Made by a program: the position numbers and the translations under genes
Source: Bacteroidota bacterium
GTDB lineage: Bacteria > Bacteroidota > Bacteroidia > Bacteroidales > CG2-30-32-10
Assembly (NCBI GenBank): GCA_013377115.1
Contig: JACAAW010000004.1
Coordinates: 2,521 to 66,520 of the forward strand
DNA length: 64,000 nt
Reading direction: 5' to 3'
The notes under the pieces: generated by a model
Seen by the model: only the letters and a program-made list of their open reading frames with translations
Told to the model about the DNA's origin: nothing
The model's database searches: none
Part shown: positions 1 to 64,000 of the stretch, one piece after another
Position numbering within the stretch: position 1 is the first letter of the stretch
Layout of the letters: every line of letters begins with the position of its first letter

Positions 1-144
1 TATACTGAAATATGGTCAACTACTCAGTGTGAATACGATGATAATTTAGTTTGGTGCAGATATATGACATTTAGTTTGCCCCATTTAAATCGCTTTACAT
101 ATAAAAAACGATACGGGCTTTCTGTACGATGCATAAAAGATTAA
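1..144 (+). CDS. 3' end of a FISUMP (Fibrobacter succinogenes major paralogous domain) protein, partial
   Basis: Frame 1 reads YTEIWSTTQ...VWCRYM...KKRYGLSVRCIKD*, matching the W-S-S/T...G(F/L)SVRC(I/V)KD end of this family; runs off the left edge. Confidence 0.75.
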   Translation, partial: YTEIWSTTQCEYDDNLVWCRYMTFSLPHLNRFTYKKRYGLSVRCIKD

Positions 145-159
145 TTCAAAAAATGAACT

Positions 160-194
160 AAAAAGAGCTATCCCAATAATAGCTCTTTTTTTTT
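160..194 (+). terminator. Intrinsic terminator after FISUMP gene
   Basis: AAAAAGAGCTAT-cccaata-ATAGCTCTTTTT stem-loop followed by a T run. Confidence 0.8.
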
Positions 195-335
195 GCAAAA
201 AAATTTGTATTTAATAAATATTAATTAATATATTTATGGATTAAAGAAAGAATTCCTACTAACCATTGTTAATTTTTTAACGGCATTGATTATCTAAGGA
301 ATACTTAATTTGATTAACCCCCAAACGAATACAAA

Positions 336-2630
336 ATGCGAAAAAACGCTACTAATGTTATTACATTATTGACATTTATCAGTACATTTTTTATAGCTTG
401 TTTAATTTACGCAGAAAAAAATGGATTTAATTTTTGGAAAAAATCAGTAAAAAACCAAACAGAGTTAAACGCGCTACCGCATGGCACTTGCAATTCCTGC
501 CATATTAATCACACTGCTCCAGGAGGAGAACTAACCTCTGTTAATGGAAATGCTAATCTCTGTATTAGTTGTCATAACGCAGCCGGATCTGCAAGTACTT
601 TACCTTTTGCAAATGTTGATAAAGCAATTCCTGGAATTAGCGGCAATTCTCATAGTTGGGATAAAATTGGAGTAAACGCAATTTTCGAAACAAATACCCC
701 ATCTAATTCTGATATGTCTTCAAGAATGCCTGGCGGAAACATTATTTGTTCAACCTGCCATAACCAGCATTTACAAGACTTCCCTCCTTTCCTTCGTGCT
801 TCAAATTCAGGAGATGCGTTATGCAAAGAATGTCACTCCGCCAGAGATGTTGGAAATTATTTAACCAACACAACATCAAATAAAGGAAGTCATCCAGTTG
901 GCATCACCTATAACAATACTGATTCTAGATTTTTAATTTCACCTTTATCGCCAATGACATTGGTTAACTCAAAAATCGAATGTTCAAGTTGCCATAGTGT
1001 TCATTATGCAGCAACTAATGACGGAAATTTATTAAGAGCAACCAACAACGATGCCTTATGTGCTAATTGTCATACTTATGGAATGCATCATGGAATGTCG
1101 TGTTCTGCTTGTCATCAGACACACAATCCAAATAAAACAAATATTTTCATGGTTAAAGATAGTATACAGACACCATCAAGTGGAAAAGTTGCTGTTATTT
1201 TATCTTCTGAAACCGGTTCAAATTCTTATGCTGATGGAGATGCAAACTACAATGGAATATGCGAAGCTTGTCATACAACCACCGCTTATCATAGAAATGG
1301 AAGTTCTGGGAATCACTCACACAATACTGGAGCGAATTGCATTGGTTGTCATCCGCATAAAGATGCTTTTAGCGCTGGTGATTGTATTACTTGCCACGCA
1401 TTAGCTCAAGATAATGGAGATGGGATTCCAGTTGGAGGAAGAAGAGCAATAATTGGAGAATTTCCTGCCAGTAATGCCCACGCTCATTATGGTGCAGCGA
1501 TAAACGCGCAATCTTGCCAAGTTTGTCATGATATGTCTACCCACAAAAGTGGAATTGTCAAACTAATTGATGCAGATAATAGTTCAATCTATCAGTTTGT
1601 AAAACCTGAAAATTTAACTACTGATCCTGATGTTTCAAATTTCTGTATGAGTTGTCATGATGCAAATGGAGCAACGAGGTTAGCGACACCTTTAGATCCA
1701 TTTGGTAATGGAAATATTGCTCCAGATGTGAAATTAAAATTTCAAGGAACTTTACAATGGAATGAATGGTACGGCGATTTCTGTTTTGGAGATGAAGGCA
1801 CATTAAGAGCGGTAAATAGTCATCATGACATAAGCAATGCAGATCAAACATTTAGTGGTGCAAAAATTGAATGTTTAAATTGTCATGGTGCTCATATTTC
1901 ATCAGCAACATCAAAAATTGCAAATCCAAATAGCACCAATTCTGTTTGGGCTGGCACTTATAATGATTTCTGCTTAACATGTCACAGTGGAGGAACGGGA
2001 CCAACCACCCCTGGATTTCCTACTGGTGTAACAGGTCCAACGATTGCATTAAGAGGTTTAGAATCTTGTGGATATACTGCAGCACCTTGGTATGTTGACT
2101 ATATTTGGTCAAATAGTGCACATGGGTTAAATTCAAAACGACCTTGGACTGGATATTCTGGTGCGCCATCTTATAATATGTCATGCAAAGATTGCCACGA
2201 CCCTCATGGTTCTTACACTCCAACAAATACTGCTGGAAACCCATATATGATAAAAGATTATGTTGATGGCAGTTTGTTCGTGGATGACGGCGATCGTAAT
2301 ACTGGGCCATGGACAGGTCCGCCATGGACCACCTTTGGATTAAGCAGAGCTGTAAAAATCACTATTTCAGGAACAGATGTTAATTGGGGATCTCCGACAG
2401 GATTATGCAGTGTTTGTCATCCAAATTGGGAAAATGCATATGACTGGCACTCCTATTGTGGTGCATGTCAAACTTGCCATGGACATGGCCAAGCTTTTGG
2501 TGAAAATGACTGGGGTGGTGGTGGAAATTCCATACCTTGCGGTGGAAAAAGCACCCAATTAAAAATAATTGAATTAAGTAAGGAAAAAAGCAAAGTCAAA
2601 TTACATTCAAAATCTCTAGAAAAGAAATAA
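336..2630 (+). CDS. Large multiheme cytochrome c, 17 CxxCH motifs
   Basis: 17 CxxCH counted, many as CxxCHxxH...LCxxCH pairs; N-terminal signal/TM segment; Lys-rich C-terminal tail. Confidence 0.93.
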   Translation: MRKNATNVITLLTFISTFFIACLIYAEKNGFNFWKKSVKNQTELNALPHGTCNSCHINHTAPGGELTSVNGNANLCISCHNAAGSASTLPFANVDKAIPGISGNSHSWDKIGVNAIFETNTPSNSDMSSRMPGGNIICSTCHNQHLQDFPPFLRASNSGDALCKECHSARDVGNYLTNTTSNKGSHPVGITYNNTDSRFLISPLSPMTLVNSKIECSSCHSVHYAATNDGNLLRATNNDALCANCHTYGMHHGMSCSACHQTHNPNKTNIFMVKDSIQTPSSGKVAVILSSETGSNSYADGDANYNGICEACHTTTAYHRNGSSGNHSHNTGANCIGCHPHKDAFSAGDCITCHALAQDNGDGIPVGGRRAIIGEFPASNAHAHYGAAINAQSCQVCHDMSTHKSGIVKLIDADNSSIYQFVKPENLTTDPDVSNFCMSCHDANGATRLATPLDPFGNGNIAPDVKLKFQGTLQWNEWYGDFCFGDEGTLRAVNSHHDISNADQTFSGAKIECLNCHGAHISSATSKIANPNSTNSVWAGTYNDFCLTCHSGGTGPTTPGFPTGVTGPTIALRGLESCGYTAAPWYVDYIWSNSAHGLNSKRPWTGYSGAPSYNMSCKDCHDPHGSYTPTNTAGNPYMIKDYVDGSLFVDDGDRNTGPWTGPPWTTFGLSRAVKITISGTDVNWGSPTGLCSVCHPNWENAYDWHSYCGACQTCHGHGQAFGENDWGGGGNSIPCGGKSTQLKIIELSKEKSKVKLHSKSLEKK

Positions 2631-2688
2631 TTTTTATTTTTCCTAGCAATCTAATAGCACAATTTGGAAATTTTATTCTAAAATATAA

Positions 2689-2696
2689 TAATTTTG
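2689..2696 (+). promoter_or_regulatory. Candidate Bacteroidota -7 promoter box
   Basis: TAATTTTG matches TAnnTTTG; TTTG at 2663-2666 upstream. Confidence 0.4.
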
Positions 2697-2814
2697 GTGA
2701 AAAATTATTGTATTTTAGAATATTGTTATTATTTTTACAGGCTAAATTGAGCAAATATTTTAATTCAACATTAGAATTTGTTAAATAATTAACACCCTAT
2801 TGGGATACTATATA

Positions 2815-3867
2815 ATGAAATCGCTTTTCTCACGTAATATATATGCAATAAATTTGATAGTAATTGCTATTATGCAATTACAAAATATTGCTTATGCTCA
2901 AAATGATTTAGGCAAAGACAATTTTCAAAATGGTGATATTAATTATGTCAAATATATTAACCAATTCCCATCTATAGATAAAGGAAAATCTTCAAATTTT
3001 TTCGAAAAAGTTACTGATTTTATAATTGGAGAAAAAGAAACTCCATTATTAATCAAGCCTATGTCAGTAATTGCAATAAACCCTGATTCTTTTCAAATAT
3101 TAGATCAAGGAAATGGATTGGTATTTCAAATACAAAATCAAGAAAGTGAAATTCCAAAGTTTTTTAAAAAACGAAAAGACAAATTAACTTCATTGGTTGG
3201 TATTTGCGAGAACTCAACAAAAGATGTGTTAATAACCGATTCTAAACTCAATAAAATTTTCAAAATTAGTGCTGATAAAAAATCGATTACTATTCTTAAT
3301 GATTCATTAAAACTAAATCAACCTACAGGAATTTCTTTTTCAAATACAACAAAGGAAATTTGGGTAGTTGAAACTGGGGCACACCAGATTTCAATTTTAG
3401 ATGAAAATGGTAACTTGAAGAAAACTATTGGTAAACGAGGAACCCAAAATAGTGAATTTAATTTTCCAACTTATTTAAGTTTTGACAAAAAAGGAAATGC
3501 CTATGTTGTTGATGCCATGAATTTTAGAATTCAAATTTTTGACAAATCGGGTAATTTTGTTTCCACATTTGGAGAAATCGGTGATGCTACTGGCTATTTT
3601 TCAAGACCAAAAGGAATTGCAATCGATTCGACTGGAAACATCTACATTGTTGATGCTCTGTTTAATACAGTGCAAATTTTTGACAATACTGGAGCCTTTT
3701 TATATCAATTTGGCAAACAAGGTCAGAATAAAGAAGAATTTTGGATGCCAACAGGCATTTTTATTGATAAAAAAGATTATATATATGTGGCAGATAGTTA
3801 TAATGCCAGAGTTCAAATATTTCAACATGTTTATGAAAAAGGAAATGAAAAAAGCATTAAAAATTAG
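2815..3867 (+). CDS. NHL-repeat beta-propeller protein (secreted)
   Basis: Repeated F..P.GI..D..GN.YVVD...RIQIFD units; signal peptide from ATG 2815 (track start is TTG 2800). Confidence 0.9.
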   Translation: MKSLFSRNIYAINLIVIAIMQLQNIAYAQNDLGKDNFQNGDINYVKYINQFPSIDKGKSSNFFEKVTDFIIGEKETPLLIKPMSVIAINPDSFQILDQGNGLVFQIQNQESEIPKFFKKRKDKLTSLVGICENSTKDVLITDSKLNKIFKISADKKSITILNDSLKLNQPTGISFSNTTKEIWVVETGAHQISILDENGNLKKTIGKRGTQNSEFNFPTYLSFDKKGNAYVVDAMNFRIQIFDKSGNFVSTFGEIGDATGYFSRPKGIAIDSTGNIYIVDALFNTVQIFDNTGAFLYQFGKQGQNKEEFWMPTGIFIDKKDYIYVADSYNARVQIFQHVYEKGNEKSIKN

Positions 3868-5545
3868 TATTGGTATTTTATTGGTAAGTGTATCATTTTT
3901 CAGTAATTCACAATCAATAGTTACAACAAAGCACAATTTATCAGTTTCAGGGACTGGTAGCGTTAAAGCTGTAACAGAATCTGAAATTTGCAAGTTTTGT
4001 CATACACCTCATATGGGTAGTCCGGCAGCACCATTATGGAATAGAACAATATCTGGAGCATCTTATACTTTATACAACAGTTCCACGATGAATGCTATTC
4101 CTGGTCAGCCTGACGGATCTTCAATATTATGTTTGTCATGCCATGATGGAACTATTGCTTTGGGAAGCATTATGAGTTCAGTTACTCCGATTGCAATGAC
4201 TGGTACAATGCAAAGAGGAAATCTGACAACAGATTTATCAAATGACCATCCGATTTCCTTTGTTTATAATGCATCTTTGGCTAGTACTGACGGACAATTA
4301 AAAACTCCTCCATTATCAACAATTCCACTTGACAATAATTCAAGAGTTCAGTGCACATCTTGCCACGATTCACACAAAAATTTATACACAAAGTTTTTAA
4401 GAGCTAGTAATGAATCTTCAGCTTTTTGTTTTTTATGTCATGATAGAACATATTGGGCTTCATCGACTCACAGCTCCTCAACAAGTACATGGAACGGAAC
4501 TGGAACAAATCCTTGGGGACACATGGAATTTCCATATTCAAACGTTTCAAAAAATGCTTGTGAAAATTGCCATGCACCTCACAATGCACAAGGAAAAAAT
4601 CGATTGTTAAAATCCATTACAGAAGAAGGCAATTGTTTGGATTGTCACAATGGCAATGTAGCAGCTTCAACCAAAAACTTGGTGAATCAATTTGCAAAAA
4701 CCTACAAGCATAATGTTGCAGGTTATATTAATATTCACGATCCAAATGAATCAAATTCAGTAACAACCCAACATGTTGAATGTGTTGATTGCCACAACGC
4801 ACATGCCTCAAATGCCACTACGGCGTCAGCTCCAAATATTAATGGATCAATGATTGGTGTTAAAGGAATTAATCAATCAGGAGTTGCCATTACATCAGCA
4901 AACTATGAATATGAAATTTGTTATAAATGCCATGCAGGAAACACCTGGTCTCCAGCATCAGCGACTTCAAGAGTTATTTCTCAAAACAATGTACGTCTTG
5001 AATTCGCAACAACGAATCCTTCTGGACACCCAGTTGCAGGTGCAAGAAACATCAGTGAAATAACGACCAATTTAATATCTCCAAATACTGCATCTACTGT
5101 GATTTACTGTACAGCATGTCATGCAAGCGATGGAGCTAGCTCTCCAGCAGGCCCTCATGGATCAATCTACCCTCAAATATTAAAATTACAATACTTGAAA
5201 AATGATGGTGCATCCTCAGCAAATGGGACAACAGAGTCGGCATCAGCGTATGCCCTTTGTTACAGCTGTCATAATAGAGCCAATATTATTAATAATGTTA
5301 GCACCTTCCCTGAACATAAATTACATATTGTAGATCAAAGAACTCCCTGCAATACTTGTCATGATCCTCATGGGATTAGCAGTACTCAGGGAACCTCTGC
5401 TAACAATTCAAACCTTATCAACTTCAGATCAGGTGTTGTAACGCCTGCAGGAACCTTATTAAGGTTTGTGGATACTGGAGTTAGACATGGTTATTGTCAA
5501 TTGGTTTGTCATGGTCAAACTCATGCTGCAAGTATGTTCTATTAA
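3845..5545 (+). CDS. Multiheme cytochrome c (11 CxxCH + 1 CX3CH) with N-terminal OmcE-like tetraheme domain
   Basis: Start reassigned to ATG 3845 (MKKALKISIGILLV, signal peptide); 11 CxxCH plus terminal CQLVCH; first ~200 aa colinear with 5904-6536. Confidence 0.92.
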   Translation: MKKALKISIGILLVSVSFFSNSQSIVTTKHNLSVSGTGSVKAVTESEICKFCHTPHMGSPAAPLWNRTISGASYTLYNSSTMNAIPGQPDGSSILCLSCHDGTIALGSIMSSVTPIAMTGTMQRGNLTTDLSNDHPISFVYNASLASTDGQLKTPPLSTIPLDNNSRVQCTSCHDSHKNLYTKFLRASNESSAFCFLCHDRTYWASSTHSSSTSTWNGTGTNPWGHMEFPYSNVSKNACENCHAPHNAQGKNRLLKSITEEGNCLDCHNGNVAASTKNLVNQFAKTYKHNVAGYINIHDPNESNSVTTQHVECVDCHNAHASNATTASAPNINGSMIGVKGINQSGVAITSANYEYEICYKCHAGNTWSPASATSRVISQNNVRLEFATTNPSGHPVAGARNISEITTNLISPNTASTVIYCTACHASDGASSPAGPHGSIYPQILKLQYLKNDGASSANGTTESASAYALCYSCHNRANIINNVSTFPEHKLHIVDQRTPCNTCHDPHGISSTQGTSANNSNLINFRSGVVTPAGTLLRFVDTGVRHGYCQLVCHGQTHAASMFY

Positions 5546-5751
5546 TAAAAATTTCATCAAGTAATTAGCGCAAAATCAATTATGATAGCTAGTAAAAATC
5601 TATGCAAATTTTTGTTTTTTGCCAAAAAATACTAAAAAAATAATAAAGCTATAAAAAAACATATTTTCAAAATATCAGATTATAAATTTAAAAATCTAAT
5701 ATTCAACAATTTACACATTCTATTTATACATATTATAAATACGCATATTTG

Positions 5752-5782
5752 TTTGTTTTTTTAGAAAAGTGTTTTATTTTTG
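5752..5782 (+). promoter_or_regulatory. Bacteroidota housekeeping promoter for the OmcE-like gene
   Basis: TTTG (5752-5755), 19-nt spacer, TATTTTTG (5775-5782) fits the -33/-7 consensus. Confidence 0.6.
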
Positions 5783-5903
5783 GACTTTAATTATATAGGA
5801 TAAATTGCAAATAAGAAATACTATCAATAAATGTTAAAATTTTAACAATCTAAATAAAAACAATTAATTAAATAATTATTATCAACCAAAAAAAAGAAAC
5901 AAA

Positions 5904-6536
5904 ATGAAACTAAAAAATTTATTTTTTGCAGTAACGCTTGTATTAGCTTTTACTCAAATGAGCTTTGCTCAAACTATTGTGGGTTCTGCTCATGATTTTT
6001 CTTCTCAAGCTTGGAATACTACTGGAGAAATTTGTATCGTATGTCATACTCCTCATGGTGCCATCACAACTGTTAGTAATGCTCCTTTATGGAATCACCA
6101 AGTAACTGCAACAGCTGCATTTACTCTTTATTCAGGATCAACCTTTAATGGTGCATCCACAATTACTCAACCAGATGCTAGCTCAAAATTATGTTTAAGC
6201 TGTCATGATGGTACTGTTGCTCTTCAAAACTTCAGCGGTACAACAGGTGCTGGTACTACAATTAGTTCTTTCTATAATGTTGGAACTAACTTAGCAAACG
6301 ATCACCCAATTTCTTTTGATTACAATGCAGCTTTAGTAGCAGCTGACGGTGGTGGATTAAAAGATCCAACAACTGCTTTAGGTATTGGAACTCAAACTAT
6401 TCAAAACTCTATGTTATTTTCTAACAAAATGCAATGTGCTTCTTGTCACGATGTTCACAACAGTGCAGGTATTGCTTTCTTATTATTAAAATCTAATGCT
6501 GCAAGTGCACTTTGTTTAACTTGCCATAATAAATAA
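5904..6536 (+). CDS. Tetraheme cytochrome c, OmcE-like (candidate nanowire subunit)
   Basis: Signal peptide; 4 CxxCH; motifs AHDFS, ICIVCHTPH, PLWN, FTLY, CLSCHDG, LANDHP, CASCHDVH, LCLTCHNK follow Geobacter OmcE in order and spacing as I recall it. Confidence 0.85.
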   Translation: MKLKNLFFAVTLVLAFTQMSFAQTIVGSAHDFSSQAWNTTGEICIVCHTPHGAITTVSNAPLWNHQVTATAAFTLYSGSTFNGASTITQPDASSKLCLSCHDGTVALQNFSGTTGAGTTISSFYNVGTNLANDHPISFDYNAALVAADGGGLKDPTTALGIGTQTIQNSMLFSNKMQCASCHDVHNSAGIAFLLLKSNAASALCLTCHNK

Positions 6537-6563
6537 TCAAATATTTTTTTATATTTGTATGCT

Positions 6564-6594
6564 AAAAAAAGGGCGAGAATTTTTCGCCCTTTTT
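6564..6594 (+). terminator. Terminator/stabilising hairpin after the OmcE-like gene
   Basis: AAAAAGGGCGA-gaatttt-TCGCCCTTTTT. Confidence 0.75.
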
Positions 6595-6616
6595 AAATAA
6601 ATTTTGAAAAAATAAA

Positions 6617-7690
6617 ATGATGAATAAACTATATTATAATTTTCTTTTTATCGGAATTGCTTTAATTCTAACTTTCTCATCTTGTAATAAAAACGGTGTT
6701 CCGAAAAAAACAACAGATATTGTTATTTATCCTACCCCACCTGATACAGCTAGAATCCAATACCTAACTAGTATCAGTGATTCAAAAAATATTACTGGAA
6801 GACGAAATGCTTTTCTTAGATTTGTTTTAGGCGATTTTCAACCATATCCGTTGGTAAAACCATACGGAATTGCTGTTAAGAAAGGTAAAATATACATTTG
6901 TGATACTGGGTCCAATGGAATTACCATTATTGATTTAGCTAAAAAATCTTTAATCCCATTTTTCCCAAAAGGGAAAGGTCAATTAAAAGCCCCAATAAAT
7001 TGTTTCGTTGATGACAACGAGTATTTGTACGTTGCTGATGGCGAAAGACGTCAGGTTGTTGTTTTTGACAAAAAAGGTGAATATGTAAACGCATTTGGAG
7101 AAACAGAAAATTTTAAACCTACAGATGTTTTTGTAGTTAATGATAAAGTTTATGTTGTTAATTCCAAAAATAACAGAATAAATATTTATAAAAAAGGAAC
7201 TTTTGAATTACTATCTTTTTTCCCTGAGTCTGGACAAGGTAGTGAGGATTTTTTATATACTCCAGTTAATATTTATGTGAGCCCTGATAAAGTTTACGTA
7301 AGTGACATGGGAGACTTTAAAATAAAGAAATATACTCTTGAAGGAAAATATATTAACTCTGTTGGGAGTTATGGAAAAAATTTAGGCCAATTTGTTCGTC
7401 CAAAAGGAATTGCAGTTGATAAAGAAGAAAATCTTTTTGTTGTTGATGCAGGTTTTGAAAATACACAAATATTTGATAAACAAGATCGTTTATTAATGTA
7501 TTTTGGAGGTCCTTACAAAGCTCCTGGAGATATGTGGCTGCCAGCCAAAATTACACTTGACTATGAGAATCTTCAATATTTTCAAAAATATGTAGATCCA
7601 AGTTTTGAGCTAAAATATTTAATTTTCGTAACAAATCAATATGGTCCGGATAAAATTAGTGTATACGGAGCTGTTGGTCCAAAAAAATAA
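6617..7690 (+). CDS. NHL-repeat beta-propeller lipoprotein
   Basis: Lipobox LTFSS-C; NHL repeats (PYGIAV, PKGIAVDKEENLFVVD). Confidence 0.9.
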   Translation: MMNKLYYNFLFIGIALILTFSSCNKNGVPKKTTDIVIYPTPPDTARIQYLTSISDSKNITGRRNAFLRFVLGDFQPYPLVKPYGIAVKKGKIYICDTGSNGITIIDLAKKSLIPFFPKGKGQLKAPINCFVDDNEYLYVADGERRQVVVFDKKGEYVNAFGETENFKPTDVFVVNDKVYVVNSKNNRINIYKKGTFELLSFFPESGQGSEDFLYTPVNIYVSPDKVYVSDMGDFKIKKYTLEGKYINSVGSYGKNLGQFVRPKGIAVDKEENLFVVDAGFENTQIFDKQDRLLMYFGGPYKAPGDMWLPAKITLDYENLQYFQKYVDPSFELKYLIFVTNQYGPDKISVYGAVGPKK

Positions 7691-7700
7691 TTCATTTTAA

Positions 7701-8273
7701 ATGTTCAATAAAGTAAGATATCTCGTCTCCCTAATAACGATAGTAATGATTACTCTTATTATTGGGTGTTCTCCAAAAAGTAATTATAAATTACTTTCAA
7801 CAATGTTTGATGGGGTTCCGGATCCAAATAAAGTTGAATCTACCACCGGAGTAAAATCATCGGATAGTTTAAACGGCCAAAGTTTATCAAAAAAGAACAC
7901 TTCTGTGTCAAAAGTTATTCATCCACCTTATAAAGATAAAGGCTGTTCTAACTGTCATGAAAAAATAGATAATGTACCTTCCAGTAAATTAATAAAACCA
8001 CAATTAGAATTATGTTATTCTTGTCACGAAGATTTTTCTAAAAAGTTCACTTGGGTTCATGGGCCTGTTGCGGCTGGAAGTTGTACAAAATGTCATAGCC
8101 CACATGCTTCTGATTTCAAAAAATTACTATTAAAAGAAGGTCAGGCTTTATGCTTTACTTGTCATGATTCTAAAGATGTAATTAAAAATGAAGTTCACAA
8201 AGAAATTGGACAAACAAATTGTACAGAATGTCATAATCCTCATGGCGGAAGTGATAAAACTATTTTAAGATAA
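7701..8273 (+). CDS. Pentaheme cytochrome c lipoprotein (doubled-CXXCH type)
   Basis: Lipobox LIIG-C; FDGVP motif; 5 CxxCH (CSNCH, CYSCH, CTKCH, CFTCH, CTECH). Confidence 0.9.
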   Translation: MFNKVRYLVSLITIVMITLIIGCSPKSNYKLLSTMFDGVPDPNKVESTTGVKSSDSLNGQSLSKKNTSVSKVIHPPYKDKGCSNCHEKIDNVPSSKLIKPQLELCYSCHEDFSKKFTWVHGPVAAGSCTKCHSPHASDFKKLLLKEGQALCFTCHDSKDVIKNEVHKEIGQTNCTECHNPHGGSDKTILR

Positions 8274-8277
8274 CATT

Positions 8278-10245
8278 ATGAAGTATTATTTAAAAATATT
8301 TGTCGTAATTTATTTCATTCTTTTTGCCTCAATAGAATGTTTTTCGCAATATTCGACAGAAACTGTTCCATTCTTCAAACTTACATCATTAAATGGTGAA
8401 ATAAAGTTGAAAGGTCTTTATCGAGATCAAACTACTTATACCTATGGTTTAAAAAACACCCAAAAAAGCTCATTTTTATACGGAGGAATTATGGTGAAAA
8501 CACAAAGTTATTTGTGGACACCGAATTTCTTAGCTCTTGAAATCGACGGTGAATTCAATCCAGAAAAAAGGGAGGAAAAATATCTGATTATTCCAAATCA
8601 AGCTGAAGTAAATACCATGAGAAATATCCATATCAAAGGGACTTTCTTTCAGCAAAAGAAACTCAATTTAGGCTCTTATTTCAATTATGATGAAAACTAT
8701 AGCAGTAGAGAAAATTTGTCTAACTTGAGAACAAAAGGAAAAAGTTATGGAGCATTTTTAAATTATAGCAACAAATTTTTACCTTTTACGCTTAACTATA
8801 ATCAAAGTAATTTTATTCAGAAAGAAATTCAAACTGATAGAAATTTTATTTCAAATTCAACAGAAGTTGTTGGAAAATTCACCAAGTCCTTTTCAGGTAA
8901 AGATCGCCATGAACTTACAATTTCTCATAATGAATTTGATAGAAAAGACGCGGATTTCCTAAATATTAATAACAAAACAAATAGCGCTTATTTATCTGAT
9001 AATGTTTTCTTCGATAAGAAACAAAATTATTATTTTAATTCATTTATTTCTGCAATAGATCAAACTGGTTTTGATACTTACAGAAGGTACCAAGCAAATG
9101 AAAATTTCAATTTTAAACTTCCAAGAAAATTTAGTGTAATTGCTAATTACAGCTTTAACAGAAATGAAAGATTATTGCAAACTTTAAATCAACATAATGC
9201 AAATCTAACATTTGGAAAGAAATTTTACGAAAGTTTATATACTGGTGTTTTTTATGAATATAACAATGCTTCTCATACTTCCTATAAAGAGGAAATTCAT
9301 AAAGCCGGCATCGATTTAAATTACACTAAAAAACTTCCTACTAAAGGTTTATTAACTTTATCATATAGATATTACAGACAATTCCAAAACCACACAAGCG
9401 GAGATATTTTCTTAAATGTTATTAGAGAAGAATATACTTTAGCAGACGGACAATTTGTTTTATTAACAAAACCTTATGTTACACCAGGAACTGTTGTAGT
9501 TACTGATATTACAGGAACGATTATCTATCAGGAAAATTTAGATTATATTTTAATTAATCAAACAAATAATTTCACTGAAATTAAACGTATTCCTGGTGGT
9601 CTAATCCCAAACAATTCTATTGTTTACGTTGATTATATTGCAAAACAACCAGGAGCATATAACTTTGATGCTAGTAATCAAAACTTTGGTGCAAGCTTGA
9701 TGCTATTTAATAGACTCGTTGAAGTTTATTATAGATATTCAAGTCAGGATTACTTAACGATAAACCAAACCGAATATCTAACCTTAAATTATTTTCATCA
9801 AAATGTAGTTGGATTAAGAGCAGAGTACAAATTCGCGAGCGCAGGTGCCGAATATGATTATTACAATAGCAGTATTATCCCTTATAAATCAATGAGATAT
9901 TTTGCAGGACTTCAAGGCAATATTAAACAAAAATTTGCTTATTCATTAATCGGAAATTTACGTAACTACGAAATGATTAACGAGAATTTAACCCAAAGAT
10001 ATTCTGATGTTACAGGTTCAATAGCTTATTATATTAAAACAAAAAATAAAATCAAATTGGATGTAGGTTATATGAATCAAGTTGGGCAGGGAATAAATTT
10101 AGATTTGATAACTGCAAAAACGGAATTTACTACTTTCTACAGAAAACTATATTTTACTCTTGGGCTTGAATTTTATAAACGAACTTATCAAGGCGAAGAT
10201 TTAGATTTCAAAGGTGGATACGTTCAAATTTCAAGAAAATTTTAA
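8278..10245 (+). CDS. Predicted outer-membrane beta-barrel (porin of a porin-cytochrome conduit)
   Basis: Signal peptide; alternating aromatic/hydrophobic beta-strand pattern; C-terminal Phe (QISRKF); flanked by multiheme cytochrome genes. Confidence 0.75.
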   Translation: MKYYLKIFVVIYFILFASIECFSQYSTETVPFFKLTSLNGEIKLKGLYRDQTTYTYGLKNTQKSSFLYGGIMVKTQSYLWTPNFLALEIDGEFNPEKREEKYLIIPNQAEVNTMRNIHIKGTFFQQKKLNLGSYFNYDENYSSRENLSNLRTKGKSYGAFLNYSNKFLPFTLNYNQSNFIQKEIQTDRNFISNSTEVVGKFTKSFSGKDRHELTISHNEFDRKDADFLNINNKTNSAYLSDNVFFDKKQNYYFNSFISAIDQTGFDTYRRYQANENFNFKLPRKFSVIANYSFNRNERLLQTLNQHNANLTFGKKFYESLYTGVFYEYNNASHTSYKEEIHKAGIDLNYTKKLPTKGLLTLSYRYYRQFQNHTSGDIFLNVIREEYTLADGQFVLLTKPYVTPGTVVVTDITGTIIYQENLDYILINQTNNFTEIKRIPGGLIPNNSIVYVDYIAKQPGAYNFDASNQNFGASLMLFNRLVEVYYRYSSQDYLTINQTEYLTLNYFHQNVVGLRAEYKFASAGAEYDYYNSSIIPYKSMRYFAGLQGNIKQKFAYSLIGNLRNYEMINENLTQRYSDVTGSIAYYIKTKNKIKLDVGYMNQVGQGINLDLITAKTEFTTFYRKLYFTLGLEFYKRTYQGEDLDFKGGYVQISRKF

Positions 10246-10259
10246 TTTATTATTAACTC

Positions 10260-11129
10260 ATGATAGGATTTCAATTTAAGCTATTAATTTGGATTTTAGG
10301 ATTCAACTATTCTGTTGCAAACCAAGGTGATTTCAAAGTAGGAAAATGCTTGGATTGCCACGATGACAAGTTAAAACAAGCTGTTGTTCACCCTGTGGCT
10401 GAAGGTTGCGACAATTGCCATGTTGCAACAGGAAAAGAACATCCTGGAAGTGACAAAGGTTTTACTTTATCCCAAAAATTACCTGATTTATGCATTACTT
10501 GTCATCCTGATGCTATGGATGCCACAAAATCTCCTTTTTCGCATAAAGCACTTACTGAAAAAAAATCATGCGTTAATTGCCATTCACCTCATTCAACAAC
10601 CGAAAAAAAATTACTTCTAAAAGACGAAAAAACACTTTGTTTAAGTTGTCATAATAAATCAATTACCAGCGGCACGAAAAAGTATTCTAACATTAAACTT
10701 ATTGTAGAAAAAAGCAAATATGTTCATGCTGCAATTGAAAGTGGTTGTATTAGCTGTCATACTCCTCATGGATCAAAAACCGCTCAATTATTAAAAAATA
10801 ATTTCCCTGAAGGAAATTATGCCGATTCAAAAAAGGATAGCTATTCGATTTGTTTTAGCTGTCATGAACCAGGTTTATTAGAACTGGAAAAATCAACAGT
10901 TGCTACTAGCTTCAGAAATGGTGATAAAAACCTACACTTTATCCATTTAAAAGGACCTAAAGGCAGAAGTTGTAATTTATGCCACAATATGCATGGATCA
11001 AACAATGAGCATTTAATTGACGATTTTGTGAATTTTGGAAATTACAAATTGCCAATTAATTACAAACCTGAAAGTACAGGCGGTTCTTGTGCTCCAGGAT
11101 GTCATTCTGAGAAGAAATACGTTCGATAA
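10260..11129 (+). CDS. Periplasmic-type multiheme cytochrome c (8 CxxCH + 1 CX3CH)
   Basis: 8 CxxCH plus terminal CAPGCH; CxxCHxPH...LCxxCH pairs; N-terminal signal-like segment. Confidence 0.9.
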   Translation: MIGFQFKLLIWILGFNYSVANQGDFKVGKCLDCHDDKLKQAVVHPVAEGCDNCHVATGKEHPGSDKGFTLSQKLPDLCITCHPDAMDATKSPFSHKALTEKKSCVNCHSPHSTTEKKLLLKDEKTLCLSCHNKSITSGTKKYSNIKLIVEKSKYVHAAIESGCISCHTPHGSKTAQLLKNNFPEGNYADSKKDSYSICFSCHEPGLLELEKSTVATSFRNGDKNLHFIHLKGPKGRSCNLCHNMHGSNNEHLIDDFVNFGNYKLPINYKPESTGGSCAPGCHSEKKYVR

Positions 11130-11148
11130 ATTTCCTATACCGATAAAC

Positions 11149-11183
11149 AAAAAGAGTTTGCAAAACATGCAAACTCTTTTTTT
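11149..11183. terminator. Bidirectional terminator between convergent genes
   Basis: AAAAAGAGTTTGCA-aaaca-TGCAAACTCTTTTT. Confidence 0.85.
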
Positions 11184-11184
11184 A

Positions 11185-11646
11185 TTACCCCTTTTCTTTA
11201 AAGTTTTTCCAGTATTCATTTCCATAACTGCAAAAGACTTCCTCACCTGCCAATATCTTTCTTTTTGCCACAATACAAACTTTTCCGTTTTCATTTAATG
11301 TAATCTTCGAATTGGCTTTAAATTTTGATTTCACAATACCTAGAGCATCATTTGCAAATTTTGCAAAGCATTTTACGTTCATGGAATCCATAATTGTACC
11401 GTCAGGCAAATTAATAAAATATCCATCTTCTCCTCTACTTGCTCTGGCATATGATTCCAAATCATTTAATATCTCGCCTTTAAACAAAGTAATTATTTCA
11501 TCCTTATATATCGGAATCATTGTAAATAAACCTTTGCCAGAACCATCAATTTGCGATTCGTTCACAAATAGATAATCGCTTTCTTTTGCTTCAATTTTAT
11601 AAGTAATTGAATTCGAAAACTTTTTTAAAGAAGGCGTATTTTTCAT
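11185..11646 (-). CDS. SET-domain protein (lysine methyltransferase family)
   Basis: GSGKGLF, FAKFAND and AKRKILAGEEVFCSYG..YW correspond to the SET motifs. Confidence 0.85.
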   Translation of the reverse strand: MKNTPSLKKFSNSITYKIEAKESDYLFVNESQIDGSGKGLFTMIPIYKDEIITLFKGEILNDLESYARASRGEDGYFINLPDGTIMDSMNVKCFAKFANDALGIVKSKFKANSKITLNENGKVCIVAKRKILAGEEVFCSYGNEYWKNFKEKG

Positions 11647-11664
11647 GTTTTACTATTTTATAAT

Positions 11665-11699
11665 AAAAAAAAGGTGAAGGAAAACTCCTTCACCTTTTT
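11665..11699 (-). terminator. Intrinsic terminator after the NrfJ-like gene
   Basis: AAAAAGGTGAAGG-aaaact-CCTTCACCTTTTT. Confidence 0.85.
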
Positions 11700-11717
11700 A
11701 TAGAGGTGTAATTGAAT

Positions 11718-12425
11718 TTATTTTACAATTTTTCCTTCTTCAACAATTACTTTATAGAAATAACCGTATCCAAAATCTTTATCTAAAGCAACTTTTCCTT
11801 CAACTGTGATTACATCACCAACTTTTACTTCTAAATCAGTAGTAATAGTTAAATCAAAATCTTGACCATCTTTGGTTCCATCTTGTAAATGTATCCAATT
11901 TTTACTCATAATTGCCTGACTAAATTTTACAACTTCACCTTTAACTTTTACAGTTTTTCCGTTGTAATTTTTCTTGTTTTTGAACAATTCAGCAACAGTA
12001 ATTCCACCAGCAGCAGCTTCAACTTTAACTTCTTTTTGCTCCAATTTAGGTTTTGTTGGCTGCATTGAATTATTCATTTCATTTTGTTTTTCCTTTTTTT
12101 GGCCAGGAACAATTGGTTCATTGCTAACACTTTCCAAAAAGATAACTTTTGCAAAAGTTCTATTTAATTCTTTACTTTTGAAATCAACCATGTCCATTCC
12201 ATTTTCGTAATAATAAGTAGAACCCACTTTTGCATCCATCGAAGGAACAGCTAACCAATTCTCGATATCATCTTCTTTTACACGAAGATAAGTATACTCA
12301 GTAGTTTGAAGAACTTCTTGACAAACAACTTTATGAACTCCAGCAGCAACATCTTTTGAACTTTTATTTGACTGACAAGCTGTCATAAACATAACAACAG
12401 CAATTAGGCTAAAAATAATTCTCAT
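11718..12425 (-). CDS. NrfJ-like lipoprotein with C-terminal OB-fold domain
   Basis: Lipobox FMTA-C; YTYL...WLAVP...M.DFKSKELNRTF.K(V)IF resembles NrfJ; C-terminal KGEVVK...NWIHLQDG...GDVITVEG...DKDFGYGY. Confidence 0.65.
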   Translation of the reverse strand: MRIIFSLIAVVMFMTACQSNKSSKDVAAGVHKVVCQEVLQTTEYTYLRVKEDDIENWLAVPSMDAKVGSTYYYENGMDMVDFKSKELNRTFAKVIFLESVSNEPIVPGQKKEKQNEMNNSMQPTKPKLEQKEVKVEAAAGGITVAELFKNKKNYNGKTVKVKGEVVKFSQAIMSKNWIHLQDGTKDGQDFDLTITTDLEVKVGDVITVEGKVALDKDFGYGYFYKVIVEEGKIVK

Positions 12426-12460
12426 AATTTTATTTTTTATTAGTTTTTTAATTAAGTCTT

Positions 12461-12468
12461 CAAAATTA
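12461..12468 (-). promoter_or_regulatory. -7 promoter box of the NrfJ-like gene
   Basis: TAATTTTG on the minus strand about 35 nt upstream of the ATG. Confidence 0.5.
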
Positions 12469-12817
12469 CATATAAATATTAAAAAATAATATAAATTTCA
12501 TTTGTTTTTTTTCATTATTGTTAAATAGATAACGGCCCATCGAATATTGAATTACTTTTCTAATTTTTCTCCAAATATTTTATGATTAGAAATCCAAATC
12601 TAAATCACTGCATTTCAGCGCCTTGCTCTTGCAATTCTATTTAACACTTCATTTCTACAATTTTTTTTCTTGAAATTAATCACTTTTTTAAGTCCTATTA
12701 ATACTATTGGATTTTCATTTTAAATTTAAATATCCAGTTTTTAGCCATATTTAGAGAACTTCATATGAATATTCCATAAAAGTCAAGAAATATCAAAGAA
12801 AATTGAAAATAAAGTCT

Positions 12818-12825
12818 TAATTTTG
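12818..12825 (+). promoter_or_regulatory. -7 promoter box of the ccsBA operon
   Basis: TAATTTTG(CA) upstream of ATG 12911. Confidence 0.55.
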
Positions 12826-12910
12826 CACTCTAAAATTTAGAATATTCTTATATTTTATTGACCCTTTAATTAATTAAAAAATTCTTTAATCAAATAAATA
12901 AAATGCACTT

Positions 12911-15900
12911 ATGAAAAAAATTTGGAATTTACTCACCTCATCAGCGCTTACTCTAATATTATTATTACTTTTTGCAATAGCAATTGGCGTTGCCACTTTT
13001 ATTGAAGATAAATTTGACACAATTACTGCCCAAACTTTAATTTACAAATCAAAATGGATGGAAATCTTATTGATTTTATTGGCTGTTAATTTTATTGGCC
13101 ATATTAACAGATACAAATTACTTAGTTATAAGAAATTAACTGGATTTATTTTTCATTTCGCTTTTGTATTGCTTATTGTAGGCGCAGGAGTTACCAGATA
13201 TAATGGATTTGAAGGTACCATGCACATCAGAGAAGGACAAACTTCAAGTGTTATTTACACTTCTAATGGATTTTTGCAAATAACCGCAAATGAAAATGGT
13301 AAAGAATACAAGAAAGATTATGAATTAGATTTAAGCCCATTCCTAAACAATTCCTTTAGTACAGAATTGAAAATTGAAAATAAAGGGTCTATTGATTTTG
13401 TTTATAAAAATTATATAAAGAATGCAGTTGAAGTTATTGAGGAAAACGCAGCCGGTGGCTCAAATATTATTGAACTATCCTTTGCTGTTGAAAACAATTT
13501 GCAAAAAATTTATTTAAAAAATGGCGAAGTAAAGGAAATTGGAAATGTTGCAGTTGCATACAATAACAATACTAGAAAAGATGCCATTAATATCACTGAT
13601 GATAAAAATGGCCTAAAATATTCTGCTCCTTTTGGCACTATAATTTCAAGCATGACCGAAGCCAAAACAGATACTGTTGCCAAAGATTCAACTGCCGCTT
13701 TTGTGGAGAATTATTTATATAAATCAGAGACCTTTATTTTCTCGTTTTCAAAATTTTATAGAAATGCAATCACAAAATTAAAACCTGCTGAGGAAGGTCA
13801 AGAAGGAATTGATGCTCTTTTATTAGATGTAAGCTATAACGGCGTTTCAAAAGAAATCACCGTTTTTGGTGGAGCAGCTTACTTACCTAATTTTAAAGAA
13901 GAAACAGTAAACGGAATGAAGTTTAAAATAGCTTTTGGAAATAAAGAAATTCCATTGCCTTTTTCAATTCAATTAAACAAATTTGTACTAGAAAGATATC
14001 CTGGATCAATGAGTCCTTCTTCATTCGCAAGCGAAGTTACTTTAGTTGATTCTGAGAAAAATATTAATGAGCCAAGAAGAATTTTTATGAATAATGTTTT
14101 AGATCATCGTGGTTTTAGATTTTTTCAATCTTCTTATGATACTGACCAAAAAGGAACCATCCTTTCTGTAAATCATGATTTTTGGGGTACCTGGATTTCG
14201 TATTTCGGTTATTTCCTTTTAACAATAGGATTTATCGTTACTTTATTTAATAAAAATTCCAGATTTGCCGCCTTGAGCGAAAATATTAAGAAGATTCGTG
14301 AAAAAAGAAAAGCCAGTGCTTTGACAGTTCTTTTTATTCTAGGATTTTCAGCATTTGGATTTTCACAAAACCCAAATACTGGAGGAAGAGCGGTTTCAAA
14401 GGAACAAGCTGATAAATTTGGTCATTTAATTGTTCAGACTTTTGACGGCCGATTTGAACCAATGCATACCATGGCTTATGATGTAATGCATAAAATTTCC
14501 AGAATGGATAATTTTACAGTTCAGGGAAAAGGAGAATTAGATGCTGTTCAAGTATTTATGGATATGATCCTTGATCAGGAATTTTGGAAATCACAAAAAA
14601 TGATTTATGTGAGAGAAAAATCTGTTCAGGACATTATTGGTGCAACTGATAAATATGCAGCTTTTAATGATTTTCTAGTGGATGGCAACAAATACAAACT
14701 TGCGGAATACGCAGAAGTTGCTTTCAGAAAAAAACAATCAGAGCAAAATACTTTTGATAAAGAAATTATTCGTGTTGATGAACGCGTAAATATTTGCATG
14801 ATGGCATTTCAAGGAAGTATGTTGAAAATATTCCCAGCTCAAAATTCCGAAACAAATCAGTGGGTATCTTGGGGAGATTCTTTGGCAAACAGGCCTATTA
14901 CTGGCGTTTTATCCGTAATAAATGAAGATCTTCAACTTAAACAATTCAATTTTTCAAATATTTTACAATTGTACTTCCAGAGAATTGCAGAAGGAAATGC
15001 TGATGGCAATTATACTGAAGCCGAAAAAGTTCTAAAATCAATTGAAACTATTCAAAAAAGTAGTCCTGTTGCTAATGCTCTACCAACAAAATCGAGAATT
15101 GACTTTGAAATTTATTATAACAAAGCCAAGATTTTCGAAAACCTAAGAAATGTTTATGGAATCTTAAGTTTAATTCTGTTAATCCTTGCTTTTGTTGAAA
15201 ATTTCAAAGCAAAGAAAAGCAAAATCCTTAGCATTGTTCTTAAAGTATTTATCGGAATTTTAGGTCTTGCTTTCATTTACCATACCTATGGAATGGGCTT
15301 AAGATGGTATCTATCTGGTCATGCACCCTGGAGCAACGGTTATGAAGCCTTATTACTCGTTGCTTGGGGAGGTTTACTTGCAGGATTCTATTTTGTAAAA
15401 TATTCAAAAATAACCCTGGCTGCCACAGCAGTGTTGGCTTTCTCAATTTTAATGACTGCTGGTCATAGTAGTTACGACCCACAACTCACAAATTTACAAC
15501 CAGTTTTAAAATCATATTGGTTAATCATTCACGTTGCTGCAATAACAATTAGTTATGGATTTTTAGGATTGGGTTTCATTTTAGGATTAATAAATATGTT
15601 TTTATATATTCTTAAAACCAAAAAATCAACCGAGCGTATTGATTTACTTATCGGCGAACTCACTTACATCAATGAAATGAATTTATCTATAGGAGTTGCT
15701 TTAGCCACTTTAGGAACTTTTCTTGGTGGTGTTTGGGCCAACGAATCATGGGGAAGATATTGGGGATGGGATGCAAAAGAAACCTGGGCCTTGGTGATAG
15801 TTATCGTTTACGCAATTGTACTTCATTTTAGATTAGTACCGAAACTAAAAAGCACTTTTGTTTTCAATGCTGCTTCTATTGCCAGTTTCGGAACTGTAAT

Positions 15901-16066
15901 AATGACCTTCGTTGGAGTTAATTATTATTTATCGAAAGGAATGCATAGTTATGCCGCTGGCGATACACCAGTTTTCCCAATTTGGGCATGGATTACGATA
16001 TTTTCAGTAATACTTTTGATGGTAGTTGCCGGAATTAGAGAAAAGATGTCTCAGAAGAATAAATAG
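12911..16066 (+). CDS. ccsA: Fused system II cytochrome c synthase CcsBA (ResB-ResC/NrfI-type)
   Basis: N-terminal TM helices, large periplasmic ResB-like region, GHAPW, W..IHV, and the WWD motif WANESWGRYWGWDAKETW. Confidence 0.93.
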   Translation: MKKIWNLLTSSALTLILLLLFAIAIGVATFIEDKFDTITAQTLIYKSKWMEILLILLAVNFIGHINRYKLLSYKKLTGFIFHFAFVLLIVGAGVTRYNGFEGTMHIREGQTSSVIYTSNGFLQITANENGKEYKKDYELDLSPFLNNSFSTELKIENKGSIDFVYKNYIKNAVEVIEENAAGGSNIIELSFAVENNLQKIYLKNGEVKEIGNVAVAYNNNTRKDAINITDDKNGLKYSAPFGTIISSMTEAKTDTVAKDSTAAFVENYLYKSETFIFSFSKFYRNAITKLKPAEEGQEGIDALLLDVSYNGVSKEITVFGGAAYLPNFKEETVNGMKFKIAFGNKEIPLPFSIQLNKFVLERYPGSMSPSSFASEVTLVDSEKNINEPRRIFMNNVLDHRGFRFFQSSYDTDQKGTILSVNHDFWGTWISYFGYFLLTIGFIVTLFNKNSRFAALSENIKKIREKRKASALTVLFILGFSAFGFSQNPNTGGRAVSKEQADKFGHLIVQTFDGRFEPMHTMAYDVMHKISRMDNFTVQGKGELDAVQVFMDMILDQEFWKSQKMIYVREKSVQDIIGATDKYAAFNDFLVDGNKYKLAEYAEVAFRKKQSEQNTFDKEIIRVDERVNICMMAFQGSMLKIFPAQNSETNQWVSWGDSLANRPITGVLSVINEDLQLKQFNFSNILQLYFQRIAEGNADGNYTEAEKVLKSIETIQKSSPVANALPTKSRIDFEIYYNKAKIFENLRNVYGILSLILLILAFVENFKAKKSKILSIVLKVFIGILGLAFIYHTYGMGLRWYLSGHAPWSNGYEALLLVAWGGLLAGFYFVKYSKITLAATAVLAFSILMTAGHSSYDPQLTNLQPVLKSYWLIIHVAAITISYGFLGLGFILGLINMFLYILKTKKSTERIDLLIGELTYINEMNLSIGVALATLGTFLGGVWANESWGRYWGWDAKETWALVIVIVYAIVLHFRLVPKLKSTFVFNAASIASFGTVIMTFVGVNYYLSKGMHSYAAGDTPVFPIWAWITIFSVILLMVVAGIREKMSQKNK

Positions 16067-16098
16067 AGTAATTTTTTAACCTTTATAAATAAAAAAAC

Positions 16099-16542
16099 AT
16101 GCTACTAAACACTTTTGTTGTAAGATTCCATGTAATTTTCAGTTCTTCATTTCTATTAATTGCCTTAGGAATAACCATTTGGTCATTATACGGATGGTTG
16201 AAGAAAAAAGAATATACAAGAGGAAGTCATATTTTTGGACTCATTTTTCTTGGATTTCTATATGCAGATTTATTAATGGGAGTTGTCCTATATTTCTTTC
16301 TCAGAAAACCTGATGAAATATTAACAGCTGCACAAGCCATTAAATACTCATCATTAAGATTTTGGGCAGTTCAACATTTTTCGTTCATGGTTTTTGTTGT
16401 AGTTTTAAGCCAGATTGGTAAAATTTTTATTTCAAGAACTTCCGAATCTGACAGAAAATTTAAATACGCTTTCTTTTATTATGGAGCCGCAACATTAATT
16501 ACCATAATATCTGTGGCAATTTTTCTTTTGAGAAAACAATAA
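16099..16542 (+). CDS. Four-helix membrane protein (Bacteroidota family often loosely annotated cytochrome B)
   Basis: 4 hydrophobic helices; His near the N-terminus and LRFWAVQH motif; lies between ccsA and hemH. Confidence 0.6.
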   Translation: MLLNTFVVRFHVIFSSSFLLIALGITIWSLYGWLKKKEYTRGSHIFGLIFLGFLYADLLMGVVLYFFLRKPDEILTAAQAIKYSSLRFWAVQHFSFMVFVVVLSQIGKIFISRTSESDRKFKYAFFYYGAATLITIISVAIFLLRKQ

Positions 16543-16555
16543 AAGGAAAATCTTG

Positions 16556-17584
16556 ATGAATGAAAAAACAGCGGTCTTATTAATCAATGTTGGCACACCA
16601 AAATCTGCTTCTGTTAAAGATGTTAAGAAATATTTAAAACAATTTCTTGGGGATGGCAGCGTCATTGAAATGCCTGCAATTTTAAGGTATATTTTAGTGA
16701 ATTTCATTATTGTTCCTTTTCGGGCAAAAAAATCGGCTGCAAAATATCAGGAAATTTGGACAAAAGACGGCTCTCCTCTCCTTTTGAATAGTATTGAATT
16801 TCAAAAGAAACTTCAGAAGTATTTTGGGGATCAGTTAACAATATTTCTTGCCATGAGATATGGAAATCCAAGTATTGAAAGAGAACTTGAAAAAATAAAA
16901 ACAGGAAATTTCAAACAAATCTTTATTGTTCCTTTGTATCCTCAATATTCAACCTCAACCACTGAATCGTCCATTATTGAAACGAAATCAAAAATTTCGC
17001 TGTGGGATAACAAACCCAACATTTTGGAATTAAAATATTTTTGGAACGAACCACTTTATATTCAATCATTTGCGAGTCAGATAAAAAAATATGACTTCAA
17101 TAATTTCGATCATATCTTATTCAGTTTTCATGGTTTGCCCTTAAAACAAGTCCAGAATGCCCATCCTGAAAAAAATTGTACTGAATTAGATTGTGAAAAT
17201 ATCATGAATGAAGAAAATTCACTTTGCTATCAATCAGCTTGTTATCGAACAGTCGAATTGTTAGTCAAAGAATTGGAAATCGAAAAAGAATTTTTTTCAA
17301 CTACCTTTCAATCTCGACTTACAAAAAACTGGCTTTCGCCATTTACTGACGAGAAACTAAAAGAGCTTGTCTCAATTGGTAAAAAAAGAGTTTTGATTAT
17401 CTGTCCATCTTTTGTTTCGGATTGCTTAGAAACCCTTCACGAAATTGAAATAGAATACCAACATTTTTTCAAAGAAATTGGAGGCGAATCACTCACCATG
17501 GTTGAAGCATTGAACAGCAATGATATTTGGGTGGAAAATTTTGGAAAAATAATTTCCGGAAAAATAAATGAACATTTGAACTAA
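16556..17584 (+). CDS. hemH: Ferrochelatase
   Basis: LLINVGTP, GSPL, AMRYGNP, PLYPQYS, FSFHGLP, FQSR, FVSDCLETLHEI motifs; ATG at 16556. Confidence 0.95.
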   Translation: MNEKTAVLLINVGTPKSASVKDVKKYLKQFLGDGSVIEMPAILRYILVNFIIVPFRAKKSAAKYQEIWTKDGSPLLLNSIEFQKKLQKYFGDQLTIFLAMRYGNPSIERELEKIKTGNFKQIFIVPLYPQYSTSTTESSIIETKSKISLWDNKPNILELKYFWNEPLYIQSFASQIKKYDFNNFDHILFSFHGLPLKQVQNAHPEKNCTELDCENIMNEENSLCYQSACYRTVELLVKELEIEKEFFSTTFQSRLTKNWLSPFTDEKLKELVSIGKKRVLIICPSFVSDCLETLHEIEIEYQHFFKEIGGESLTMVEALNSNDIWVENFGKIISGKINEHLN

Positions 17585-17588
17585 GAAA

Positions 17589-18422
17589 ATGATAGAAATA
17601 GGAAAATACAATACGCTCAAAATCATCGAAGAAACTCCAATGGGTCTAAGGCTTTCTGATAATGACGGAAACGAAGCATTATTGCCAAGAATTCATGTTA
17701 CAGCGGAAGATTTTGAAAAAGATGAAATTGAGGTTTTTATTTATTCTCATAATGAAGATATTATTGCCACCAGATATGAACCAAAAATCACATTGAACCA
17801 ATTTGGTTATTTGCAAGTAAAAACTGTGAATCAATTTGGTGCCTTTGTTGAATGGGGCGTTGAAAAGAAGTTATTAGTTCCATTCCGAGAACAAACAAAG
17901 GAAATGGTTGAGGATGAATTTTATATGGTGGTGATGTATTTAGACGATGACACCAATAGATTGGTTGGTTCTGCCAAAATTTATGAATTTCTTGACAATG
18001 ATGATTTAACTGTTGCCATTGGAGATGAAGTAGATTTAGTGGTTATCGGGAAATCAGATTTAGGAATGAACGTAATCATCAATCATCTGCACCGTGGATT
18101 AATTTTCAATAGTGAACTATTCGAAAATCTAAGTCCTGGCGACAAAACAAAAGGTTATATAAAAAAAATAAGTGAAGACAATAAAATTGATGTTGTTTTA
18201 CGAAAAGAAGGTTACGAAGGAATAGAACCTATTTCCGAAAAAATATTAACACAATTAAAAGCCCACAATGGCTTTTTAAGTCTCACCGATAAAAGTGAAC
18301 CTGAAGAAATCTCAGCTCAGTTAGGAATGAGCAAAAAGACCTTTAAGAAAGCAATAGGCTTGCTATATAAGCAAAAAATTATCACTCTGGAATTAAACGG
18401 AATTCGGTTGATTGAAAGATAA
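17589..18422 (+). CDS. cvfB: S1-domain RNA-binding protein CvfB/YitL
   Basis: IGKYNTL, GAFVEWG, LLVPF.EQ, winged-helix end MSKKTFKKAIG.LYK. Confidence 0.9.
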   Translation: MIEIGKYNTLKIIEETPMGLRLSDNDGNEALLPRIHVTAEDFEKDEIEVFIYSHNEDIIATRYEPKITLNQFGYLQVKTVNQFGAFVEWGVEKKLLVPFREQTKEMVEDEFYMVVMYLDDDTNRLVGSAKIYEFLDNDDLTVAIGDEVDLVVIGKSDLGMNVIINHLHRGLIFNSELFENLSPGDKTKGYIKKISEDNKIDVVLRKEGYEGIEPISEKILTQLKAHNGFLSLTDKSEPEEISAQLGMSKKTFKKAIGLLYKQKIITLELNGIRLIER

Positions 18423-18501
18423 ATCAAAACAGATTCTCTTAGACTACATATTTCAATTTCAATTATTTAGCCAAAAAGTTTTGATTTGGGCTAAATGTTT
18501 C

Positions 18502-18509
18502 TATATTTG
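18502..18509 (+). promoter_or_regulatory. -7 promoter box
   Basis: TATATTTG upstream of ATG 18561; TTTG 18 nt further upstream. Confidence 0.5.
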
Positions 18510-18560
18510 TAATACCAAGCTTTTAATAATAGAATACTTTTTAATTCTTAAAACCAGCCT

Positions 18561-20744
18561 ATGTTAAAAAAAATACTCTTTTCTTTTGGGTTCATGGCAA
18601 TAATCAATTGTACTATTGGCCAAATAACTTCGTGTGGATTCGACGAAATAAGATTAAGTAATCCGGAAAATCTTCAAAAAGAAATAAAATTAAATAAGGT
18701 TCTATATCAAAAAGCTTTGGAATCTGCCACTTTAACTAAAGATGCTAAAATTATTCTCAATATTCCCGTTGTTGTGCACCTCATTCACCAAAATGGACCT
18801 GAAAATCTTGCTGATGCCTCAATAGTTTCTGCTATCAATCAGATGAACCAGCGCTTCCAAAATTCTGCTCCATACTTTGATGCAACGGGTAATGCTGTTA
18901 ATATCCAATTTTGCCTTGCTTCAATTGACCCTCAAGGAAACCCAACAACAGGAATTACTCGGAATTATTCTCAACTTTCGTATTTATGGGCCAGTGATGA
19001 TATCCAAATGAAAGACCTTAACCGCTGGGATCCTTTTTATTACTATAATATTTGGTCGGTTCATAGTATTTATGGATTTAATATTTCAGTTGCTGGGTAT
19101 TCTTCTTTACCTTCTAACATTGGTGAAAGCATTGATGGCGTTGTTATTCTATATAGTGCTCTCAATAGCGACGTTCTAACTCATGAAACCGGTCATTATT
19201 TGGGTTTATATCATACTTTTCAAGGAGGTTGTAATAATTTTAATTGCCTGCTTGATGGAGATATGGTTTGTGATACACCACCAGATACTTCCACTTCAGT
19301 ATGCATGGGAAATTCTTGTTATTCCGATATGTATGATACCACAGGGTTCAGCCCCTTTACTTCTGATGTTAATGAATTACCAAATTATATGGACTATACG
19401 CCTTGTGCACTTTCTTTTTCCCAAGGACAAAGTGACAGAATGGTAAACTCTCTTACAGCAATTCGAACTTTATTGCTGCAATCTGCAGGATGTGGTTTCA
19501 GCGGTGGAGCGGCTCCTGTCGCAAATTTAGGTTATTCCATTTCATCTTGTAACGATGGTTCGGTGAGTTTTATTGATACACTTTCAACAAATTACACCAC
19601 GGTTAACTGGGATTTTAATAATGATGGAATTTTTGATTCTTTTAATCATAACCCAGTTTATTCTTTTCCTGCCACAGGAAATTATACAGTAAAATTAGTT
19701 ATTGCAGGAGCAGGTGGTGTTGACACTTCTTATCAAACTATCTTTGTTCAAAAATCCCCATCACTTTACTATCCAATTACACTTCTTGGTAGCATTTTTA
19801 CAAATTCAAACGGAGAATTAACTTCCTGTCCGGATTACTCAAATAATCTCACTTCGGCTCCTGGACTTTCTTATTTATGGTCGACTGGAGCAACAACACA
19901 AACCATTTCGTTTAATCCTGTTTCAACCTATACAATTACTTTAACAATGATTGATAGTGCTGGATTAACATGGACCAATCAATTTTGTCATCCTTTAATT
20001 GTAAATGTGCATCCTTCGCCTCCCACAGCGAACATTTATTCTAATGATCCACTCACTATTTGCGATGGTGATTTGGTAACAATCCATTCTGGATTTTCAA
20101 CAACCGGAAGTTATACTTTTCTCTGGTATCAAAATTCACAAATAACCAGTTCAAATGATACCATTTATAATGCAGTTGGTTTTTCTCCATCAGCCTATTA
20201 CCAGCTAATTATTGGTGATACTAATGGTTGTTATAGCTGGAGCAATTATTTATATATAAATTCGTATTCTCCACCATTGGCGCAATCACTCACACAAAAT
20301 GGGTTTGAACTGACTTCTGGATGGGGTGGCGGAAATCAGTGGTATTTAAATGGTTCAGTGATTCCCGGCGCAACAGGAACAGTCTATAGTGTTACTCAGG
20401 ATGGTTGTTACCAAGTGGAATGGTTTTTTAGTTTTGCACCAAATTGCACCACGATGTCTGATTCAATTTGCTATACGAGTACAGAGATAAACAATATTAA
20501 GGCTGAAATCAACAATGCTGTTATTTATCCAGTTCCTTCCAGCAATTTTGCAACCCTTTTAACAAGCTCCAAATTAGTTGGTTCAGAATATTATATTACC
20601 GATGCATTAGGTAGAATATTTGTAAAATCAATGGTTAAATCAGAAACTTCAATTATCAATATTTCTGATTTTGCAAGTGGGATATATTTTTTCAATTTGA
20701 ACTTTAACGATGCTCTTATTGTAAGAAAAATTTTAAAAGAATAA
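18561..20744 (+). CDS. M43 (pappalysin-like) zinc metalloprotease with PKD domain and T9SS type-A CTD
   Basis: HETGHYLGLYH zinc motif, NYMDY Met-turn, PKD (WDFNNDG), CTD (IYPVPS...GIYF). Confidence 0.9.
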   Translation: MLKKILFSFGFMAIINCTIGQITSCGFDEIRLSNPENLQKEIKLNKVLYQKALESATLTKDAKIILNIPVVVHLIHQNGPENLADASIVSAINQMNQRFQNSAPYFDATGNAVNIQFCLASIDPQGNPTTGITRNYSQLSYLWASDDIQMKDLNRWDPFYYYNIWSVHSIYGFNISVAGYSSLPSNIGESIDGVVILYSALNSDVLTHETGHYLGLYHTFQGGCNNFNCLLDGDMVCDTPPDTSTSVCMGNSCYSDMYDTTGFSPFTSDVNELPNYMDYTPCALSFSQGQSDRMVNSLTAIRTLLLQSAGCGFSGGAAPVANLGYSISSCNDGSVSFIDTLSTNYTTVNWDFNNDGIFDSFNHNPVYSFPATGNYTVKLVIAGAGGVDTSYQTIFVQKSPSLYYPITLLGSIFTNSNGELTSCPDYSNNLTSAPGLSYLWSTGATTQTISFNPVSTYTITLTMIDSAGLTWTNQFCHPLIVNVHPSPPTANIYSNDPLTICDGDLVTIHSGFSTTGSYTFLWYQNSQITSSNDTIYNAVGFSPSAYYQLIIGDTNGCYSWSNYLYINSYSPPLAQSLTQNGFELTSGWGGGNQWYLNGSVIPGATGTVYSVTQDGCYQVEWFFSFAPNCTTMSDSICYTSTEINNIKAEINNAVIYPVPSSNFATLLTSSKLVGSEYYITDALGRIFVKSMVKSETSIINISDFASGIYFFNLNFNDALIVRKILKE

Positions 20745-20771
20745 ATCCTTGTATATTGGGAAATAATCACT

Positions 20772-20779
20772 TATATTTG
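20772..20779 (+). promoter_or_regulatory. -7 promoter box
   Basis: TATATTTG upstream of ATG 20806. Confidence 0.5.
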
Positions 20780-20805
20780 ATTGCTTAAATTTAAAAAACT
20801 TGCAT

Positions 20806-21870
20806 ATGAAAAAAATCATACTTTCTCTATGTCTTGCTCTCACCATTGCTTTTTCAGCAAAATCGCAGTTAGTAATTACACCGGACACCAATTACGTACA
20901 ATTGGTTAATAATTTTATTCTTTCGGGGGTATCAGCATCAAACGTAGTCTATACTGGAGCTCCGATTACTTTAGGCACTTTCAATAATGGATTCACAACC
21001 AATCTTGGAATGACTGATGGAATTGTTTTAACAACAGGAACTCTTGATACAACAATGAATGTTTATATTGGAAGTGAAGTAATTAATTTCGCAAATTACA
21101 TGAATGGCGCTGCTGGAGACACGCAACTTGATGTTTTGGTAGCGCCATTTCCAACTTACGACGCTTCAGTTTTGGAATTTGATTTGGTTCCCGTTGGAAA
21201 TATCTTAGAATTTCAATATGTATTTGGTTCTGAAGAATACCCAGAATATGTTGGTTCATCCTTCAATGATGTTTTCGGTTTTTTTATAAATGGCCCAAGT
21301 CCAAGTGGACCCGCCTATGTAAACGAAAATATTGCAATAATTCCAGGAACGACTTTACCAGTTTCAATAAACAATGTTAATGCTGGACTTAATTCGGCTT
21401 ACTTTGTCGACAATCAAGGAATAAACGGTCAAACAATTGTTTTTGATGGATTTACAACCGTTCTTACAGCTCAACTTTCTGTAACACCATTATCAACTTA
21501 TCATTTAAAAATGGCCATTGCTGATGTGGGTGATGGTGTTTTTGATTCGGGTATTTTCTTAAAGGCTCAAAGTATGAAGAGTTATAATTATGTTGGAATA
21601 GATGAAATTGCAGAAAATTCAATAAAAATTTTCCCAAATCCTTTGAATGAAAATTCAGTATTGACTTTAAACACCGAAAATACTGGAAATATTGTTATTC
21701 ACATTACTGATTGCATTGGTCGTACTATTTTTGATTTGACTCAAGAAAATAATCTTCCCGGAAAACAGAGTTTTCCACTTGGAAAGATTTTAAACGAATC
21801 ACCATCAGGAATTTATTTTGTAAATATTCAAGCCAACGGTAAATCCATTTTGGAAAAAGTTGTTAAATAG
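20806..21870 (+). CDS. Choice-of-anchor L domain protein with T9SS type-A CTD
   Basis: GIVLTTG, FQYVFGSEEYPEYV.S.FNDVFGFF, IADVGD...DSG.F motifs; CTD IFPNP...GIYF; ATG at 20806. Confidence 0.85.
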   Translation: MKKIILSLCLALTIAFSAKSQLVITPDTNYVQLVNNFILSGVSASNVVYTGAPITLGTFNNGFTTNLGMTDGIVLTTGTLDTTMNVYIGSEVINFANYMNGAAGDTQLDVLVAPFPTYDASVLEFDLVPVGNILEFQYVFGSEEYPEYVGSSFNDVFGFFINGPSPSGPAYVNENIAIIPGTTLPVSINNVNAGLNSAYFVDNQGINGQTIVFDGFTTVLTAQLSVTPLSTYHLKMAIADVGDGVFDSGIFLKAQSMKSYNYVGIDEIAENSIKIFPNPLNENSVLTLNTENTGNIVIHITDCIGRTIFDLTQENNLPGKQSFPLGKILNESPSGIYFVNIQANGKSILEKVVK

Positions 21871-21909
21871 GAATAAAGATTCAATTAGTATTAATTTAAA
21901 GAAAATATT

Positions 21910-23253
21910 ATGAAACATTTAAACATCAGTTTATTGATACTTATTTTTTTCTTTTCAATAAAAATTAATGCACAAAACTCTTGCTCAAATCCTTTTCAAA
22001 TTTATTCAAACATACCATGCTCCTACCCTGCATCGACAGGTGTTACAAACTTAGATTCTACCAACAATTATGGATGTTTATACACTTCTCCTAATCCATT
22101 GTGGTTATATTTGAAAGTTTGCAACAATGGGGATATCAATATTGATATATTTTCAGGACTTATTGGTTCTTCCGGTTTGGATGTTGATTTTGTTGCTTGG
22201 GGACCATTGGTTCAACCCACTGATTGTGGATTGGATTCGACTCAAATTGTTGATTGCTCCTTTTCTACAGGAAGTCATGAAACAGTTAATTTACTGAATG
22301 TAAATCCCGGAGAATATTATAAAATACTTGTTACCAGTTATTCAAATGCTTCTAGTGTTATCACAATAAATCCTCTAAGCGGAACTGCCACGTATGATTC
22401 AGCCTGTTCTCCCTGTTCGACTCCTCTCACAGCGCAACAAATTTGTATGGTAACCACAGATTTTGCTACCAATCATAATTTAATTATTTGGGAAAAAGAC
22501 ACCTCATACTCTGGATCTTACATAATTCAGCAAGAAACCACTACCATGGGCATTTATAATAATATTGGGATTCAACTAAATTCAACTATTTCTACCTTTG
22601 AAGATACCATTTCAGATCCAACCCAGCAAGCCTATAAATATCGAATAGTAACTGCGGATACTTGTGGTAATACCACTTATTATGGAGATGCGCACAAAAC
22701 AATCCATTTGCTTACTTCTATTAATTCAGGATCAGGAAATCCACAATTATCATGGAATGATTATACTGGATTTTACTATTCGAAATATTATATTTATCGT
22801 GGAAATTCTACTTCAACACTTGCCTTATATGATTCTATTTCAGCATCATTTACATCATATACAGATGTTAATCCCATGATTGGAATGGTTTATTATGGAA
22901 TTTCGGTAAATCCGCCAAACCCATGCTCCCCTTCAAAAAATTTAACGGCTTGCTTTTCCAATTTAAGTCAGGTGAATTATAATTCTATCAGTAATTATAA
23001 TAATGAATTAAATAGTTTTTCTGTATGGCCAAACCCTACCAACGATTTTTTGAATTTTGAATTAAAAAACAATAATGTCAAAGAATTCAATTTAGAATTA
23101 ATGGATATTGCGGGAAGGTTGCTATTTTCAAAATCATACAATGGTGTTTATAAAGAGAAAATTGATGTTGGAGAATTTTCGAATGGTGTTTATTTGCTGA
23201 AAATTTCCAACACCAAAGATTCAGCATTCAAAAGATTAATAATTAACAGATAA
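21910..23253 (+). CDS. T9SS-secreted protein (Cys-containing N-domain, FnIII-like region, type-A CTD)
   Basis: Signal peptide; DVDF..WGP motif; VWPNPTND...GVYLLKI CTD. Confidence 0.8.
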   Translation: MKHLNISLLILIFFFSIKINAQNSCSNPFQIYSNIPCSYPASTGVTNLDSTNNYGCLYTSPNPLWLYLKVCNNGDINIDIFSGLIGSSGLDVDFVAWGPLVQPTDCGLDSTQIVDCSFSTGSHETVNLLNVNPGEYYKILVTSYSNASSVITINPLSGTATYDSACSPCSTPLTAQQICMVTTDFATNHNLIIWEKDTSYSGSYIIQQETTTMGIYNNIGIQLNSTISTFEDTISDPTQQAYKYRIVTADTCGNTTYYGDAHKTIHLLTSINSGSGNPQLSWNDYTGFYYSKYYIYRGNSTSTLALYDSISASFTSYTDVNPMIGMVYYGISVNPPNPCSPSKNLTACFSNLSQVNYNSISNYNNELNSFSVWPNPTNDFLNFELKNNNVKEFNLELMDIAGRLLFSKSYNGVYKEKIDVGEFSNGVYLLKISNTKDSAFKRLIINR

Positions 23254-23344
23254 AAAATTAGTGGAGTCCAGAACCCACTTTAATAAACGGCAATTCCAAT
23301 TTAGAGGAAAAAATCTATTGGGTTGAACCTAAAAAATATTAAAT

Positions 23345-23680
23345 ATGAAAAAAGTATTATTTATTTTATTATTTGTTTGCGGTTTTATGGCTGCACAAGC
23401 TCAAAAAGTTTATACTGTAAGCAGCGAAAGCTATGCTGATGTAAAAGTATTTGTTGTTAGTAGTGAAAGTTATGCCGACCTATTGGTATACAAAGTAAGC
23501 AGCGAAAGTTACGCTGGTGATAACAATGGCAAATGGTATTTCGAATCAAGCGAAAGTTATGCTAAGAAAAAAATCTATTTTGTAAGTTCTGAATCATATG
23601 CAGACTTGAAAATATTCTTTGTTACCAGTGAAAGTTATGCTGGATGGAAAAATCAAAGTAAAAAGCATCTTATGTATTAA
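23345..23680 (+). CDS. DUF6150-like short-repeat secreted protein
   Basis: Signal peptide, then six imperfect (V/F)..SESYA repeats. Confidence 0.75.
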   Translation: MKKVLFILLFVCGFMAAQAQKVYTVSSESYADVKVFVVSSESYADLLVYKVSSESYAGDNNGKWYFESSESYAKKKIYFVSSESYADLKIFFVTSESYAGWKNQSKKHLMY

Positions 23681-23695
23681 TTATCCATAATATTG

Positions 23696-23723
23696 AAAAA
23701 AACGGCTTTTGGCCGTTTTTTTT
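23696..23723 (+). terminator. Intrinsic terminator
   Basis: AAAAAAACGGC-ttttg-GCCGTTTTTTT. Confidence 0.8.
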
Positions 23724-23738
23724 AATTTAAAACAAAAA

Positions 23739-25838
23739 ATGAAACAGATTTTAGCATTATTTATATTTCTTAACACTTTAAATGCATTCAGCCAAACTGG
23801 AACGAAAGGTGTTAAACCACTTGAAAACCAACAAACATTTTCGGAAAATGTAAAAATGGTTGTTATTGGTGTTTCAAAATACCAGAATATTCAATCACTC
23901 AATTTTGCACATACTGACGCACTCTCCTTCTATAATTATATGATTTCGAAACAAGGAGGAAACATTGACACTGCAAATGCAAAAATAATTTTGAATGAGA
24001 ATGCTACTGCAATCAATATTTATGCAGCTTTAGATTGGTTACTCAGCGTTACAAAAGAAAATGAAACCGTTATTTTTTATTTTTCTGGGCATGGCGATTT
24101 GGAAAATAAAACTTTATCTCAACAAGGTTTTCTTTTGGCAAATGATTCTCCAAAAGCGGCTTATATGGCAGGCGGAACTATTGGTGTTTTTTATCTTCAA
24201 CAATATTTAAACACTTTGGTTCAAAAAAATAAAGCTAGAATTATTTTAATAAGTGACGCTTGCAGATCTGGAAAACTTGCTGGAGGAATCGAAGGAACCA
24301 GCAGTACCACCGCGGCTTTGCAGGTACAACAAGAAAACACAGTAAAAATACTTTCTTCCCAACCTGGCGAATTATCTTATGAAGGCAAACAATGGAATAA
24401 TGGTGGCGGCGTTTTTACTTATTATCTTGTTAAAGGATTGATGGGTTTTGCAGACAGAAATATCGATAATAAAATCACATTAAATGAACTCAATATTTAT
24501 TTAAATGATAATATTCCCAGAGAAACGAACTTCGCTCAAAATCCTTCAATAAATGGAAATCCATCGACAGTATTGGGAAGGGTTGATAGTATTTATTTTG
24601 CTTCAATTAAAAATCAGGAATCAAATCTTAAAATTGATAATTCTTTATTAGCTCAACGTGGCTTTGAGGATAATTACAAAAAAACTCTAGATTCTGTCAC
24701 CTACAAAAAATATATGGATTTTAGGTATTGCGTTTCACATCATTTTCTTTTAAAACCTGATAAAAAACACGGAAGTGCCTGGGATATTTATCAAGAATTA
24801 AGAGATGATAAAAAAGCTGTAAGTATTTCAAATACAATGAAATCTGCTTTGCTTTCAGCTTTGCAGGAAAAATATCAAATTTCATATAAATGCGTTTTGA
24901 GTGGCTCCAGACCACCAGACTCAATTCCTCGACTTGTTGTAGTTGACGAGCTAAAGCATGCATTGGAATTAATTGACACTACGTATATTATTTATAATCA
25001 TCTTGTTGGAGCATATAATATTGGTTTAATACCTATAGAAGAAAAAATTTCTGAGGACTGGTTAGTATACTGTAATAGAGCTATTTCTTACGAACCTGAG
25101 AATCCTATCGCTTATTACTTTCTAGGCAAATATAAATATGTAAACAACAAATTTGAAGAAGCAATTACAAATTATAGGAAAGCCTTAAGTTTAGCTCCAA
25201 CATGGTCATGGCCTATGATTTCTCTTGTTGGTCCTTATCGCAAATTGAACCAAATGGAAAATGCTATCCTTTTAGCTCAAAATGCAATTTCTCATGATTC
25301 AAAAAGAAAAGATTACTATTTCTTTCTAACAAGTCTCTATATAGAAACGAATCAATTAGACAAAGTAAATCCATTAATTAACTTTCTTGATAGCTTGTGC
25401 TCTTCAGATAAAGATGCTTATAATATGGGAGTTCTAGGAAGCTATTATATTAATTACCCAATATTGAAAAATAGAGAAAAAGCCAAGTCATTTTATGAAA
25501 AATCTATTGATATGAAACCAATTAAAGAGATTTGTTTTTCTTTAGGAAATATTTACAAAGAGGAAAATAACAAAGAAAAATCAGATTTATATTTCACTGA
25601 AGCAATCAATTTGTATTTGAAGGACATAATCATAAATCCAAATGATAATGGGCTATTATACGACCTTGCATGTTTAAAAAGTTTAACTGAAAAAAAGCAG
25701 GAAGCCCTGAAGTACTTTGAACTTTCTCTGCAAAATGGTTGGAAAGATTTTGACCATATCAAAAAAGATACTGACCTCGATTTCATTAGAGATACAAAAG
25801 AGTTTAAAGAGTTAATAAACAAATACAATAATCATTGA
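23739..25838 (+). CDS. Caspase-family (peptidase C14) protein with C-terminal TPR repeats and signal peptide
   Basis: YFSGHG and DACRSG His/Cys dyad motifs; GGVFTYYL; TPRs; YDLACLKS...DTDLDFIR terminal TPR; ATG at 23739. Confidence 0.88.
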   Translation: MKQILALFIFLNTLNAFSQTGTKGVKPLENQQTFSENVKMVVIGVSKYQNIQSLNFAHTDALSFYNYMISKQGGNIDTANAKIILNENATAINIYAALDWLLSVTKENETVIFYFSGHGDLENKTLSQQGFLLANDSPKAAYMAGGTIGVFYLQQYLNTLVQKNKARIILISDACRSGKLAGGIEGTSSTTAALQVQQENTVKILSSQPGELSYEGKQWNNGGGVFTYYLVKGLMGFADRNIDNKITLNELNIYLNDNIPRETNFAQNPSINGNPSTVLGRVDSIYFASIKNQESNLKIDNSLLAQRGFEDNYKKTLDSVTYKKYMDFRYCVSHHFLLKPDKKHGSAWDIYQELRDDKKAVSISNTMKSALLSALQEKYQISYKCVLSGSRPPDSIPRLVVVDELKHALELIDTTYIIYNHLVGAYNIGLIPIEEKISEDWLVYCNRAISYEPENPIAYYFLGKYKYVNNKFEEAITNYRKALSLAPTWSWPMISLVGPYRKLNQMENAILLAQNAISHDSKRKDYYFFLTSLYIETNQLDKVNPLINFLDSLCSSDKDAYNMGVLGSYYINYPILKNREKAKSFYEKSIDMKPIKEICFSLGNIYKEENNKEKSDLYFTEAINLYLKDIIINPNDNGLLYDLACLKSLTEKKQEALKYFELSLQNGWKDFDHIKKDTDLDFIRDTKEFKELINKYNNH

Positions 25839-25960
25839 AATAAAATTTGGACAGCTAAAAAAAAACTTGTAATTACTGTTAACTTTTAATTATATGTTTT
25901 ATCTTTGTTTATGGTCAAATTATTTTTGTCACAATATTGCTGAATTCTGGAATTTAAAAA

Positions 25961-26042
25961 TGGAGTCCTGTAACCATTTAAACAGGTCTATCCTGACATA
26001 GTAATTGTCTGGGGCGATACCGAAAAGCCAAATGAGTAGGAA
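25961..26042 (+). ncRNA. Candidate structured RNA upstream of the beta-barrel gene
   Basis: GC-enriched island in an AT-rich spacer; stems CCTGT/ACAGG, GACA/TGTC, GGC/GCC, TCCT/AGGA; family not verified. Confidence 0.45.
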
Positions 26043-26059
26043 AATTAAACTAAAAAGAC

Positions 26060-26923
26060 ATGAAAAAGAACTATTTTAAAATTTTATTTACCACATTTGT
26101 AATCTGTTTTTTTGCGAACAACCTTTCTGCTCAAGGAGTATTTGTAAAAGTCAATGTGGGTTATGGCTTTGGTATAGGAACTCAAACATGGATGAATAAT
26201 TCTACCCGTAATGTCAATTCAGTAACAGGTGTTAATACTGGCACTGAAGAAGCTGTTAAAATTTCTTTAGGAAAGGGGTTAAATTTTGCCGGTACGATAG
26301 GAGCAATGTTCAATAAAAATGTTGGAGCAGAGCTTGGTATCAATTATTTAATTGGTGGAAAAACAACTTGCAAAGATGAATACAATTACACAGGAAATTT
26401 AATTATTCCTTCTTATACAAGAACCACTGAAAATATTTTTTCAGCTAATATGCTAAAAATAAATCCTTCAATTTTAGTTACATCAGGTTCAAAAGAAATC
26501 GATCCTTATGCAAAATTTGGAATTGTGCTTGGATTTGGATCAGCAACATCTGAACGTACAGAAACGTATTCTTCTGGCGATATTAATGAGTCTGCATTTA
26601 AATATAGCGGCGGAATGTCAATTGGTATTACTTCTGCATTTGGAGTTAATTTCAATTTAAATAAAAATATGGCCATTTTTGGAGAATTAAATATGACTAA
26701 TCTGTCATACGCTCCCAAAAAAGGAATTTATCTTAAATATTCAGAAAATGGTGTTGACCAATTAGCGACCATGACAACAATTGAAAAAGAAGTTGAGTAC
26801 GTTGATTCATACACCTATGATTCTAGTGTGGCTGCTAATGTTACTCAACCGGACAAACAAACATCTATCAAATTACCTTTCAGTAGTTTAGGTATTAATT
26901 TGGGTATTAAGATTAAACTATAA
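26060..26923 (+). CDS. Outer-membrane beta-barrel protein (OmpA-like/porin family)
   Basis: Signal peptide; amphipathic strands (VNVGYGFG, PYAKFG, AIFGEL, LGINLGIKIKL). Confidence 0.8.
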   Translation: MKKNYFKILFTTFVICFFANNLSAQGVFVKVNVGYGFGIGTQTWMNNSTRNVNSVTGVNTGTEEAVKISLGKGLNFAGTIGAMFNKNVGAELGINYLIGGKTTCKDEYNYTGNLIIPSYTRTTENIFSANMLKINPSILVTSGSKEIDPYAKFGIVLGFGSATSERTETYSSGDINESAFKYSGGMSIGITSAFGVNFNLNKNMAIFGELNMTNLSYAPKKGIYLKYSENGVDQLATMTTIEKEVEYVDSYTYDSSVAANVTQPDKQTSIKLPFSSLGINLGIKIKL

Positions 26924-26985
26924 AAAAATCATTTCAATATTATTTAGGACTAAAACAATAAGTTTGATTTCTTTCTAATAGCATC

Positions 26986-29931
26986 CTATTTTGCATTTTT
27001 CAACGCATCATAAATCACTTCATGGATATTGGTGCGAATATTCATTTCAGTAATTTTGAAATTATTGGGATCTGGATATGTTCTATTTGATAGAAAAATA
27101 TAAATCAAATTTTCTTTGGGATCCACCCAAAAATAAGTTCCTGTAAATCCTGAATGTCCATAACTTTCAGGTGAAACACTTTTGCAGGCAGGACTTCCTT
27201 TTCCGGACAAACCTGGTTTGTCAAATCCCAATCCTCTTCGATTATTATTTTCTGGAAACTGGCATTTTGTCCATTCGGTTATTGTTGATTTATTAAGATA
27301 TTTTTTTCCGGCATATTCCCCACCCTGCAATAACATTTGAAATAATTTCGCTAAATCATTTGCTGACGAGAACAAACCTGCATGACCACTAACGCCACCA
27401 AGCATCGCAGCACCCTGGTCATTTACATCTCCCCAAATAGTTTGTTTTCTGAATTCATTATCAACTTCTGTCGGAATGATTCGTGATAGATCAAATTTAT
27501 TTCGGGGCTGAAAACAAGTCGTTGTCATTCCCAATGGTTTATAAAACCTCAAATCAGCATATTCATCTAATTTCTTATTGGTAATGGTTTCTACAACTTT
27601 TCTCATGATATAAAAACCTAAATCACTATACAAATATTCTTTCGCCTTCTGCAGAGGAGATTCAATAATAGTTTTCATTATGGTATCGATATATGCTTCT
27701 GACATATACAAACTATCAGCAACTCTATTTGGGAATCCTTTTGAATAAACTTTTTTATAAATATTTGTGTCAACCTTTCCTTCTTTTATGGTACTTTTAT
27801 AAAAAGGAATCCACGCTTTCAACTTTGCTTGATGGGTTAAAACGTCACGTATCAATAAATCAGCTTTGTTAGTTCCGCTGAAATATGGAAGATATCGTTC
27901 TAATTTTTTATCAAGGTCAAGCTTCTTTTTATCATACAAATTCATTGCTGAAATCGTTGTTGCAACAATTTTTGTTACCGAAGCCAAATCATATAAATCA
28001 TTGTCTTTTACAGGAGTTTTGTTTTCGTAGGTGTGAAAGCCGAATGACTTCTGATAAAAAATCTTTCCATCCTTTACAGCAAGTATCTGACAGCCAGGAA
28101 AAGCCTTGGCCAAAATCGCACTATTTACAATAGAATCAATTTTTGCGAGTTTTTTTGAGGAAATATTTAATTCCTCTGGTAATGAATATTTTAATCTAAA
28201 TCCCGATTTTGTTTCAAAACCTGTATTTATTGGATATTCAACACAGGCAGTAATTGGCAATTTCCCTTTAGCTCCAACTGCTCCAAAAATAATTTCGGCC
28301 GAAATCTTTCCAGCAAATTGATTGTCCTGATAAGAAATCAACATCGCTTCAATATTTTTAATTCCTGTAAAACGAGGCAAACAATATGGATTGGCAAAAA
28401 TATCGAGGATAATTTTCGATTTTTTACTTAAAGAATCAATAAAATCAATGGAAGGTTGCGTAATTCCAAATTGTTTATTTGCAAATATGTTGGTATTGTG
28501 TAATCCTATAATGATTAAATCATATTTAGAAAGTAAGTTCTGCATTGAATCTGCAAGTTCTTTTTTCGGAAGTTTTGAAATATTAAATGCATCCAAAGTT
28601 GCATAATTGCATAAATAATTTTGAAAAGTTTTAGGTAAGGTATCACCAATTGATAAAAATGCAAGTTTTTGAATTTCAATATTTTTTAATGGAATAATTT
28701 CATTATTATTTTTTACGACTGTAATGGCATTTTCATAAAGTTGCTGTTGTAATAAATTTGCTTCAGGAGAATTTAAGTCAGAATACAAATTCTCCAATTT
28801 TACTGGAATGAACTTATTCAGACCTAATTGTTTTTTATAAAGAAGCTGCTTTTTACATTTTTCTTCAACTAATTTTGAGGAAATTACACCGTCATCAATT
28901 GCTTTTTGAATTTCGGTTACGGCTGCTGGCACATTTTGAGGAAGTAAAAGAATGTCATTTCCGGCCATTAGAGCTTTTAATTCAATAAAACCAGGTTTAT
29001 TATATTTGCTAACTCCTTTCATATCCAATGCATCCGTGAAAACAAATCCCTTGAACCCAAGTTTTTCCTTCAACAAACCTGTAACTATTTTTTTAGATAA
29101 GGTGGATGCAGAATTTTTGGTTGTATCCAATGATGGAATATGCAAATGAGCCACCATAACGCTTCCTAAACCATTTTTCATCAATTCTTTGAACGGATAT
29201 AAATCCAAAGTATCTATTATTTCATAAGAATGGTTAATTATCGGTAAGGCCAAATGAGAATCAGTATCGGTGTCACCATGCCCAGGAAAATGCTTTCCAC
29301 AAGCTAAAACACCAACATCTTGCATCCCTTTCATGTAGGCGATTCCTTTTTTAGCAACTTTGTATTTATTTTCGCCAAATGATCGTATGTTAATTACCGG
29401 ATTTGCCGGATTACTATTGATATCGATAACTGGAGCAAAATTTACATTGATTCCGATTCTTTTACATTCATTGCCGATTTCAACTCCCATTTTGTAAATT
29501 AAACTATCATATTGAACGGCACCTAATGTCATTTGTCTTGGAAATGAAATAGTACTATCCAAACGCATTCCCAAACCCCATTCTCCATCAATAGAAATCA
29601 GCATCGGAATATCAAGCATTCCTTGTAAAGTATTGGTTAATTTTGCTTGCTTTAATGGACTGCTACCTTTAAAAAAGCATACTCCACCAACTTTGTAATC
29701 GCAGGTAAGTTTCAAAATTTCGCGGTAATAGGCATCATCTTTATCAGATAATACCCGAATCATAAAAAGCTGCCCAATTCGCTCGAATGGCGACAGTTTA
29801 TTGTATACCGAATCAACCCAAAGGCTATCCTTTTTATCTGGAGTAATTGGAAAGGTTGAAACTGAAAAACATTTAAAAAAACTAATGAATATAAGACTAA
29901 TACACAAAAGACATTTGAAAAAAAAGCTCAT
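26986..29931 (-). CDS. GH3 beta-N-acetylglucosaminidase fused to a class C beta-lactamase-like serine hydrolase
   Basis: SIDGEWG, KHFPGHGD (NagZ-type GH3); LASVTK (SxxK), YSDLG, GHSGFTG. Confidence 0.9.
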   Translation of the reverse strand: MSFFFKCLLCISLIFISFFKCFSVSTFPITPDKKDSLWVDSVYNKLSPFERIGQLFMIRVLSDKDDAYYREILKLTCDYKVGGVCFFKGSSPLKQAKLTNTLQGMLDIPMLISIDGEWGLGMRLDSTISFPRQMTLGAVQYDSLIYKMGVEIGNECKRIGINVNFAPVIDINSNPANPVINIRSFGENKYKVAKKGIAYMKGMQDVGVLACGKHFPGHGDTDTDSHLALPIINHSYEIIDTLDLYPFKELMKNGLGSVMVAHLHIPSLDTTKNSASTLSKKIVTGLLKEKLGFKGFVFTDALDMKGVSKYNKPGFIELKALMAGNDILLLPQNVPAAVTEIQKAIDDGVISSKLVEEKCKKQLLYKKQLGLNKFIPVKLENLYSDLNSPEANLLQQQLYENAITVVKNNNEIIPLKNIEIQKLAFLSIGDTLPKTFQNYLCNYATLDAFNISKLPKKELADSMQNLLSKYDLIIIGLHNTNIFANKQFGITQPSIDFIDSLSKKSKIILDIFANPYCLPRFTGIKNIEAMLISYQDNQFAGKISAEIIFGAVGAKGKLPITACVEYPINTGFETKSGFRLKYSLPEELNISSKKLAKIDSIVNSAILAKAFPGCQILAVKDGKIFYQKSFGFHTYENKTPVKDNDLYDLASVTKIVATTISAMNLYDKKKLDLDKKLERYLPYFSGTNKADLLIRDVLTHQAKLKAWIPFYKSTIKEGKVDTNIYKKVYSKGFPNRVADSLYMSEAYIDTIMKTIIESPLQKAKEYLYSDLGFYIMRKVVETITNKKLDEYADLRFYKPLGMTTTCFQPRNKFDLSRIIPTEVDNEFRKQTIWGDVNDQGAAMLGGVSGHAGLFSSANDLAKLFQMLLQGGEYAGKKYLNKSTITEWTKCQFPENNNRRGLGFDKPGLSGKGSPACKSVSPESYGHSGFTGTYFWVDPKENLIYIFLSNRTYPDPNNFKITEMNIRTNIHEVIYDALKNAK

Positions 29932-29970
29932 TCTTTATTTCGTTTACTATTATATTCTTTTTAGTTAATA

Positions 29971-30819
29971 TTATTTGCCTACAGCTTTCACAACAGTTTT
30001 TGTATAATCTAATTCAGAACCAAGAACACTATGAGGCACTAAATAAACTGCAATTAAAACTATGGAAGCAATGATAGCCCATTTTCTATTTTCCTTATTC
30101 TTCCACAATTTATAAATTGCAATAACCCAAAACAACAAAGCCACTGCAGTTTTATTATCGGTTAAATCATGACCAAATGGCCAACCTGTCCAATAAGCAC
30201 CAAATGCATATTTTTGCATAATTGGACCAAGAATACCACCAGCTAATGTCAAACAAATTACAGTAACAATGGCATAAGCAAATGTATTTTTACCTTTATA
30301 GATCGCGTTTAAACCAGTTCTGGTTGAAAATAAAAATGCTCCAAAAATAAAAATGATATGTGGCAATAAAACCCAAAGAGGAACTGGTCCTTTATATCGA
30401 ATAATAGTTGGGTCCTCCTTAACATAAATACCTTTTGGATCAGCATCGGTGTATAAATTAACTTTGTAGAAAATTTTTCCAGCTGGATCCTGGTGAGGAA
30501 CCAATCCAATTAATTCATCTCCTACCCTTTTCATTTCAACGATGCTCAATGTGTCAGCACCTTTTGCCCAGGTATCGCCTTTTTTAAATCTTTTTGATTC
30601 AAATTTCCCTTTAATAGCAGTATTTGGGGCTTTAATCTTTACTTCCTGATCTCCAGCTGCATCAGAAGTACGCAATAATTTATACTTTACTTCTGAATTT
30701 GAATATTGTAAATGACCCGTAACAGGATAAGTTGGCCCTGTATATCTTTGATAAATAACAAAGCACATTGTAAAAATGACTGCTATTACCCATAGTAATA
30801 CTGATTTTCCTTTTGACAT
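29971..30819 (-). CDS. Conserved multi-pass membrane protein of unknown function
   Basis: About 5 TM helices; YQR.TGPTYP and WTGWPFG.DLTDNKT motifs. Confidence 0.8.
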   Translation of the reverse strand: MSKGKSVLLWVIAVIFTMCFVIYQRYTGPTYPVTGHLQYSNSEVKYKLLRTSDAAGDQEVKIKAPNTAIKGKFESKRFKKGDTWAKGADTLSIVEMKRVGDELIGLVPHQDPAGKIFYKVNLYTDADPKGIYVKEDPTIIRYKGPVPLWVLLPHIIFIFGAFLFSTRTGLNAIYKGKNTFAYAIVTVICLTLAGGILGPIMQKYAFGAYWTGWPFGHDLTDNKTAVALLFWVIAIYKLWKNKENRKWAIIASIVLIAVYLVPHSVLGSELDYTKTVVKAVGK

Positions 30820-30840
30820 ATTTGTTTTTTTTTTTAGTTT

Positions 30841-31818
30841 TTATTTTATTTTTTTGAAAATAAATTCAACGGTGGCACCTTTTTTAAAAGTAGCAATAAT
30901 CAAATTCGAAATTACGAAAAAAGGAAATAAACTGATGAAAAATATTTTTTGAAAAACAATATTTAGTTTACCATACTCCTTTGCATAATTATTATTGCCT
31001 TTTAAACGTTCAAAAAGAACCTCACGTTTTTCACATAATTTATTTAAAATACTTTGAATCATCCCGAAAGGATTTTGTTCAATTGAAGAATAATTCTCAT
31101 GAACCAATTCAAATCCCAATTGTTTCATCAACATTTTAAAATCTATTGGGGCAAAAAAGAATAAATGTCTAGGAGGATCCAAGTGAAGCCATTTTCCTTT
31201 AAAAAATTTGCTTTGCCAACTATCAATATTGGGAAATGAAACCACAAACAATCCATCTTTTTTAAGTATTTCAGAAACAATCTCTAAAGTTTCTTTTGGC
31301 TGAGTAAGATGCTCAAAAACATGAAACATACTAACTGCATCCAAAGAAGATTCCGGAAAATCCTTTTGATCAATTGTTCCAACTTTCAGGTTAATTTCTT
31401 TAATTCTGGCTGCTCTTTTCGCTGAATTCCCTTCCAACTCAACTCCAAATAATTTAAAATCACCATAATTCAATAATGAACTTAAAAATCTACCATTTCC
31501 ACAACCAATATCAAGAACAGATGCACCATTTGGAAGTTTTTTTGTGAGTAAAACGGCTCTTTTCTTTCTAAAAAAATCCATGGCTTTTTCAAAAATGCCT
31601 TCAAATTTCTCTTCTTTTTCTCCGTAATAAGATTCGCTATAGGCTTCAGCTAATTGCTCTTGGGTTGGATTGGGCGCCAGGAAAAAAGCGCTGCATTCAT
31701 TGCATTGATGAATATTAAATTTACTCTCAAAAATATCAATGGTCGAATATTTGAAACTGCTATTATCAGATTTACAATAAGTACATTCAGACTTCATTTC
31801 AATAATCATCGATAACAC
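30841..31818 (-). CDS. Class I SAM-dependent methyltransferase
   Basis: N-terminal CxxC...CxxC, VLDIGCGNG, MFHVFEH, HLDPPRH; start may be ATG 31809 or 31797. Confidence 0.88.
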   Translation of the reverse strand: MLSMIIEMKSECTYCKSDNSSFKYSTIDIFESKFNIHQCNECSAFFLAPNPTQEQLAEAYSESYYGEKEEKFEGIFEKAMDFFRKKRAVLLTKKLPNGASVLDIGCGNGRFLSSLLNYGDFKLFGVELEGNSAKRAARIKEINLKVGTIDQKDFPESSLDAVSMFHVFEHLTQPKETLEIVSEILKKDGLFVVSFPNIDSWQSKFFKGKWLHLDPPRHLFFFAPIDFKMLMKQLGFELVHENYSSIEQNPFGMIQSILNKLCEKREVLFERLKGNNNYAKEYGKLNIVFQKIFFISLFPFFVISNLIIATFKKGATVEFIFKKIK

Positions 31819-32571
31819 TTATTTTGTAGGGTTTGAATAAATAGAATATTTTGCGATGCCTATTCTCTGGAAAAAATGCTTTATTGAAGTCTTCATAACG
31901 CCCAACCCATAAACAACACTCCTTTTGAAATTTATTGAGGATGCTTCAGTAAAGTATTTTGTTGGACAAGAAACTTCGCCAATATGGTATCCAGCATAAA
32001 CTATTTGGGAAAGCATTTGGTTATCAAAAACAAAATCATCAGAATTGGCATGGTAATTAATATTTTCTAAAACATCTCTAGAAAAAGCACGATAACCCGT
32101 GTGATATTCAGATATTTTTTCATTAATCAAAATATTTTGAAACAAAGTAAGGAAACGATTTGCCAAATATTTATAATAAGGCATTCCACCTGCTAAAGCA
32201 CCTTTTCCTAAAATCCGAGAACCCAAAACCACAGGAAATAGGTCATTGGCAATCAAAAACGCCATTGATGGAATTAATTTCGGTGTATATTGATAATCAG
32301 GATGCAGCATGACAACAATATCTGCATTTAAACAAAGTGCTTTGTCATAGCACGATTTCTGATTGCCACCATAACCTTTGTTTTCTTGATGACGAATAAT
32401 ATGTTTTATTCCAATTCTGGCGGCAACTTCAATAGTATCGTCTACACTGGCATCGTCAACAACTATCACATCATCAACAATATCGAAAGGAATTTCATTA
32501 TAGGTAACTTCTAAAGTTTTTCCGGCATTGTATGCAGGTAAAACGACAACCAGCTTTTTGTTATTGATCAT
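31819..32571 (-). CDS. GT2 glycosyltransferase (DPM1-like)
   Basis: VVLPAYN, VVDDASVD, NKGYGG, HPDYQY, GSR, HTGYRAF motifs. Confidence 0.92.
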   Translation of the reverse strand: MINNKKLVVVLPAYNAGKTLEVTYNEIPFDIVDDVIVVDDASVDDTIEVAARIGIKHIIRHQENKGYGGNQKSCYDKALCLNADIVVMLHPDYQYTPKLIPSMAFLIANDLFPVVLGSRILGKGALAGGMPYYKYLANRFLTLFQNILINEKISEYHTGYRAFSRDVLENINYHANSDDFVFDNQMLSQIVYAGYHIGEVSCPTKYFTEASSINFKRSVVYGLGVMKTSIKHFFQRIGIAKYSIYSNPTK

Positions 32572-32594
32572 TTATTTTTGATGTGATATTAAAA

Positions 32595-32602
32595 CAAAAG
32601 TA
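32595..32602 (-). promoter_or_regulatory. -7 promoter box of the GT2 operon
   Basis: TACTTTTG on the minus strand. Confidence 0.45.
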
Positions 32603-32690
32603 CAAAAATTTTAAAATTCACCAAATCGAAATTGTTAATAAATTCTAATGAAATCTATAAAACAGCTATACTTTTGATTGAAAGAGTGAA

Positions 32691-32698
32691 TATATTTG
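32691..32698 (+). promoter_or_regulatory. -7 promoter box of the TPR gene
   Basis: TATATTTG upstream of ATG 32732. Confidence 0.5.
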
Positions 32699-32731
32699 TA
32701 AAAAAATCAATTTCAATTTTCAAATAAATCA

Positions 32732-34009
32732 ATGATAAGAAAATATATAGTTTTTGCATTCCTTCTTATTTTTCAATTTGCGTCCTATTCTCAAACTGCT
32801 AATGACATGTTTGATGCGGGAATGGAAAAATCGAAAAAAGGTTTGCTCAACGAAGCCATAGTTGATTTTACTAAAGTTGTTGATAAAAGTCCCTATTTCT
32901 ATGACGCCTATCTAGAAAGAGGCAAATGCAATTTTGCACTTGGAAAAAAAGATGCTGCCATTGCTGATTTTACCAAAGCAATTGAAAAAAAAGCCGATTA
33001 TCACCATGCATTTTTTCAAAGAGGAATTGTTTACGCAGATTTAGGAAATGATAAAGCTGCCCTTGCTGATTTCGCCAAAGTAATTGAATTAAAACCTAAA
33101 TTTTTTGAAGCCTATTCAAAAAGAGGTTTATTAAATTTAAAAGCAAATAAAAATGATTTGGCAATTGCGGATTATTCAAAAGCAATTGAATTAAATGCCA
33201 AGGAAGGCGACTATTATTACAATAGAGCATTTGCCTATAAAGCCTTATTAAAAGAAGATTTGGCAATTTCTGATTTAAATAAAGCAATAGAAATAAAACC
33301 TGGCTTGGCCAATGCTTTTTACGAAAGAGCGATACTTTTAGATAAAAAGAATCAAATTCCCGCTGCGATTATAGATTATTCGAAGGCAATAGAACTAAAA
33401 ATTGCCAATCAGGACGTTTTTAAACGTCGTGCTTATGCTTATTTTAAAACTCAGAAATATGCTGAAGCCATTAAAGATCTCAGCAAATTAATTGATGAAT
33501 TCAAAACTAAAGAGGCTGAAATTTATACCTATAGAGGAATTTCATATAATAATACTGCAAATTATCCTGCGGCAATTAAAGATTTTTCCAAGGCAACGAC
33601 TTTGAATCCAAAAAACGAAGTAAATTTTATTCAACGTGGCGTTTCTTACATGAAAACCAACAAAACTCAGCAAGCAATTGTCGATTTTTCGAAGTCAATT
33701 AATATAAATCCAGATAATCCAGACAGTTATTCTAATCGTGCTGAACTTTATACCAAGCAAAAAAAATATGAATTGGCTATTGAGGATTATAATAAATCCT
33801 TGAAATTGAAGCCAGATGCAGAGAATTATTTTTTAAGAGGTGGCTGTAAAGAAATAATGGGAAATAGTGATGGAGCCTGCGAAGATTTGAACTTAGCAGC
33901 CAATTTGGGCCATAAAAAAGCAAAATCTTTGTTGGACAAATGTATTTCTGCAGGAGATAAAAAAAGTCGTGAAAAGAATAATAATAATTCGAAAAATATT
34001 TATAAGTAA
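32732..34009 (+). CDS. Tetratricopeptide-repeat protein with signal peptide
   Basis: Many tandem 34-aa TPR units (AI.D(F/Y).KAIEL...AY..RG). Confidence 0.92.
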   Translation: MIRKYIVFAFLLIFQFASYSQTANDMFDAGMEKSKKGLLNEAIVDFTKVVDKSPYFYDAYLERGKCNFALGKKDAAIADFTKAIEKKADYHHAFFQRGIVYADLGNDKAALADFAKVIELKPKFFEAYSKRGLLNLKANKNDLAIADYSKAIELNAKEGDYYYNRAFAYKALLKEDLAISDLNKAIEIKPGLANAFYERAILLDKKNQIPAAIIDYSKAIELKIANQDVFKRRAYAYFKTQKYAEAIKDLSKLIDEFKTKEAEIYTYRGISYNNTANYPAAIKDFSKATTLNPKNEVNFIQRGVSYMKTNKTQQAIVDFSKSININPDNPDSYSNRAELYTKQKKYELAIEDYNKSLKLKPDAENYFLRGGCKEIMGNSDGACEDLNLAANLGHKKAKSLLDKCISAGDKKSREKNNNNSKNIYK

Positions 34010-34054
34010 AAGCTTAAATATTAATGTCTTCGATTGTTCCTCTCTTTGAATGAC

Positions 34055-34146
34055 GTCATTGCGAATTCGCCATTTAGCGTATGAAGCAATCTCAAAAGGA
34101 CGGTAATTAATTTAGATTGCTTCTGTCGTTCCTCCATCGCAATGAC
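34055..34146. repeat. Nested palindromic REP/RPE-like element
   Basis: GTCATTGCGA...GAAGCAATCT...AGATTGCTTC...TCGCAATGAC between convergent genes. Confidence 0.8.
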
Positions 34147-34203
34147 GCAAATGAGAATTCGCAATCATAAAATAAATCATGACTAATAGCAAAATTAAAG
34201 GTA

Positions 34204-35769
34204 TTATTTCTGTTTAATTTTCCGAACACAGTCAATCACAGTCCCATCGACCCATTTCACGATTGCTACGATTTCATCTTCGAACTCAATTTTTGCGGGA
34301 ACTCCACAAATTTTTTCTGCTTCATCCTTCAATTCTCGAATGGTTTTGATTGGCAAATCAGAGTTTTTCAATTTTTCAATGAGATCTTTTCGGAGTGGAT
34401 TTATTGCAATTCCTCTTTCAGTAACTATTACATCGATCAATTCTCCAGGGCCACAAATGGTAGTTACCTCATCACGAATCACAGGAATGCGGTCTCTAAA
34501 AAGTGGAATTGGTAAAATGGTGCATTTAGAAAACAAACAATTCTGCCAGCCACCAATACCGTGTAAAAGAACTCCATCCGAATGTGTTACAACATTTGCA
34601 TTGAAGTTTAAATCAACTTCTGTTGCACCAAGAATGGTAATATCAACCAATTGGGCAAAATTTCCTTTTCCATGGTAATTATATGATGTAAACGGACTCG
34701 TATTAACATGGTTTGGATTTTCGCGCATCGATTTCACGCCATCCAAATCAAATGTTTGTCCATCTAAAATAAATTCGAGCAAACCTTCGTCCAGCATATT
34801 TACAAGGTATTTATTGCTACCTCCTCTTGCAAAACGAGCTTTCATTCCTCTATCTCTGAGGATATCGGCGAAATAAATCCCAATTGACAATGCTGTTCCG
34901 CCAGCACCAGCCTGGAAAGAAAAACCATCTCTGATAATTCCTGCCTGGTCACAAAATTTGGCAGTCATTTCGGCCAATAACAATCTATCTGGACTTTTTG
35001 TAACTTCAGTTGTTCCGGAAACAATTTTTTCTGGAATTCCAACTTGCTCAACCTGAACAACGTAATCCACATTATTTCCTTGAATTTGCCATGGAATACA
35101 TGGAAAAGGAATTAAATTATCAGTAACAACAATCACTTTATCCGCATATTCAGAATCAGCAAGAGCAAAACCAATTAAACCACAAGCGGCTGGACCATCA
35201 ACTCCATTTGCATTTCCGAAAGGATCTGCAGTTGGTGATGCAATAACAGCAATATCAATATGAACATCGCCATCTTGAACAGCTTGATACCTTCCACCAT
35301 GTGAACGAAGAACTCCAACACCTTTCATCAATCCTTTCGAAGTGAAACGACCAAGTGAGCCATTCATACTTCCTTCAATATGATGAATTGTTCCGTCTTC
35401 TAAATATTTTATTAAAGGCGAATGGCATTCAAATGATGCCGAAGGATACCAAACTAAATCTTTAATTCCCATTTCGGCAGCAATATCAAAAATTTGAACT
35501 GCAATTAAATCACCATTTCTAAAATGATGATGCGTAGAAATGGTCATACCATCCTTTAAACCAGATTTTATCAGAGCTTCTTTTAAAGAAGGAATTAATT
35601 TATTTCCGTCACTGGGATAATCAGCACAAGTAGAAATTAATTGAGCGTATTTTCTTCCTTGAGGACGATATTTTCCAACACCCATATATGGAACAACTGG
35701 TTTTCCGTTAACTTCTGTAGGAACTAATTTACCAATTGCATTTTTTACTAATCCGTCAGTTTTTTTCAT
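34204..35769 (-). CDS. citF: Citrate lyase alpha chain (citrate CoA-transferase)
   Basis: GLKDGMTISTHHHFRNGD, RSHGGR, FSFQAGAGG, LGATEVD.NFN.NV motifs; start reassigned to ATG 35769. Confidence 0.93.
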   Translation of the reverse strand: MKKTDGLVKNAIGKLVPTEVNGKPVVPYMGVGKYRPQGRKYAQLISTCADYPSDGNKLIPSLKEALIKSGLKDGMTISTHHHFRNGDLIAVQIFDIAAEMGIKDLVWYPSASFECHSPLIKYLEDGTIHHIEGSMNGSLGRFTSKGLMKGVGVLRSHGGRYQAVQDGDVHIDIAVIASPTADPFGNANGVDGPAACGLIGFALADSEYADKVIVVTDNLIPFPCIPWQIQGNNVDYVVQVEQVGIPEKIVSGTTEVTKSPDRLLLAEMTAKFCDQAGIIRDGFSFQAGAGGTALSIGIYFADILRDRGMKARFARGGSNKYLVNMLDEGLLEFILDGQTFDLDGVKSMRENPNHVNTSPFTSYNYHGKGNFAQLVDITILGATEVDLNFNANVVTHSDGVLLHGIGGWQNCLFSKCTILPIPLFRDRIPVIRDEVTTICGPGELIDVIVTERGIAINPLRKDLIEKLKNSDLPIKTIRELKDEAEKICGVPAKIEFEDEIVAIVKWVDGTVIDCVRKIKQK

Positions 35770-35786
35770 TTCACTAAAAATAAATA

Positions 35787-37025
35787 TCATTTTTTTTCTT
35801 GAAGTTCTTGTGCAGCTATTTCTTGTTCGCGCCAATCAGAGTTTAATTTCCCCATGCTAATTGCAAGATCAATGGAGTTCTGAGCACGTTTTACAACTGG
35901 AGGATCAATCATTTTTGTACCTAATGATACAACTCCCAATCCCTTTTCCTGAGCAACAATAAAAGCATTTACGATTTTCTTGGCTTTATCAATTTCAGCT
36001 GAATTTGGTGCAAAATTATCGTGAATTACCTTTATTTGCCTTGGGTGAATACAACCCATTCCTTCAAAACCCAATGCTTTTGATCTTAAAACATTCACTT
36101 TTAAGGCTTCCATATCGGCAATATCGGAAAAAACAGAATCAATTGGCTGAATTCCGGCCGCTTTACATGCATTTACAACCATACTTCTGGCAAAAAATGA
36201 TTCATTTCCTTCGTTGGTTCTGGCTGTTCCTAAATCGGCGGTATAATCTTCGAGTCCAATTGCAAGGGCAACAACATTATCAGCAGAAGTAGCAATTTCA
36301 AATGATTTCATAACACCAAGTGCACTTTCAATAATAGGCATTAACCAAATCTGGTGTTTGATATTATTTTTTTGTTTTAATTCCTCAATTTTAGTATTGA
36401 CTTGATGAATTTGATCCGCATTCTCACATTTCGGAATCAAAATCAAATTTACATTATAAGGAACAATAAACTCCAAATCACCTAATCCAAGCGGAATTTG
36501 GTTAATTCTAACCATTCGTTCAGCTCCATAAAAATCAACATTTTTCAAAGCATTTCTAACAAGATATCTGGCTTCGTCCTTTTTATCAGGAGCAACAGCA
36601 TCTTCTAAATCTAAAATAATACCATTTGGTTTGTGAACCCCAGAATTGATCATCAAACTTGGAGAATTTCCAGGTAAATACAACCTTGAAAAGCGATTTC
36701 TATCTTTTTCAGTATGATATTGATTATTGATATTGGACTCCAACAAATATTTTTTTGATGATGGAATGATTTTTTTAATTGCAGATTCAATACGAGCAGC
36801 TAAAACAAAAGGTAAAGCGCCAGAATCCTCTATTACAATGTTGGCATTTTTTATTTCAAAAAAAAGAAAAATTTCTTCAACAAGTATTTTTATTGATTCA
36901 CCAAACAAGGCAGCAACTTTGCTATTAAGAGAAATATTGATTCCATTTGTTTCTGTTATTTCCAGAGTGATGTGGCAATCGGAACGAACACCTTTTCCTT
37001 TATTACCTACTAAAGCTGTTTTCAA
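35787..37025 (-). CDS. citE: Fused citrate lyase acyl carrier protein (CitD-like) and citryl-CoA lyase (CitE)
   Basis: First ~87 aa resemble CitD (SKV...FG..I...D.GAL..V..ARIE); remainder has RSRLYLPG, DLEDAV, MVRIN, GLEDY, CIHPRQ; TTG start. Confidence 0.88.
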   Translation of the reverse strand: MKTALVGNKGKGVRSDCHITLEITETNGINISLNSKVAALFGESIKILVEEIFLFFEIKNANIVIEDSGALPFVLAARIESAIKKIIPSSKKYLLESNINNQYHTEKDRNRFSRLYLPGNSPSLMINSGVHKPNGIILDLEDAVAPDKKDEARYLVRNALKNVDFYGAERMVRINQIPLGLGDLEFIVPYNVNLILIPKCENADQIHQVNTKIEELKQKNNIKHQIWLMPIIESALGVMKSFEIATSADNVVALAIGLEDYTADLGTARTNEGNESFFARSMVVNACKAAGIQPIDSVFSDIADMEALKVNVLRSKALGFEGMGCIHPRQIKVIHDNFAPNSAEIDKAKKIVNAFIVAQEKGLGVVSLGTKMIDPPVVKRAQNSIDLAISMGKLNSDWREQEIAAQELQEKK

Positions 37026-37033
37026 AATTAGTT

Positions 37034-37040
37034 ACCTCCT
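37034..37040 (-). promoter_or_regulatory. Perfect Shine-Dalgarno AGGAGGT 8 nt before the citDE TTG start
   Basis: Minus strand reads ATGAAAATAAGGAGGTAACTAATT-TTG. Confidence 0.55.
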
Positions 37041-37070
37041 TATTTTCATTAAGTCGTTAGAAATATGCAA

Positions 37071-37078
37071 CAAATATA
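37071..37078 (-). promoter_or_regulatory. -7 promoter box of citDEF
   Basis: TATATTTG on the minus strand. Confidence 0.5.
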
Positions 37079-37140
37079 AAATGATTTTTTTGTATGGTCA
37101 GTAAAATAGTAATATATTTTTCAAAAAAATAAAGACAAAA

Positions 37141-37167
37141 AAAAAGAGTGCAAAAGCACTCTTTTTT
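37141..37167 (-). terminator. Intrinsic terminator after small lipoprotein 1
   Basis: AAAAAGAGTGC-aaaa-GCACTCTTTTT. Confidence 0.85.
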
Positions 37168-37183
37168 CAATTAAAAAGACTAA

Positions 37184-37453
37184 TTATTTAGCTTTTTTAA
37201 CTTCTTTTTTGCCACCTTTTTTGTCAGCTTTAGCAAGAGAATCAGCTTTCAATGAATCAGCTTTTGCTGTAACTTCAGCAACTAATTTCAATGAATCAGC
37301 TTCTTTTTGAGCTTGTTCAACTTTAGCAATAGAATCTTTTGCTAATGAATCTTTAGTAGCTTGTTCTTTTTTAGCTTTTTCTTCTGCGCTTGGTCCACAT
37401 GCGATGAATGAAACCATACCCGCAACAACTAATAATGCAAATAATTTTTTCAT
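37184..37453 (-). CDS. Small Lys/Ala-rich lipoprotein, paralog 1
   Basis: Lipobox SFIA-C; DSL/IAK repeats; own -7 box at 37488-37495. Confidence 0.85.
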   Translation of the reverse strand: MKKLFALLVVAGMVSFIACGPSAEEKAKKEQATKDSLAKDSIAKVEQAQKEADSLKLVAEVTAKADSLKADSLAKADKKGGKKEVKKAK

Positions 37454-37611
37454 GAGTTTTTGTTTAATTAATTAATTAATTCGGGTGCAAAATTAATCTT
37501 ATTTTTATAATAAAATTTATTTTTCTTATTTTTTTTCAACTATCAATTGTTAATAATCGACAAAATCCTAAATAACAATACATTAACTCGGAAATAAATA
37601 AATATCTGAAC

Positions 37612-37652
37612 AAAAAAAAAAGGAATTCATTAATAAGAATTCCCTTTTTTTT
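37612..37652 (-). terminator. Intrinsic terminator after small lipoprotein 2
   Basis: GGAATTC/GAATTCC stem flanked by A and T runs. Confidence 0.65.
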
Positions 37653-37670
37653 AAAAAAAATTAAAATTAA

Positions 37671-37973
37671 TTAACCTTTTCCATTTGGTTTTTTTGGAGT
37701 GTCGCCTTTAGGTTTATCATTACCTTTAGGTTTTACAGTTCCTTTTGTTTTTTTCTCACCTGCTTTTGCAATAGAATCTGCTTTTGCAGCTTCAATTTTT
37801 GCAACATTTGCTAATGAATCAGCTAATTTTGCAGCTGCTTCAACTTTAGCAATTGAATCTTTTGCTAATGAATCTTTTGTAGCTTGAACTTTTGCTTTGT
37901 CAGCAGCACTTGGGCCACATGCAATGAATGAAGTCATTCCTGCAACTAATAATAATGCAAATAATTTTTTCAT
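37671..37973 (-). CDS. Small Lys/Ala-rich lipoprotein, paralog 2
   Basis: Near-identical N-terminus MKKLFALL.VAGM.SFIACGPSA; own -7 box at 38007-38014. Confidence 0.85.
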   Translation of the reverse strand: MKKLFALLLVAGMTSFIACGPSAADKAKVQATKDSLAKDSIAKVEAAAKLADSLANVAKIEAAKADSIAKAGEKKTKGTVKPKGNDKPKGDTPKKPNGKG

Positions 37974-38076
37974 GTTTTTTTATTTTTTAATTGGTTAACC
38001 TGAGTGCAAAATTACTTTTTTTTTTAATAAAAAAAATTTTTTTTACTTTTTAATACTTTTTTTTAAATATTCGTAT

Positions 38077-38084
38077 TATTTTTG
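38077..38084 (+). promoter_or_regulatory. -7 promoter box
   Basis: TATTTTTG(CA) upstream of ATG 38125. Confidence 0.5.
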
Positions 38085-38124
38085 CACCATAAAATCTAAA
38101 ATTATAAACTTAACAAAAAAAATT

Positions 38125-38802
38125 ATGAAAAAAGGAATTTTATCAATTGCAGCTATTGCTTTATTTGGTGGCGCATTATTATTTTCTGGTTGCAGCAAAG
38201 AAGACACAACAAAACCTGTTATCACTCTTAATGGAGCTGCTTCTGTAGATGTTGTTTTAGGTGCAACTTATACTGATTTAGGCGCAACAGCAAATGATGA
38301 CACTGATGGAGATATCACTGCTTCTATTACTTCTGATGCAAGCACAACCAATCCTAACGTTAACTTAAAAGGAACTTATACTATTAATTACTCAGTAAGT
38401 GATGCTGCTTTAAACGAAGGTACTGCAACAAGAACTATTAATGTAAAAAATGCATTAGAAAATCTTGCTGGTAACTACACTGCAACTGATGATTATAACA
38501 ATGATGGAACTGTTGATGCTAATTGGACAGAAACAATTTCTACTTCTTCTACAATTAATAATCAATTAGTTTTTTCTAGATTTGCTTATTATACTGGTTG
38601 TGCACTTAAAGTAAATGTTTCTGGCTCTACAATTTCTTTCACTACTGGAGACCAAACATTTAACTGCGGATCACCTGCTCAAAACCGTACTTTCTCTAAC
38701 ATTACAGGAACAGTTATTGGTACAACTATTACTATTTCTTACCACGAAGTTGATGCTGATGGATTCACAACTACTGGAACAGATGTTTTTGTAAAAATCT
38801 AA
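38125..38802 (+). CDS. DUF5011/Ig-like domain lipoprotein
   Basis: Lipobox FSG-C then SKED; PVITLNG...GATA.D..DGDIT...Y.V.DAA.N. Confidence 0.88.
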   Translation: MKKGILSIAAIALFGGALLFSGCSKEDTTKPVITLNGAASVDVVLGATYTDLGATANDDTDGDITASITSDASTTNPNVNLKGTYTINYSVSDAALNEGTATRTINVKNALENLAGNYTATDDYNNDGTVDANWTETISTSSTINNQLVFSRFAYYTGCALKVNVSGSTISFTTGDQTFNCGSPAQNRTFSNITGTVIGTTITISYHEVDADGFTTTGTDVFVKI

Positions 38803-38816
38803 TTTTTACAAAATAT

Positions 38817-38855
38817 AAAAAAAAAGGTTGTCTATAATTAGTCAACCTTTTTTTT
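38817..38855 (+). terminator. Intrinsic terminator
   Basis: AAAAAGGTTG...CAACCTTTTT followed by a T run. Confidence 0.8.
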
Positions 38856-38934
38856 ATCCCTAATTCACTATAATTATTTAAATTTTCAATTACTTTTTAT
38901 AATTTAGCAGAAAATTAATCAAAGACCTTCTTAA

Positions 38935-39615
38935 ATGAAATTTAAAAATCTCCATTTATTATCAATTCTAGTATTTTTTCTAGTTCTTATTATTTCAAGT
39001 TGTTCAAAAGACGATGTTACTGCTCCAACAATTGTTTTAACTGGAAGTTCTTCCCAAGTTATTATTTATAAAAGTTCAACATCATATATTGAGCCTGGAT
39101 TCACGGCAACTGACGAAACTGATGGAGATATTACGGCGAATGTTGTTGTTACAGGAACCGTTGATGTAAATAGTGTAGGAACCTACTCTCTTGTATATTC
39201 TGTAACCGATCAAGCTGGGAATAGTTTTTCAGTTACAAGAACAGTTGTTATTGATGCAAACCCACTTTTTGTGGGGAATTTTTCTCATATTGATATTATT
39301 GGTGGTGTTACCTATCCTGCAACTCTTGATACTTTAGCTGCTTCATTCACAACAAAAAATAAAATTCTTTTTAAAAGATTTTCGGGATTTTCTAATGCTG
39401 CAATTTTCGCAAATCTAAATAAGAGCGCAGTCACAATTCCAGCACAAACATATTATTGTGGTGATTTTCCTTCAGATACAATAAGAACATTTCAAACAAT
39501 TGGTACAACAAGTTATTTTACTGTGGTTGATTCTATTGCAACCATGGTTTTAAATTATAGCATTATTAAAGGTACCGACACAATAGTTTGTTCTTCAACT
39601 TATACAAAACAATAA
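38935..39615 (+). CDS. DUF5011/Ig-like domain lipoprotein
   Basis: Lipobox ISS-C then SKDD; EPGFTATDETDGDIT...YSVTDQAGN. Confidence 0.88.
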   Translation: MKFKNLHLLSILVFFLVLIISSCSKDDVTAPTIVLTGSSSQVIIYKSSTSYIEPGFTATDETDGDITANVVVTGTVDVNSVGTYSLVYSVTDQAGNSFSVTRTVVIDANPLFVGNFSHIDIIGGVTYPATLDTLAASFTTKNKILFKRFSGFSNAAIFANLNKSAVTIPAQTYYCGDFPSDTIRTFQTIGTTSYFTVVDSIATMVLNYSIIKGTDTIVCSSTYTKQ

Positions 39616-39618
39616 ATT

Positions 39619-39954
39619 ATGAAAACTTTAAAGATTCTTTTCGTTTGTTTATTTGTTTCTGTTTTTGCATTTCAATCATGCAAGAAAAAAGATGAAACGC
39701 CAAAAGATACAACGGCTCCAGTAATTTCAATAACTGGTAGTAATCCTTTTACAATGTCGATTGATTCCACCTACCATGATCCTGGATTTTCGGCAATTGA
39801 TGAAACTGACGGTGATATTACTGCCAACATCTCATCAACAAACAATATTAACAAAAATGTAGTAGGAACTTATTATGTAAAATACAATGTTTCGGATGCT
39901 GCTGGTAACAAAGCAGTTGAAGTTAGCAGGACTATTTTGGTAAAAATTCTTTAA
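39619..39954 (+). CDS. DUF5011/Ig-like domain lipoprotein (single domain)
   Basis: Lipobox FQS-C then KKKDE; DPGFSAIDETDGDIT...YNVSDAAGN. Confidence 0.88.
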   Translation: MKTLKILFVCLFVSVFAFQSCKKKDETPKDTTAPVISITGSNPFTMSIDSTYHDPGFSAIDETDGDITANISSTNNINKNVVGTYYVKYNVSDAAGNKAVEVSRTILVKIL

Positions 39955-39981
39955 TTTCCAGACTATTCGTTTTCTTCCTAT

Positions 39982-41916
39982 ATGCTAAAAAAAAGCGATT
40001 TAAAAAACTCTATTCAATTTGTATTAATAGAGCGGCTACTCATTGTATTATTTGTATTTACCTTATTACGAATATGTTTTTACATTTTCAATTATAGCTA
40101 TTTTTCTCAAACTACTTTTTTCGAATTTATTCTTTCTTTGATCTACGGCATTCGTTTCGATATTTCGGTGGTATTAATTGTGAATGCACCATTGATATTA
40201 TTGGCATTAATTCCTTTCAAAATTCGAACTCATAAAATTTACGATAAAATATTCAGGATTCTTTTTTTAATCGTAAACTCTTTGCTTATTCTCCCAAATT
40301 TAGCTGATTTAGTTTATTTTAAATTTGCTGCGCGCAGAACCACCTCTGATATGTTTAATATTATGGGAACTGGTGATGATTTTTGGGTGATGTTGCCAAA
40401 ATATATTCGCGATTTCTGGTATATAATGGTAATCTGGATTTTCTCAATTTTGCTCATGCGCTTCCTTTTGAAACGAACCAAACAAAGTCCTGAAAATTAT
40501 CAGTCGCAAAAGACAATAAAGTATTATGGAATTCAAAGCATTCTATTTCTATTGCTTTCGAGCTTTGCGATAATTGGCATGCGTGGCGGTTTGCAACTAA
40601 AACCAATCAGCATTATTTCGGCAGGTCAATATTTTTCAGGAAAAAACATCCCTTTAATTTTAAACACACCTTTCACTATCATCAAAACTTTAAACAAAAA
40701 AGGACTTGAAAATGTTACCTATTTTAAAACATTTGAAGATGCTGAGAAAAATTACAGCCCTGTTCATAAGATTTCAATAAAAACAGGTGAATACGATAAT
40801 TCTAATGTCGTAGTTATTATTTTAGAAAGCTTTTCAAAAGAACATATCGGTTTCTTTACACCTCAAAAAGGAAAAATAAAAACTTATACACCTTTTTTGG
40901 ATTCGCTAATTAAAGAAAGTTTGACATTCAAATATTCATTTGCGAATGCAAAACGCTCTATCGAAGGCATTCCTGCTGTATTAGCAGGCATTCCGACTTT
41001 AATGAATATCCCTTATATTTCTTCGGAATACTCATTAGATAAAATAAATAGTGTTGCCAGTTTATTATCGGCAAATAATTATCAAACGGCTTTTTATCAT
41101 GGTGGAAAAAATGGAACTATGGGTTTTGATAATTTCACCATAATTGCTGGCTTCGAAAAATATTATGGAAAAAATGAATACAATAATGACAAAGATTTTG
41201 ATGGAGAATGGGGCATTTATGATGAAGAATACCTTCAGTATTTTGCAAAAAATTTAAGCACTACAAAAACGCCTTTCGTTGCAGGAATTTTCACATTATC
41301 GTCGCATCATCCGTATACCATTCCTTCGAAATACAAAAACAAATTTTCTGATGGAAAATTGAAAATTCAGAAAAGTATCATGTACACAGATTTTGCTTTA
41401 AAAAGATTTTTCGAAACTGCATCTAAAATGCCTTGGTTCGACAATACTTTGTTTGTAATAACCGCCGATCATACTTCGGAATCAGCCGATCCGTTTTACC
41501 AAAGCAGAATGGGTGAATTTGCAGTTCCCATCATTTATTACAAACACAATAGCAATTTAAAAGCATATTCAAATACCATTACTCAACAATCGGATATTTT
41601 ACCTAGTGTAATGGATTTTTTGAATTATAAAAAACAAAATTATATCGCTTTTGGTGAAAGCGTTTTCGACAGCACAAAAAATCATTTTGCAGTTAATTAT
41701 TTAAACGACACCTACGTAATGTTTAACGAAAACTATGCTTTGGAATTTGACGGAAATAAAAGTTTAGCCCTATACGAATTCCGAACAGATAGCCTTTTCC
41801 AGAACAATCTTTTGAAATCGAAACCTCAATTAAGCAAATCATTAGAAAAGAAATTAAAAGCAATCATTCAAAGCTACAATTATCGTCTGATTAACAATAA
41901 ATTAAGCGTAAATTAG
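39982..41916 (+). CDS. LTA-synthase-family / sulfatase-like membrane protein
   Basis: 5 N-terminal TM helices; NVVVIILES, RSIEG, TLSSHHPY, YTD, ITADH motifs. Confidence 0.9.
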   Translation: MLKKSDLKNSIQFVLIERLLIVLFVFTLLRICFYIFNYSYFSQTTFFEFILSLIYGIRFDISVVLIVNAPLILLALIPFKIRTHKIYDKIFRILFLIVNSLLILPNLADLVYFKFAARRTTSDMFNIMGTGDDFWVMLPKYIRDFWYIMVIWIFSILLMRFLLKRTKQSPENYQSQKTIKYYGIQSILFLLLSSFAIIGMRGGLQLKPISIISAGQYFSGKNIPLILNTPFTIIKTLNKKGLENVTYFKTFEDAEKNYSPVHKISIKTGEYDNSNVVVIILESFSKEHIGFFTPQKGKIKTYTPFLDSLIKESLTFKYSFANAKRSIEGIPAVLAGIPTLMNIPYISSEYSLDKINSVASLLSANNYQTAFYHGGKNGTMGFDNFTIIAGFEKYYGKNEYNNDKDFDGEWGIYDEEYLQYFAKNLSTTKTPFVAGIFTLSSHHPYTIPSKYKNKFSDGKLKIQKSIMYTDFALKRFFETASKMPWFDNTLFVITADHTSESADPFYQSRMGEFAVPIIYYKHNSNLKAYSNTITQQSDILPSVMDFLNYKKQNYIAFGESVFDSTKNHFAVNYLNDTYVMFNENYALEFDGNKSLALYEFRTDSLFQNNLLKSKPQLSKSLEKKLKAIIQSYNYRLINNKLSVN

Positions 41917-41930
41917 TCAATCATATTTTT

Positions 41931-42281
41931 ATGGCAAAAAATAATTCAAGAAAAGAAACTTTAAATAATATTGTTTATTCAACAAATAAAGATTTTAATT
42001 TTGAAATTGAAAGTGAGAATTTACAAACCCTCCCACCACAACAACAAAACTTGCGAATTATGCTCGATAAAAAACATCGCTCAGGCAAGGCTGTAACTTT
42101 AATTACTGGATTTACCGGAAGCGAGGATGATTTAAAAGAATTGGGAAAAAAATTAAAATCAAAATGTGGTGTTGGCGGTACTGTAAAGGATAATGAAATA
42201 CTAATTCAAGGTGATTTTAGAGATAAGATAATAGAGATTCTATTAAAAGATAATTATAAAGTTAAGAAAGCTGGCGGTTAA
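41931..42281 (+). CDS. yciH: SUI1 translation initiation factor (YciH)
   Basis: RSGKAVTLITG...LK.KCGVGG.VK...I.IQGD. Confidence 0.92.
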   Translation: MAKNNSRKETLNNIVYSTNKDFNFEIESENLQTLPPQQQNLRIMLDKKHRSGKAVTLITGFTGSEDDLKELGKKLKSKCGVGGTVKDNEILIQGDFRDKIIEILLKDNYKVKKAGG

Positions 42282-43103
42282 TTAATTTTTGGGCGTAATT
42301 CCCTTTAGCAATTCAATTATTTTATTTGGGTATTCTTCCGGATAATCAATAACGCCATGAACATGTCGTCCTTTTATTTCCCAGAAAGTTTTTGGTTCTG
42401 TAGCTTTTTCAAATAATTTCGCACCCATCCAATAAGGACAAGTTTTGTCCTCTGTACTGTGAATTATTAATTTAGGAATTTTAATATTTCCAATATTTTT
42501 GGTTGCTTTATAGGAAGATTTAACCAAAAAATGACTAGCAAATCTCAATAAAAATGGTGCATTCACTCCAGCAACTTGTTTATGCGTTGTAAAAGCACCT
42601 TCAATTACCATTAAATCAATTTTATCTTGATTTTCGTTGGTAAGCTTTACTGCTAAATGTCCACCAATTGAGCAACCCAAAACAACAAATTTGGTATTTT
42701 TTACTTCCTCTCTTTTTTTAGTATAATCCAAAACAGATTGAGCATCATCAAGAAGATTTTGATGGCTGGGCGCTCCTTCTGATTTCCCAAAACCCTGATA
42801 ATCGAAAGTCATTATTTGAAAGCCTTTTTTTACCATTATTTTATATCCTTGCGACCAATCTTCAATATTTCCAGAATTTCCATGCAAAAATAAAATGGTA
42901 GCAATTGGCTTCACTTGGGGTTTAATAAAAACACAATTTATTTTCTTTCCATTTTTAGATGGAATAAAAAAATCCTCAACTGCAAAACCATCTAGACTAA
43001 TCAAAGTACTTTTTACATTTGGGTAATAATAAAGCTTTTGAAAAGTACAGGAGCTAATAGTAAAAATTAAAAATAAAATAAATAATAGTTTAATTATTTT
43101 CAT
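42282..43103 (-). CDS. Alpha/beta hydrolase lipoprotein (ABHD13/YfhR-like)
   Basis: FLHGNSGN, DYQGFGKS.G, GCSIGG nucleophile elbow, IIHS.ED, GRH; ATG 43103; lipobox ISS-C. Confidence 0.88.
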   Translation of the reverse strand: MKIIKLLFILFLIFTISSCTFQKLYYYPNVKSTLISLDGFAVEDFFIPSKNGKKINCVFIKPQVKPIATILFLHGNSGNIEDWSQGYKIMVKKGFQIMTFDYQGFGKSEGAPSHQNLLDDAQSVLDYTKKREEVKNTKFVVLGCSIGGHLAVKLTNENQDKIDLMVIEGAFTTHKQVAGVNAPFLLRFASHFLVKSSYKATKNIGNIKIPKLIIHSTEDKTCPYWMGAKLFEKATEPKTFWEIKGRHVHGVIDYPEEYPNKIIELLKGITPKN

Positions 43104-43317
43104 TAGTTTTTTAGTAGGTAAGACGCACAAATTTAAAAAAAACTTGGATGATAATAATAAAAAAGAATTTTGTCAATGAAAAAATTACACGTAATAACCC
43201 CTGTATCTCCTCGATAGAAACACCCTGTTTAGCAATAAGTGTTTCACCTGTATAAAAATAAGTACCTATTACGTTGACAAATTAACAAGACTATAGTAAT
43301 TTTATAAAAAAAAAAAC

Positions 43318-45696
43318 ATGAATTCTCACAATTACCGTAGAAATGAATTTAGCGTTGAAAAAGAACTAAATATAAAGGACGACGAGTCAAATTTTAGAAA
43401 TTTTTTTAATAATATTGATGATTTTCTCTTTGTTCTGGACTTAAATGGAAATATTATTGAAACCAATAATGCTGTTACAAGGTTATTAGGTTATACAAAA
43501 GAAGAACTTATTGGAAAAAATGTGCTTTTTGTTCATCCACCTGAGTTTAGAGATCAAGCACAAATAACAGTTGGTGAAATGATATCAGGCATAAGCGAAT
43601 CCTGCCCAATACCTTTGATTTCAAAAACAAATACCTATATTCCAGTTGAAACAAGAGTTTATTTTGGGAATTGGAACGGTGAAAAATCATTAATTGGAGT
43701 AAGCAGAAATTTGTCGGAAATAGCATTTTCAGAAAGTAAATTCCATGAAGTATTTGATAATAGTCCAGAAATAATGGCAATTTCCGAAATAGATTCTGGT
43801 ATTTTCATTGATGCAAATAAAATATTTTTAAACACATTAGGTTATACAAAATCTGAGATAATCGGAAAAAAATCTAGTGATCTAAAATTGTTTCAGGATC
43901 CATTGATTAGATCAGAAATTGTTCAAAAAATCAATAACAATATTACATTGGAAAACGAAAATGTAATTACCCAAACCAAAAATGGCCAATTATTAAATTT
44001 CCTTTTTTCTGCAACAAAAATAAAAATTCAAACCAAAGAATATTTGCTTACTTCGGCAAGTGATGTTACGCAAATTAAAAACATTGAAAAAAAATTAAAC
44101 CATAATTTATTACAGCAAACTTTATTGGCGGATATTTCTCAGAATTTAAATTCCTTAAACAAAATTGAACAAAAATTAAATGATACGATAGAATTACTTG
44201 GAAAACACACCAATGTTAGCAGAGTGTATATCTTTGAAGATGAAGCAGATGGACTAACAACAAACAACACTTTTGAGTGGTGTAATGAAAGCATTTCGCC
44301 TCAAATTGAAGAATTGCAAGGCATTCCTTATGAAGCCATACCTTCATGGAAAAAAATACTTAACGAAAATGGGAAAGTTTTCTCAACTAATATCAAAGAG
44401 CTACCAGATGATCTTTATCAAATTTTAGAGCCTCAAGGAATAAAATCAATTTTAGTTTTACCCTTATATGTGAAAGAAAAGTTTTATGGCTTTATGGGAT
44501 TTGATGAATGTGTTTTAAACAAAACATGGGAGCATGACGAAATTGAATTATTAAGAACTATATCGAACATTATTTCAAACACCTTTGAGCGTATAATAAT
44601 TAAAAAACAACTTAGCAAAAGCAAGGAACAGTTATCCATGGCTATCGAAAACACCGAAGCAGGATTATGGGATTGGAATATTGTAACCGGTGAAGTTTAT
44701 TTTAGTGATATTTGGCTTAGAATGTTGGGTTATGATAGGTCGGAAGTTGAACCAAACGTTTCATCTTGGGAAAAATTGGTTCATCCAGATGATATGCCTG
44801 ATGTTGAAAAAGCTTTAAACGACCATTTAACCGGAAAAACTGAATTTTATGAAGCCACTCATCGACTTTTGTGTAAATCTGGAGCCTGGACATGGGTTTT
44901 GGACAAAGGAAAAGTGATTGAAAGAGATGCCCATTGGAATCCTATTCGCGCCATTGGAACTCATTTCAACATTGAAAACCAAAAAGAAACAGAATTAGAA
45001 CTAAAAAGGATAAATGCCACAAAAGATAAATTCTTTTCAATAATTGCTCATGATTTAAGGGGCCCAATTGGGGCATTGATGCAAATGATTGATTACATCA
45101 ATGACAAAGAAGATGAAATATCTAATGATGTATTATTTTCTTTCCTGAAAAAACTAAAATATCTTACAAAAGACACCTTTACTCTACTGGAGAATCTCCT
45201 CTATTGGTCAATGGAAAGCAATAATGAACTTTTGGCAGAGCCAAAAATTATCAATGCAAAGGATATTATTAAAACCAATATTGGATTAAGCAATTATATT
45301 TCGAAGAGCAAAAACCAAACAATTACAGCTGAAATTAATGATGATTTTTTTGTTTATGCCGATGAAAACATGGTAAATTTAATTTTCCGAAATTTGTTAT
45401 CAAATGCCATGAAATTTACACCAATTAACGGAAAGATAAAAATTAGTGTGATAGAAAATAGTCAGTTTGTTCAAATCTCTATTTTAGACAGTGGAGGTGG
45501 TATTTCAAAGGAAAACATAGAGAAAATATTGTCTGATGATAATTTTCATACATCAAGAGGAACCAGCAATGAGAAAGGCACTGGATTAGGATTAAAACTC
45601 TGCAAAGATTTCATCAAAAAAAACAATGGAGCCTTTTTTATTGAAAGCAAAATTGGAAAAGGATCTACTTTTGTTTTTACGCTTCCAAAACCTTAA
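43318..45696 (+). CDS. Cytoplasmic PAS-PAS-GAF-PAS sensor histidine kinase
   Basis: PAS motifs, GAF (SRVYIF...FEWC), H-box IAHDLRGP, N/G1/G2 boxes; no TM segment seen. Confidence 0.92.
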   Translation: MNSHNYRRNEFSVEKELNIKDDESNFRNFFNNIDDFLFVLDLNGNIIETNNAVTRLLGYTKEELIGKNVLFVHPPEFRDQAQITVGEMISGISESCPIPLISKTNTYIPVETRVYFGNWNGEKSLIGVSRNLSEIAFSESKFHEVFDNSPEIMAISEIDSGIFIDANKIFLNTLGYTKSEIIGKKSSDLKLFQDPLIRSEIVQKINNNITLENENVITQTKNGQLLNFLFSATKIKIQTKEYLLTSASDVTQIKNIEKKLNHNLLQQTLLADISQNLNSLNKIEQKLNDTIELLGKHTNVSRVYIFEDEADGLTTNNTFEWCNESISPQIEELQGIPYEAIPSWKKILNENGKVFSTNIKELPDDLYQILEPQGIKSILVLPLYVKEKFYGFMGFDECVLNKTWEHDEIELLRTISNIISNTFERIIIKKQLSKSKEQLSMAIENTEAGLWDWNIVTGEVYFSDIWLRMLGYDRSEVEPNVSSWEKLVHPDDMPDVEKALNDHLTGKTEFYEATHRLLCKSGAWTWVLDKGKVIERDAHWNPIRAIGTHFNIENQKETELELKRINATKDKFFSIIAHDLRGPIGALMQMIDYINDKEDEISNDVLFSFLKKLKYLTKDTFTLLENLLYWSMESNNELLAEPKIINAKDIIKTNIGLSNYISKSKNQTITAEINDDFFVYADENMVNLIFRNLLSNAMKFTPINGKIKISVIENSQFVQISILDSGGGISKENIEKILSDDNFHTSRGTSNEKGTGLGLKLCKDFIKKNNGAFFIESKIGKGSTFVFTLPKP

Positions 45697-45701
45697 ACCG
45701 A

Positions 45702-46784
45702 ATGCTGGATTACTCAAAATGTAAGATTGTAATTGTTGAAGACGAACCGGTTTATCTCGATTTTCTTAATTGTGCCGTTGAGGAACTATTTAGTAAAATT
45801 TCCATTTATAATTCCGATAATGGTGCTTTTGCATACTCTTTAATTAAAGAACATAAACCCGATTTGATAATAACAGATTGGGATTTACCTCAAATTGATG
45901 GAATAAAATTAACCGATAAAGTAAGAAAAACTGCTAGGATTTCTCATATCCCAGTAATAATGTTAACAGGAAAAAAGACTGATCCAGAGAATTTAAATTT
46001 CGCTTTTTCTCATGGAGTGTCTGATTTTATTACCAAGCCATTTAATAAAATTGAATTTTTCGCCAGAGTAAAATCTCAATTACTCCTTTCTAATTATCAT
46101 CAAACTATAAATAAACAGAAGGAAGAAATAAAAATTGAAAAAGAAAAATCTGAAATTCTATTAAAAAATATTCTTCCGGATAACGTAATTGAGGAATTAA
46201 AAAACCATCAAAACATTGAACCTAAAGAATATAATGATATTACCGTATTTTTCGCCGATATTGTGGATTTTTCCGCAATTTCAAAATCAATGAATATGAT
46301 TGATTTAATTGATGAGTTAAATGAATTGTTTTCTGAGTTTGACGAAATAATGAAACGAAATCATTGCGAACGCATCAAAACTGTTGGTGATGCCTATATT
46401 GCCGTTTCTGGAATGCAAATACCAAATAAAGACCATGCTTTGAATATTGTAAATGCTGCCTGCGAAATTGTTTCATTTGTAAACAAAAGAAATGTAGGTA
46501 AAAACATAAAATGGGAAATCAGAACAGGAATACATTCTGGTGATATTATTGGTGGCATTGTTGGAAAAACGAAATATATTTATGATATTTTTGGCGACAC
46601 GGTAAATATTACTTCTCGCCTTGAAAAATCGTCGAAACCAATGAAAATACTGTTATCTACCGAAACCTACCAACTTGTAAAAAATTCTGTTTTGGTAAAT
46701 AAACATATTACCATTAATGTAAAAGGAATTGGGGCCATTGATGCCTATTTCCTGAAAAATTGCACAAAAAACACCCTCCAATAA
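45702..46784 (+). CDS. Response regulator receiver fused to a class III adenylate cyclase
   Basis: REC (EDE, TDWDLP, FITKP); FADIVDF, IKTVGDAY, YDIFGDTVN..SR. Confidence 0.92.
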   Translation: MLDYSKCKIVIVEDEPVYLDFLNCAVEELFSKISIYNSDNGAFAYSLIKEHKPDLIITDWDLPQIDGIKLTDKVRKTARISHIPVIMLTGKKTDPENLNFAFSHGVSDFITKPFNKIEFFARVKSQLLLSNYHQTINKQKEEIKIEKEKSEILLKNILPDNVIEELKNHQNIEPKEYNDITVFFADIVDFSAISKSMNMIDLIDELNELFSEFDEIMKRNHCERIKTVGDAYIAVSGMQIPNKDHALNIVNAACEIVSFVNKRNVGKNIKWEIRTGIHSGDIIGGIVGKTKYIYDIFGDTVNITSRLEKSSKPMKILLSTETYQLVKNSVLVNKHITINVKGIGAIDAYFLKNCTKNTLQ

Positions 46785-46841
46785 AAAATCTAAACAAAGT
46801 TTTCTTTCAAACGGCAAAGCCTTTAACAACGAAATACCAGT

Positions 46842-47104
46842 GACACTGAGCATGGGACACTGACAGGAACGCTGAGAGGAACACTGAGCGGAGCCGAAGT
46901 GCCCACCAACGAAATATCAACGGTAGTTTCGACTCCGCTCAACCACCGGACATTATCAAATAACTCAACCGGTTGCTGAGACGGTTGCTGAGCCTGTCGA
47001 AGCACTGTCGAAGCACTGTCGAAGCAATATCGAAACACCGTCGAAACAATATCGAAGCATTGGCTCACAGCACTTTTCCACTTCTATAAGTTTGGTTGCT
47101 GAGC
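46842..47104. repeat. GC-rich REP-type cluster with tandem 11-12 bp expansions
   Basis: CTGAGCGGAGCCGAAG, TTCGACTCCGCTCAACC, GGTTGCTGAG x3, six 11-bp (CTGTCGAAGCA-like) units at 46994-47059. Confidence 0.8.
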
Positions 47105-47549
47105 CCAAAAATACCAAAAAAAACAAGGCCTTGGTTACAAAAAATTATTAAGACCTATTTATCAGTTTTTTTAAAAAAAATTTCAAAAAACGAAAAAAGT
47201 GACATTTGGCTCATTAAAATTTTATCAGAAAAATTAAAAAAAAATGATAATATTTTGCAAATAATCATTTAAACATTTTTTTCAGTTCACTTGCCATAAG
47301 ATTACCAATCCCATTTTAAACAATACTTTTAAGATCCTCATCGATAAATAACCATAAAAAATAAATATTTCCTAATGCAAGAAATTGCAAACGCAACACC
47401 TACGTGTTTCTTTCACCTGGGAAAAATCATGACAAGTATCACCTTTTTGACGACTAATAGGTGATTTACCTGCGAAAATTTGGTAAAATTTACGCTTGAT
47501 GCGACTTTTTTTCTATCGTATTTTTATAACGAACTAAAAAACTACAACT

Positions 47550-50500
47550 ATGAAAAAAATTTACACCAATCTTACAAAAGTATTTTATACTATATTAATG
47601 ATAGTATTCGTTTTTACTTTTTCTACTATTAGCAAGGAAGTTAAAGGGCAAACCGTCATAACAATATCAACAACTGGTTCTTGGACCGTGCCTATTGGAG
47701 TAACTTCAATAACTGTTTCTGTTTATGGAGCAGGTGGGGGAAGTGGTGGAGCAAAAGGAGCCACTAATGACAATGCAAGTGGCGGAGGTGGCGGAGGTGC
47801 TTGTGCTATTTCAAATTTAACTGTAAGTGCCGGGCAAGTTTACACTGTAACAATTGGTAATGGTGGAACAGCTGGTGCAAATACTGGAACAAATGGTGGC
47901 ACTGGAGGTACTTCCTCATTTGTTGGGACAGGAGGAACTGTTTCGGCAAATGGTGGCGGAGGTGGCGGAGGTGTCGCGGTTACAACTGGCGCAGCGGGAA
48001 CAGCTGGTTTAGGCGCAACCATTGGGGTAGGAACAACGATTAGATTTGGAGGAAATGGAACAACCGGTTTTAGAACTACCACAAATGAAGTTGGTGGTGC
48101 TGGAGGCGGAGGAGCTGGAAATGCTGGAAATGGAGGAAATGGTTCTGGTGCTACCGGTATTAATTCTACTGGCGGTGCTAGTGGACTTGGAAGTCCAACA
48201 GGAGCGCCTTTTGCTGGGGCTTTGGGGCAAGGAGCAACTCTTACAGCTGGCTCATTAGCAGGTGTGGCAGGTGTGGCTCCAGGTGGAGGCGCTGCAGGAT
48301 GTGCTACTTATACTACTGCTGCTGTAGGTGCTATTGGAGGAAAGGGCCAAGTAGTTATTACATATACCATTGCAACTCCTCCTTGTTCAGGCACACCAAA
48401 TTCAGGTACAGCAACCATTACTTCTTCCACAGGCTGCGCAAGCACTAATTTCACCTTAAATACTTCAGGCTTATCCACAGGTACAGGAATTAGTTATTTA
48501 TGGGAATCATCTCCAAATAATTCTACATGGTCAAGTACAGGTATTACAACAGCTTCTTATACCTCCTCAACTGCAACTACCATGTATTATCGTTTAAAAA
48601 CAACTTGTTCGGGTAGTGGATTAAGTAATTACACAAATGTTGTTTCGTATACTGTGGTAGCTTGTACTAATGTTCCCTCTACAGGTTCTAATTCCGTTGC
48701 CTGCGGAACAAATACTATGTTATATGATAATGGTGGTTCAGCTGGGAATTATATTGCCAGTTCAAATGGTTATACAGTTTTCAATAATACTTCAGGCTCA
48801 ACTGGTGTAATATCAATTTCTGGAACTTACGGTTATGTTGAAACAAATTATGATTATATTCGAATTTATAGTGGAGCAGGAACCGGTGGTACCTTATTAT
48901 ATACTTATTCAAATACTGCAGGTGGAACAATTACGCCATTTAGCAGTGCTGCAGGTGAAACAATTACAGTTCAATTTACCTCTGATGGTTCTGGACAAGG
49001 CGCAGGATTTGCAATTTTAGCAACGTATTCAGGTTCCTGTTCACCTCCTCCAGCAGCTTATCAAGCTTCTTTTACTGCCATGAACACTGGTTCGTCAACC
49101 TGGTGTGCTGGTGAAGTTAGAAATGTAACAGTTACAGTTACCAATACCGGTACTGCCACGTGGACAGATGCAGGTCCTGATATTAATATTGGTTGTAAAT
49201 GGAATGCAGAATCAGATTATTTTGTTAGAGCTGATGCAAATAATTTAGCTCCTGGCGCCTCGGCTACATATACATTTGCAATGACAGCACCATTAACCGC
49301 TGGTTCTGAAAATCTTTCCTTCAATGTTGTTTATGAAGGATGTTTCTGGTTTTCTGCTAATCCGGGTAGTATTTGTGGAACCACTTGTTCAGGAAATTCT
49401 GTTTATACTTCAGGCACTCAAACTATAAGTGCTTGCGAAAAGATTGTTCCCTCTTCTGGAAGCAATAGCTACACTCTCTGCAGTGGTAATTTATATGATT
49501 ATGGAGGATCAGCCGGTAACTATTCCGTGAGTACTGATGGATATACCGTTTTATATCCGAGTGTGGGTGGAAATGTGATTCAAATTGCTGGCTTAAGTAG
49601 TGCTGGAGAATCTTGTTGTGATTATGTTCAAGTGTATAATGGTGTTGGTACAGGTGGAACTTTACTTGGCACATATAACATGGGTACCGTTGTTCCTACA
49701 CTTACGTCTTCTGACGCAAGCGGAGCATTGACCATTAGATTTTATTCAGATGTATCTGTAGTAGGAGCAGGATTTAATATAGCGGTAAGCTGCGTAGCTC
49801 CATGTGTTACCCCAGGCACACCAGTAAGTTTATCTGGTTCGGCAACTGGCTCTTCAACGGCAAATATTGGATGGGCTGCCGGTTCACCAGCTGGGTCAGC
49901 AACTGTTTCTTATTACTGGACAGTATACACAGCAGGCGGAGTTGTTGTTACATCGGGAAATACAACCAGTACTTCGGCTGCAATTAGTGGTTTAACATGC
50001 AGCACTACTTATTATTTTACCGTTTATTCAAAAACCAGTTGTAATAATACCCAATCATCAGCAGCAACAAGTGGCAATTTTACAACCTCAGCAATGCCTT
50101 CGCCAACAGCGGTAACCGCAAATCCTGCAGCAATTACTTGCAGTGGATCTGCAAATTTAAATGCAACATCCTCTGGAAACACAATTAATTGGTATACGGC
50201 TTCAACAGGTGGAACTTCAATTGGAAGCAGCGCAAGTGGTGTTGATTTTTCTGTTTCACCAGCAAATACTACCACTTATTATGCTGAAGCAAATTCACCT
50301 ATTGTTTATTCAAATATTTTAGGGAATGCTGTTCATAATAACACTTTTTCAGGCTCTTATACTTTAGGATATTCATTCACTCCAAGTTCGAACTTAACAG
50401 TATCCGCAGTTCGCAGTTATTTTGGTTCAAAAGTAACAATTTGGGATAATACAGGTGTATTAATCACAAGCCAAGCAGTAAGTGGTGCAAGTGCAACATG

Positions 50501-53500
50501 GACACAAACTGCATTAGCAAGTCCAATAATATTGACAGCAGGTGTAACTTATAGAATTGGTATATTTACAAATGGTGGAAATTATTATTGGAATTCAACA
50601 CCAGCCAGTTCAATATTTACAAATGGTGTAATGAATGCAGCTTATGAATCATCTGGGGATGTATTTCCGACAGGTACCTCAACTCCACAATGGTGGTTAG
50701 TTGATATTGTTTATTCTGTTGGAACAGGATGTGTTTCATCACGTGTTCCAGTAAGTGTAACAGTAAACCCATTTTCAGCTCCTTCTTCAGCAACTGCAAG
50801 TTCATCAGCCATTTGTCCTGGAGGAACCTCGCAAATAAGTGCCATTTCTACTGGAAATACAATAAATTGGTACACAACATCAACTGGTGGCACTTCGATT
50901 GGTTCAAGCGCTAGTGGTGCAAATTATGCAGTAAGTCCTGGAGGAACAACCACTTATTATGCTGAGGCACAATCAATTTCAGCAGGAACTCAAACATTTA
51001 ATTATACTGGCAGTATTGTAAACTGGACTGTTCCAGCAGGAATTACTTCGGTAAATATCACTGCTAAGGGTGCTTCTGGTGGATATGTTTCTGGATCGAC
51101 GGCAGGAAATGGATCAACAATGTCAGGGACATTCGCAACAGTTCCAGGTCAAATTTTTTCAATTTTAGTTGGACAATCTCCTGGATTAACAACTTTATAT
51201 CCTGCTGGTGGCGGTGGAACATATGTTGGATTAGGTTCTTCTAATACAACTGCAACCCCATTAATTGTTGCTGGTGGTGGTGGTGCTGGTTATGGTGGCT
51301 ACACAGGATTAAGTGCTGGGATTACAGTTGATGCAACTGGAACTAGCCCTGGAACCGGAGGTAATGGTGCACCAGCTGGTGGTTGTACTGGTGGTGGCGG
51401 AGGATTTTATTCCTCTGGTGGAACGGACACATATTATGGATTTACTGGTGGTGCAGGTTTCCAACAAGGTGGAACTGGCGGACAAGCAAGTGTAACATAC
51501 ATCGCATCTTACCAAGTTGGTGGATTTGGCGGTGGAGCGCCTGCTGATTATGTAGGTTCTTGCAATCAATTCGCTGGAAATGGCGGCGGATATAATGGAG
51601 GTAGTGCTTTTTCTACTAGCACAGGTTATATTGGAAATGCGGGTGGTTCTTATAATGGAGGCACTTCTCAATCAAATACTGCCGGAAATAATGTTGGAAA
51701 CGGTCAAGTAATAATTACATGGAGCGGTGCTGGTGGATGTGTATCAGCAACAAGAACACCTGTTACAGTTACAATTAATCCTTTACCAGTAGTAACAACA
51801 CAACCAGCTGCAACTGCTATTTGCGAAAATGCGGCAGGTCAATTTACAGTGGCAACTTCCACATCTGGTTCTACTTACCAGTGGCAATATTCAGGAAACA
51901 ATAGTATCTGGACAAATACCAATGGCAATGCTGGTGTTACTGGTGATAATTCTGCAACATTATATTTAGATGCTCCTCCTGTTAGCTGGAATGGTTTATA
52001 CATGCATTGTATTATTACAAGTGCGGCAGGATGCTCTATAACATCAAACTCAGCAGTAATGACAATTAATCCATTACCCGTTGTTAATGCTGGCCTTGAC
52101 CAAACAATTTGTCCGGGAAACTCTGCTTTCATTAATGCAAGTCAATCTGTTGCAGGAACTGTTTCTTGGACCTCATCACCTGCTGGATTTACTTCATCAA
52201 TAATTAATCCATCGGTTTATCCAAATGTTACAACCACTTACACATTAACTTCAATACTTAATGGTTGTTCTGGTGCAGATCAAGTTGTGGTAAATGTAAA
52301 CAATCCTTCTATCTCAGCTCCTACTCCTTTAACAACGGGTGATTATGTATGGCATGGCAGTCAAACCAATGATTGGACCGCAATAAATGACTGGTTAGTT
52401 TATGATGGAAATAATTATGTTATTCCAGCTGCATTACCCAATGCAAATTCTAATGTATTTATCAGAGCGGCTAATGCTTCTTGTGGTGCAGCAAATCCTT
52501 GCACTACTCCAACACTTACAATTGATATTTGCAAAAATTTAACCATCGAAGCTGGTCAAACATTAACCTTAGGTGCTGGATCTACCTTAAATGTTTCTGG
52601 AAACTGGACAAATTATGGAACTCTTATTTCAACCACAGGAATTGTTAATTTCAATGGTACTCAAGCTCAAACAATTTTATCTGGTGGAAGTAATTTTTAT
52701 GATGCAATTTTCAATAATACAACATCAGGAAATTCAGATATTATATTAAGTGATTTAATGACCATTTCAAACACTGGAACCTTTAATAATGGAATTGTAA
52801 ACTTTATTAATTCAGGAGGATTAACCTTTACCGAAGGAGCTACATGCCCGAATGGAGGTTCTGCAACAAGTTTTGTCAATACGTCCGGCTCTAATTATGT
52901 CAGTAAGATTGGAACAAACGGATTTATTTTCCCGGTTGGCGAAATTTCTATTGCAGGACTTCCAATCTGGGCGCCAATTGAAATGACTGCTCCTGCTGCC
53001 TCATCAACAATAACTGCTGATTATAATTTTTCTGCTTCGCCTCATAATCTGGATCCTGCATTTATGTGCGATGCAAATATAATTACTCATACTAGCGGAA
53101 TTGAGCATTGGATGATGACAACTACTTTATCTACACCTGATTTAACGCTTTATTGGAAAGACGGCAACAGAAGTGGAATTAATTCCCTTACTGATTTAAA
53201 AGTTGCTCATTTCGAAGATTGTTCAGGAACAGATAAATGGGTGAGCAAAGGTGGAAATATTTCTGGAACTCTAACCAATGGCTATATTACAAGTACGATT
53301 CCATTTACAAACTATAGCCCGGTTACTTTTGGAAGTTTAACTACTCCTCTACCAATTTCTTTAAGCAAATTTACTGCTAACTGTTTCGAAAAAGGAGTTG
53401 ACGTAAACTGGACTACAGCAAGCGAAACGAACAATAATTATTTCACTATTGAACGCAGCACCGATGCAAATTCTTGGGAAATCATTGAAACAATTAATGG

Positions 53501-53909
53501 TGCTGGCAATAGCAATCATCCAATTAATTACTTATTCACTGACAGAAATTCAGTAAATGGAAAATCATATTATAGATTAAAACAAACTGATTTTGATGGA
53601 AAATTCACATATTCTACGGCAGCCGCAGTTGATTGCGGATCTGAATCTTCGGCAGAAATTATTGCTTATCCAAATCCTGCAGAACACAATGTTTATTTCC
53701 ATATTCTTTTACCTAAAAAGGAAAATGTGGTATTAAATATTTATGATGTAATTGGACAAAAAATTTATTCTGCTGAAATAAATGTTGATGGGGTTGTTAA
53801 TTACCAAGTAAATTTAGAGGAATTTGCTACAGGAAATTACAAATACTTGGTTATTGGCAAAACTCAAATTTTTAACGGACAGTTTGTGAAGGTGGGGGTT
53901 AACAAATAA
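47550..53909 (+). CDS. Giant modular T9SS-secreted adhesin-like protein (Gly-rich domains, CUB-like, FnIII, Ig-like, type-A CTD)
   Basis: Signal peptide; two Gly-rich blocks; DNGGS.GNY...F.SD CUB-like repeats; NWYT.STGG Ig repeats; PLPISLSKF...WTTASETNN...YPNP CTD region. Confidence 0.9.
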   Translation: MKKIYTNLTKVFYTILMIVFVFTFSTISKEVKGQTVITISTTGSWTVPIGVTSITVSVYGAGGGSGGAKGATNDNASGGGGGGACAISNLTVSAGQVYTVTIGNGGTAGANTGTNGGTGGTSSFVGTGGTVSANGGGGGGGVAVTTGAAGTAGLGATIGVGTTIRFGGNGTTGFRTTTNEVGGAGGGGAGNAGNGGNGSGATGINSTGGASGLGSPTGAPFAGALGQGATLTAGSLAGVAGVAPGGGAAGCATYTTAAVGAIGGKGQVVITYTIATPPCSGTPNSGTATITSSTGCASTNFTLNTSGLSTGTGISYLWESSPNNSTWSSTGITTASYTSSTATTMYYRLKTTCSGSGLSNYTNVVSYTVVACTNVPSTGSNSVACGTNTMLYDNGGSAGNYIASSNGYTVFNNTSGSTGVISISGTYGYVETNYDYIRIYSGAGTGGTLLYTYSNTAGGTITPFSSAAGETITVQFTSDGSGQGAGFAILATYSGSCSPPPAAYQASFTAMNTGSSTWCAGEVRNVTVTVTNTGTATWTDAGPDINIGCKWNAESDYFVRADANNLAPGASATYTFAMTAPLTAGSENLSFNVVYEGCFWFSANPGSICGTTCSGNSVYTSGTQTISACEKIVPSSGSNSYTLCSGNLYDYGGSAGNYSVSTDGYTVLYPSVGGNVIQIAGLSSAGESCCDYVQVYNGVGTGGTLLGTYNMGTVVPTLTSSDASGALTIRFYSDVSVVGAGFNIAVSCVAPCVTPGTPVSLSGSATGSSTANIGWAAGSPAGSATVSYYWTVYTAGGVVVTSGNTTSTSAAISGLTCSTTYYFTVYSKTSCNNTQSSAATSGNFTTSAMPSPTAVTANPAAITCSGSANLNATSSGNTINWYTASTGGTSIGSSASGVDFSVSPANTTTYYAEANSPIVYSNILGNAVHNNTFSGSYTLGYSFTPSSNLTVSAVRSYFGSKVTIWDNTGVLITSQAVSGASATWTQTALASPIILTAGVTYRIGIFTNGGNYYWNSTPASSIFTNGVMNAAYESSGDVFPTGTSTPQWWLVDIVYSVGTGCVSSRVPVSVTVNPFSAPSSATASSSAICPGGTSQISAISTGNTINWYTTSTGGTSIGSSASGANYAVSPGGTTTYYAEAQSISAGTQTFNYTGSIVNWTVPAGITSVNITAKGASGGYVSGSTAGNGSTMSGTFATVPGQIFSILVGQSPGLTTLYPAGGGGTYVGLGSSNTTATPLIVAGGGGAGYGGYTGLSAGITVDATGTSPGTGGNGAPAGGCTGGGGGFYSSGGTDTYYGFTGGAGFQQGGTGGQASVTYIASYQVGGFGGGAPADYVGSCNQFAGNGGGYNGGSAFSTSTGYIGNAGGSYNGGTSQSNTAGNNVGNGQVIITWSGAGGCVSATRTPVTVTINPLPVVTTQPAATAICENAAGQFTVATSTSGSTYQWQYSGNNSIWTNTNGNAGVTGDNSATLYLDAPPVSWNGLYMHCIITSAAGCSITSNSAVMTINPLPVVNAGLDQTICPGNSAFINASQSVAGTVSWTSSPAGFTSSIINPSVYPNVTTTYTLTSILNGCSGADQVVVNVNNPSISAPTPLTTGDYVWHGSQTNDWTAINDWLVYDGNNYVIPAALPNANSNVFIRAANASCGAANPCTTPTLTIDICKNLTIEAGQTLTLGAGSTLNVSGNWTNYGTLISTTGIVNFNGTQAQTILSGGSNFYDAIFNNTTSGNSDIILSDLMTISNTGTFNNGIVNFINSGGLTFTEGATCPNGGSATSFVNTSGSNYVSKIGTNGFIFPVGEISIAGLPIWAPIEMTAPAASSTITADYNFSASPHNLDPAFMCDANIITHTSGIEHWMMTTTLSTPDLTLYWKDGNRSGINSLTDLKVAHFEDCSGTDKWVSKGGNISGTLTNGYITSTIPFTNYSPVTFGSLTTPLPISLSKFTANCFEKGVDVNWTTASETNNNYFTIERSTDANSWEIIETINGAGNSNHPINYLFTDRNSVNGKSYYRLKQTDFDGKFTYSTAAAVDCGSESSAEIIAYPNPAEHNVYFHILLPKKENVVLNIYDVIGQKIYSAEINVDGVVNYQVNLEEFATGNYKYLVIGKTQIFNGQFVKVGVNK

Positions 53910-53923
53910 TGCAATTAATTGAA

Positions 53924-53969
53924 AATAATGGGAAGCTTTTTATTGGTTTAAAACTTCCTATTATTTTCT
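53924..53969 (+). terminator. Candidate terminator hairpin after adhesin 1
   Basis: AATAATGGGAAG...CTTCCTATTATT then T run. Confidence 0.55.
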
Positions 53970-53993
53970 TTTAAAATTAGTAAATATCAATCT

Positions 53994-54191
53994 ATGAAAA
54001 ATTTCAAAAAAGAATTAGTAATAAATAAATTTATTACTGGACATTTTCAGGAAAAAAAACAAAAAATCGAAATAATTGTACCACATATGGAAACGCATAT
54101 GAATTTCTACAAGCAAAATTCCTACAAGGAAAGCATTGTAGATATTAAATACATTGAGAATTCACAAAATAAAATCATTGCTTTTTTATAA
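53994..54191 (+). CDS. Small hypothetical protein
   Basis: ATG ORF with A-rich leader; no recognisable motif. Confidence 0.35.
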   Translation: MKNFKKELVINKFITGHFQEKKQKIEIIVPHMETHMNFYKQNSYKESIVDIKYIENSQNKIIAFL

Positions 54192-54218
54192 AGCAATGGC
54201 AATAAACCACACCACAAA

Positions 54219-54587
54219 ATGACAGAAAAATTTTTCAACAAAGAGGAAGGTATCCTATATTTTAAAGTAAGGGGTGATGTAACATTTGAAAAGATGATTG
54301 AAAATGTTGAATCATTAGGAAATGACTCGACATTACCAAAAAAATTGAAAATATTAGAAGATTCCAGATTAACAAAAGATTCAAACTTAAAGGTGGAAGA
54401 ATTACCAGCAATTGCAGAAAAGTTGCAAGAATACCTTGGAGATTTTCATTCTATTCGTCATGCTGTTGTGCATGAATCGGCAATAAACACTGCAATAGCA
54501 ATGGTATTTAATAAACTTTTCAGTTACAAAAATTATGAAATAAATGTGTTCTCAACTATTGAGGGGGCTAAGACTTGGTTGGGTTAA
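54219..54587 (+). CDS. STAS/SEC14 (SpoIIAA-like) small protein
   Basis: Family-like pattern: G.VT...M, ILEDSR, HAVV, F...E.AK.WL ending. Confidence 0.6.
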   Translation: MTEKFFNKEEGILYFKVRGDVTFEKMIENVESLGNDSTLPKKLKILEDSRLTKDSNLKVEELPAIAEKLQEYLGDFHSIRHAVVHESAINTAIAMVFNKLFSYKNYEINVFSTIEGAKTWLG

Positions 54588-55160
54588 TAAAAATAGGGAA
54601 TAATTTTCACTAAATGGAAACTGAATCAGCAAAAAAGCAAAAAAATTCGATAACAGAAAAAATTAGCCTGATCGAAAAATTGGGAAAAAAAGAATGTTTT
54701 TTCCTTTTGCTAATGTTTTTGGCAATTTTGCTAATAGCATTAGTTTCTTTTTGAAATTAAAAGAATATTTTCTCATTAAAAAAACAGGCTGTTTTGAATT
54801 TTTCAACCAATCATTTTCATAGGATAAACTCAAAGATTTTTTATTAATATCTAGAATTCAATTCTAAATATTTTATTGTTTTTTTTAAAACAAGGAAAAA
54901 AATGACGAAATAGTATTTTTTTAAACTAGGCTAAAACACCTGGAAAAAAAAATCCACCTGTTTTCACATATTTTTCTTCATATTACGAAAAATAAATTTC
55001 GGCAGCACATTTCCTCAACCAATCCGACTTTTTCTCAAATCCCACAATCCAACAAAATCAACCACAATAAGTATTACACCTACGGAAATTAAGGTATATC
55101 GCCTGTTGTCTCCAAATTAGCAACTTGCTAATTTTAGGAACGAAATTTAATATTAAAAAA

Positions 55161-58100
55161 ATGGAAAACTTCTACCCTACTAAACTAACGCCAATTAATC
55201 TTATGAAAACAAAAAAAAATTCCTTAAAAGCACTTTTTGCTATTTGCTTCTTTTTACTTTTGGCTTTCTCTTCTAATGAAGGTAGGGCGCAGGTAACTAC
55301 AAATTCCAGCTCAGGTTTAGCCGCAACATATACAAGTTTGGCTTCTGCCATCACGGCATTAAATGCTGCAACAATTACGGCACCTGTTACAATAACTTTA
55401 ACCGGGGACGAGACAGCCCCCGCTGGTGGATATTCCATAACTCAATTATCTGGAACTGCTACAAATACTATAACAATCCAGGGAAGTGGCAGTACGATTA
55501 CAGCTTTTTCACCACAAGTCGCAGGGCAAAAGTATGATGCAATTTTTAAAATTGTGGGAGGAGATTGGATAACAATTCAAAATTTCACAATGAAAGAGAA
55601 TAGTTTAAACACTGTGGCTACATTGGCCAATAATACCATGACGGAATGGGGTGTTGGTTTATTTGCAACAAGCACTACAAATGGAGCACAAAACAATACA
55701 ATCCAGAATAATATTATTACACTAAGCAGTTCTACTTCATATCAAAATGCTATTGGAGTTTTTTCTAATACAGCATCATCCGCCACTAATACCGCTCAGG
55801 CAGCCGCCTCTATTGCGGGAACCAATTCGTTTAATAAAATATATGGTAATACGATTTCTGGAGTTGCTTGGGGAGTTTATTTTCTTGCACCTGCTCAAAC
55901 AGCTACAGTGTTTGAAAGTGGAAATGATATTGGAGGTAGTTCTTTGTCAACTGGAAATAACATTACCTATGGAAAATCAAATACAGCTGGTGATTTAGGG
56001 TATACAAGTTTTTCTGGAACCACCCCTGCTGGAGTATATTTTAGAAATGCAGTTGGTAGTTCTGTAAGATTTAATACCATTAATTCACAAACTGGATTAA
56101 CATTAACTTCTGCTGGTATTATTTGTGCAAATGGAACTGCGCCTGCTGGGATTACCTATACTTCAAATTTCAGTAACAATACAATTACAATAACAAATAC
56201 TTTTACAACTGCAGTCTCTGGAATTGTTTTTGGTTCGGGTTTAGCCACAGGAACAATAGTTGGCAGCAACAATACAATTACAATAAATCAAACTGCAACT
56301 GCAGCAGTTTCGGCCGCAATTAATGGGATAAAGGCTAGCTATGCTTCAGCAACGAATACCTGCAGTTCTAATACAATTGTAATTAATCAAACGGAAACAA
56401 CAGGTGCACTTTCTAGTACTACATATGGCATTAACATTGCTGGCGCGTCAACTACATTAACAGCAAACTCCAATAATATTACTATCAACCAAACTGGTTC
56501 TGGAACTGGGACTATTACTGGTGCTACTTATGGAATTGATTATTCTGCTGCAGCTACTACTATTAATTCTTTAAGTAATACGGTACTAGTAAACCAAACT
56601 ACAGGCGTAGTAAATGGTATTATAAATTCTATTGCGGGATTAAATGCAACCAGTGCTGCTACCACTTTAAATATTGGTAGCGCCGGCAATGGAAATACTA
56701 TAACTTTGAAACAAGAAATTTCTGGTTCTGGATCCTATGGTACTTGTTCTGTTACATATATTAATGCGGCTTCTTCAAGCGCGACTTTAAATATAGTAGG
56801 TAATACAATTAATAATACAGGTTCAGCTCAACGTTCCACAGGGACTACCACGGCAATTAGTCATAGTGGTACTATTACATCAGCATTGACTGTTAACAAT
56901 AATACAATAAATTCAAATCTAGGAACAACAGGGCCAGCATCTCTTTATGGTATTTATTCAAATGGATCAACAGGAAGTATTCCAACATATAATATTACAA
57001 ATAATAATATTACGTTTACAAATACTACCTCCGGTTCTACAGTATATGGTATTTATAATACTGATGGAGGATCAACCGCAAATAAAATTTTAACAGGAAA
57101 TACAATTTCAATTTCTGGAACTGCAATTTCAACAAATGGAATGACACTTGGATATTCAAATGCCTATTCTGTTTCTGGAAATACATTCAATTTAATTTCA
57201 AACTCCACTGCAGCAACCCAATTGGCCGGTATATTTTTTAACACTACAGCTCTAGGAGCCCATTCGGTTACAAACAATACTTTTGCGGCACTTAATCTTA
57301 CAGGGATGTTAACAACATCTCCAATTGTTGCAGCAATAACATTATCAATGGGAAACGGTGTTACAATATATGGAAATATTGTAACAAATATTGCAATTGG
57401 TGCTGCAGGAAGTACAGGATCTCCAACAATAGATGGCATATTGATTTCAGGAGGAACATTGACAAATGTATACCAAAACAAGATATATGGTATTTCTTCT
57501 TTATGCTCAGGTGCTACAGGGGTAGTAAATGGAATTCGCATTACAGCAGGCACGACCAATAATATTAACAACAACTTAATTGGAGGATTAACGGCAACAG
57601 CTGCTTCAAATCCAGATGCTATCAGGGGGATTTCTATTACTTCTACGACAGCCTCATCAACGAATAACATTTACTACAATACAGTATATCTTACAGGAAC
57701 AGGCGGAGCAAACTTTGGAGGCTCTGGTATTTACCATGCTACCAATGCCACAGCAACAACTGCCGCATTAAATTTAAGAAATAATATTATCGTTAATAAC
57801 TGTACTCCTTCTGGAACAGGCTTGGCTGTTGCTTTTAGAAGAAGTAATACCTCTCTAACTAATTATGCCGCAACCTCAAACAATAACTTGTTTTACGGAA
57901 GCAATATTTTTACTGATGGAACCAATACTGATGCTACTTTGGCAGCATTTCAAACACGCGTTGGACCAACAAGAGATGCTTTATCAAAAACAGAAAATAT
58001 TTCATTTGCCAGCACCTTAGGTTCTGATGCCAATTATTTACATTTTGCTGCTGGAGCAATAAATTTAGCTGGTGGTTTTGCTGCACCAATTTCAGGTTAT

Positions 58101-61100
58101 ACAACAGATTATGATTTAGAAACGCGAGATGTATCCACTCCAGATATTGGAGCAGATGAATTTGTACAAGGCCTTGCAGCAGTGCCAACAATTACTTCAT
58201 TTACACCAGCCACGCTTTGTTTTGCTGGTGGACAAACTGTTACAATTACAGGAACCAACTTTACTGGAATTACCTCAGTGAAGTTTAATGGAACAAATGC
58301 AGCTTCTTATACTGTAATCAGCACCACATCAATTACGGCAATAACACCCCCAAGCATTACTGCTGGAGCAATAACTGTAACCAATAGTGGCGGTACCGCC
58401 ACTTCTGCAACTAATTACACTGTTGTAACCGCACCTACAATTGGTGTAACAACAAGCTTGGCAATTTGCTCTGATCAAAGTGGATCTCCACTTACTGCCA
58501 ATGGAGGATCAACCTATGCTTGGACACCTGCCACAGGTTTGTCTGCAACTGTTGGCACAACAGTAACTGCAAATCCATCAACAAACACAACATATACCGT
58601 TACCGGAACTGATGGCAATGGTTGTTTTTCAACAGCATCAACTACTGTAACAGTAAACCCTGCCCCTTCTGCAGTAACAATTACCCAATCACCAGCAGCT
58701 GTTTGTGCTGGTTCGGTTGCAACTTTGACGGCAAGTGGGGGAACAATTGCAAGTGCTGTTACGGGAACTATTGGAACAAATATTTCATTAACTTCTGCAA
58801 CTACACAACCTACTGCTTTTTGTAATAGATGGGGGAATTATTGGAGTCAAACAATTTATACGGCAGCTGAATTGACAGCTGCAGGTTTTAGTGCAGGAAA
58901 CATTAACTCATTAGCCTATAACATAACAAGCTTGGGGGATGCAGCAACAAATGCTAATTTAAATATTAAAATTGGTGCAACATCAATTTCTACCTTTCCA
59001 AGTACAACATATTTATCAACAACAGGCTTTACTAGTGTTTATGGCCCCAGCACATATACACATACAGCAACTGGTTGGCAAACAATAACGTTTAATACAC
59101 CTTATGTTTGGAATGGCACTTCAAATATTGTAATAAATATTACAATGGATGGAGCCAATTTAACAAATAATTCTATTTCCTATTACACTACGACTTCTGG
59201 AAATACAACCATCTGTACTTCTTCTGGATACACAGCTGGAGTAACAACAACTGGCACAACATCCACTCAAAGATTAGATATTAAATTTGCTGCAACAGGT
59301 AGTTCTAATTCACCAATCACCTGGTCTCCAACCACAAATCTATTTTCTGATGCAGCTGCAACAACAGCCTATACAGGTGGAGCATCTAATGTGGTTTATG
59401 CAGTAAATACAACAGGGACAGCTTATTCTGCATCCGCATCAAATGGAACCTGCTCTACTTCTGGAACAATTACTACCAATATTAATCCATTACCAGTAAT
59501 TTCTGCTTCAGGCGCAACTATTTGCAATGGAGGATCAACCACATTAACAGCATCTGGCGGAACAAGCTATGTTTGGGTGCCTACAACTAGCCTTTCAGCA
59601 ACAACTGGAAATCCGGTAACAGCCAATCCAACCTCTACAACAACTTATACCATTACTGGGACTTCAAGTGGTTGTATTGGAACAACAACAGCAACCGTTA
59701 CTGTAAATTCTCCAGTTCTTATTACTTCTCAACCAGTAAATCAGGTAATTTTAGATGGAGCAACTGCTACTTATAGCTTGGTTGCTACAGGAACCGGATT
59801 AAGTTACCAATGGCAAGAAAATACAGGTTCAGGTTTTGTTGATATTAGTGGAGAAACAAGCGCTACGCTTAGCTTTACAGGAACTGCATCAATGACCGGT
59901 TATCTTTACCAATGTATTGTTTCAGGTGCATCACCATGTTCATCGGTAACTTCAAGTTCAGCATTATTAACAATCAGTTCCATTAGTATTACAAGCCAAC
60001 CAGCATCTACTGCAATTTGCAGCAATGGCATAGCGACCTTTTCCATTTCAACTTCGGGTGGAGTAACGTCTTATCAATGGCAAGTAAATACTGGCTCTGG
60101 ATGGTCGGATATGTCTGGTGAAACTGGAACTTCTATTTCTGTTAGCGGACTTACATCCGCAAATACTGGAACTCAATATCAATGTATATTAAATGCAGGT
60201 GCTGTAACATCAAATACGGCTGTTTTAACAGTTTATGATGTTGTTGCTATTGGAACTCAGCCTTCAAATCAAACAACTTGCTCCAACGCTCCTTCTATTG
60301 CTTTTTCAGTTAGTGCAACAGGAAGTGGATTAACTTACCAATGGCAAGTATCAACAAATGCAGGTGCTTCCTGGTCAAATATTGGTGGAGCTACTTCAAG
60401 CACCTATACCATCAGTACGCCAGGCATTGCATTAAATGGAAACGAATATCATGTAATAGTTTCAGGGTCATCGCCATGTTCGGCTGTTACTTCAAATACA
60501 GTTACTTTAATAGTTATAGGTGTTTCAACAGCTGCATCTTCAGGTTCTATTTGTGCAAATACTGCTGTTGTCCTCACAGCCACTCCAACTGCTGGATCGC
60601 CAACATTATCTTATAGCTGGTCGGGTATCGCGGCTAGTGGTGCATCAACACCAGTAACTGGCAATCCTGCTTCTATTACGCCAACAGCTGCAGGAACTTT
60701 TACATATACCTTAACTGCGACAGGTGGTACTTGTACATTGACAAGTACGCAAATTGTTACAGTTAATGCTTTACCTAATATTACAAGTGCAACTGCGGCT
60801 CCAGCGACAGTTTGTAATGGGGATGCTATTACTTTAACTGCTGCAAGCTTGCAGGCTAATATTGGAACTGCTGCTATTGGGACAGGATCTACTACTGCAT
60901 CAAGTTATGACAATCCATTTTATTCTTTATGGTCAAACACCCAGGAGCAAATTTTGGTTAAAGCTTCGGAACTTTCAGCTGCAGGTTTAGTAGCAGGTAA
61001 TTTAACTTCATTGGGGATGGAAGTTACTTCTGGTACAACCATTATGCCTGATTTTACATTGAGTTTGCAGGCGACAAGCTCCAATACCCTAACAACACTA

Positions 61101-64000
61101 GCGAGTAACGGCTGGAGTAATGTATACACAAACATTTCAGGACTCACACCAGTAATTGGAGTGAATACTATTAATTTTTCAACTCCTTTTTATTGGGATG
61201 GTTCAAGTAATCTTCTATTAAAGTTTTGTTGGGGAAATAGTGGTACAACAGCAACACAAAGCAATACTGTAAAAGCGGATGTAACAACATATGTATGCAG
61301 TATTAATGCGCATAATTCTATTGGGACTTCAGGAAGTTCAATTTGTGCCTCAACCACATTTTATTCGAGTTATTCAAACCGGCCTAAATTTATTTTTGGA
61401 GGTCAAGTAGGAACCAATCAAACAGCTAGTTACAACTGGTCATGGAATTCTACACCAGCAGTAAATACAGCTACAGGAACAACAACAGCATCAAATGTTG
61501 GCGTCTCCGCAGCAAGTCAATCGTTTACTGTAACGGCAACAAATCCATCCTCAGGATGCAGTGCCACACTTACTACGTCTCCAATTACTATTTATCCTAC
61601 TCCAAGTGCTCCTGTAGCAACAAATACCAATCAGTGTGGAACGCAAACACCTACTTGTTCGGTTATTGGAAGCGGCATTAATGGGAATACTTTTCAATGG
61701 TACTTGGTTGCAAGCGGAGGGAGTCCTATTAGTGGACAAACTGGAACGAGTTTAAGCAATTATCCTGTTTCAGCAACTACCACATTTTATGTATCTGAAA
61801 CCAATGGAACTTGCTCCAGTTCTAGGACAGCAGTATCAACTACTTTCACTGGGCCACCAACTGTAAATATTTTGGCTGGCACAAATCCATTATGTTCTGG
61901 AAGTTTAACTTCACTAACTGCTTCAAGCGCAAACTCAGACTATACCTATACTTGGTCAAATAGTTTAGGTTCTGGAAATTCAGTTTCAGTTAGTCCAGCT
62001 ACCGCTACAACTTATTCTGTTAGTGCTGTTGATAATAGTGGTGGTTCTTATAATGGATGTGTAAATTCAGGAACAGTTTCGGTATCAGTTAATCCAGTAC
62101 CAACAGCCGTCACAGCAGCAGTATCAGCTAGTTCAATTTGCAATGGAAATGCTGTGAATTTAACTTCTTCATCAATTTCTGGAAATAATCCAATTAATTA
62201 TACTCAAGGATTTGAAACATTCCCACCAACAGGTTGGACTATGATAAATGCTGGTTCAGGTAATGCATGGATAACAAGTACATCATCTCATTCAGGTGTT
62301 CGAGCAATACAGTATACTTATAATGTTTCTAATGCTGGAAATGCATGGGCTATTTCTGTTGGACATTCTTTAACAGCTGGAATAACTTACACTATTTCCT
62401 ATTGGTATAAGGTCGCTTTGGCATCCTATCCTGAAAAATTGAAACTAACAGTGGGTAGTCTTGCAACTGTAGCCGGACAAACAACTACATTATTAACTCA
62501 AGCATCATTAACAAATACAACATATGCTCAAGCTACAACAACTTATACGCCTTTAACGACTGGGATTTATTACTTTGGTTTGAATTGTTTCTCAGCGGCC
62601 AATATGGATATCTTATATGTAGATGATTTTTCAATTACTGGAACTGGTGCCCCAGCAAATTATTCCTGGACATCCTCTCCTTCCGGATTCACATCTGCCC
62701 TGCAAAACCCAACCGGTGTTTCGCCTGCAGCTACAACACAATATAATGTTACAGCAACAAATAGTTTTGGTTGTTCAGCATCAAATTCGGTTTCCGTAGT
62801 TGTAAATCCAAACATACCAGTAAGTGTATCAATAGCAACAACAGCAACCATAATTTGTGCTGGTTCTTCTGTTACCTTCACTGCTACGCCAGTAAATGAA
62901 GGAACATCACCATCATATCAATGGGATATCAATGGTTCTGACGTTGCTGGTGCTCCAAATAGCAATATCTTCACAACTTCAGGCCTAACAAATGGCCAAA
63001 CTGTAAATTGCATTATGACATCTAATGCAGGTTCTTGCTTAACAAACTCACCGGCCATGTCGAATATTTTCACCATAACAGTTAATCCAAGTATCCCTGC
63101 AAGTGTTGCTGTTGCAGCAACATCAACTTCGATTTGTCCTGGAGATTCCATTACATTTACGGCGAGTCCAACAAACGGTGGCACCACTCCTACATATCAG
63201 TGGTACCAGAATGCGGTTACAGTTGGATCAAACAGCAATACTTTTGCATCTAGCGCATTAGCAAACAGCGATAATATAACTTGCGTTATGACATCAAATG
63301 CTTCAGGTTGTTTAACAAACTCACCTGCCACCTCAAATCCTGTTTCAATTACTTTAAATACTCCAAGTCCGGTTTCCACTCTTACTAGTGGTGATATGAT
63401 TTGGAATGGCAATACAAGTAATGATTGGACCAATACTTCTAACTGGTATGATTATTCAAACTCTTATTCTATTGCTACTGCCCTACCAACTTCCATTTCG
63501 AATGTTATTATTCCAAAAAATGGGACTTGCGTTAGCAGTCAACCTTCAATTTCTAATGGCGATTTCAACAATATTGTAATTGAACCAAATGCTACCTTAA
63601 ATATGAATTTGGGCACAATCAATGTTTTGGGAAACTGGACCAATTCTGGAGCTTTTATCCCAAATTCCAGCTCAGTATATTTTAATGGAAATACCCCGCA
63701 AACAATTCACTCAAATGGGGGCAGCTTCAATAATGTTACTTTTAACAATAACAGTGTTGGAAACTCAGGAATTATTATTAATGACCAAATGACAATTGAT
63801 GGTACTGGAACATTTACAAATGGAATTGTAAATTATTCTGGAACCGGAACATTGAGTTTTACAAATATTGCTACTTGCCCGAATGGTGGTTCAGCAAACT
63901 CTTTTGTAAATACTTCTGGAGCGAATTTCGTCAGTAAAACTGGAACTGATGGATTTATTTTCCCTGTTGGTGAAATTGATAGTTTAGGAAATAAAGTTTG
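55161..64000 (+). CDS. Giant adhesin-like protein, partial (beta-helix N-region, IPT/TIG, Ig-like repeats, cleaved-adhesin-like domain); paralog of 47550-53909
   Basis: Not in the ORF track because it has no stop in the window. ATG 55161 (or 55203) with signal peptide; same frame reads sensibly at spot checks near 57000, 60000, 62160 and 63960; ends in GFIFPVGEI like adhesin 1. Confidence 0.88.
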   Translation, partial: MENFYPTKLTPINLMKTKKNSLKALFAICFFLLLAFSSNEGRAQVTTNSSSGLAATYTSLASAITALNAATITAPVTITLTGDETAPAGGYSITQLSGTATNTITIQGSGSTITAFSPQVAGQKYDAIFKIVGGDWITIQNFTMKENSLNTVATLANNTMTEWGVGLFATSTTNGAQNNTIQNNIITLSSSTSYQNAIGVFSNTASSATNTAQAAASIAGTNSFNKIYGNTISGVAWGVYFLAPAQTATVFESGNDIGGSSLSTGNNITYGKSNTAGDLGYTSFSGTTPAGVYFRNAVGSSVRFNTINSQTGLTLTSAGIICANGTAPAGITYTSNFSNNTITITNTFTTAVSGIVFGSGLATGTIVGSNNTITINQTATAAVSAAINGIKASYASATNTCSSNTIVINQTETTGALSSTTYGINIAGASTTLTANSNNITINQTGSGTGTITGATYGIDYSAAATTINSLSNTVLVNQTTGVVNGIINSIAGLNATSAATTLNIGSAGNGNTITLKQEISGSGSYGTCSVTYINAASSSATLNIVGNTINNTGSAQRSTGTTTAISHSGTITSALTVNNNTINSNLGTTGPASLYGIYSNGSTGSIPTYNITNNNITFTNTTSGSTVYGIYNTDGGSTANKILTGNTISISGTAISTNGMTLGYSNAYSVSGNTFNLISNSTAATQLAGIFFNTTALGAHSVTNNTFAALNLTGMLTTSPIVAAITLSMGNGVTIYGNIVTNIAIGAAGSTGSPTIDGILISGGTLTNVYQNKIYGISSLCSGATGVVNGIRITAGTTNNINNNLIGGLTATAASNPDAIRGISITSTTASSTNNIYYNTVYLTGTGGANFGGSGIYHATNATATTAALNLRNNIIVNNCTPSGTGLAVAFRRSNTSLTNYAATSNNNLFYGSNIFTDGTNTDATLAAFQTRVGPTRDALSKTENISFASTLGSDANYLHFAAGAINLAGGFAAPISGYTTDYDLETRDVSTPDIGADEFVQGLAAVPTITSFTPATLCFAGGQTVTITGTNFTGITSVKFNGTNAASYTVISTTSITAITPPSITAGAITVTNSGGTATSATNYTVVTAPTIGVTTSLAICSDQSGSPLTANGGSTYAWTPATGLSATVGTTVTANPSTNTTYTVTGTDGNGCFSTASTTVTVNPAPSAVTITQSPAAVCAGSVATLTASGGTIASAVTGTIGTNISLTSATTQPTAFCNRWGNYWSQTIYTAAELTAAGFSAGNINSLAYNITSLGDAATNANLNIKIGATSISTFPSTTYLSTTGFTSVYGPSTYTHTATGWQTITFNTPYVWNGTSNIVINITMDGANLTNNSISYYTTTSGNTTICTSSGYTAGVTTTGTTSTQRLDIKFAATGSSNSPITWSPTTNLFSDAAATTAYTGGASNVVYAVNTTGTAYSASASNGTCSTSGTITTNINPLPVISASGATICNGGSTTLTASGGTSYVWVPTTSLSATTGNPVTANPTSTTTYTITGTSSGCIGTTTATVTVNSPVLITSQPVNQVILDGATATYSLVATGTGLSYQWQENTGSGFVDISGETSATLSFTGTASMTGYLYQCIVSGASPCSSVTSSSALLTISSISITSQPASTAICSNGIATFSISTSGGVTSYQWQVNTGSGWSDMSGETGTSISVSGLTSANTGTQYQCILNAGAVTSNTAVLTVYDVVAIGTQPSNQTTCSNAPSIAFSVSATGSGLTYQWQVSTNAGASWSNIGGATSSTYTISTPGIALNGNEYHVIVSGSSPCSAVTSNTVTLIVIGVSTAASSGSICANTAVVLTATPTAGSPTLSYSWSGIAASGASTPVTGNPASITPTAAGTFTYTLTATGGTCTLTSTQIVTVNALPNITSATAAPATVCNGDAITLTAASLQANIGTAAIGTGSTTASSYDNPFYSLWSNTQEQILVKASELSAAGLVAGNLTSLGMEVTSGTTIMPDFTLSLQATSSNTLTTLASNGWSNVYTNISGLTPVIGVNTINFSTPFYWDGSSNLLLKFCWGNSGTTATQSNTVKADVTTYVCSINAHNSIGTSGSSICASTTFYSSYSNRPKFIFGGQVGTNQTASYNWSWNSTPAVNTATGTTTASNVGVSAASQSFTVTATNPSSGCSATLTTSPITIYPTPSAPVATNTNQCGTQTPTCSVIGSGINGNTFQWYLVASGGSPISGQTGTSLSNYPVSATTTFYVSETNGTCSSSRTAVSTTFTGPPTVNILAGTNPLCSGSLTSLTASSANSDYTYTWSNSLGSGNSVSVSPATATTYSVSAVDNSGGSYNGCVNSGTVSVSVNPVPTAVTAAVSASSICNGNAVNLTSSSISGNNPINYTQGFETFPPTGWTMINAGSGNAWITSTSSHSGVRAIQYTYNVSNAGNAWAISVGHSLTAGITYTISYWYKVALASYPEKLKLTVGSLATVAGQTTTLLTQASLTNTTYAQATTTYTPLTTGIYYFGLNCFSAANMDILYVDDFSITGTGAPANYSWTSSPSGFTSALQNPTGVSPAATTQYNVTATNSFGCSASNSVSVVVNPNIPVSVSIATTATIICAGSSVTFTATPVNEGTSPSYQWDINGSDVAGAPNSNIFTTSGLTNGQTVNCIMTSNAGSCLTNSPAMSNIFTITVNPSIPASVAVAATSTSICPGDSITFTASPTNGGTTPTYQWYQNAVTVGSNSNTFASSALANSDNITCVMTSNASGCLTNSPATSNPVSITLNTPSPVSTLTSGDMIWNGNTSNDWTNTSNWYDYSNSYSIATALPTSISNVIIPKNGTCVSSQPSISNGDFNNIVIEPNATLNMNLGTINVLGNWTNSGAFIPNSSSVYFNGNTPQTIHSNGGSFNNVTFNNNSVGNSGIIINDQMTIDGTGTFTNGIVNYSGTGTLSFTNIATCPNGGSANSFVNTSGANFVSKTGTDGFIFPVGEIDSLGNKV

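Follow-up and report, generated by a model that had tools for sequence, protein, structure and literature searches.

The cytochrome cluster and its genomic setting

The window, a stretch of 64,000 nucleotides, carries eight open reading frames (ORFs; g1 to g8) between positions 336 and 11129, all on the forward strand. A sequence-only reading of this DNA had put the number of genes at eight, all in one orientation, and the haem motifs at 45 CxxCH and two Cx3CH; the coordinates agree, and ORF and motif counts (the latter summed over g1 to g8) return exactly these numbers. The cluster comprises module A (g2 and g3), module B (g4 to g8) and g1, and lies close to genes with predicted roles in haem supply and attachment:

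336-2630, + strand: g1, 764-aa cytochrome with 17 CxxCH and a possible lipoprotein signal (FFIAC); variable accessory cytochrome
2800-3867, + strand: g2, six-bladed NHL beta-propeller with a signal peptide and without a lipobox; opens module A
3845-5545, + strand: g3, 566-aa, 12-haem cytochrome (11 CxxCH and one Cx3CH)
5546-5903, + strand: AT-rich spacer of 358 bp, 5' of g4
5904-6536, + strand: g4, 210-aa tetrahaem OmcE homologue with four CxxCH and a signal peptide (SFA/Q)
6617-7690, + strand: g5, NHL beta-propeller lipoprotein (lipobox LTFSSC; Pfam NHL, 1.5e-11)
7701-8273, + strand: g6, 190-aa pentahaem lipoprotein (lipobox LIIGC; five CxxCH; Paired_CXXCH_1, 4e-29)
8278-10245, + strand: g7, predicted 655-aa outer-membrane beta-barrel of ~30 strands, 1.7 kb downstream of g4
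10260-11129, + strand: g8, 289-aa, nine-haem soluble (predicted periplasmic) cytochrome with eight CxxCH and one Cx3CH
11718-12425, - strand: 235-aa lipoprotein (lipobox MTAC), a recurrent neighbour of the cluster, with no significant Pfam match
12911-16066, + strand: CcsB-CcsA fusion (CcsBA; ResB and cytochrome c assembly; PF05140 and PF01578), system II haem attachment
16553-17584, + strand: ferrochelatase hemH (PF00762, 4.8e-90), haem supply

On the upstream side of the window the cluster continues, and the start of the contig cuts a cytochrome of at least 640 aa with 13 haem motifs. This truncated cytochrome and g1 are paralogues; g1 matches Paired_CXXCH_1, Cytochrome_C7 and the MtrC/MtrF II-IV domain in Pfam, and its orthologues occur at only 2 of the 80 related loci (L029 and L069). 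The true start of g2 is probably the ATG at 2815. The spacer between g3 and g4 probably holds a separate promoter region for g4, and contains TTTG-N21-TATTTTTG at 5750-5782. Over the whole window, TAnnTTTG is found 127 times against a chance expectation of 113 +/- 11, which is no significant enrichment. The match at 5775-5782, preceded by TTTG at a distance of 21 nt, thus fits a Bacteroidota promoter and shows no more than that, and the earlier argument from this motif does not rise above chance.

The Bacteroidota host itself was upheld on other grounds. Three ORFs between 18561 and 23253 on the same contig carry PF18962 type IX secretion (T9SS) C-terminal sorting domains at or above the Pfam cut-off, with a further hit under it, and a Fib_succ_major gene is also present. 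In the g3 tree, g3 falls within the starred Bacteroidota subclade, and CcsBA is 54-55% identical to Bacteroidota copies. On this evidence the contig is of Bacteroidota type. The source organism comes from lake-water metagenomes, and the assembly is a fragmented metagenome-assembled genome (MAG) of 296 contigs. A check for chimerism found an even read depth (8-11x over 20 kb) and independent contigs spanning 10008-15078 and 15051-18874, which lead from g8 through CcsBA to the first T9SS cargo gene (18561-20744); identical pieces of the region were also found in a second study.

In 11 related loci the cluster has a homologue of the 235-aa lipoprotein (37-52% identity) next to it, and Lutimonas has two tandem copies. 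CcsBA is a neighbour of the cluster in Lutimonas, too, and in 12 related loci, and resB/ccsA also flank the omcE clusters of the Geobacter-type loci L145-L147. By its position alone, hemH may belong to the same system. Unlike the omcE cluster of Desulfuromonadia, the present one has no block of glycosyltransferase genes beside it in the window, the nearest being a single GT2 gene ~20 kb away. Genome-wide, multihaem cytochromes amount to 16 frames with 151 motifs. A 19-haem cytochrome fused to cytochrome b, presumably of the CbcL type, a form from metal reducers, and a NapC/NirT protein are encoded on contigs other than that of the cluster and could be candidate inner-membrane quinol modules feeding the periplasm. 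The locus itself does not show the complete periplasm-to-surface wire that the sequence-only reading had proposed.

OmcE-type proteins and their partners

Over its full length g4 matches the solved OmcE filament subunits 9YUQ (2e-28, residues 5-210) and 7TFS (E of 1.7e-26, residues 8-210), which bears out its earlier description as OmcE-like. Residues H30, H51, H134 and H185 align with the OmcE motifs KHDLS, TPH, NDHP and KVH, and the four CxxCH motifs together with four further histidines are invariant among 15 subfamily members. In the OmcE family such histidines provide bis-His ligation, one of them for the adjacent subunit. All eight haem ligands of OmcE are retained, including the conserved N-terminal histidine, and the C-terminus lies one residue past the last haem motif, as in OmcE. 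By its sequence, g4 is a true OmcE-family protein and a candidate polymerising filament subunit. OmcE-like tetrahaem proteins are widespread, and polymerisation is not necessary for every one (PMC13712944). A search of RNA runs returned none that contains g4.

The cytochrome g3 has a two-part architecture. The N-terminal part (residues ~12-201) is a complete OmcE-like domain with four haems, and the C-terminal part is a fused eight-haem extension comprising seven CxxCH and CQLVCH. Residues 7-206 match 7TFS (E of 3e-30), the g3 family profile matches OmcE at 9.2e-46, and g3 is 42% identical to g4 across all of g4. Approximately 50 orthologues in several phyla keep the 12 haem motifs and a length of ~560 aa. 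The predicted structure is of low confidence (pLDDT of 68.5), and a structural search with it gave no match. The propeller g2 (Pfam NHL, 2.5e-23; DUF5128) adjoins g3 in nearly all related loci.

In module B, g5 always comes after g4 in related loci, and a lipobox is present in 49 of its 71 orthologues. The same signal occurs in 40 of 56 orthologues of g6, for which some related loci have nine-haem variants, and in none of those of g8. Both propellers, g2 and g5, show partial matches to the ScyF and SMP-30-like families, far under the cut-offs of these. The best match of g8 among solved structures is 6r2q_A (3.7e-7); on TIGR03508 (DmsE family) it scores 74.5 bits against a cut-off of 192.2 and has nine haem motifs rather than ten. 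In sequence g8 resembles MtrA/DmsE, MtrA being that of the Mtr complex.

The AlphaFold2 model of g7 (mean pLDDT of 91.3) has 29 long strands by DSSP and a conserved beta-rich insert of ~60 residues (roughly 390-446), and predicts an outer-membrane-type beta-barrel with confidence. No family in Pfam or NCBIfam, MtrB_PioB included, matches g7, and the Foldseek matches are all large outer-membrane barrels of a generic kind; the highest TM-score, 0.37 with MtrB (6r2q_B), is about equal to those with TonB-dependent receptors, ushers and LptD. An assignment of g7 as an MtrB/PioB porin was rejected on the missing family match and this TM-score. Comparison of the g7 family with the Geobacter-type barrel by hhalign gave a probability of 0.5%, with a Geobacter profile of three sequences only, which could miss a very distant homology, and blastp of Geobacter-type barrels against the 80 related loci matched L045 alone. 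Of the outer-membrane porin claimed previously, the outer-membrane fold stands, whereas membership of the MtrB/PioB family and detectable homology to the Geobacter barrel do not. With no detectable homology to the latter, g7 could serve another purpose.

Distribution and relation to known systems

Dozens of MAGs from Bacteroidota, Ignavibacteriota, Calditrichota and KSB1 have the seven-gene core g2-g8 in colinear order, as does the closed chromosome of the cultured flavobacterium Lutimonas zeaxanthinifaciens. Modules g2-g3 and g4-g8 are kept in nearly all of the ~60 long related loci, and the OmcE homologue, the barrel and the propellers are strictly co-inherited over at least six phyla. Proteobacterial versions lack g6 and g8 and retain g4, g5, g7, g2 and g3, so that the core of the system comprises the OmcE-type proteins, the propellers and the barrel rather than the MtrA-like pair. 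Within the phylum the cluster is rare (2 of 400 sampled genomes), and its carriers include cultured Flavobacteriaceae and MAGs of Cyclobacteriaceae, Chitinophagaceae and Saprospiraceae. The related loci and the g3 tree indicate an old cassette that Bacteroidota share with allied phyla rather than one imported recently; the earlier remark that it looks assimilated undersold it. The cultured flavobacterial carriers, which we take to be aerobic heterotrophs, sit uneasily with classical anaerobic metal respiration.

An omcE nanowire cluster with a barrel, a propeller lipoprotein, multihaem cytochromes and resB/ccsA has been described by Petersen et al. 2026 (PMC13712944). That study recognizes nanowire-capable OmcE homologues by a nearby large beta-barrel, a beta-propeller lipoprotein, two propellers with at least two multihaem cytochromes, and flanking resB/ccsA, and all of these are present at 336-16066. 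Its omcE clusters belong to five phyla, which include neither Bacteroidota nor the allied phyla that carry the present cassette. Putative porin-cytochrome clusters were noted in Bacteroidetes MAGs in 2019 (PMC6344600), and the literature searched holds no paper describing an OmcE-type system in Bacteroidota, in agreement with the sequence-only reading. The novelty assumed there is lessened all the same by the 2026 description of clusters of this kind (PMC13712944).

The closest known counterpart is the omcE cluster of Desulfuromonadia (G. sulfurreducens, 7TFS; D. soudanensis OmcE bundles, 9YUQ), whose OmcE has the same four CxxCH, four distal histidines and C-terminal end as g4. Geobacter-type loci, compared directly here (OmcE 77-78% identical to 7TFS), encode a 10-11-haem cytochrome homologous to g8 (E of 6e-51), an eight-haem protein weakly related to g6, and a homologous NHL lipoprotein that adjoins the OmcE gene, like g5; a second propeller is present in both, and CcsB/CcsA lie in the same cluster, as here. 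However, the gene order differs, and the barrels (~650 aa here, 746-806 aa in Geobacter-type loci) belong to separate sequence families. The present cluster also includes the 12-haem OmcE fusion g3 with a propeller of its own, whereas no candidate for a tip or base adaptor is encoded within omcE operons (PMC13712944).

A trio in Desulfobacterota, composed of an NHL propeller, an OmcE-like tetrahaem cytochrome and an eight-haem cytochrome, is homologous to g2 and both halves of g3, in the same order. There the two cytochromes are adjacent genes, whereas here they form one polypeptide beside module B, and no g7-type barrel was found within 10 kb of the trio loci. The trio, which we presume may be the OmcP/OmcO pair of Geobacter, is also present in a Geobacter-like genome (G698, L125), distant from its omcE locus.

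In MtrCAB of Shewanella (6R2Q) and OmaB-OmbB-OmcB of Geobacter, too, the genes for an MtrA-like periplasmic cytochrome, a lipoprotein cytochrome and a large barrel lie together. MtrB has 26 strands; g7 has ~30 and no MtrB_PioB match, and the lipoprotein cytochrome here has five haems, not 10-12. With the OmcS nanowire and its assembly cluster (Shen et al. 2025, in so far as the discussion in PMC13712944 presents it), the shared concept is a polymerising cytochrome on the outer membrane that uses a porin-like pathway with helpers. OmcS and OmcE have no sequence similarity (PMC12977616).

A putative extracellular wire and alternative readings

On balance, the region is probably a Bacteroidota (FCB-group) version of the omcE cytochrome-nanowire cluster, composed of modules A and B and maturation genes. 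Homology, gene order, the fold of the barrel and the lipoboxes are established here; topology, polymerisation, what g3 and both propellers do, and which way the electrons run, we infer as follows. The apoproteins would be exported by Sec and receive their haems from CcsBA, encoded 1.8 kb downstream. In the periplasm g8 would receive electrons from quinol oxidases of the inner membrane, the genes for which lie elsewhere in the genome, and g8 would thread into or dock beneath the g7 barrel, aided by g6 anchored at the outer membrane. Assisted by both propellers, g4 would cross or assemble at the barrel and polymerise head to tail through the inter-subunit haem-His link typical of OmcE, giving an insulated extracellular haem chain. 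The OmcE domain of g3 may join one end of the polymer, its eight extra haems linking to the g8/g6 relay (at the base) or to an external partner (at the tip).

Several of the components would also suit a porin-cytochrome conduit with no filament, in which g6, g7 and g8 act in an Mtr- or Pcc-like manner, g4 and g3 are monomeric docking cytochromes at the surface or in the periplasm, and transfer stays at the cell surface instead of being long-range. The MtrA/DmsE-like g8 directly beside the barrel, the lipoprotein cytochrome g6, MtrB as the top structural neighbour of the barrel by TM-score and the Bacteroidetes clusters noted in 2019 all speak for such a conduit; we nevertheless consider it unlikely, given that g4 retains every feature of a filament subunit, from the N-terminal histidine to the end just past haem 4, that the proteobacterial clusters drop g6 and g8 and not g4, and that g7 lacks an MtrB_PioB match. 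The same apparatus might instead run inwards, carrying electrons from Fe(II), Mn(II), reduced humics or a partner cell to the respiration of oxygen or nitrate. Haem wires are reversible in principle, as is established for Mtr/Pio/Mto homologues, and both the presumably aerobic Flavobacteriaceae among the carriers, alongside the MAGs of the other three families, and the lake-water origin of the source organism fit this direction. The presumed CbcL-type fusion in the genome points the other way, and we regard inward flow as decidedly unlikely.

A wholly periplasmic redox or enzymatic system, with catalytic NHL propellers or a cytochrome electron store and a barrel that is an unrelated substrate channel, is very improbable. 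NHL propellers do occur in enzymes, as the partial ScyF and SMP-30-like matches recall, and the extracellular placement of the components is predicted, not direct; but those enzyme-family scores are far too low, the co-inheritance of the OmcE homologue, barrel and propellers is strict, and the cluster is homologous to that of Geobacter, the product of which is an extracellular filament (PMC13712944). The joining of another organism's cluster to a Bacteroidota contig during assembly or binning is improbable in the extreme: the fragmentation of the MAG would leave room for it, but the even depth, the bridging contigs, the identical pieces in a second study, the position of g3 inside Bacteroidota and the same gene order in a closed flavobacterial chromosome all argue against it.

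A bolder extension of the nanowire reading, which we hold tentatively and think possible but doubtful, is a two-subunit wire in Bacteroidota, Ignavibacteriota, Calditrichota and their allies. Each filament would be a g4 polymer with a single g3 end subunit, the missing tip or base adaptor, mounted on a ~30-strand barrel of a previously unnamed family. As cultured flavobacteria with closed genomes have this cassette too, the phylum, commonly regarded as one of fermenters and aerobic polymer degraders, would then possess a hidden capacity for extracellular electron exchange.

To our knowledge, experimental demonstrations of cytochrome nanowires are limited to Geobacter, Desulfuromonas and a few archaea. 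The cluster represents an unproven route by which electrons could cross the outer membrane, and one that is testable because the cassette is conserved over phyla and present in cultured marine flavobacteria. A conserved and vertically structured OmcE-type cassette in Bacteroidota and allied phyla would add to the organisms of lakes, sediments and sludge that may pass electrons to, or take them from, minerals, humics, electrodes or partner cells. In g3 it offers a concrete candidate for the unsolved start, end and cell connection of the filament, and the cultured carriers with closed genomes place the idea within reach of ordinary microbiology and cryo-EM.

Gene content and haem motifs of the cluster

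The cluster occupies positions 336–11129 of the window (bases 2521–66520 of the 69.7-kb contig C231, from a 4.02-Mb assembly of 296 contigs that is 94% complete). The sequence-only reading had counted eight + strand genes (g1–g8) with 45 CxxCH and 2 Cx3CH motifs, and the open reading frame positions and a script count agree with it exactly. The five cytochrome genes, with their script-counted motifs, are:

336–2630, + strand: g1, 17 CxxCH
3845–5545, + strand: g3, 11 CxxCH and 1 Cx3CH
5904–6536, + strand: g4, 4 CxxCH
7701–8273, + strand: g6, 5 CxxCH
10260–11129, + strand: g8, 8 CxxCH and 1 Cx3CH

All five match multihaem families, and g2 and g5 match NHL or six-bladed propeller families (Pfam and NCBIfam). 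Lipoboxes are present in g5 (LTFSSC) and g6 (LIIGC); a crude lipobox test is positive for 49 of the 71 orthologues of g5, for 40 of the 56 of g6 and for none of those of g3, g7 and g8. The signal peptides of g2, g3, g4 and g7, as read from the sequence, leave an N-terminal Gln.

A terminator scan of the + strand gave no convincing candidate within the cluster, and a sigma-70 promoter scan gave hits at or below chance. A 358-bp AT-rich spacer upstream of g4 suggests a separate promoter for this putative major subunit. No RNA-seq runs containing g4 are listed, and an Rfam scan of the whole window returned zero RNA families.

Downstream of the cluster, the minus strand encodes a SET-domain protein and a 235-aa lipoprotein (11718–12425), which is without a significant Pfam or NCBIfam match and could be an accessory protein of the system that has so far gone undescribed. 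Further downstream lie genes for a fused CcsB–CcsA haem-attachment protein and ferrochelatase, and then for three proteins that end in T9SS sorting domains. The cluster extends past the upstream edge of the window. At its upstream end (C231:1–3000, locus L004), the contig opens within a cytochrome gene paralogous to g1 (at least 640 aa, 13 haem motifs), which is followed by a gene for a lipoprotein with a Fib_succ_major domain. On another contig, C221, the final 1.9 kb encode approximately 500 aa of non-haem domain and then a stretch whose pattern is nearly that of the g1 N-terminus; both contig ends probably join within a single cytochrome gene of approximately 1,300 aa.

OmcE homologues g4 and g3

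The tetrahaem protein g4 aligns over its full length with the solved OmcE filament subunits of D. soudanensis (9YUQ, 2e-28) and G. sulfurreducens (7TFS, 1.7e-26). Its four CxxCH motifs and H30, H51, H134 and H185 align with OmcE and are invariant in 15 close relatives, and its C-terminus lies one residue past the last haem motif, the same as in OmcE. The 12-haem protein g3 contains a second OmcE-like part: residues 12–201 are 42% identical to g4, and this part matches 7TFS with an E of 3e-30 as a single sequence and of 9.2e-46 with the g3 family profile. The remaining 365 residues carry eight further haem motifs, and a search with the same profile found zero relatives of this extension among solved structures. 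The AlphaFold2 model of g3 (mean pLDDT of 68.5, and below 60 in the OmcE-like domain) has no Foldseek matches.

A full-length g3 orthologue (41–51% identity) is present in approximately 20 of 400 genomes drawn from the Desulfobacterota. Other Desulfobacterota genomes possess three adjacent genes instead of g2–g3 (loci L125–L132 and L137–L140), encoding an NHL propeller, a four-haem OmcE-like protein of 220–310 aa whose similarity to the N-domain of g3 exceeds that to g4, and an eight-haem homologue of the g3 extension (360–470 aa). Within 10 kb of these trios there is no g7-type barrel, and in the Geobacter-like genome G698 the trio lies 2.5 Mb away from the genome's own omcE locus. In g3, therefore, an OmcE paralogue is fused to its partner cytochrome, and the cassette of the Bacteroidota and allied phyla (FCB) unites module A (g2–g3) with module B (g4–g8). 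A third form, found in L133, L135 and L136, is an 11-haem fusion of approximately 740–760 aa. The split tetrahaem and eight-haem pair may be OmcP and OmcO. OmcE has been grouped with OmcP (PMC11492766).

The g7 barrel and the published omcE cluster

The AlphaFold2 fold of g7, obtained from a 49-sequence alignment, has a mean pLDDT of 91.3 and 29 long strands by DSSP, and therefore approximately 30 barrel strands, with a conserved β-rich insert at about residues 390–446. Its Foldseek matches are exclusively large outer-membrane barrels (TonB-dependent receptors, FimD, LptD and MtrB), with TM-scores of at most 0.37, and nothing significant was found in Pfam or NCBIfam. Among solved structures g8 matches the Mtr complex 6R2Q best (3.7e-7), through its chain A, which is listed under another name and is probably MtrA; matches of g8 to the DmsE family are below threshold.

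A second OmcE filament was solved by Petersen et al. in 2026, who also described the omcE cluster of the Desulfuromonadia, flanked by resB/ccsB on one side and by other genes on the other (PMC13712944). Nanowire-capable OmcE homologues were filtered in that work by a barrel and a propeller lipoprotein nearby, and omcE clusters were found in five phyla (Thermodesulfobacteriota, Pseudomonadota, Aquificota, Campylobacterota and Nitrospirota); the omcE operons encode no OmcE-like protein with extra haems, and the secretion, anchoring, start and end of OmcE filaments were called unknown (PMC13712944). The g1–g8 locus has the features that serve as criteria in that work (PMC13712944).

The 7TFS sequence, rebuilt from alignments, was used to search 400 genomes of the phylum containing the related locus L055. 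OmcE was detected at 77–78% identity in one closed 3.58-Mb genome and at 44–59% in two others. The gene order in these loci (L145–L147) is purD, resB, ccsA, a 10–11-haem cytochrome, an 8-haem cytochrome, an NHL lipoprotein and OmcE, followed by a second NHL protein (in L147), a protein of 746–806 aa and glycosyltransferases, in agreement with the published layout (PMC13712944). The 10–11-haem protein is homologous to g8 over its full length (6e-51), the 8-haem protein is weakly related to g6 (approximately 1e-13 to 1e-16), and the NHL and CcsB/CcsA proteins are homologous to those of the g1–g8 locus. No homology was detected between g7 and the 746–806-aa barrel (hhalign probability of 0.5%), which blastp finds in only 1 of 80 related loci. 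The g1–g8 locus is therefore the same kind of system as the Geobacter-type omcE cluster, with four to five homologous parts and a barrel of another family.

The cluster can thus be described as a variant of the kind published in 2026 (PMC13712944), from which it differs in three respects: it occurs in phyla beyond those listed in the literature searched, its barrel belongs to another family, and the OmcE-fusion protein g3 lies within the cluster, which bears on how OmcE filaments are begun, ended and linked to the cell. The earlier proposal, an OmcE-type locus for electron transfer at the outer membrane of a Bacteroidota host, agrees with all in silico tests available, electron transfer being its predicted function.

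Distribution, host and electron supply

The protein collection contains more than 7,600 relatives of g4. The nearest 120 are 59–73% identical to it, and the named ones among them are "cytochrome c3 family protein" entries from metagenome-assembled genomes (MAGs) of Bacteroidota, Saprospiraceae, Bacteroidales, KSB1 and Gemmatimonadota. A scan of species-representative genomes yielded at least 526 stretches with g4 relatives, of which the best 80 loci, all from MAGs, were analysed. These belong to Bacteroidota (at least eight families), Ignavibacteriota, Calditrichota, KSB1, Gemmatimonadota and some Pseudomonadota and Desulfobacterota. Modules A and B recur in nearly all loci with sufficient flank, module A preceding module B in some and following it in others. 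Module A comprises g2 and g3, with 12 haem motifs in nearly all full-length g3 orthologues (mostly approximately 560 aa); module B comprises g4 (four haems), g6 (five or nine), g7 (approximately 650 aa), g8 (9–21 haems) and the NHL protein g5. The proteobacterial versions keep g4, g5, g7, g2 and g3 and lack g6 and g8. CcsBA neighbours the cluster in 12 related loci, and for the 235-aa lipoprotein the number is 11; g1 occurs in two loci only and is therefore accessory.

The barrel-flanking cytochromes g6 and g8 vary widely by lineage (L007, L015, L019, L024, L029, L038, L051, L054 and L069), in contrast to the fixed haem numbers of g3 (12) and g4 (four). An extra OmcE-like paralogue of approximately 220–250 aa with five haem motifs is present in L015, L024, L040, L049, L052, L055, L065, L069, L073 and L082 and is absent from the window. 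It fits the five-haem OmcE-like proteins that Petersen et al. proposed as a possible new nanowire family (PMC13712944).

The cassette is uncommon: an even draw of 400 genomes from the phylum contained g7 in two cases, and it was found in 6 of 200 genomes of the order and in 0 of 2 of the same family. Homologues are present in the cultured Lutimonas zeaxanthinifaciens, Gaetbulibacter aquiaggeris and Aestuariivivens sediminicola. On the closed Lutimonas chromosome CP129964.1 (1432390–1454348, locus L148), g2–g8 are colinear with the window and accompanied by CcsBA and two tandem copies of the 235-aa lipoprotein; the proteins are 35–54% identical to those of the window, and the 11 + 1 motifs of g3 are retained. 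Its CcsBA genes number two and are divergent, and a further gene, of more than 1,500 aa, combines a glycine-rich domain with cytochrome motifs; all of these genes are annotated only as hypothetical or generic cytochromes.

The contig carries FCB/Bacteroidota markers (T9SS sorting domains, CHU_C-type Ig domains, a Fib_succ_major gene and the Gln-exposing signal peptides of g2, g3, g4 and g7), and its CcsBA is 54–55% identical to Bacteroidales, Flavobacteriaceae and Lentimicrobiaceae copies. A promoter argument for the host, made in the sequence-only reading, proved weak, with TAnnTTTG at chance level in the window and its enrichment insignificant. No chimerism was seen: read depth in the best-matching run is even (8–11x across 20 kb), independent contigs span 10008–15078 and 15051–18874, and identical pieces occur in a run from another study. 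Three public data sets from freshwater or lakes contain an identical g4 protein. The sequence-only reading had also judged that the cluster looks assimilated. The g3 tree places every FCB sequence in one starred clade (98*), separate from Pseudomonadota and Thermodesulfobacteriota, and the window's g3 in a subclade of Bacteroidota that is also starred; taxon labels clustered far better than shuffled ones. On the basis of this tree, recent horizontal import into the window's genome was rejected.

In the proposed mechanism, the adjacent CcsBA would attach haems to the exported apoproteins, electrons would be relayed via g8 and g6 at the g7 barrel, and g4 would polymerise outside the cell, with g3 sitting at one filament end, either base or tip. 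Because the g3 chain runs on into eight haems where g4 stops after haem 4, the extra haems would take the next subunit's place, so that g3 is inferred to cap one end only. Candidate inner-membrane electron entry modules are encoded elsewhere in the genome: a 929-aa protein with 19 CxxCH motifs and a cytochrome b561-type membrane domain (C157:4229–8404), similar in form to Geobacter CbcL, a neighbouring 7-haem protein whose two ends carry membrane helices, and a NapC/NirT protein. Electrons may flow outward or inward, and the carriers include aerobic flavobacteria. A second large multihaem locus of the genome (C112:76255–78857) has adjacent frames with 20 and 13 CxxCH motifs.

Elsewhere in the window, three consecutive genes at 18561–23253 encode T9SS-sorted proteins, one of them an M43 metalloprotease with a PKD domain, and the gene at 23709–25838 combines a caspase (C14) domain with TPR repeats in one protein. 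The minus strand at 34204–37025 encodes the citrate lyase alpha subunit CitF and a fused acyl-carrier/beta subunit, CitD–CitE. Two giant open reading frames at 47550–63998 (2,119 aa and more than 2,958 aa, the latter running off the window), with Ig-like CHU_C, PKD and CUB domains, are probably adhesins; the 2,119-aa frame has a weak T9SS sorting-domain match (22.9 bits, against a Pfam cut-off of 27), and the G+C content of this stretch is 0.40–0.42, compared with approximately 0.31.

Follow-up and report, generated by a model that had tools for sequence, protein, structure and literature searches.

The 12-haem c-type cytochrome encoded at 3845..5545 (P0001) is a secreted protein in which a tetrahaem head with the OmcE fold, including the N-terminal His tail and all eight haem ligands, is followed by an eight-haem extension. 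The reading that we prefer, at a probability of roughly 40%, is that the stand-alone tetrahaem protein encoded downstream builds a filament, or at least an oligomer, in which P0001 serves as a specialised terminal subunit (adaptor), with its head docking, its His30 donated and its acceptor side blocked. The features on which the argument draws are listed below for the window, by which we mean the whole 64,000-nucleotide stretch of DNA that was analysed.

336..2630, + strand: 764-aa multihaem cytochrome at the head of the cluster (ORF list, Pfam).
2800..3867, + strand: NHL beta-propeller gene, NHL1 type (Pfam NHL, E 2.5e-23), with a 23-nt overlap with the cytochrome start at 3845.
3845..5545, + strand: 12-haem c-type cytochrome gene (P0001; UetJ-type), 566 aa (ORF and translation; Pfam Paired_CXXCH_1 and Cytochrome_C7).
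3845..3916, + strand: Sec signal peptide, residues 1-24 (read from the sequence; helix 2-19 in the model).
3917..4453, + strand: OmcE-fold tetrahaem head, residues 25-203, haems 1-4, distal His H30, H56, H135 and H177 (7TFS, E 5.6e-30; Foldseek, 202/202 columns, TM 0.68).
3932..3934, + strand: codon of His30, in the N-terminal tail I-x-x-T-K-H-N-L-S, candidate donor His for the haem of a neighbouring subunit (invariant in both family alignments; putative ligation in trans).
4454..5542, + strand: eight-haem C-terminal extension, residues 204-566, with seven CxxCH and one CX3CH (motif reading; high model confidence).
5495..5512, + strand: terminal CX3CH haem site CQLVCH (C551-H556), with H560 after it (C551, C555, H556 and H560 invariant in the family alignment).
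5904..6536, + strand: stand-alone OmcE-like tetrahaem gene (P0002), presumed major partner (9YUQ, E 2e-28; 7TFS, E 1.7e-26; model pLDDT 91.8; Foldseek 7TFS, TM 0.68).
6617..7690, + strand: second NHL propeller gene, NHL2 type, paired with the stand-alone tetrahaem gene (Pfam NHL).
7701-8273, + strand: five-haem cytochrome, conduit module (ORF list, Pfam).
8278-10245, + strand: 655-aa outer-membrane barrel candidate, conduit module (ORF list, Pfam).
10260-11129, + strand: nine-haem cytochrome, conduit module (ORF list, Pfam).
12911..16066, + strand: fused CcsBA-type cytochrome c maturation gene, near the cluster (ORF).

P0001 begins with a Sec-type signal peptide, MKKALKISIGILLVSVSFFSNSQS, which reads as having no lipobox Cys. 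Its 11 CxxCH motifs start at C49, C96, C170, C195, C239, C264, C313, C359, C422, C472 and C502, and the CX3CH site follows them. An earlier note, made from the sequence alone, had described about 200 residues colinear with the stand-alone tetrahaem protein (KHNLS, ICKFCHTPH, PLWNR, YTLY, CLSCHDG, DLSNDHP, CTSCHDSH, CFLCH), then seven further CxxCH and a terminal CQLVCH. This description was borne out: every motif occurs in the translation in the order given, the seven CxxCH and CQLVCH follow the head, and residues 12-201 align with the product of 5904-6536 at 42% identity (E 3e-37). In the AlphaFold2 model, CQLVCH lies within the sole beta-rich part of the protein (strands 540-560). A Pfam scan matched residues 234-377 to PF22113 (MtrC/MtrF domain II/IV, 49.6 bits) and found no Por_Secre_tail or T9SS C-terminal domain; a recognised Bacteroidota surface-export signal is absent from both P0001 and P0002.

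The likeness of the head to OmcE extends to sequence and fold. Searched against the PDB with phmmer, P0001 matched OmcE filaments only (7TFS; 9YUQ, E 2.2e-26), and its AlphaFold2 model (pLDDT 89.7, pTM 0.86) had 7TFS as its sole Foldseek match in the PDB, with 202/202 target residues aligned at an rmsd of 3.8 Å. This goes far beyond a match of haem motifs in general. Four CxxCH motifs and four distal His, tail His included, occur in the collinear order of the OmcE family, and the predicted three-dimensional fold of the head is that of OmcE. In alignments of 101 and 107 sequences, the haem ligands and motif residues of the head, among them H30, H56, H135 and H177, were invariant or at least 90% conserved. 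The TKHNLS tail, whose His lies 19 residues ahead of haem 1, has its counterpart in the TKHDLS tail of the proven filament subunits 7TFS and 9YUQ.

OmcE of Geobacter sulfurreducens (GSU0618, 7TFS) and of Desulfuromonas soudanensis (9YUQ) shares with the P0001 head its fold, four CxxCH, four distal His and a TKH(D/N)LS tail. The two differ in size: members of the OmcE family span about 200-250 aa and end directly after haem 4 (OmcE itself at about 200 aa), whereas P0001, with 566 aa and 12 haem sites, runs 363 residues further and holds eight extra haems. The stand-alone P0002 is as good an OmcE relative as the head of P0001. The gene setting is also alike, since the minimal omcE cluster and the P0001 cluster both contain two beta-propeller genes, a large barrel and multihaem cytochromes, the combination that, with lipoproteins as the propellers, defines clusters of the OmcE family (PMC13712944). 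OmcE is proven to form filaments; for the P0001 cluster a filament is a prediction.

All 71 stand-alone proteins compared end 1-3 residues beyond the haem-4 motif, and the extension of P0001 therefore leaves from the C-terminal, haem-4 end of the head. Beginning where the stand-alone proteins stop, it would fit a subunit able to join on one side only. The pTM of 0.86 indicates that the modelled extension is a rigid continuation of the head in one chain; Foldseek found no PDB match for the extension. It contains 12 extra conserved His in the family alignment, including H209 ten residues past haem 4, which brings the conserved distal-type His to 16 for 12 haems, a count that does not force an end-piece model. 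We also considered three tandem OmcE modules (12 = 3 x 4). A profile built from residues 204-372 did align over its full length with that of the stand-alone proteins (E 1.5e-17), but this reading was dropped as unsupported because unrelated cytochromes of the cluster scored as well or better (E 3e-20) and the motif spacing differs. The only part of the extension that resembles the N-terminal tail of a subunit is a short S-x-H...W-N stretch after haem 4.

At least 592 species genomes, from more than 15 phyla, encode a protein of this conserved architecture, and more than 120 full-length homologues share at least 57% identity with P0001; full-length homologues are also found in Gamma- and Betaproteobacteria. 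Eleven CxxCH motifs are present in 94 of 150 family representatives, and the terminal CX3CH in nearly all of those listed. In a phylogenetic tree, 89 heads formed one clade (SH-aLRT 98), while 65 stand-alone proteins and six Geobacter-type proteins, 7TFS and 9YUQ among them, lay outside it; the fusion thus arose once, and the 12-haem proteins form one ancient family. Cultured carriers include Lutibacter profundi, Azoarcus sp. DN11, Desulforhopalus sp. IMCC35007 and Planctomycetales bacterium ZRK34. The P0001 gene sequence itself was found in DNA metagenomes only, and in no RNA runs.

Gene order is conserved along with the protein. An NHL1-type gene lies directly upstream of the 12-haem gene in 71/74 loci, an NHL2-type gene follows the stand-alone tetrahaem gene in 49/56 cases, and the five-haem/barrel/nine-haem trio (7701..11129) is syntenic in other loci. 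CcsBA-type homologues were present in 11/83 loci, and the one in locus L004 carries ResB and Cytochrom_C_asm. Locus L011 has its 12-haem and tetrahaem genes in one frame with two TGA codons between them; when homologues were aligned with MAFFT to this read-through product (P0512), every one fell on the tetrahaem part. Apparent NHL-cytochrome fusions, considered as Rosetta-stone evidence, were rejected: the 860-960-aa frames in GC-rich loci are start-codon over-calls that run through the upstream gene.

The earlier note had raised the question of whether the fusion always accompanies a stand-alone OmcE-like gene. It usually does. Such a gene lies within 7 kb of the 12-haem gene in 43 of the 44 loci with flanks of at least 7 kb, and in a random set of 300 Bacteroidota genomes all seven that had the domain had it in the long form and, after inspection of the loci, also had the tetrahaem gene. 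The rule is not universal, because in 3 of 8 genomes re-checked genome-wide (all MAGs) the 12-haem gene was present and the stand-alone gene undetected. Some Desulfobacterota variants adjoin small tetrahaem proteins with no detectable OmcE likeness. Conversely, the Geobacter-type OmcE clusters (Geobacter, Desulfuromonas) from which the proven filaments come are without any 12-haem partner (see also PMC13712944); the 12-haem protein is therefore not generally required.

The large family to which P0001 belongs apparently has a name already, that of UetJ-type undecahaem cytochromes. UetJ is the 'undecahaem' product of uetABCDEFGHIJ in Candidatus Tenderia electrophaga, Tenderiales, Gallionella and Leptothrix, and is counted as having 11 haems in each report (10.1101/2022.05.06.490989; PMC10734462; PMC13386937). 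P0001 matches UetJ by architecture and synteny. Apart from 11 CxxCH and a signal peptide neither has a conserved domain, P0001 having in addition the conserved CX3CH that makes 12 haems. For UetJ, the uet preprint gives a predicted structure in the shape of a bar, an extracellular location by PSORT and a suggested UetJ-UetA interaction (10.1101/2022.05.06.490989); our model of P0001 has high confidence (pTM 0.86). A uet-like order recurs in the window, where the 12-haem gene directly follows an NHL gene (compare UetI) and is accompanied by a tetrahaem gene (UetA), a barrel (UetC) and a second NHL gene (UetH), and a System II cytochrome maturation gene is nearby in both settings.

The two clusters also differ. 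By Pfam scan, the cluster genes of the window include no counterpart of the PPIase UetB, the c7-type trihaem UetD/E/G or the cupredoxin UetF, and in their place are the 5-haem, 9-haem and 764-aa multihaem cytochromes; PPIase, c7-type trihaem and cupredoxin genes are likewise absent from the gammaproteobacterial loci L051 and L065. The host of the window is an uncultured freshwater Bacteroidota rather than an electroautotroph. Tenderia UetJ is annotated by NCBI as a pseudogene, and with a Rhodocyclales homologue and a gammaproteobacterial tetrahaem protein as queries, no match bore the name Tenderia or Rhodocyclales bacterium GT-UBC. We found no report, in the literature searched, of a CX3CH twelfth site or an OmcE-like head in UetJ-type proteins. 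Equivalence of P0001 with OccP (922 aa; 10.1101/695007) is not claimed.

As a terminal subunit, P0001 could work as follows. Its head would dock via the OmcE-type subunit interface, and His30 of the tail would complete the haem left unsatisfied on the last tetrahaem subunit. An inter-subunit His-haem bond is common to OmcE subunits (PMC9473688, PMC12307469), and we have assumed, by analogy with OmcS, that the N-terminal tail His is the trans donor in OmcE. The next-subunit side of the head would be filled in cis by the covalently attached eight-haem rod, with a conserved His such as H209 satisfying the head's own interface haem, and this occupied side would halt further subunit addition at that end. 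The haem chain would be lengthened by about eight haems, running toward the barrel and periplasmic cytochromes if P0001 were a base or anchor, or toward a substrate if it were a tip.

A base or anchor is favoured over a tip because a donor tail that is kept while the acceptor side is blocked would follow the logic of chaperone-usher terminators. PapH-like terminators of these pili, and minor pilins, offer an analogy only: there, the fibre is ended or anchored by a paralogue of the major subunit which still has the donor element but cannot take on a further subunit. The proteins are unrelated, and chaperone-usher pili use donor-strand exchange, whereas the bond made by P0001 would be His-haem ligation with a haem-pair interface. 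Petersen et al. 2026 (PMC13712944) draw the same pilus-terminator analogy and predict either an anchor that carries an additional histidine while 'resembling OmcE', or a tip on which more haems are exposed; they report no candidate for either in the OmcE operons surveyed.

The earlier note had read the two proteins as a major (4-haem) and a minor (12-haem) subunit that share one polymerisation interface, the latter linking or capping the filament. A minor subunit at the base or as a cap remains plausible, given the full OmcE-fold head, the OmcE-like paralogue, the nearly constant linkage of the two genes and an extension that begins at the stand-alone endpoint. Against it stand the proven filaments made without a 12-haem partner and the genomes in which the 12-haem gene was found by itself. 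Polymerisation of the Bacteroidota tetrahaem protein and its contact with P0001 are putative.

Several of these observations would also suit a protein that does not polymerise. P0001 could be a monomeric conduit cytochrome, a haem rod in or on the cluster's barrel (MtrA/MtrC-like) that exchanges electrons with the tetrahaem protein or a substrate, its head reflecting shared ancestry only; we consider this possible without being probable. A conduit role is the published model for UetJ and UetC (10.1101/2022.05.06.490989; PMC13386937), the P0001 model is rigid and presumably rod-like (pTM 0.86), and the partner is undetected in some genomes. In gammaproteobacterial loci, moreover, the core consists of tetrahaem, NHL, barrel, NHL and 12-haem genes only. 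Shared ancestry would not explain the near-universal linkage to a tetrahaem gene, however, and the His tail and full OmcE ligand set are kept, invariant or at least 90% conserved, over more than 15 phyla. The barrel in the window is already flanked by its own five-haem and nine-haem cytochromes, the usual porin-cytochrome trio. With MtrC/OmcA-type decahaem cytochromes of the outer membrane P0001 shares the PF22113 match, which is partial, and a presumed role in extracellular electron transfer, but MtrC, OmcA and UndA are lipoproteins with beta-barrel domains I/III flanking the staggered-cross haem domains II/IV, whereas P0001 has neither beta-barrel domains nor a lipobox, and its model matched no MtrC, OmcA or UndA structure in Foldseek.

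That P0001 stays in the periplasm is improbable. As a chain of about 12 haems with a Sec signal only and no export tag, it would connect quinol oxidoreductases of the inner membrane with the barrel complex, a role that has been proposed for the dodecahaem GSU1996. The cluster contains no obvious periplasm-spanning carrier, P0001 lacks both lipobox and T9SS C-terminal domain, and in Lutibacter profundi the gene comes after a Fer4/NrfD-type membrane module. Yet OmcE itself reaches the outside with no recognised export signal, the head has the fold of an extracellular filament subunit, the PSORT prediction for UetJ points outside the cell (10.1101/2022.05.06.490989), and the dedicated propeller and barrel genes fit an export and assembly route (PMC13712944). 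Least probable, and in our view very unlikely, is a repeating subunit that polymerises throughout via its head, alone or together with the tetrahaem protein, its extensions forming the side branches of a 'leaky' branched nanowire. The head does keep the donor tail and OmcE fold, and a new nanowire family has been proposed for OmcE-like variants that have five haems, the extra one exposed (PMC13712944). A 360-residue rod at the C-terminus by haem 4 should, however, clash with the next subunit, because it leaves where all the stand-alone proteins end, and the high pTM argues for a rod that rigidly continues the head rather than one on a flexible linker.

The terminal-subunit reading bears on an acknowledged open problem, namely how the growth of a cytochrome nanowire starts and ends, how the outer membrane holds the wire and how electrons are loaded onto it. 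The P0001 family provides a concrete candidate for an anchor or tip, encoded in the cluster itself, and its presence in cultured organisms opens the end-piece question to direct test. P0001 also links two literatures that have apparently been separate so far, that on Geobacter OmcE nanowires and that on uet in iron- and cathode-oxidising bacteria, and this suggests that wiring of the OmcE type extends far beyond the five phyla in which it has been reported. Extended to the family as a whole, the reading becomes more speculative, and we hold it rather unlikely that UetJ-type 12-haem cytochromes are in general dedicated end-pieces of OmcE nanowires (anchor/terminator or tip), with a head that plugs into the last tetrahaem subunit via a His-haem bond and a rod that wires the filament to the outer-membrane conduit. 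If they are, the uet and omcE clusters would be one system, and the capacity to form nanowires would reach Bacteroidota, Planctomycetota, Verrucomicrobiota, Nitrospirota and a dozen other phyla, including electron-uptake lithotrophs.

The gene at the centre of this analysis encodes P0001, and its open reading frame and translation gave the following assignment.

3845-5545, + strand: 12-haem cytochrome gene, product P0001 (566 aa)

The protein begins with a Sec signal peptide without a lipobox and carries eleven CxxCH motifs plus a terminal CQLVCH (CX3CH) 11 residues from the C-terminus; the translation contains all the motifs named in the earlier note, in the order claimed. The first 23 nt of the gene also form the 3' end of the NHL propeller gene that precedes it (2800-3867). 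The proposed colinearity of the N-terminal ~200 aa with the stand-alone tetrahaem protein also held: BLASTP aligned residues 12-201 of P0001 with its 210-aa neighbour P0002 (5904-6536) at 42% identity (E 3e-37).

The head of P0001 (residues 25-203) is a true OmcE module. Its PDB matches by phmmer were limited to the two solved OmcE filaments, from G. sulfurreducens (7TFS, E 5.6e-30) and D. soudanensis (9YUQ, E 2.2e-26), and both alignments cover residues 1-200, including the tail TKH(N/D)LS. An AlphaFold2 model computed from 107 homologues (pLDDT 89.7, pTM 0.86) had 7TFS as its sole Foldseek match in the PDB, with 202 of 202 residues aligned (TM 0.68 on the target, rmsd 3.8 A); the eight-haem extension (residues 204-566) had zero structural matches in the same search. 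P0002 is as good an OmcE relative as this head, matching 9YUQ at E 2e-28 and, as a model (pLDDT 91.8), 7TFS at TM 0.68. Within the P0001 model, pLDDT dips to ~60 in the CHTPH...PLWNR head loop (residues 51-70; window 3995-4054); the equivalent loop of the P0002 model is above 90.

P0001 belongs to a large, old family of fixed architecture. Full-length homologues at ≥57% identity numbered more than 120 in a word-indexed search; all are ~560 aa, and one comes from the cultured Lutibacter profundi. An exhaustive search of 50%-identity cluster representatives yielded 510 relatives at E ≤ 1e-30, and when one genome per species was scanned, at least 592 were confirmed. The best 80 of the latter came from Bacteroidota, Ignavibacteriota/Chlorobiota, Calditrichota, Planctomycetota, Verrucomicrobiota, Kiritimatiellia, Nitrospirota, Desulfobacterota, Myxococcota, Acidobacteriota, Zixibacteria, Eisenbacteria, and Gamma-, Beta- and Alphaproteobacteria. 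Exactly 11 CxxCH motifs occur in 94 of the best 150 cluster representatives, and the terminal CX3CH in nearly all representatives listed. In two alignments, of 101 and 107 sequences, all haem Cys and haem His residues are invariant, as are the non-motif histidines H30, H135, H177, H246, H289, H310, H320, H395, H438, H491, H494, H509 and H560; H56, H209 and H298 are ≥90% conserved. For its 12 haems the family thus has 16 conserved histidines outside the CxxCH and CX3CH motifs.

In a maximum-likelihood tree built from 160 OmcE-like domains, a branch with SH-aLRT 98 separates all 89 heads from all 65 stand-alone domains and the six Geobacter-type proteins, including 7TFS and 9YUQ. The proven filament formers cluster with the stand-alone proteins, not with the heads. 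The fusion of head and extension was a single, old event. All 71 stand-alone proteins end 1-3 residues past the His of the haem-4 motif (62 of 65 exactly two residues past it), and the P0001 chain runs on from exactly this end point. Ten residues further, the 12-haem protein enters a conserved W-x-x-S-S-H209...W-N stretch that resembles the N-terminal tail of the stand-alone proteins, I-x-G-S-x-H-D-F-S...W-N. In its own tail the head shares both sequence and distance to haem 1 (19 residues) with Geobacter-type proteins; this distance is 13-14 residues in the co-resident stand-alone type. At OmcE interfaces, one haem each is completed by a His from the neighbouring subunit (PMC9473688, PMC12307469), and by analogy with OmcS we assume that this His is the one in the N-terminal tail.

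To describe the genomic setting, ORFs were called in 83 loci and compared with the proteins of the window's cluster. A stand-alone four-haem OmcE-like ORF (200-280 aa) was present in 43 of the 44 loci with ≥7 kb on both sides. A propeller gene of the NHL1 type (like 2800-3867) lies immediately 5' of the 12-haem gene in 71 of 74 loci, and one of the NHL2 type (like 6617-7690) comes next after the stand-alone tetrahaem gene in 49 of 56 cases. The cluster is thus built from an NHL1/12-haem pair, a tetrahaem/NHL2 pair, a barrel and two flanking cytochromes, whose order differs between loci. Genome-wide searches for eight loci apparently lacking the stand-alone gene found a copy or fragments elsewhere or on another contig in five; it went undetected in the other three genomes, all MAGs. 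The 12-haem gene is genetically coupled both to an NHL propeller of its own and to a stand-alone gene for an OmcE-like tetrahaem protein.

Random genome samples were sorted into long and short forms from stop-to-stop open frames, which over-estimate gene length in GC-rich genomes. Seven of 300 high-quality Bacteroidota genomes carry an OmcE-like domain; all seven have the long form and, after inspection of three "long-only" loci, a tetrahaem gene with a propeller nearby. Among 401 Desulfobacterota genomes there were 43 carriers, 13 with the short form only. Four of these 13 were inspected and have a canonical Geobacter-type cluster (9-10-haem and 8-haem cytochromes and 1-2 NHL genes flanking the OmcE gene) without the 12-haem protein, which is therefore not universally required for OmcE-type filaments. 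The 12-haem frame extends to 860-960 aa in five GC-rich loci (L036, L052, L063, L028, L040) because no stop codon interrupts it on the way back through the preceding NHL gene, which is read in another frame; translation really begins at an internal Met that opens a signal peptide. An over-call of the same kind might explain the 922 aa reported for OccP, the undecahaem of Ca. Dechloromonas occultata.

Other Desulfobacterota carry a ~735-780-aa variant with 11 CxxCH motifs (loci L100, L104, L106, L108-L111; genomes G662, G530, G588, G368, G615, G638, G438) that retains the OmcE-like head, has its NHL gene upstream and shows a much more divergent extension. It is flanked by a ~200-aa tetrahaem protein ending two residues past its last haem motif, a ~140-aa tetrahaem protein and a six-haem protein; profile comparison found no OmcE-specific likeness in the small tetrahaem proteins. 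Directly 3' of the 12-haem homologue of genome G341, a 1193-aa ORF (L099:5120-8701, - strand) combines an NHL region (residues ~300-500) with 10 CxxCH motifs and may be a genuine propeller-cytochrome fusion; a stand-alone tetrahaem gene is absent within 20 kb. Immediately 5' of the NHL/12-haem pair of L. profundi (L004:5113-7409) lie genes for an iron-sulfur protein (Fer4_11) and a membrane protein of the NrfD type, then for small proteins and a monohaem cytochrome; this set is a candidate quinol-oxidoreductase entry point, of a kind absent from the window's own cluster. Between the 12-haem and tetrahaem genes of a Bacteroidales MAG lie genes for a histidine kinase and a response regulator dependent on sigma-54 (L006:11785-14683), which suggests sigma-54 control of the cluster in some Bacteroidota. 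The 12-haem gene and the tetrahaem gene after it share a reading frame in two loci, interrupted by two TGA (L011:8334-8369) or three TGA and one TAA (L014:11636-11755), probably by chance, as expected in one case in three.

Just 5' of the window, on the same contig (C231:1-2520 of G000), lie a 639-aa ORF (L003:6-1925) that is weakly similar to OmcE-like proteins (E 4e-7; 28% identity across 150 residues) and a 262-aa ORF (L003:1876-2664); the cytochrome cluster therefore extends past the 5' edge of the window. Two further genes stand beside the cluster.

11718-12425, divergently oriented: 235-aa lipoprotein-like gene; homologues in 9 of 83 loci
12911-16066: fused CcsBA-type maturation gene; homologues in 11 of 83 loci

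The loci with these homologues are mostly from Bacteroidota and Planctomycetota, and both genes may be connected with CX3CH maturation.

The minimal omcE cluster comprises two multihaem cytochromes, two beta-propeller lipoproteins, OmcE and a large beta-barrel, with homologues listed for five phyla that do not include Bacteroidota; the same authors pose filament termination and tip composition as questions and predict either an anchor "resembling OmcE" that carries an additional histidine or a tip with more exposed haems (Petersen et al. 2026, PMC13712944). In Ca. Tenderia electrophaga, the uet cluster encodes a tetrahaem protein (UetA), a barrel (UetC), the NHL proteins UetH and UetI and, directly 3' of UetI, the extracellular "undecahaem" UetJ, followed after the cluster by ccsAB (10.1101/2022.05.06.490989); UetJ homologues are also known from Gallionella and Leptothrix (PMC10734462, PMC13386937). 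P0001 agrees with UetJ in every feature compared, the likeness being one of architecture and synteny. The window has no counterpart of Tenderia's PPIase, cupredoxin and c7 genes. In the papers covered that mention UetJ, or both UetA and OmcE (one review aside), we found no report of an OmcE-fold start or a twelfth, CX3CH haem in UetJ.

P0001 is a UetJ-type 12-haem cytochrome with an OmcE-fold head, of single ancient origin. Our preferred reading, tentative at a probability of roughly 0.4, is that it serves as a one-sided terminal subunit, with its donor tail retained and its acceptor side blocked in cis. His30 would bind the haem left open on the final tetrahaem subunit; the eight-haem rod would fill the acceptor side, stop polymer growth and wire the filament either to the barrel conduit, as base or anchor, or to a substrate, as tip. 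The main rival, a possibility we take seriously, is a monomeric haem rod belonging to the barrel conduit. This is what the uet literature assumes, and the authors who described UetJ offered its interaction or polymerisation with UetA as speculation (10.1101/2022.05.06.490989). We consider it unlikely that the protein bridges the periplasm, and more improbable still that it repeats along the filament as a branched subunit.

The earlier note's observation is thus confirmed and its interpretation, a major and minor subunit pair sharing one interface, supported in part. P0001 is a new Bacteroidota member of an apparently named, uncharacterised family, and recognition of its OmcE head opens nanowire anchoring and termination to experiment.

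Follow-up and report, generated by a model that had tools for sequence, protein, structure and literature searches.

The tetrahaem gene and its surroundings

The stretch of DNA analysed here, 64,000 nucleotides long and hereafter called the window, comes from a Bacteroidota bacterium and carries near its start a cluster of co-oriented genes, running from 336 to 11129 on the + strand, for multihaem cytochromes, NHL-repeat beta-propellers and a predicted outer-membrane barrel. Among them lies a stand-alone gene for a tetrahaem c-type cytochrome, the subject of this study. The cluster, the signals around the tetrahaem gene and two genes beside the cluster are as follows.

336..2630, + strand: 17-haem cytochrome at the head of the cluster, poorly conserved (2 of 52 related loci)
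2815..3867, + strand: NHL-repeat beta-propeller (NHL match 2.5e-23), whose last 23 nt overlap the 12-haem gene
3845..5545, + strand: 12-haem cytochrome, with 11 CxxCH motifs and CQLVCH, present in 52 of 52 long loci
5775..5782, + strand: Bacteroidota-type -7 promoter-like motif TATTTTTG (TAnnTTTG), with TTTG 23-27 nt upstream, a consensus match only
5904..6536, + strand: OmcE-family tetrahaem c-type cytochrome, candidate major filament subunit, homologous to 7TFS and 9YUQ with the ligand set kept
5904..5969, + strand: Sec type-I signal peptide, residues 1-22, with cleavage after SFA as read from the sequence
6566..6594, + strand: intrinsic-terminator hairpin with a GGGCGA/TCGCCC core, an A-tract before and a T-tract after, 30 nt past the stop
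6617..7690, + strand: NHL-repeat beta-propeller lipoprotein (lipobox LTFSSC), in all 52 long loci immediately 3' of the OmcE-like gene
7701..8273, + strand: 5-haem lipoprotein cytochrome, doubled-CXXCH, DmsE/MtrA-like
8278..10245, + strand: large outer-membrane beta-barrel of 655 aa, predicted (AF2, Foldseek), with a C-terminal Phe
10260..11129, + strand: 9-haem periplasmic-type cytochrome, with 8 CxxCH motifs and CAPGCH
12911..16066, + strand: fused ResB-CcsA (CcsBA; system II cytochrome c maturation) of 1051 aa, beside the cytochrome cluster
16553..17584, + strand: ferrochelatase, beside the cytochrome cluster

The tetrahaem open reading frame (5904..6536, +) starts with ATG and is intact over 210 aa, and the strand opposite is full of stops. 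The protein has 8 Cys and 9 His in total, with exactly four CxxCH sites (C44/C47/H48, C97/C100/H101, C178/C181/H182 and C204/C207/H208) and five His outside these motifs, namely H30 (AHDFS), H51 (TPH), H65 (WNH), H134 (NDHP) and H185 (DVH). Its N-terminus, MKLKNLFFAVTLVLAFTQMSFA followed by QT, has MKLK, a hydrophobic core and a junction of SFA with QT, and was judged to be a Sec type-I signal peptide by eye rather than with a predictor. The length, the signal peptide, the four motifs and the five named His had been listed in the first-pass annotation of this DNA, made from the letters alone, and all are present. Inspection of the sequence found neither a lipobox Cys nor a T9SS C-terminal domain, and the only Pfam or NCBIfam match was a C-terminal 'doubled CXXCH' unit. 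The last CxxCH lies exactly 2 residues before the C-terminus in 147 of 151 stand-alone family members, including this one; because the chain stops there, haem 4 would form the extreme C-terminal tip of the protein, which fits head-to-tail stacking.

The source genome is a 4.0-Mb metagenome-assembled genome (MAG), 94% complete and in 296 contigs, and the sequence is present in freshwater and lake-water metagenomes; the runs that contain the tetrahaem gene are DNA metagenomes from these waters only, with no RNA runs among them. We found nothing to suggest that the ORF arose by chance, is a pseudogene or reflects an error of assembly. The intact frame and closed opposite strand, the more than 7,600 protein clusters homologous to the protein at E <= 1e-3, the recovery of the same sequence in independent freshwater metagenome runs and the match in GC content between the gene and its flanks (uniform at ~32%) exclude such readings for practical purposes.

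Other features of the region deserve mention. Just upstream of the window in the same genome (contig C231:1023-1493) is a multihaem ORF, with an open frame of 640 aa and weak similarity to the tetrahaem protein (E 4e-7), so that the cluster extends beyond base 1. Between the cytochrome cluster and the CcsBA gene, a small protein of 153 aa with a SET domain (11185-11646, - strand; Pfam SET 8e-10), unusual in bacteria, has no evident link to the cytochromes. Each of three consecutive genes at 18561-23253 (+) encodes a protein that ends in a T9SS C-terminal sorting domain, and one of these proteins is an M43 peptidase that also has a PKD domain; together with the uniform GC content, these genes mark the host as a member of the Bacteroidota. 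No cytochrome of the cluster in the window has such a domain, and the cytochromes must therefore exit the cell by another route. Further along, at 47550-53909 and 55125-63998 (+), are very long ORFs of 2119 aa and more than 2958 aa, the latter running off the end of the window, with a GC content of 38-42% compared with ~32%.

Homology to OmcE and the predicted haem ligands

A phmmer search of 177,635 PDB sequences with the tetrahaem protein as query gave just two significant matches, both to OmcE filaments and both full length. The best was to OmcE of Desulfuromonas soudanensis (PDB 9YUQ, 9yuq_N; E 2e-28, 39% identity, query residues 5-210 against 4-218) and the other to that of Geobacter sulfurreducens (PDB 7TFS, 7tfs_A; E 1.7e-26, 35% identity, 8-210 against 9-232); the two solved OmcEs are 41% identical to one another. 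The pairwise alignment that had been proposed as a check of the first-pass annotation thus shows the protein to be colinear with the OmcE filament subunits end to end, at 35% and 39% identity. The eight ordered motifs that the annotation had ascribed to OmcE are all found in the alignment with 7TFS, in the same order and far beyond chance (7TFS first, tetrahaem protein second):

KHDLS, AHDFS
ICVFCHTPH, ICIVCHTPH
PLWN, PLWN
FTLY, FTLY
CMSCHDG, CLSCHDG
LSNDHP, LANDHP
CGSCHKVH, CASCHDVH
LCLGCHKK, LCLTCHNK

The earlier claim of a stand-alone OmcE-family member is therefore borne out by full-length homology to both solved OmcE nanowires, and on this comparison of sequences we regard the protein as an established, bona fide member of the family. 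Like OmcE of G. sulfurreducens (GSU0618, 7TFS), it is a tetrahaem protein made as a precursor of ~210-230 aa with a Sec signal peptide, colinear over its whole length, and it shares the same four CxxCH motifs, the same four distal His and a C-terminus two residues past haem motif 4. An AF2 model built from a 58-sequence alignment was of low confidence (pLDDT 61.6), and Foldseek against the PDB with that model gave no useful match.

The family tree resolves into three clades, consisting of the Geobacter-type stand-alone OmcEs, which include both solved filaments, the N-terminal modules of 11-12-haem proteins, and the FCB-type stand-alone tetrahaems. The tetrahaem protein falls in the last of these, apart from both solved OmcEs, and the Geobacter-type OmcEs group with the 11-12-haem N-modules with weak support. 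It thus adds to a known family a representative of a distinct clade and of a phylum missing from the list in the paper by which the clusters were defined.

In an alignment of 238 family members from 160 loci, the four CxxCH motifs and H30, H51, H134 and H185 are conserved in 100% of the module and Geobacter-type groups and in 92-100% of the 103 stand-alone FCB-locus sequences, and all 16 haem-attachment and ligand positions of the tetrahaem protein align with both solved OmcEs. From this conservation we infer that its four haems would be bis-His coordinated through H30, H51, H134 and H185. The resulting ligand set is that reported for OmcE homologues, 'four CxxCH and four other His' (Petersen et al., mBio 2026, PMC13712944). 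The first-pass annotation had counted five spare His as available for bis-His ligation; the four just named hold family-wide, but H65 gives way to Arg or Lys in most relatives, the two filament formers included. A His at this position, just after PLWN, is a signature of the clade (94 of the 103 stand-alone FCB-locus sequences). Both solved filaments have Arg here, the fused modules have Arg or Lys, and any of Arg, Lys and His may occur elsewhere. Since the position tolerates Arg and Lys, H65 is unlikely, as judged from the alignment, to be an axial ligand, and the simplest reading would be that residue 65 is a haem-propionate partner.

The ninth His also bears on the question of whether the protein polymerises at all. 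It may instead be a monomer with the OmcE fold, in the periplasm or on the surface, that shuttles electrons from an inner-membrane quinol oxidase to the barrel-cytochrome conduit or to extracellular partners. With nine His for four haems and H65 near-invariant in the clade (94/103), a self-satisfied monomer is formally possible; this point, and the position of the protein in a clade distinct from that of the solved filaments, count against a nanowire and in favour of a monomeric carrier. The authors of the OmcE paper likewise describe OmcE-like tetrahaems as 'widely distributed' and note that not all need be nanowires (PMC13712944). Nevertheless, the idea that the ninth His marks a self-capped monomer is made unlikely by the Arg or Lys at position 65 of the filament formers, which, with the same residues in most relatives, argues for conservation of a basic side chain rather than of iron ligation. 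The architecture of the filament formers, with four distal His and a chain that ends at haem 4, is moreover strictly kept. On balance we consider a monomeric carrier unlikely.

In both OmcE and OmcS, one haem is coordinated between subunits, and in OmcE, according to a review, it is haem 2 that takes a His from the neighbouring subunit. The His of the NDHP motif of OmcE coordinates an 'internal' haem (Petersen et al., PMC13712944). If the same holds for H134 of the tetrahaem protein, H30, H51 or H185 are left as bridging candidates. In the OmcS structure described by Wang et al. in 2019, the residue that bridges the subunits is reportedly His16. Residue 16 of 6EF8, with the numbering checked in the OmcS sequence, is the second His of C9-E-G-C12-H13-T-M-H16, and its counterpart in the OmcE family is H51, within the CIVCHTPH of the tetrahaem protein. 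By this analogy, H51 would be at least as likely as H30 to be the inter-subunit ligand. The N-terminal H30, put forward for this role in the first-pass annotation, is a possible candidate but no better than even, because the bridging His16 of OmcS corresponds to H51. OmcS of G. sulfurreducens (6EF8) is a homopolymeric filament in which a His from the neighbour completes one haem per subunit, and its N-terminal FHSGG...CEGCHTMH resembles the AHDFS...CIVCHTPH of the tetrahaem protein; unlike the latter, it has six haems and 407 aa, and overall sequence homology between the two is not detectable. OmcS is an analogue and not a family member.

Helper genes, expression layout and the 12-haem protein

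The cluster occurs in at least 52 genomes of the FCB group. Among 52 related loci of at least 15 kb, the order NHL, 12-haem, OmcE-like, NHL, 5-haem, barrel, 9-haem is kept in 46-52. The propellers of the cluster are homologous (E 1e-30 to 1e-40; 31-36% identity for that at 2815..3867) to those encoded beside Geobacter omcE, although other Geobacter NHL paralogues score equally. The 9-haem cytochrome shares 31-39% identity, with E values down to 1e-51, with the cytochrome encoded upstream of Geobacter omcE. Nanowire-competent omcE genes have been recognised by the presence nearby of a large beta-barrel and a beta-propeller lipoprotein (Petersen et al. 2026, PMC13712944), and the minimal omcE cluster of Desulfuromonadia consists of two multihaem cytochromes, two propeller lipoproteins, OmcE and a large barrel, adjoining resB/ccsB (PMC13712944). 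Near the tetrahaem gene we find two NHL propellers, the downstream one with a lipobox, an AF2-predicted barrel of ~28-30 strands, and multihaem cytochromes accompanied by cytochrome-maturation genes. The agreement of the cluster with the published description of nanowire-competent omcE clusters is thus established, with a barrel that has no detectable homology to that of Geobacter. Taken with membership of the family and the 16 kept haem positions, this makes 'candidate conductive filament subunit', the label given to the protein in the earlier reading, a fair one.

As at the omcE locus of G. sulfurreducens, the neighbours of the tetrahaem gene encode NHL propellers, multihaem cytochromes, a large barrel and ResB/CcsB-type maturation proteins. 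The locus differs in that the tetrahaem protein belongs to another clade and has His rather than Arg after PLWN, that no glycosyltransferase genes lie beside the cluster, that the barrel is not detectably homologous, that a 12-haem protein with an OmcE module is added and that the host is a Bacteroidota with a T9SS. The minimal cluster of D. soudanensis WTL (9YUQ, PMC13712944) has the same parts list, likewise without glycosylation genes, but in a different gene order; the loops by which D. soudanensis OmcE forms bundles are not conserved even among its close homologues (PMC13712944). The CcsBA and ferrochelatase genes beside the cytochromes echo the resB/ccsB flank of the Desulfuromonadia omcE clusters (compare the layout of locus L082).

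AF2 models the 655-aa protein with confidence (pLDDT 91.7) as an all-beta barrel; in the model there are ~28-30 strands, and a small beta domain is inserted at about residues 390-445. Foldseek with this model matched only large outer-membrane barrels, the best being MtrB (6r2q_B) at a TM of 0.37. The protein has no Pfam or NCBIfam family match, and a profile-profile comparison (hhalign) with the barrel of the Geobacter omcE cluster detected no homology (probability 4%). Its gene is flanked by those of the 5-haem and 9-haem cytochromes, as in ordinary porin-cytochrome conduits such as Shewanella MtrCAB (6R2Q) and Geobacter OmaB-OmbB-OmcB, with which the 5-haem, barrel, 9-haem triad shares the cytochrome-barrel-cytochrome layout. 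Unlike the barrels of known conduits, this one lacks a family match and has ~28-30 strands and an inserted domain, and the tetrahaem protein is not of a type known as a conduit component. A barrel with no homology by hhalign to that of the Geobacter omcE cluster, and placed between two MtrA/DmsE-like cytochromes as in porin-cytochrome complexes, is a further point against the nanowire and for the monomeric carrier.

The expression layout points the other way. The tetrahaem gene is preceded by an AT-rich non-coding gap of 358 nt, which contains the promoter-like motif, and a long upstream gap is conserved in related loci (median 418 nt); the remaining genes of the cluster either overlap or have only 4-14 nt between them. 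A scan for the sigma-70 consensus gave 53 sites compared with 68.5 expected. The terminator hairpin has a dG of -20.6 kcal/mol (z -5.1; none of 200 shuffles as good) and was missed by the terminator scan because its A- and T-tracts pair; a hairpin of <= -10 kcal/mol is found at the same place in 65 of 70 related loci (median -18.4, against -8.9 for shuffles). This combination of the gene's own promoter-like site with a terminator is suggestive of the layout expected for a subunit made in large excess over its machinery, and a gene set up for strong expression of its own and closed by a conserved terminator is more in keeping with a bulk structural subunit than with a carrier made in stoichiometric amounts.

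The gene upstream of the tetrahaem gene in the same cluster encodes a further OmcE module, which is complete within the first ~207 residues of its 12-haem product, is 42% identical to the tetrahaem protein and matches 7TFS with an E of 3e-30. Among 64 homologues the 12-haem proteins have 16 conserved non-motif His for 12 haems, with an invariant His ten residues past motif 4. An OmcE-like unit with an extra His has been proposed as the 'anchor' of the filament, and none is encoded in the omcE operons of Desulfuromonadia (Petersen et al., PMC13712944). The 12-haem protein has the property of the proposed anchor and may thus be a candidate filament anchor or terminator, so that this cluster, unlike those operons without a tip or anchor candidate (PMC13712944), has one. 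The tetrahaem gene is always accompanied by one in which such a module is joined to a long haem wire, which would also be hard to explain if the tetrahaem protein were a free shuttle. The same observations could be accommodated by a short, finite hetero-complex in which the 12-haem protein binds one or a few tetrahaem proteins at its OmcE module, through the interface common to both, so that its surface haem wire grows by 4-8 haems, with no micrometre filaments: the two proteins have the same module at 42% identity and always co-occur, and the surplus conserved His of the 12-haem protein could cap an interface. A fixed 1:1 complex, however, would need no separate promoter and terminator for one of its partners, and the stand-alone homologues from Geobacter and Desulfuromonas assemble into long homopolymers. 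We therefore think a finite complex quite improbable.

Distribution and possible role of the OmcE-like protein

Among genomes of the same family or order, just 2 of 41 have the tetrahaem gene, a patchy distribution that makes it likely that the gene has been gained or lost within the order. A recent horizontal transfer was weighed and set aside, the GC content of the gene being equal to that of its flanks. In species-representative genomes, at least 526-570 stretches encode a relative of the protein, and most of the carriers, among the matches listed, belong to Bacteroidota, Ignavibacteria, Calditrichota, KSB1 and Gemmatimonadota, while Proteobacteria and Desulfobacterota are also represented. 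In each of two such scans the 80 best loci are all from MAGs, and a cultured carrier sought among them was not found. OmcE homologues have been listed in five phyla, with Bacteroidota and the FCB group not among them (Petersen et al., PMC13712944), and our full-text searches linking OmcE with words beginning Bacteroid- or Ignavibacteri- found no report, within a coverage that leaves out most subscription journals, so that an earlier mention is possible. Putative conduits and surface multihaem cytochromes for which there was no explanation have been described in lake Bacteroidetes MAGs (He et al. 2019). Elsewhere in the genome studied here are candidate quinol oxidases, one of the NapC/NirT type and one of the NrfD type.

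We judge it slightly more probable than the contrary that the tetrahaem protein polymerises, is secreted and conducts as the subunit of an OmcE-type nanowire, a reading suggested by homology and genomic context: the full-length similarity to OmcE, the ligand set, the C-terminus, the cluster, the expression layout and the candidate anchor. According to this nanowire model, the protein would be exported by Sec, furnished with its four bis-His haems by the CcsBA encoded nearby and helped across the outer membrane by the co-encoded barrel and propellers. It would then polymerise head to tail like OmcE, with haem 4 stacking on haem 1 of the next subunit and one distal His, either H51 or H30, completing a haem of the neighbouring subunit, to give a continuous insulated haem chain that takes respiratory electrons away from the cell. 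The 12-haem protein, with its OmcE module and spare conserved His, would be the likely adaptor that joins or terminates the filament and links it to the barrel-cytochrome conduit, and the gene's own promoter-like site and conserved terminator would provide the high ratio of subunit to machinery expected for a major structural subunit.

A bolder proposal, which we hold only tentatively and regard as doubtful in its entirety, is that Bacteroidota and other FCB bacteria (Ignavibacteria, Calditrichota, KSB1 and Gemmatimonadota) possess a self-contained and distinct OmcE nanowire machine. The tetrahaem protein would be its shaft, and the 12-haem protein, with its OmcE module, its surplus invariant His (e.g. 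H209) and its 8-haem extension, would be the anchor or terminator that plugs the filament into the ~30-strand barrel-cytochrome conduit, while the clade-specific His65 might occupy the open haem site as a stand-in ligand until the filament assembles. If this were true, a large share of the uncultured Bacteroidota of freshwater and sediment would be capable of long-range extracellular electron transfer.

Cytochrome nanowires have been solved from very few organisms, namely Geobacter, one Desulfuromonas and two archaea, and to our knowledge Bacteroidota are not known for extracellular electron transfer. Our analysis shows that the gene for an OmcE-type subunit and a matching helper cluster occur in freshwater Bacteroidota and that the FCB-type cluster is widespread. 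How nanowires are secreted, anchored and terminated is stated to be an open question in the field (Petersen et al., PMC13712944), and the FCB-type cluster encodes, within the operon, a candidate for the missing anchor. If the tetrahaem protein does polymerise, long-range electron transfer would have a wider ecological reach, for example in the respiration of iron and humic substances in lakes, and the cluster would offer a compact, glycosylation-free system for studies of nanowire assembly.

What the first reader, a model, noticed from the sequence alone, without database searches (positions are those of the whole stretch)
7701..11129. Cytochrome-barrel-cytochrome conduit whose barrel has an inserted soluble domain
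Seen: 5-heme lipoprotein, 655-aa barrel and 9-heme cytochrome separated by only 4 and 14 bp. Around 9415-9650 the barrel strands are interrupted by a ~75-aa segment (YTLADGQ...VVVTDITGTIIYQENLDY...IKRIPGGLIPNNSIVYVDY) that looks like a beta-sandwich rather than membrane strands. Established: porin-cytochrome triads span the OM. Inference: the insert could be a plug or docking domain, and the barrel might also export or anchor filament subunits in an usher-like way.
Basis: partly seen in the sequence, partly recalled or inferred. Interest (0 to 1): 0.68.

Follow-up and report, generated by a model that had tools for sequence, protein, structure and literature searches.

The report
Nanowire-cluster outer-membrane barrel with periplasmic domain
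This is the large outer-membrane barrel that travels with OmcE-type "cytochrome nanowire" genes, found here in a Bacteroidota genome. Its odd "insert" is a small folded domain shared by the whole barrel family, and it probably faces the periplasm, which gives a handle for testing how such wires are mounted.

Summary
The window encodes a 5-haem lipoprotein (7701-8273), a 655-aa barrel (8278-10245) and a 9-haem cytochrome (10260-11129), separated by 4 and 14 bp.

- **Barrel:** AlphaFold2 (pLDDT 89) gives 30 long strands, with a compact beta-domain (residues 389-446) between strands 18 and 19.
- **The insert is not a local insertion.** It is the most conserved part of a large barrel family with no match in the Pfam or NCBIfam copies held here (2,326 representative clusters). 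It sits at the same position in relatives from Nitrospirota, Desulfobacterales, Proteobacteria and Elusimicrobia.
- **Side of the membrane:** strand parity puts it on the periplasmic side.
- **Fold:** modelled alone (pLDDT 94), it resembles a small domain of phage baseplate and tail proteins, not an usher plug.
- **Context:** in 21 related loci the barrel travels with an OmcE-like tetrahaem, NHL propellers, a lipoprotein cytochrome and a 12-haem cytochrome. This is the published OmcE/Uet cluster, whose barrel is already proposed as a pore or anchor. The downstream cytochrome is dispensable.
- **Open:** I could not get model coordinates, so plug versus docking site is undecided. I favour a docking site for periplasm-facing lipoproteins.

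This is a new member of a known kind, with a previously unremarked family hallmark.

The parts
8278..10245 (+). 655-aa outer-membrane beta-barrel with a predicted 30 strands. It has a signal peptide and a C-terminal RKF beta-signal. It belongs to a large family with no match in the Pfam or NCBIfam copies held here.
   Evidence: no Pfam or NCBIfam hit; AF2 pLDDT 89.1, 30 DSSP strands; Foldseek finds only generic large barrels; 2,326 representative clusters; amphipathic strands; estimated C-alpha diameter about 53-55 A.
9442..9615 (+). Core of the inserted beta-domain (barrel residues 389-446), between strands 18 and 19. It is the family hallmark and is predicted to lie at the periplasmic rim.
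   Evidence: the most conserved part of the family: 59% versus 38% identity, and 28-40% versus 14-16% to the distant branch; present in distant homologues at the same position; pLDDT 94.4 when modelled alone; fold and PHROG matches to phage baseplate/tail domains.
7701..8273 (+). 5-haem lipoprotein cytochrome that is MtrA-like. It carries a conserved motif (TMFDGVPDP; FFFDGVP in relatives) 7-11 residues after the lipid-anchored Cys, and has no acidic residue right after the Cys.
   Evidence: 6r2q_A, E 1.7e-14; motif in all 15 intact N-termini; adjacent to the barrel in all loci except L004 and L005.
10260..11129 (+). 9-haem (8 CXXCH plus CAPGCH) secreted cytochrome that is MtrA/DmsE-like. It is an accessory partner of the barrel, not a universal one.
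   Evidence: TIGR03508, E 9e-21, below the family cutoff; 6r2q_A, E 3.7e-7; present next to the barrel in 13 loci; absent in L003, L004, L005, L012 and L015.
6617..7690 (+). NHL beta-propeller lipoprotein, encoded upstream of the barrel in nearly every related locus (directly, or with the small cytochrome in between).
   Evidence: NHL, DUF5128.
5904..6536 (+). OmcE-like tetrahaem cytochrome, the candidate filament subunit.
   Evidence: 9yuq, E 2e-28; 7tfs, E 1.7e-26, over the full length.
2800..5545 (+). Second NHL propeller (2800-3867) overlapping the start of a 12-haem cytochrome (about 3830-5545). This pair co-occurs with the barrel in 16 of 18 loci that have enough flank.
12911..16066 (+). 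Fused CcsBA (ResB-CcsA) cytochrome c maturation protein, conserved next to the cluster.

Best explanation
The 655-aa protein is the outer-membrane barrel of an OmcE-type extracellular cytochrome ('nanowire') module. This is the same kind of barrel as the 'large beta-barrel protein' of Desulfuromonadia omcE clusters and UetC of Tenderiales.

**Barrel.** It is predicted to be a single-chain barrel of about 30 strands with very short loops on both faces. Its estimated C-alpha diameter is about 5.3-5.5 nm, wider than the 26-strand MtrB.

**Domain.** Between strands 18 and 19 it carries a 58-residue beta-domain. By strand parity this connection is a periplasmic turn. The domain is the most conserved part of the whole family across phyla.

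**Likely working (inferred).**
- The barrel gives MtrA-like cytochromes a path through the outer membrane. Candidates are the upstream lipoprotein cytochrome, the downstream 9-haem protein where present, and/or the C-terminal haem rod of the 12-haem OmcE-headed protein.
- It also mounts the OmcE-like filament at the surface.
- The periplasmic domain is the fixed docking point for the periplasm-facing lipoproteins that always accompany the barrel: the NHL propeller, and the small cytochrome with its conserved FFFDGVP anchor motif.

**Shown versus inferred.** Shown: the gene arrangement, family membership, strand count in the model, domain fold and conservation. Inferred: periplasmic location (from parity), which cytochrome occupies the lumen, and the docking role.
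For: **Synteny.** In 21 related loci from Bacteroidota, Ignavibacteria, Calditrichota and Nitrospirota/Proteobacteria-type contigs, the barrel sits with an OmcE-like tetrahaem, NHL propellers, a lipoprotein cytochrome and a 12-haem cytochrome.

**Link to OmcE.** The 210-aa neighbour is a full-length OmcE homologue.

**Literature.**
- UetC is predicted to have 28 strands and a pore of about 5 nm (bioRxiv 10.1101/2022.05.06.490989).

**Structure and geometry.**
- The AF2 model has 30 long strands, 18 before and 12 after the domain.
- Most strands are amphipathic, and the geometry estimate gives 53-55 A.

**Domain.**
- It is the best-conserved segment.
- It carries most of the detectable similarity to the distant branch.
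- It is found in 316 of about 324 members.
- It folds confidently on its own.

**Flanking cytochromes.** Both best match MtrA of the MtrCAB structure.

**Lipoproteins.** Both lack acidic residues after the lipid Cys. By the published Bacteroidota lipoprotein export signal rule (my knowledge), this predicts that they face the periplasm, the same side as the domain.
Against: - No coordinates of the model were available, so I could not verify closure of the barrel, the lumen width, or whether the domain sits inside the lumen or below the rim.
- pTM of the full model is only 0.66.
- Periplasmic location rests on counting DSSP strands in a predicted model.
- I could not obtain the Geobacter, Desulfuromonas or Tenderia barrel sequences. 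Homology to the published barrels is therefore inferred from identical cluster composition, not tested directly.
- The docking role is an inference from co-conservation only.
- The phage-type fold of the domain would equally suit a glycan-binding or generic protein-binding module.
Confidence: 0.6

Rival explanations
1. Usher-like translocon. The 30-strand barrel is mainly a secretion and assembly pore for folded, haem-loaded OmcE-like subunits. The beta-domain in the periplasmic turn is its plug or gate, topologically like the plug of FimD/PapC, which is also inserted in a periplasmic turn. On this reading the NHL propeller lipoproteins act as chaperones or caps.
For: - The barrel is conserved with OmcE-like genes even where no cytochrome gene flanks it (L004, L005).
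- The estimated lumen is wider than MtrB and close to UetC's modelled 5 nm, so a folded ~20-kDa cytochrome could plausibly pass.
- A pore that wide should need a gate.
- The literature already favours a 'porin-like pathway' or secretion pore/anchor.
- Ushers do appear among the Foldseek hits of the whole barrel (FimD, TM 0.27-0.30).
Against: - There are no usher N- or C-terminal periplasmic domains; the barrel starts at residue 33 and ends at the C-terminus.
- There is no Usher Pfam hit.
- The domain core has only 58 residues, too small to close a ~4-5 nm lumen by itself.
- Its fold matches phage baseplate/tail domains, and no usher plug appears in the top 50.
- The position of the domain relative to the lumen is unknown.
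Confidence: 0.25
2. Plain porin-cytochrome (Mtr/Pcc-type) electron conduit. The 9-haem protein sits in the barrel like MtrA in MtrB, and the 5-haem lipoprotein is the surface partner like OmcB or MtrC. The domain is only a structural buttress, and the barrel has no role in filament assembly.
For: - The three genes are tightly spaced.
- Both cytochromes are MtrA-like (TIGR03508).
- MtrB is among the best whole-barrel Foldseek hits, with the highest TMq of 0.36.
Against: - The downstream cytochrome is absent in L003, L004, L005, L012 and L015, while OmcE-like, NHL and 12-haem genes remain.
- The lipoprotein cytochrome lacks a Bacteroidota surface-export signal, and in the proteobacterial-type loci it has Asp at +2.
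- There is no MtrB_PioB family match.
- Very strong conservation of the domain argues for a specific partner, not a buttress.
Confidence: 0.2
3. The domain is extracellular. It would be a surface-exposed adhesion or mineral/glycan-binding module of the barrel, like the decoration domains of phage tails that it resembles.
For: Fold and PHROG similarity to phage tail and baseplate decoration domains. Such domains often bind surfaces.
Against: - Strand parity: 18 strands lie before the domain and 12 after it. With the usual periplasmic N- and C-termini, this places it at a periplasmic turn.
- Very high conservation is atypical for surface-exposed parts.
Confidence: 0.07

Closest known systems
Large beta-barrel protein of omcE nanowire gene clusters in Desulfuromonadia (Geobacter sulfurreducens, Desulfuromonas soudanensis; mBio 2026, PMC13712944)
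   Same: The cluster parts list is the same: an OmcE-type tetrahaem, two beta-propeller (NHL) proteins, multihaem cytochromes, a large barrel, and adjacent ResB/CcsA-type maturation genes.
   Different: This one is in Bacteroidota, a phylum not among the five listed in that paper. There, by my sampling, the barrel is rare (3 of 401 genomes, own included). This cluster has an extra 9-haem and a 17-haem cytochrome and a fused CcsBA. The papers I could read do not mention the inserted periplasmic domain or the strand count. Direct sequence comparison was not possible.
UetC, the outer-membrane barrel of the uetABCDEFGHIJ cluster of Ca. Tenderia electrophaga / Tenderiales (bioRxiv 10.1101/2022.05.06.490989)
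   Same: A very large barrel (28 strands predicted, about 5 nm pore) encoded with a tetrahaem (UetA), two NHL proteins, an undecahaem cytochrome and CcsAB. It is proposed to hold a cytochrome as MtrB holds MtrA.
   Different: The Uet cluster also has a PPIase, trihaem c7 proteins and a cupredoxin, which are absent here. It is proposed for electron uptake. My model counts 30 strands plus the domain. Homology to UetC was not tested here.
MtrCAB of Shewanella (PDB 6R2Q) and Geobacter porin-cytochrome (Pcc: OmaB/OmbB/OmcB, Ext) conduits
   Same: A multihaem cytochrome gene sits on each side of an outer-membrane barrel gene. Both cytochromes are MtrA-like in sequence.
   Different: The barrel has no MtrB_PioB match. 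It has 30 strands rather than 26, and carries an inserted domain that MtrB lacks. The lipoprotein cytochrome probably faces the periplasm. The conserved partners are OmcE-like and NHL proteins rather than an MtrC/OmcA-type surface decahaem.
Chaperone-usher pilus ushers (FimD, PapC)
   Same: A large single-chain barrel with a small beta-domain inserted in a periplasmic turn. Both are associated with the assembly of a surface filament.
   Different: The usher has 24 strands plus N- and C-terminal periplasmic domains, which are absent here. There is no sequence match. The domain fold is different, and there is no periplasmic Ig-fold chaperone gene.
Small beta-domain of phage baseplate wedge gp6/J-like and tail proteins (T4 gp6 in PDB 5IV5; phrog_807, phrog_18315)
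   Same: The fold of the inserted domain matches: TMq 0.66 to T4 gp6, and TMq 0.77 with rmsd 1.9 A to a predicted archaeal-virus protein. There is also weak but recurrent sequence similarity: 46-48 of 71 domain sequences hit these PHROGs, best E 1e-6.
   Different: Here the domain is embedded in a turn of a bacterial outer-membrane barrel and has no phage context. This is a shared module, not a shared function.

Membership tests
OmcE-cluster / Uet-type large outer-membrane barrel | Encoded in a cluster with an OmcE-type tetrahaem cytochrome | tested here: met
   The 210-aa neighbour matches OmcE structures over its full length. An OmcE-like gene lies within 10 kb in nearly all related loci.
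OmcE-cluster / Uet-type large outer-membrane barrel | Accompanied by two beta-propeller (NHL) proteins and at least two multihaem cytochromes | tested here: met
   Only one of the two NHL proteins here has a lipobox.
OmcE-cluster / Uet-type large outer-membrane barrel | Very large barrel (more strands than the 26 of MtrB) | tested here: met
   30 DSSP strands in an AF2 model of pLDDT 89. Closure was not checked, for lack of coordinates.
OmcE-cluster / Uet-type large outer-membrane barrel | Sequence homology to the barrels of G. sulfurreducens, D. soudanensis or Ca. Tenderia | not testable with these tools
   Those sequences could not be fetched. Homology to barrels in OmcE-type clusters of other phyla was shown.
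MtrB/PioB outer-membrane porin (PF11854) | Match to the family profile | tested here: not met
   No Pfam or NCBIfam family at E <= 0.01. Foldseek to MtrB 6r2q_B gives TMq of only 0.36.
MtrB/PioB outer-membrane porin (PF11854) | A periplasmic decahaem (MtrA-type) threaded through the lumen | not testable with these tools
   The flanking cytochromes are MtrA-like, but no multimer prediction or coordinates were available.
Fimbrial usher (PF00577) | Family profile match; 24-strand barrel with N-terminal and two C-terminal periplasmic domains | tested here: not met
   No hit. The barrel spans residues 33-654 with no terminal domains.
Fimbrial usher (PF00577) | Beta-sandwich plug domain inserted in a periplasmic turn and lying in the lumen | tested here: inconclusive
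   The topological position (a periplasmic turn) is analogous. However, the fold gives no usher-plug match, and residence in the lumen is unknown.
Geobacter Pcc conduit (OmaB/OmbB/OmcB type) | Surface-exposed lipoprotein multihaem cytochrome as the outer partner | tested here: inconclusive
   A lipobox is present but no acidic export signal follows the Cys. Localisation cannot be decided from sequence.
Phage baseplate gp6/J-like and tail decoration beta-domain | Fold and profile similarity of the inserted domain | tested here: met
   Foldseek TMq 0.66 (5iv5_A, E 0.02) and 0.77 (BFVD, E 2e-4). phrog_807 and phrog_18315 are hit by 46-48 of 71 sequences. There is no Pfam hit.

The most novel reading that the evidence does not exclude
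The 30-strand barrel, its invariant periplasmic beta-domain and the NHL propeller lipoproteins together form a dedicated outer-membrane machine. It would export folded, haem-loaded cytochrome subunits and polymerise them at the surface. That would be a new filament-assembly pathway, comparable in logic to chaperone-usher pili. In it the domain would act as the gate or the receiver for incoming subunits.
Probability: 0.2. Interest if true: 0.85.

Novelty: new member of a known kind. Interest (0 to 1): 0.5.

Why it matters
How cytochrome nanowires cross and attach to the outer membrane is an open question. The literature names the large barrel only as a putative pore or anchor.

This analysis shows that every member of the barrel family carries one small, highly conserved, independently folding domain at a defined turn, probably periplasmic. 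That gives experimenters a precise target. The domain can be deleted or mutated, or used as bait, to find what the barrel binds.

The result also extends OmcE-type modules to Bacteroidota, Ignavibacteria and Calditrichota, where they are rare and patchy.

Tried and rejected
**Sequence searches of the barrel**
- Pfam and NCBIfam scans found nothing.
- A search against PDB sequences found only chance hits.
- A profile of the domain against PDB sequences found nothing significant.
- Pfam on the domain alone gave only noise.

**Foldseek of the full barrel**
- Only generic 22-26-strand barrels came back, with TM at most 0.36. This does not discriminate between MtrB, LptD, TonB-dependent transporters and ushers.

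**Attempts to reach the Geobacter, Desulfuromonas or Tenderia barrels**
- Alignment-based genome scans failed or found nothing.
- The OmcE-like protein search returned only close relatives among 7,647 hits.
- The genome search cannot be centred on loci that are not held.
- Cluster look-ups gave no names.
- Shen et al. 2025 (OscEFG) and Wang et al. 2022 (OmcE) are not held in the paper library.
- PF27730, which is attached to a few homologues, is not in the held Pfam copy.

**Readings rejected**
- An unrelated nutrient porin or TonB-type receptor (one homologue is annotated that way in NCBI). Synteny and the absence of a plug or TonB box profile rule this out.
- A lineage-specific insertion, which is contradicted.
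Full report
**Observation**

- 7701-8273 encodes 190 aa with five CXXCH motifs and a lipobox, LIIGC.
- 8278-10245 encodes 655 aa with no haem motif and ends in RKF.
- 10260-11129 encodes 289 aa with eight CXXCH motifs plus a terminal CAPGCH.
- The gaps are 4 and 14 bp.

The window is about 31% G+C and carries several genes with T9SS sorting domains, so it is from Bacteroidota. It lies on contig C231 of a 4.0-Mb assembly that is 94% complete.

**The barrel**

The held Pfam and NCBIfam copies have no model for it, and it has no sequence relative in the PDB.

An AlphaFold2 model built on 38 homologues is confident (mean pLDDT 89.1, pTM 0.66). DSSP on the model gives 18 long strands (residues 33-388), then a segment of short strands, then 12 more long strands (447-654). 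That makes 30 strands in all. Every other connection is only 2-8 residues long, on both faces.

Most strands show the alternating hydrophobic/polar pattern of membrane strands. Standard barrel geometry for n = 30 gives a C-alpha diameter of about 53-55 A, against about 47 A for a 26-strand barrel such as MtrB.

Foldseek against the PDB returns only generic large barrels: TonB-dependent receptors, MtrB, LptD and FimD. TM is at most 0.36, so no solved structure is a close model.

I had no access to the coordinates. Closure, true lumen width and the placement of the insert are therefore not verified.

**The insert**

Residues 389-446 are the only interruption of the meander, together with the extended ends of strands 18 and 19.

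The insert is the best-conserved part of the family:
- Within the Bacteroidota-type set, identity is 59% in the domain against 38% in the rest of the barrel.
- Against the distant branch, it is 28-40% against 14-16%.
- BLASTP similarity to the three most distant homologues first found is centred on it.

A profile of the segment finds it in 316 of about 324 barrels collected. It always lies about 195 residues from the C-terminus.

Modelled alone with 71 diverse sequences, it folds with pLDDT 94.4 and pTM 0.80.

Its fold matches a small beta-domain that recurs in phage baseplate wedge (gp6/J-like) and tail proteins:
- T4 gp6 (5iv5), TMq 0.66.
- A predicted archaeal-virus protein, TMq 0.77, rmsd 1.9 A, E 2e-4.
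- PHROG profiles phrog_807 and phrog_18315, hit by 46-48 of the 71 sequences.

No usher plug appears among the top matches, and no Pfam family matches.

Eighteen strands precede the domain and twelve follow it. Outer-membrane barrels have periplasmic N- and C-termini. The domain therefore sits at a periplasmic turn, not in a surface loop. This is an inference from the model.

**Context**

- The 210-aa gene at 5904-6536 is a full-length OmcE homologue.
- Both cytochromes flanking the barrel have the MtrA chain of the MtrCAB structure as their best solved relative.
- I compared 21 related loci from Lutimonas, Aestuariivivens, Lutibacter, Vicingaceae, Bacteroidales, Ignavibacteriaceae, Calditrichota, a Desulfobacterales MAG, and unnamed contigs. 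The barrel branch that the unnamed contigs belong to includes proteins labelled Nitrospirota, Desulfobacterales, Beta/Gammaproteobacteria and Elusimicrobia. In these loci the barrel travels with an OmcE-like gene, an NHL lipoprotein, a lipoprotein cytochrome, and an NHL plus 12-haem pair.
- The downstream cytochrome is present in 13 loci but absent in L003, L004, L005, L012 and L015. The 'triad' is therefore not the conserved unit.
- The family is large: 2,326 representative clusters at E <= 1e-3.
- It is rare in Bacteroidota: 3 of 401 sampled genomes, the window's own included.

**Literature**

[quoted passage not shown] It regards the barrel as a putative secretion pore or anchor. It lists five phyla, and Bacteroidota is not among them (PMC13712944).
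- The uet cluster of Tenderiales has the same parts. Its barrel UetC was predicted to have 28 strands and a pore of about 5 nm.
- OscE, OscF and OscG are cited as required for OmcS secretion, but that paper is not held.
- None of the texts I could read mentions the inserted domain.

**Mechanism**

The best-supported reading is that this is the outer-membrane barrel of an OmcE-type module. It would be wide enough to hold an MtrA-like haem rod and to mount the filament.

Three conserved elements are predicted to meet at the inner face of the outer membrane:
1. The barrel's domain.
2. The NHL lipoprotein.
3. The lipoprotein cytochrome.

The lipoprotein cytochrome's N-terminus carries a conserved FFFDGVP-type motif 7-11 residues after the lipid Cys, in all 15 intact sequences. 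Neither lipoprotein has the acidic export signal that Bacteroidota surface lipoproteins carry (my knowledge of the published rule; sequences).

I therefore favour a docking role for the domain. A gate or plug role in an usher-like translocon is the main rival. The 58-residue core seems too small to close a lumen of this size alone, but the point is untested.

**Verdict**

The system is a new member, in a new phylum, of a known but uncharacterised kind. The useful addition is a family-wide periplasmic domain that makes the pore-or-anchor hypothesis testable.

Noticed in passing
window 7767-7805 (residues 23-35 of the 190-aa protein); L001, L002, L003, L006-L013, L015, L016, L020: The upstream lipoprotein cytochrome has a conserved motif 7-11 residues after the lipobox Cys: [FM][FLI]F[DT]GVP, which reads TMFDGVPDP here. 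It appears in all 15 intact N-termini, from Bacteroidota to proteobacterial-type loci, although the haem number varies from 4 to 9. It is a possible anchor or docking peptide.
   Followed up: partly
L003 and L006 (upstream cytochrome N-termini): In the two non-Bacteroidota-type loci the lipoprotein cytochrome has Asp right after the lipid Cys (CDRR, CDSH). In E. coli this is an inner-membrane retention signal. It hints that this cytochrome is not a surface protein.
   Followed up: no
window 11185-11646 (-): A 153-aa SET-domain protein (PF00856, E 8e-10) lies between the cytochrome cluster and CcsBA. It is absent at this position in L001, L002 and L010, so it is probably unrelated.
   Followed up: no
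window 11718-12425 (-); L001 13160-14634; L010 14184-16342: A 235-aa lipoprotein with no family match sits beside the fused CcsBA. It is conserved there in one to three tandem copies in relatives. Homologues also occur in L003 and L005.
   Followed up: no
window 10260-11129 and 3830-5545; L001, L002, L003-L005: The 9-haem and 12-haem cytochromes each end in a CX3CH site (CAPGCH, CQLVCH). This is conserved in homologues, next to a dedicated CcsBA.
   Followed up: no
homologues P0340, P0341, P0343, P0361: A few barrel homologues carry a precomputed hit to PF27730.1, a Pfam family newer than the held copy. The family may therefore already have a Pfam entry, whose name I could not read.
   Followed up: partly
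window 47550-53909 and 55125-63998: Two very large ORFs (2,119 aa, and more than 2,958 aa running off the window) lie in a stretch of higher G+C (0.40-0.43, against about 0.31 elsewhere).
   Followed up: no
G000:C231:1032-1088, C157, C222: Further multihaem cytochrome genes lie just upstream of the window start and on two other contigs of the same genome.
   Followed up: no
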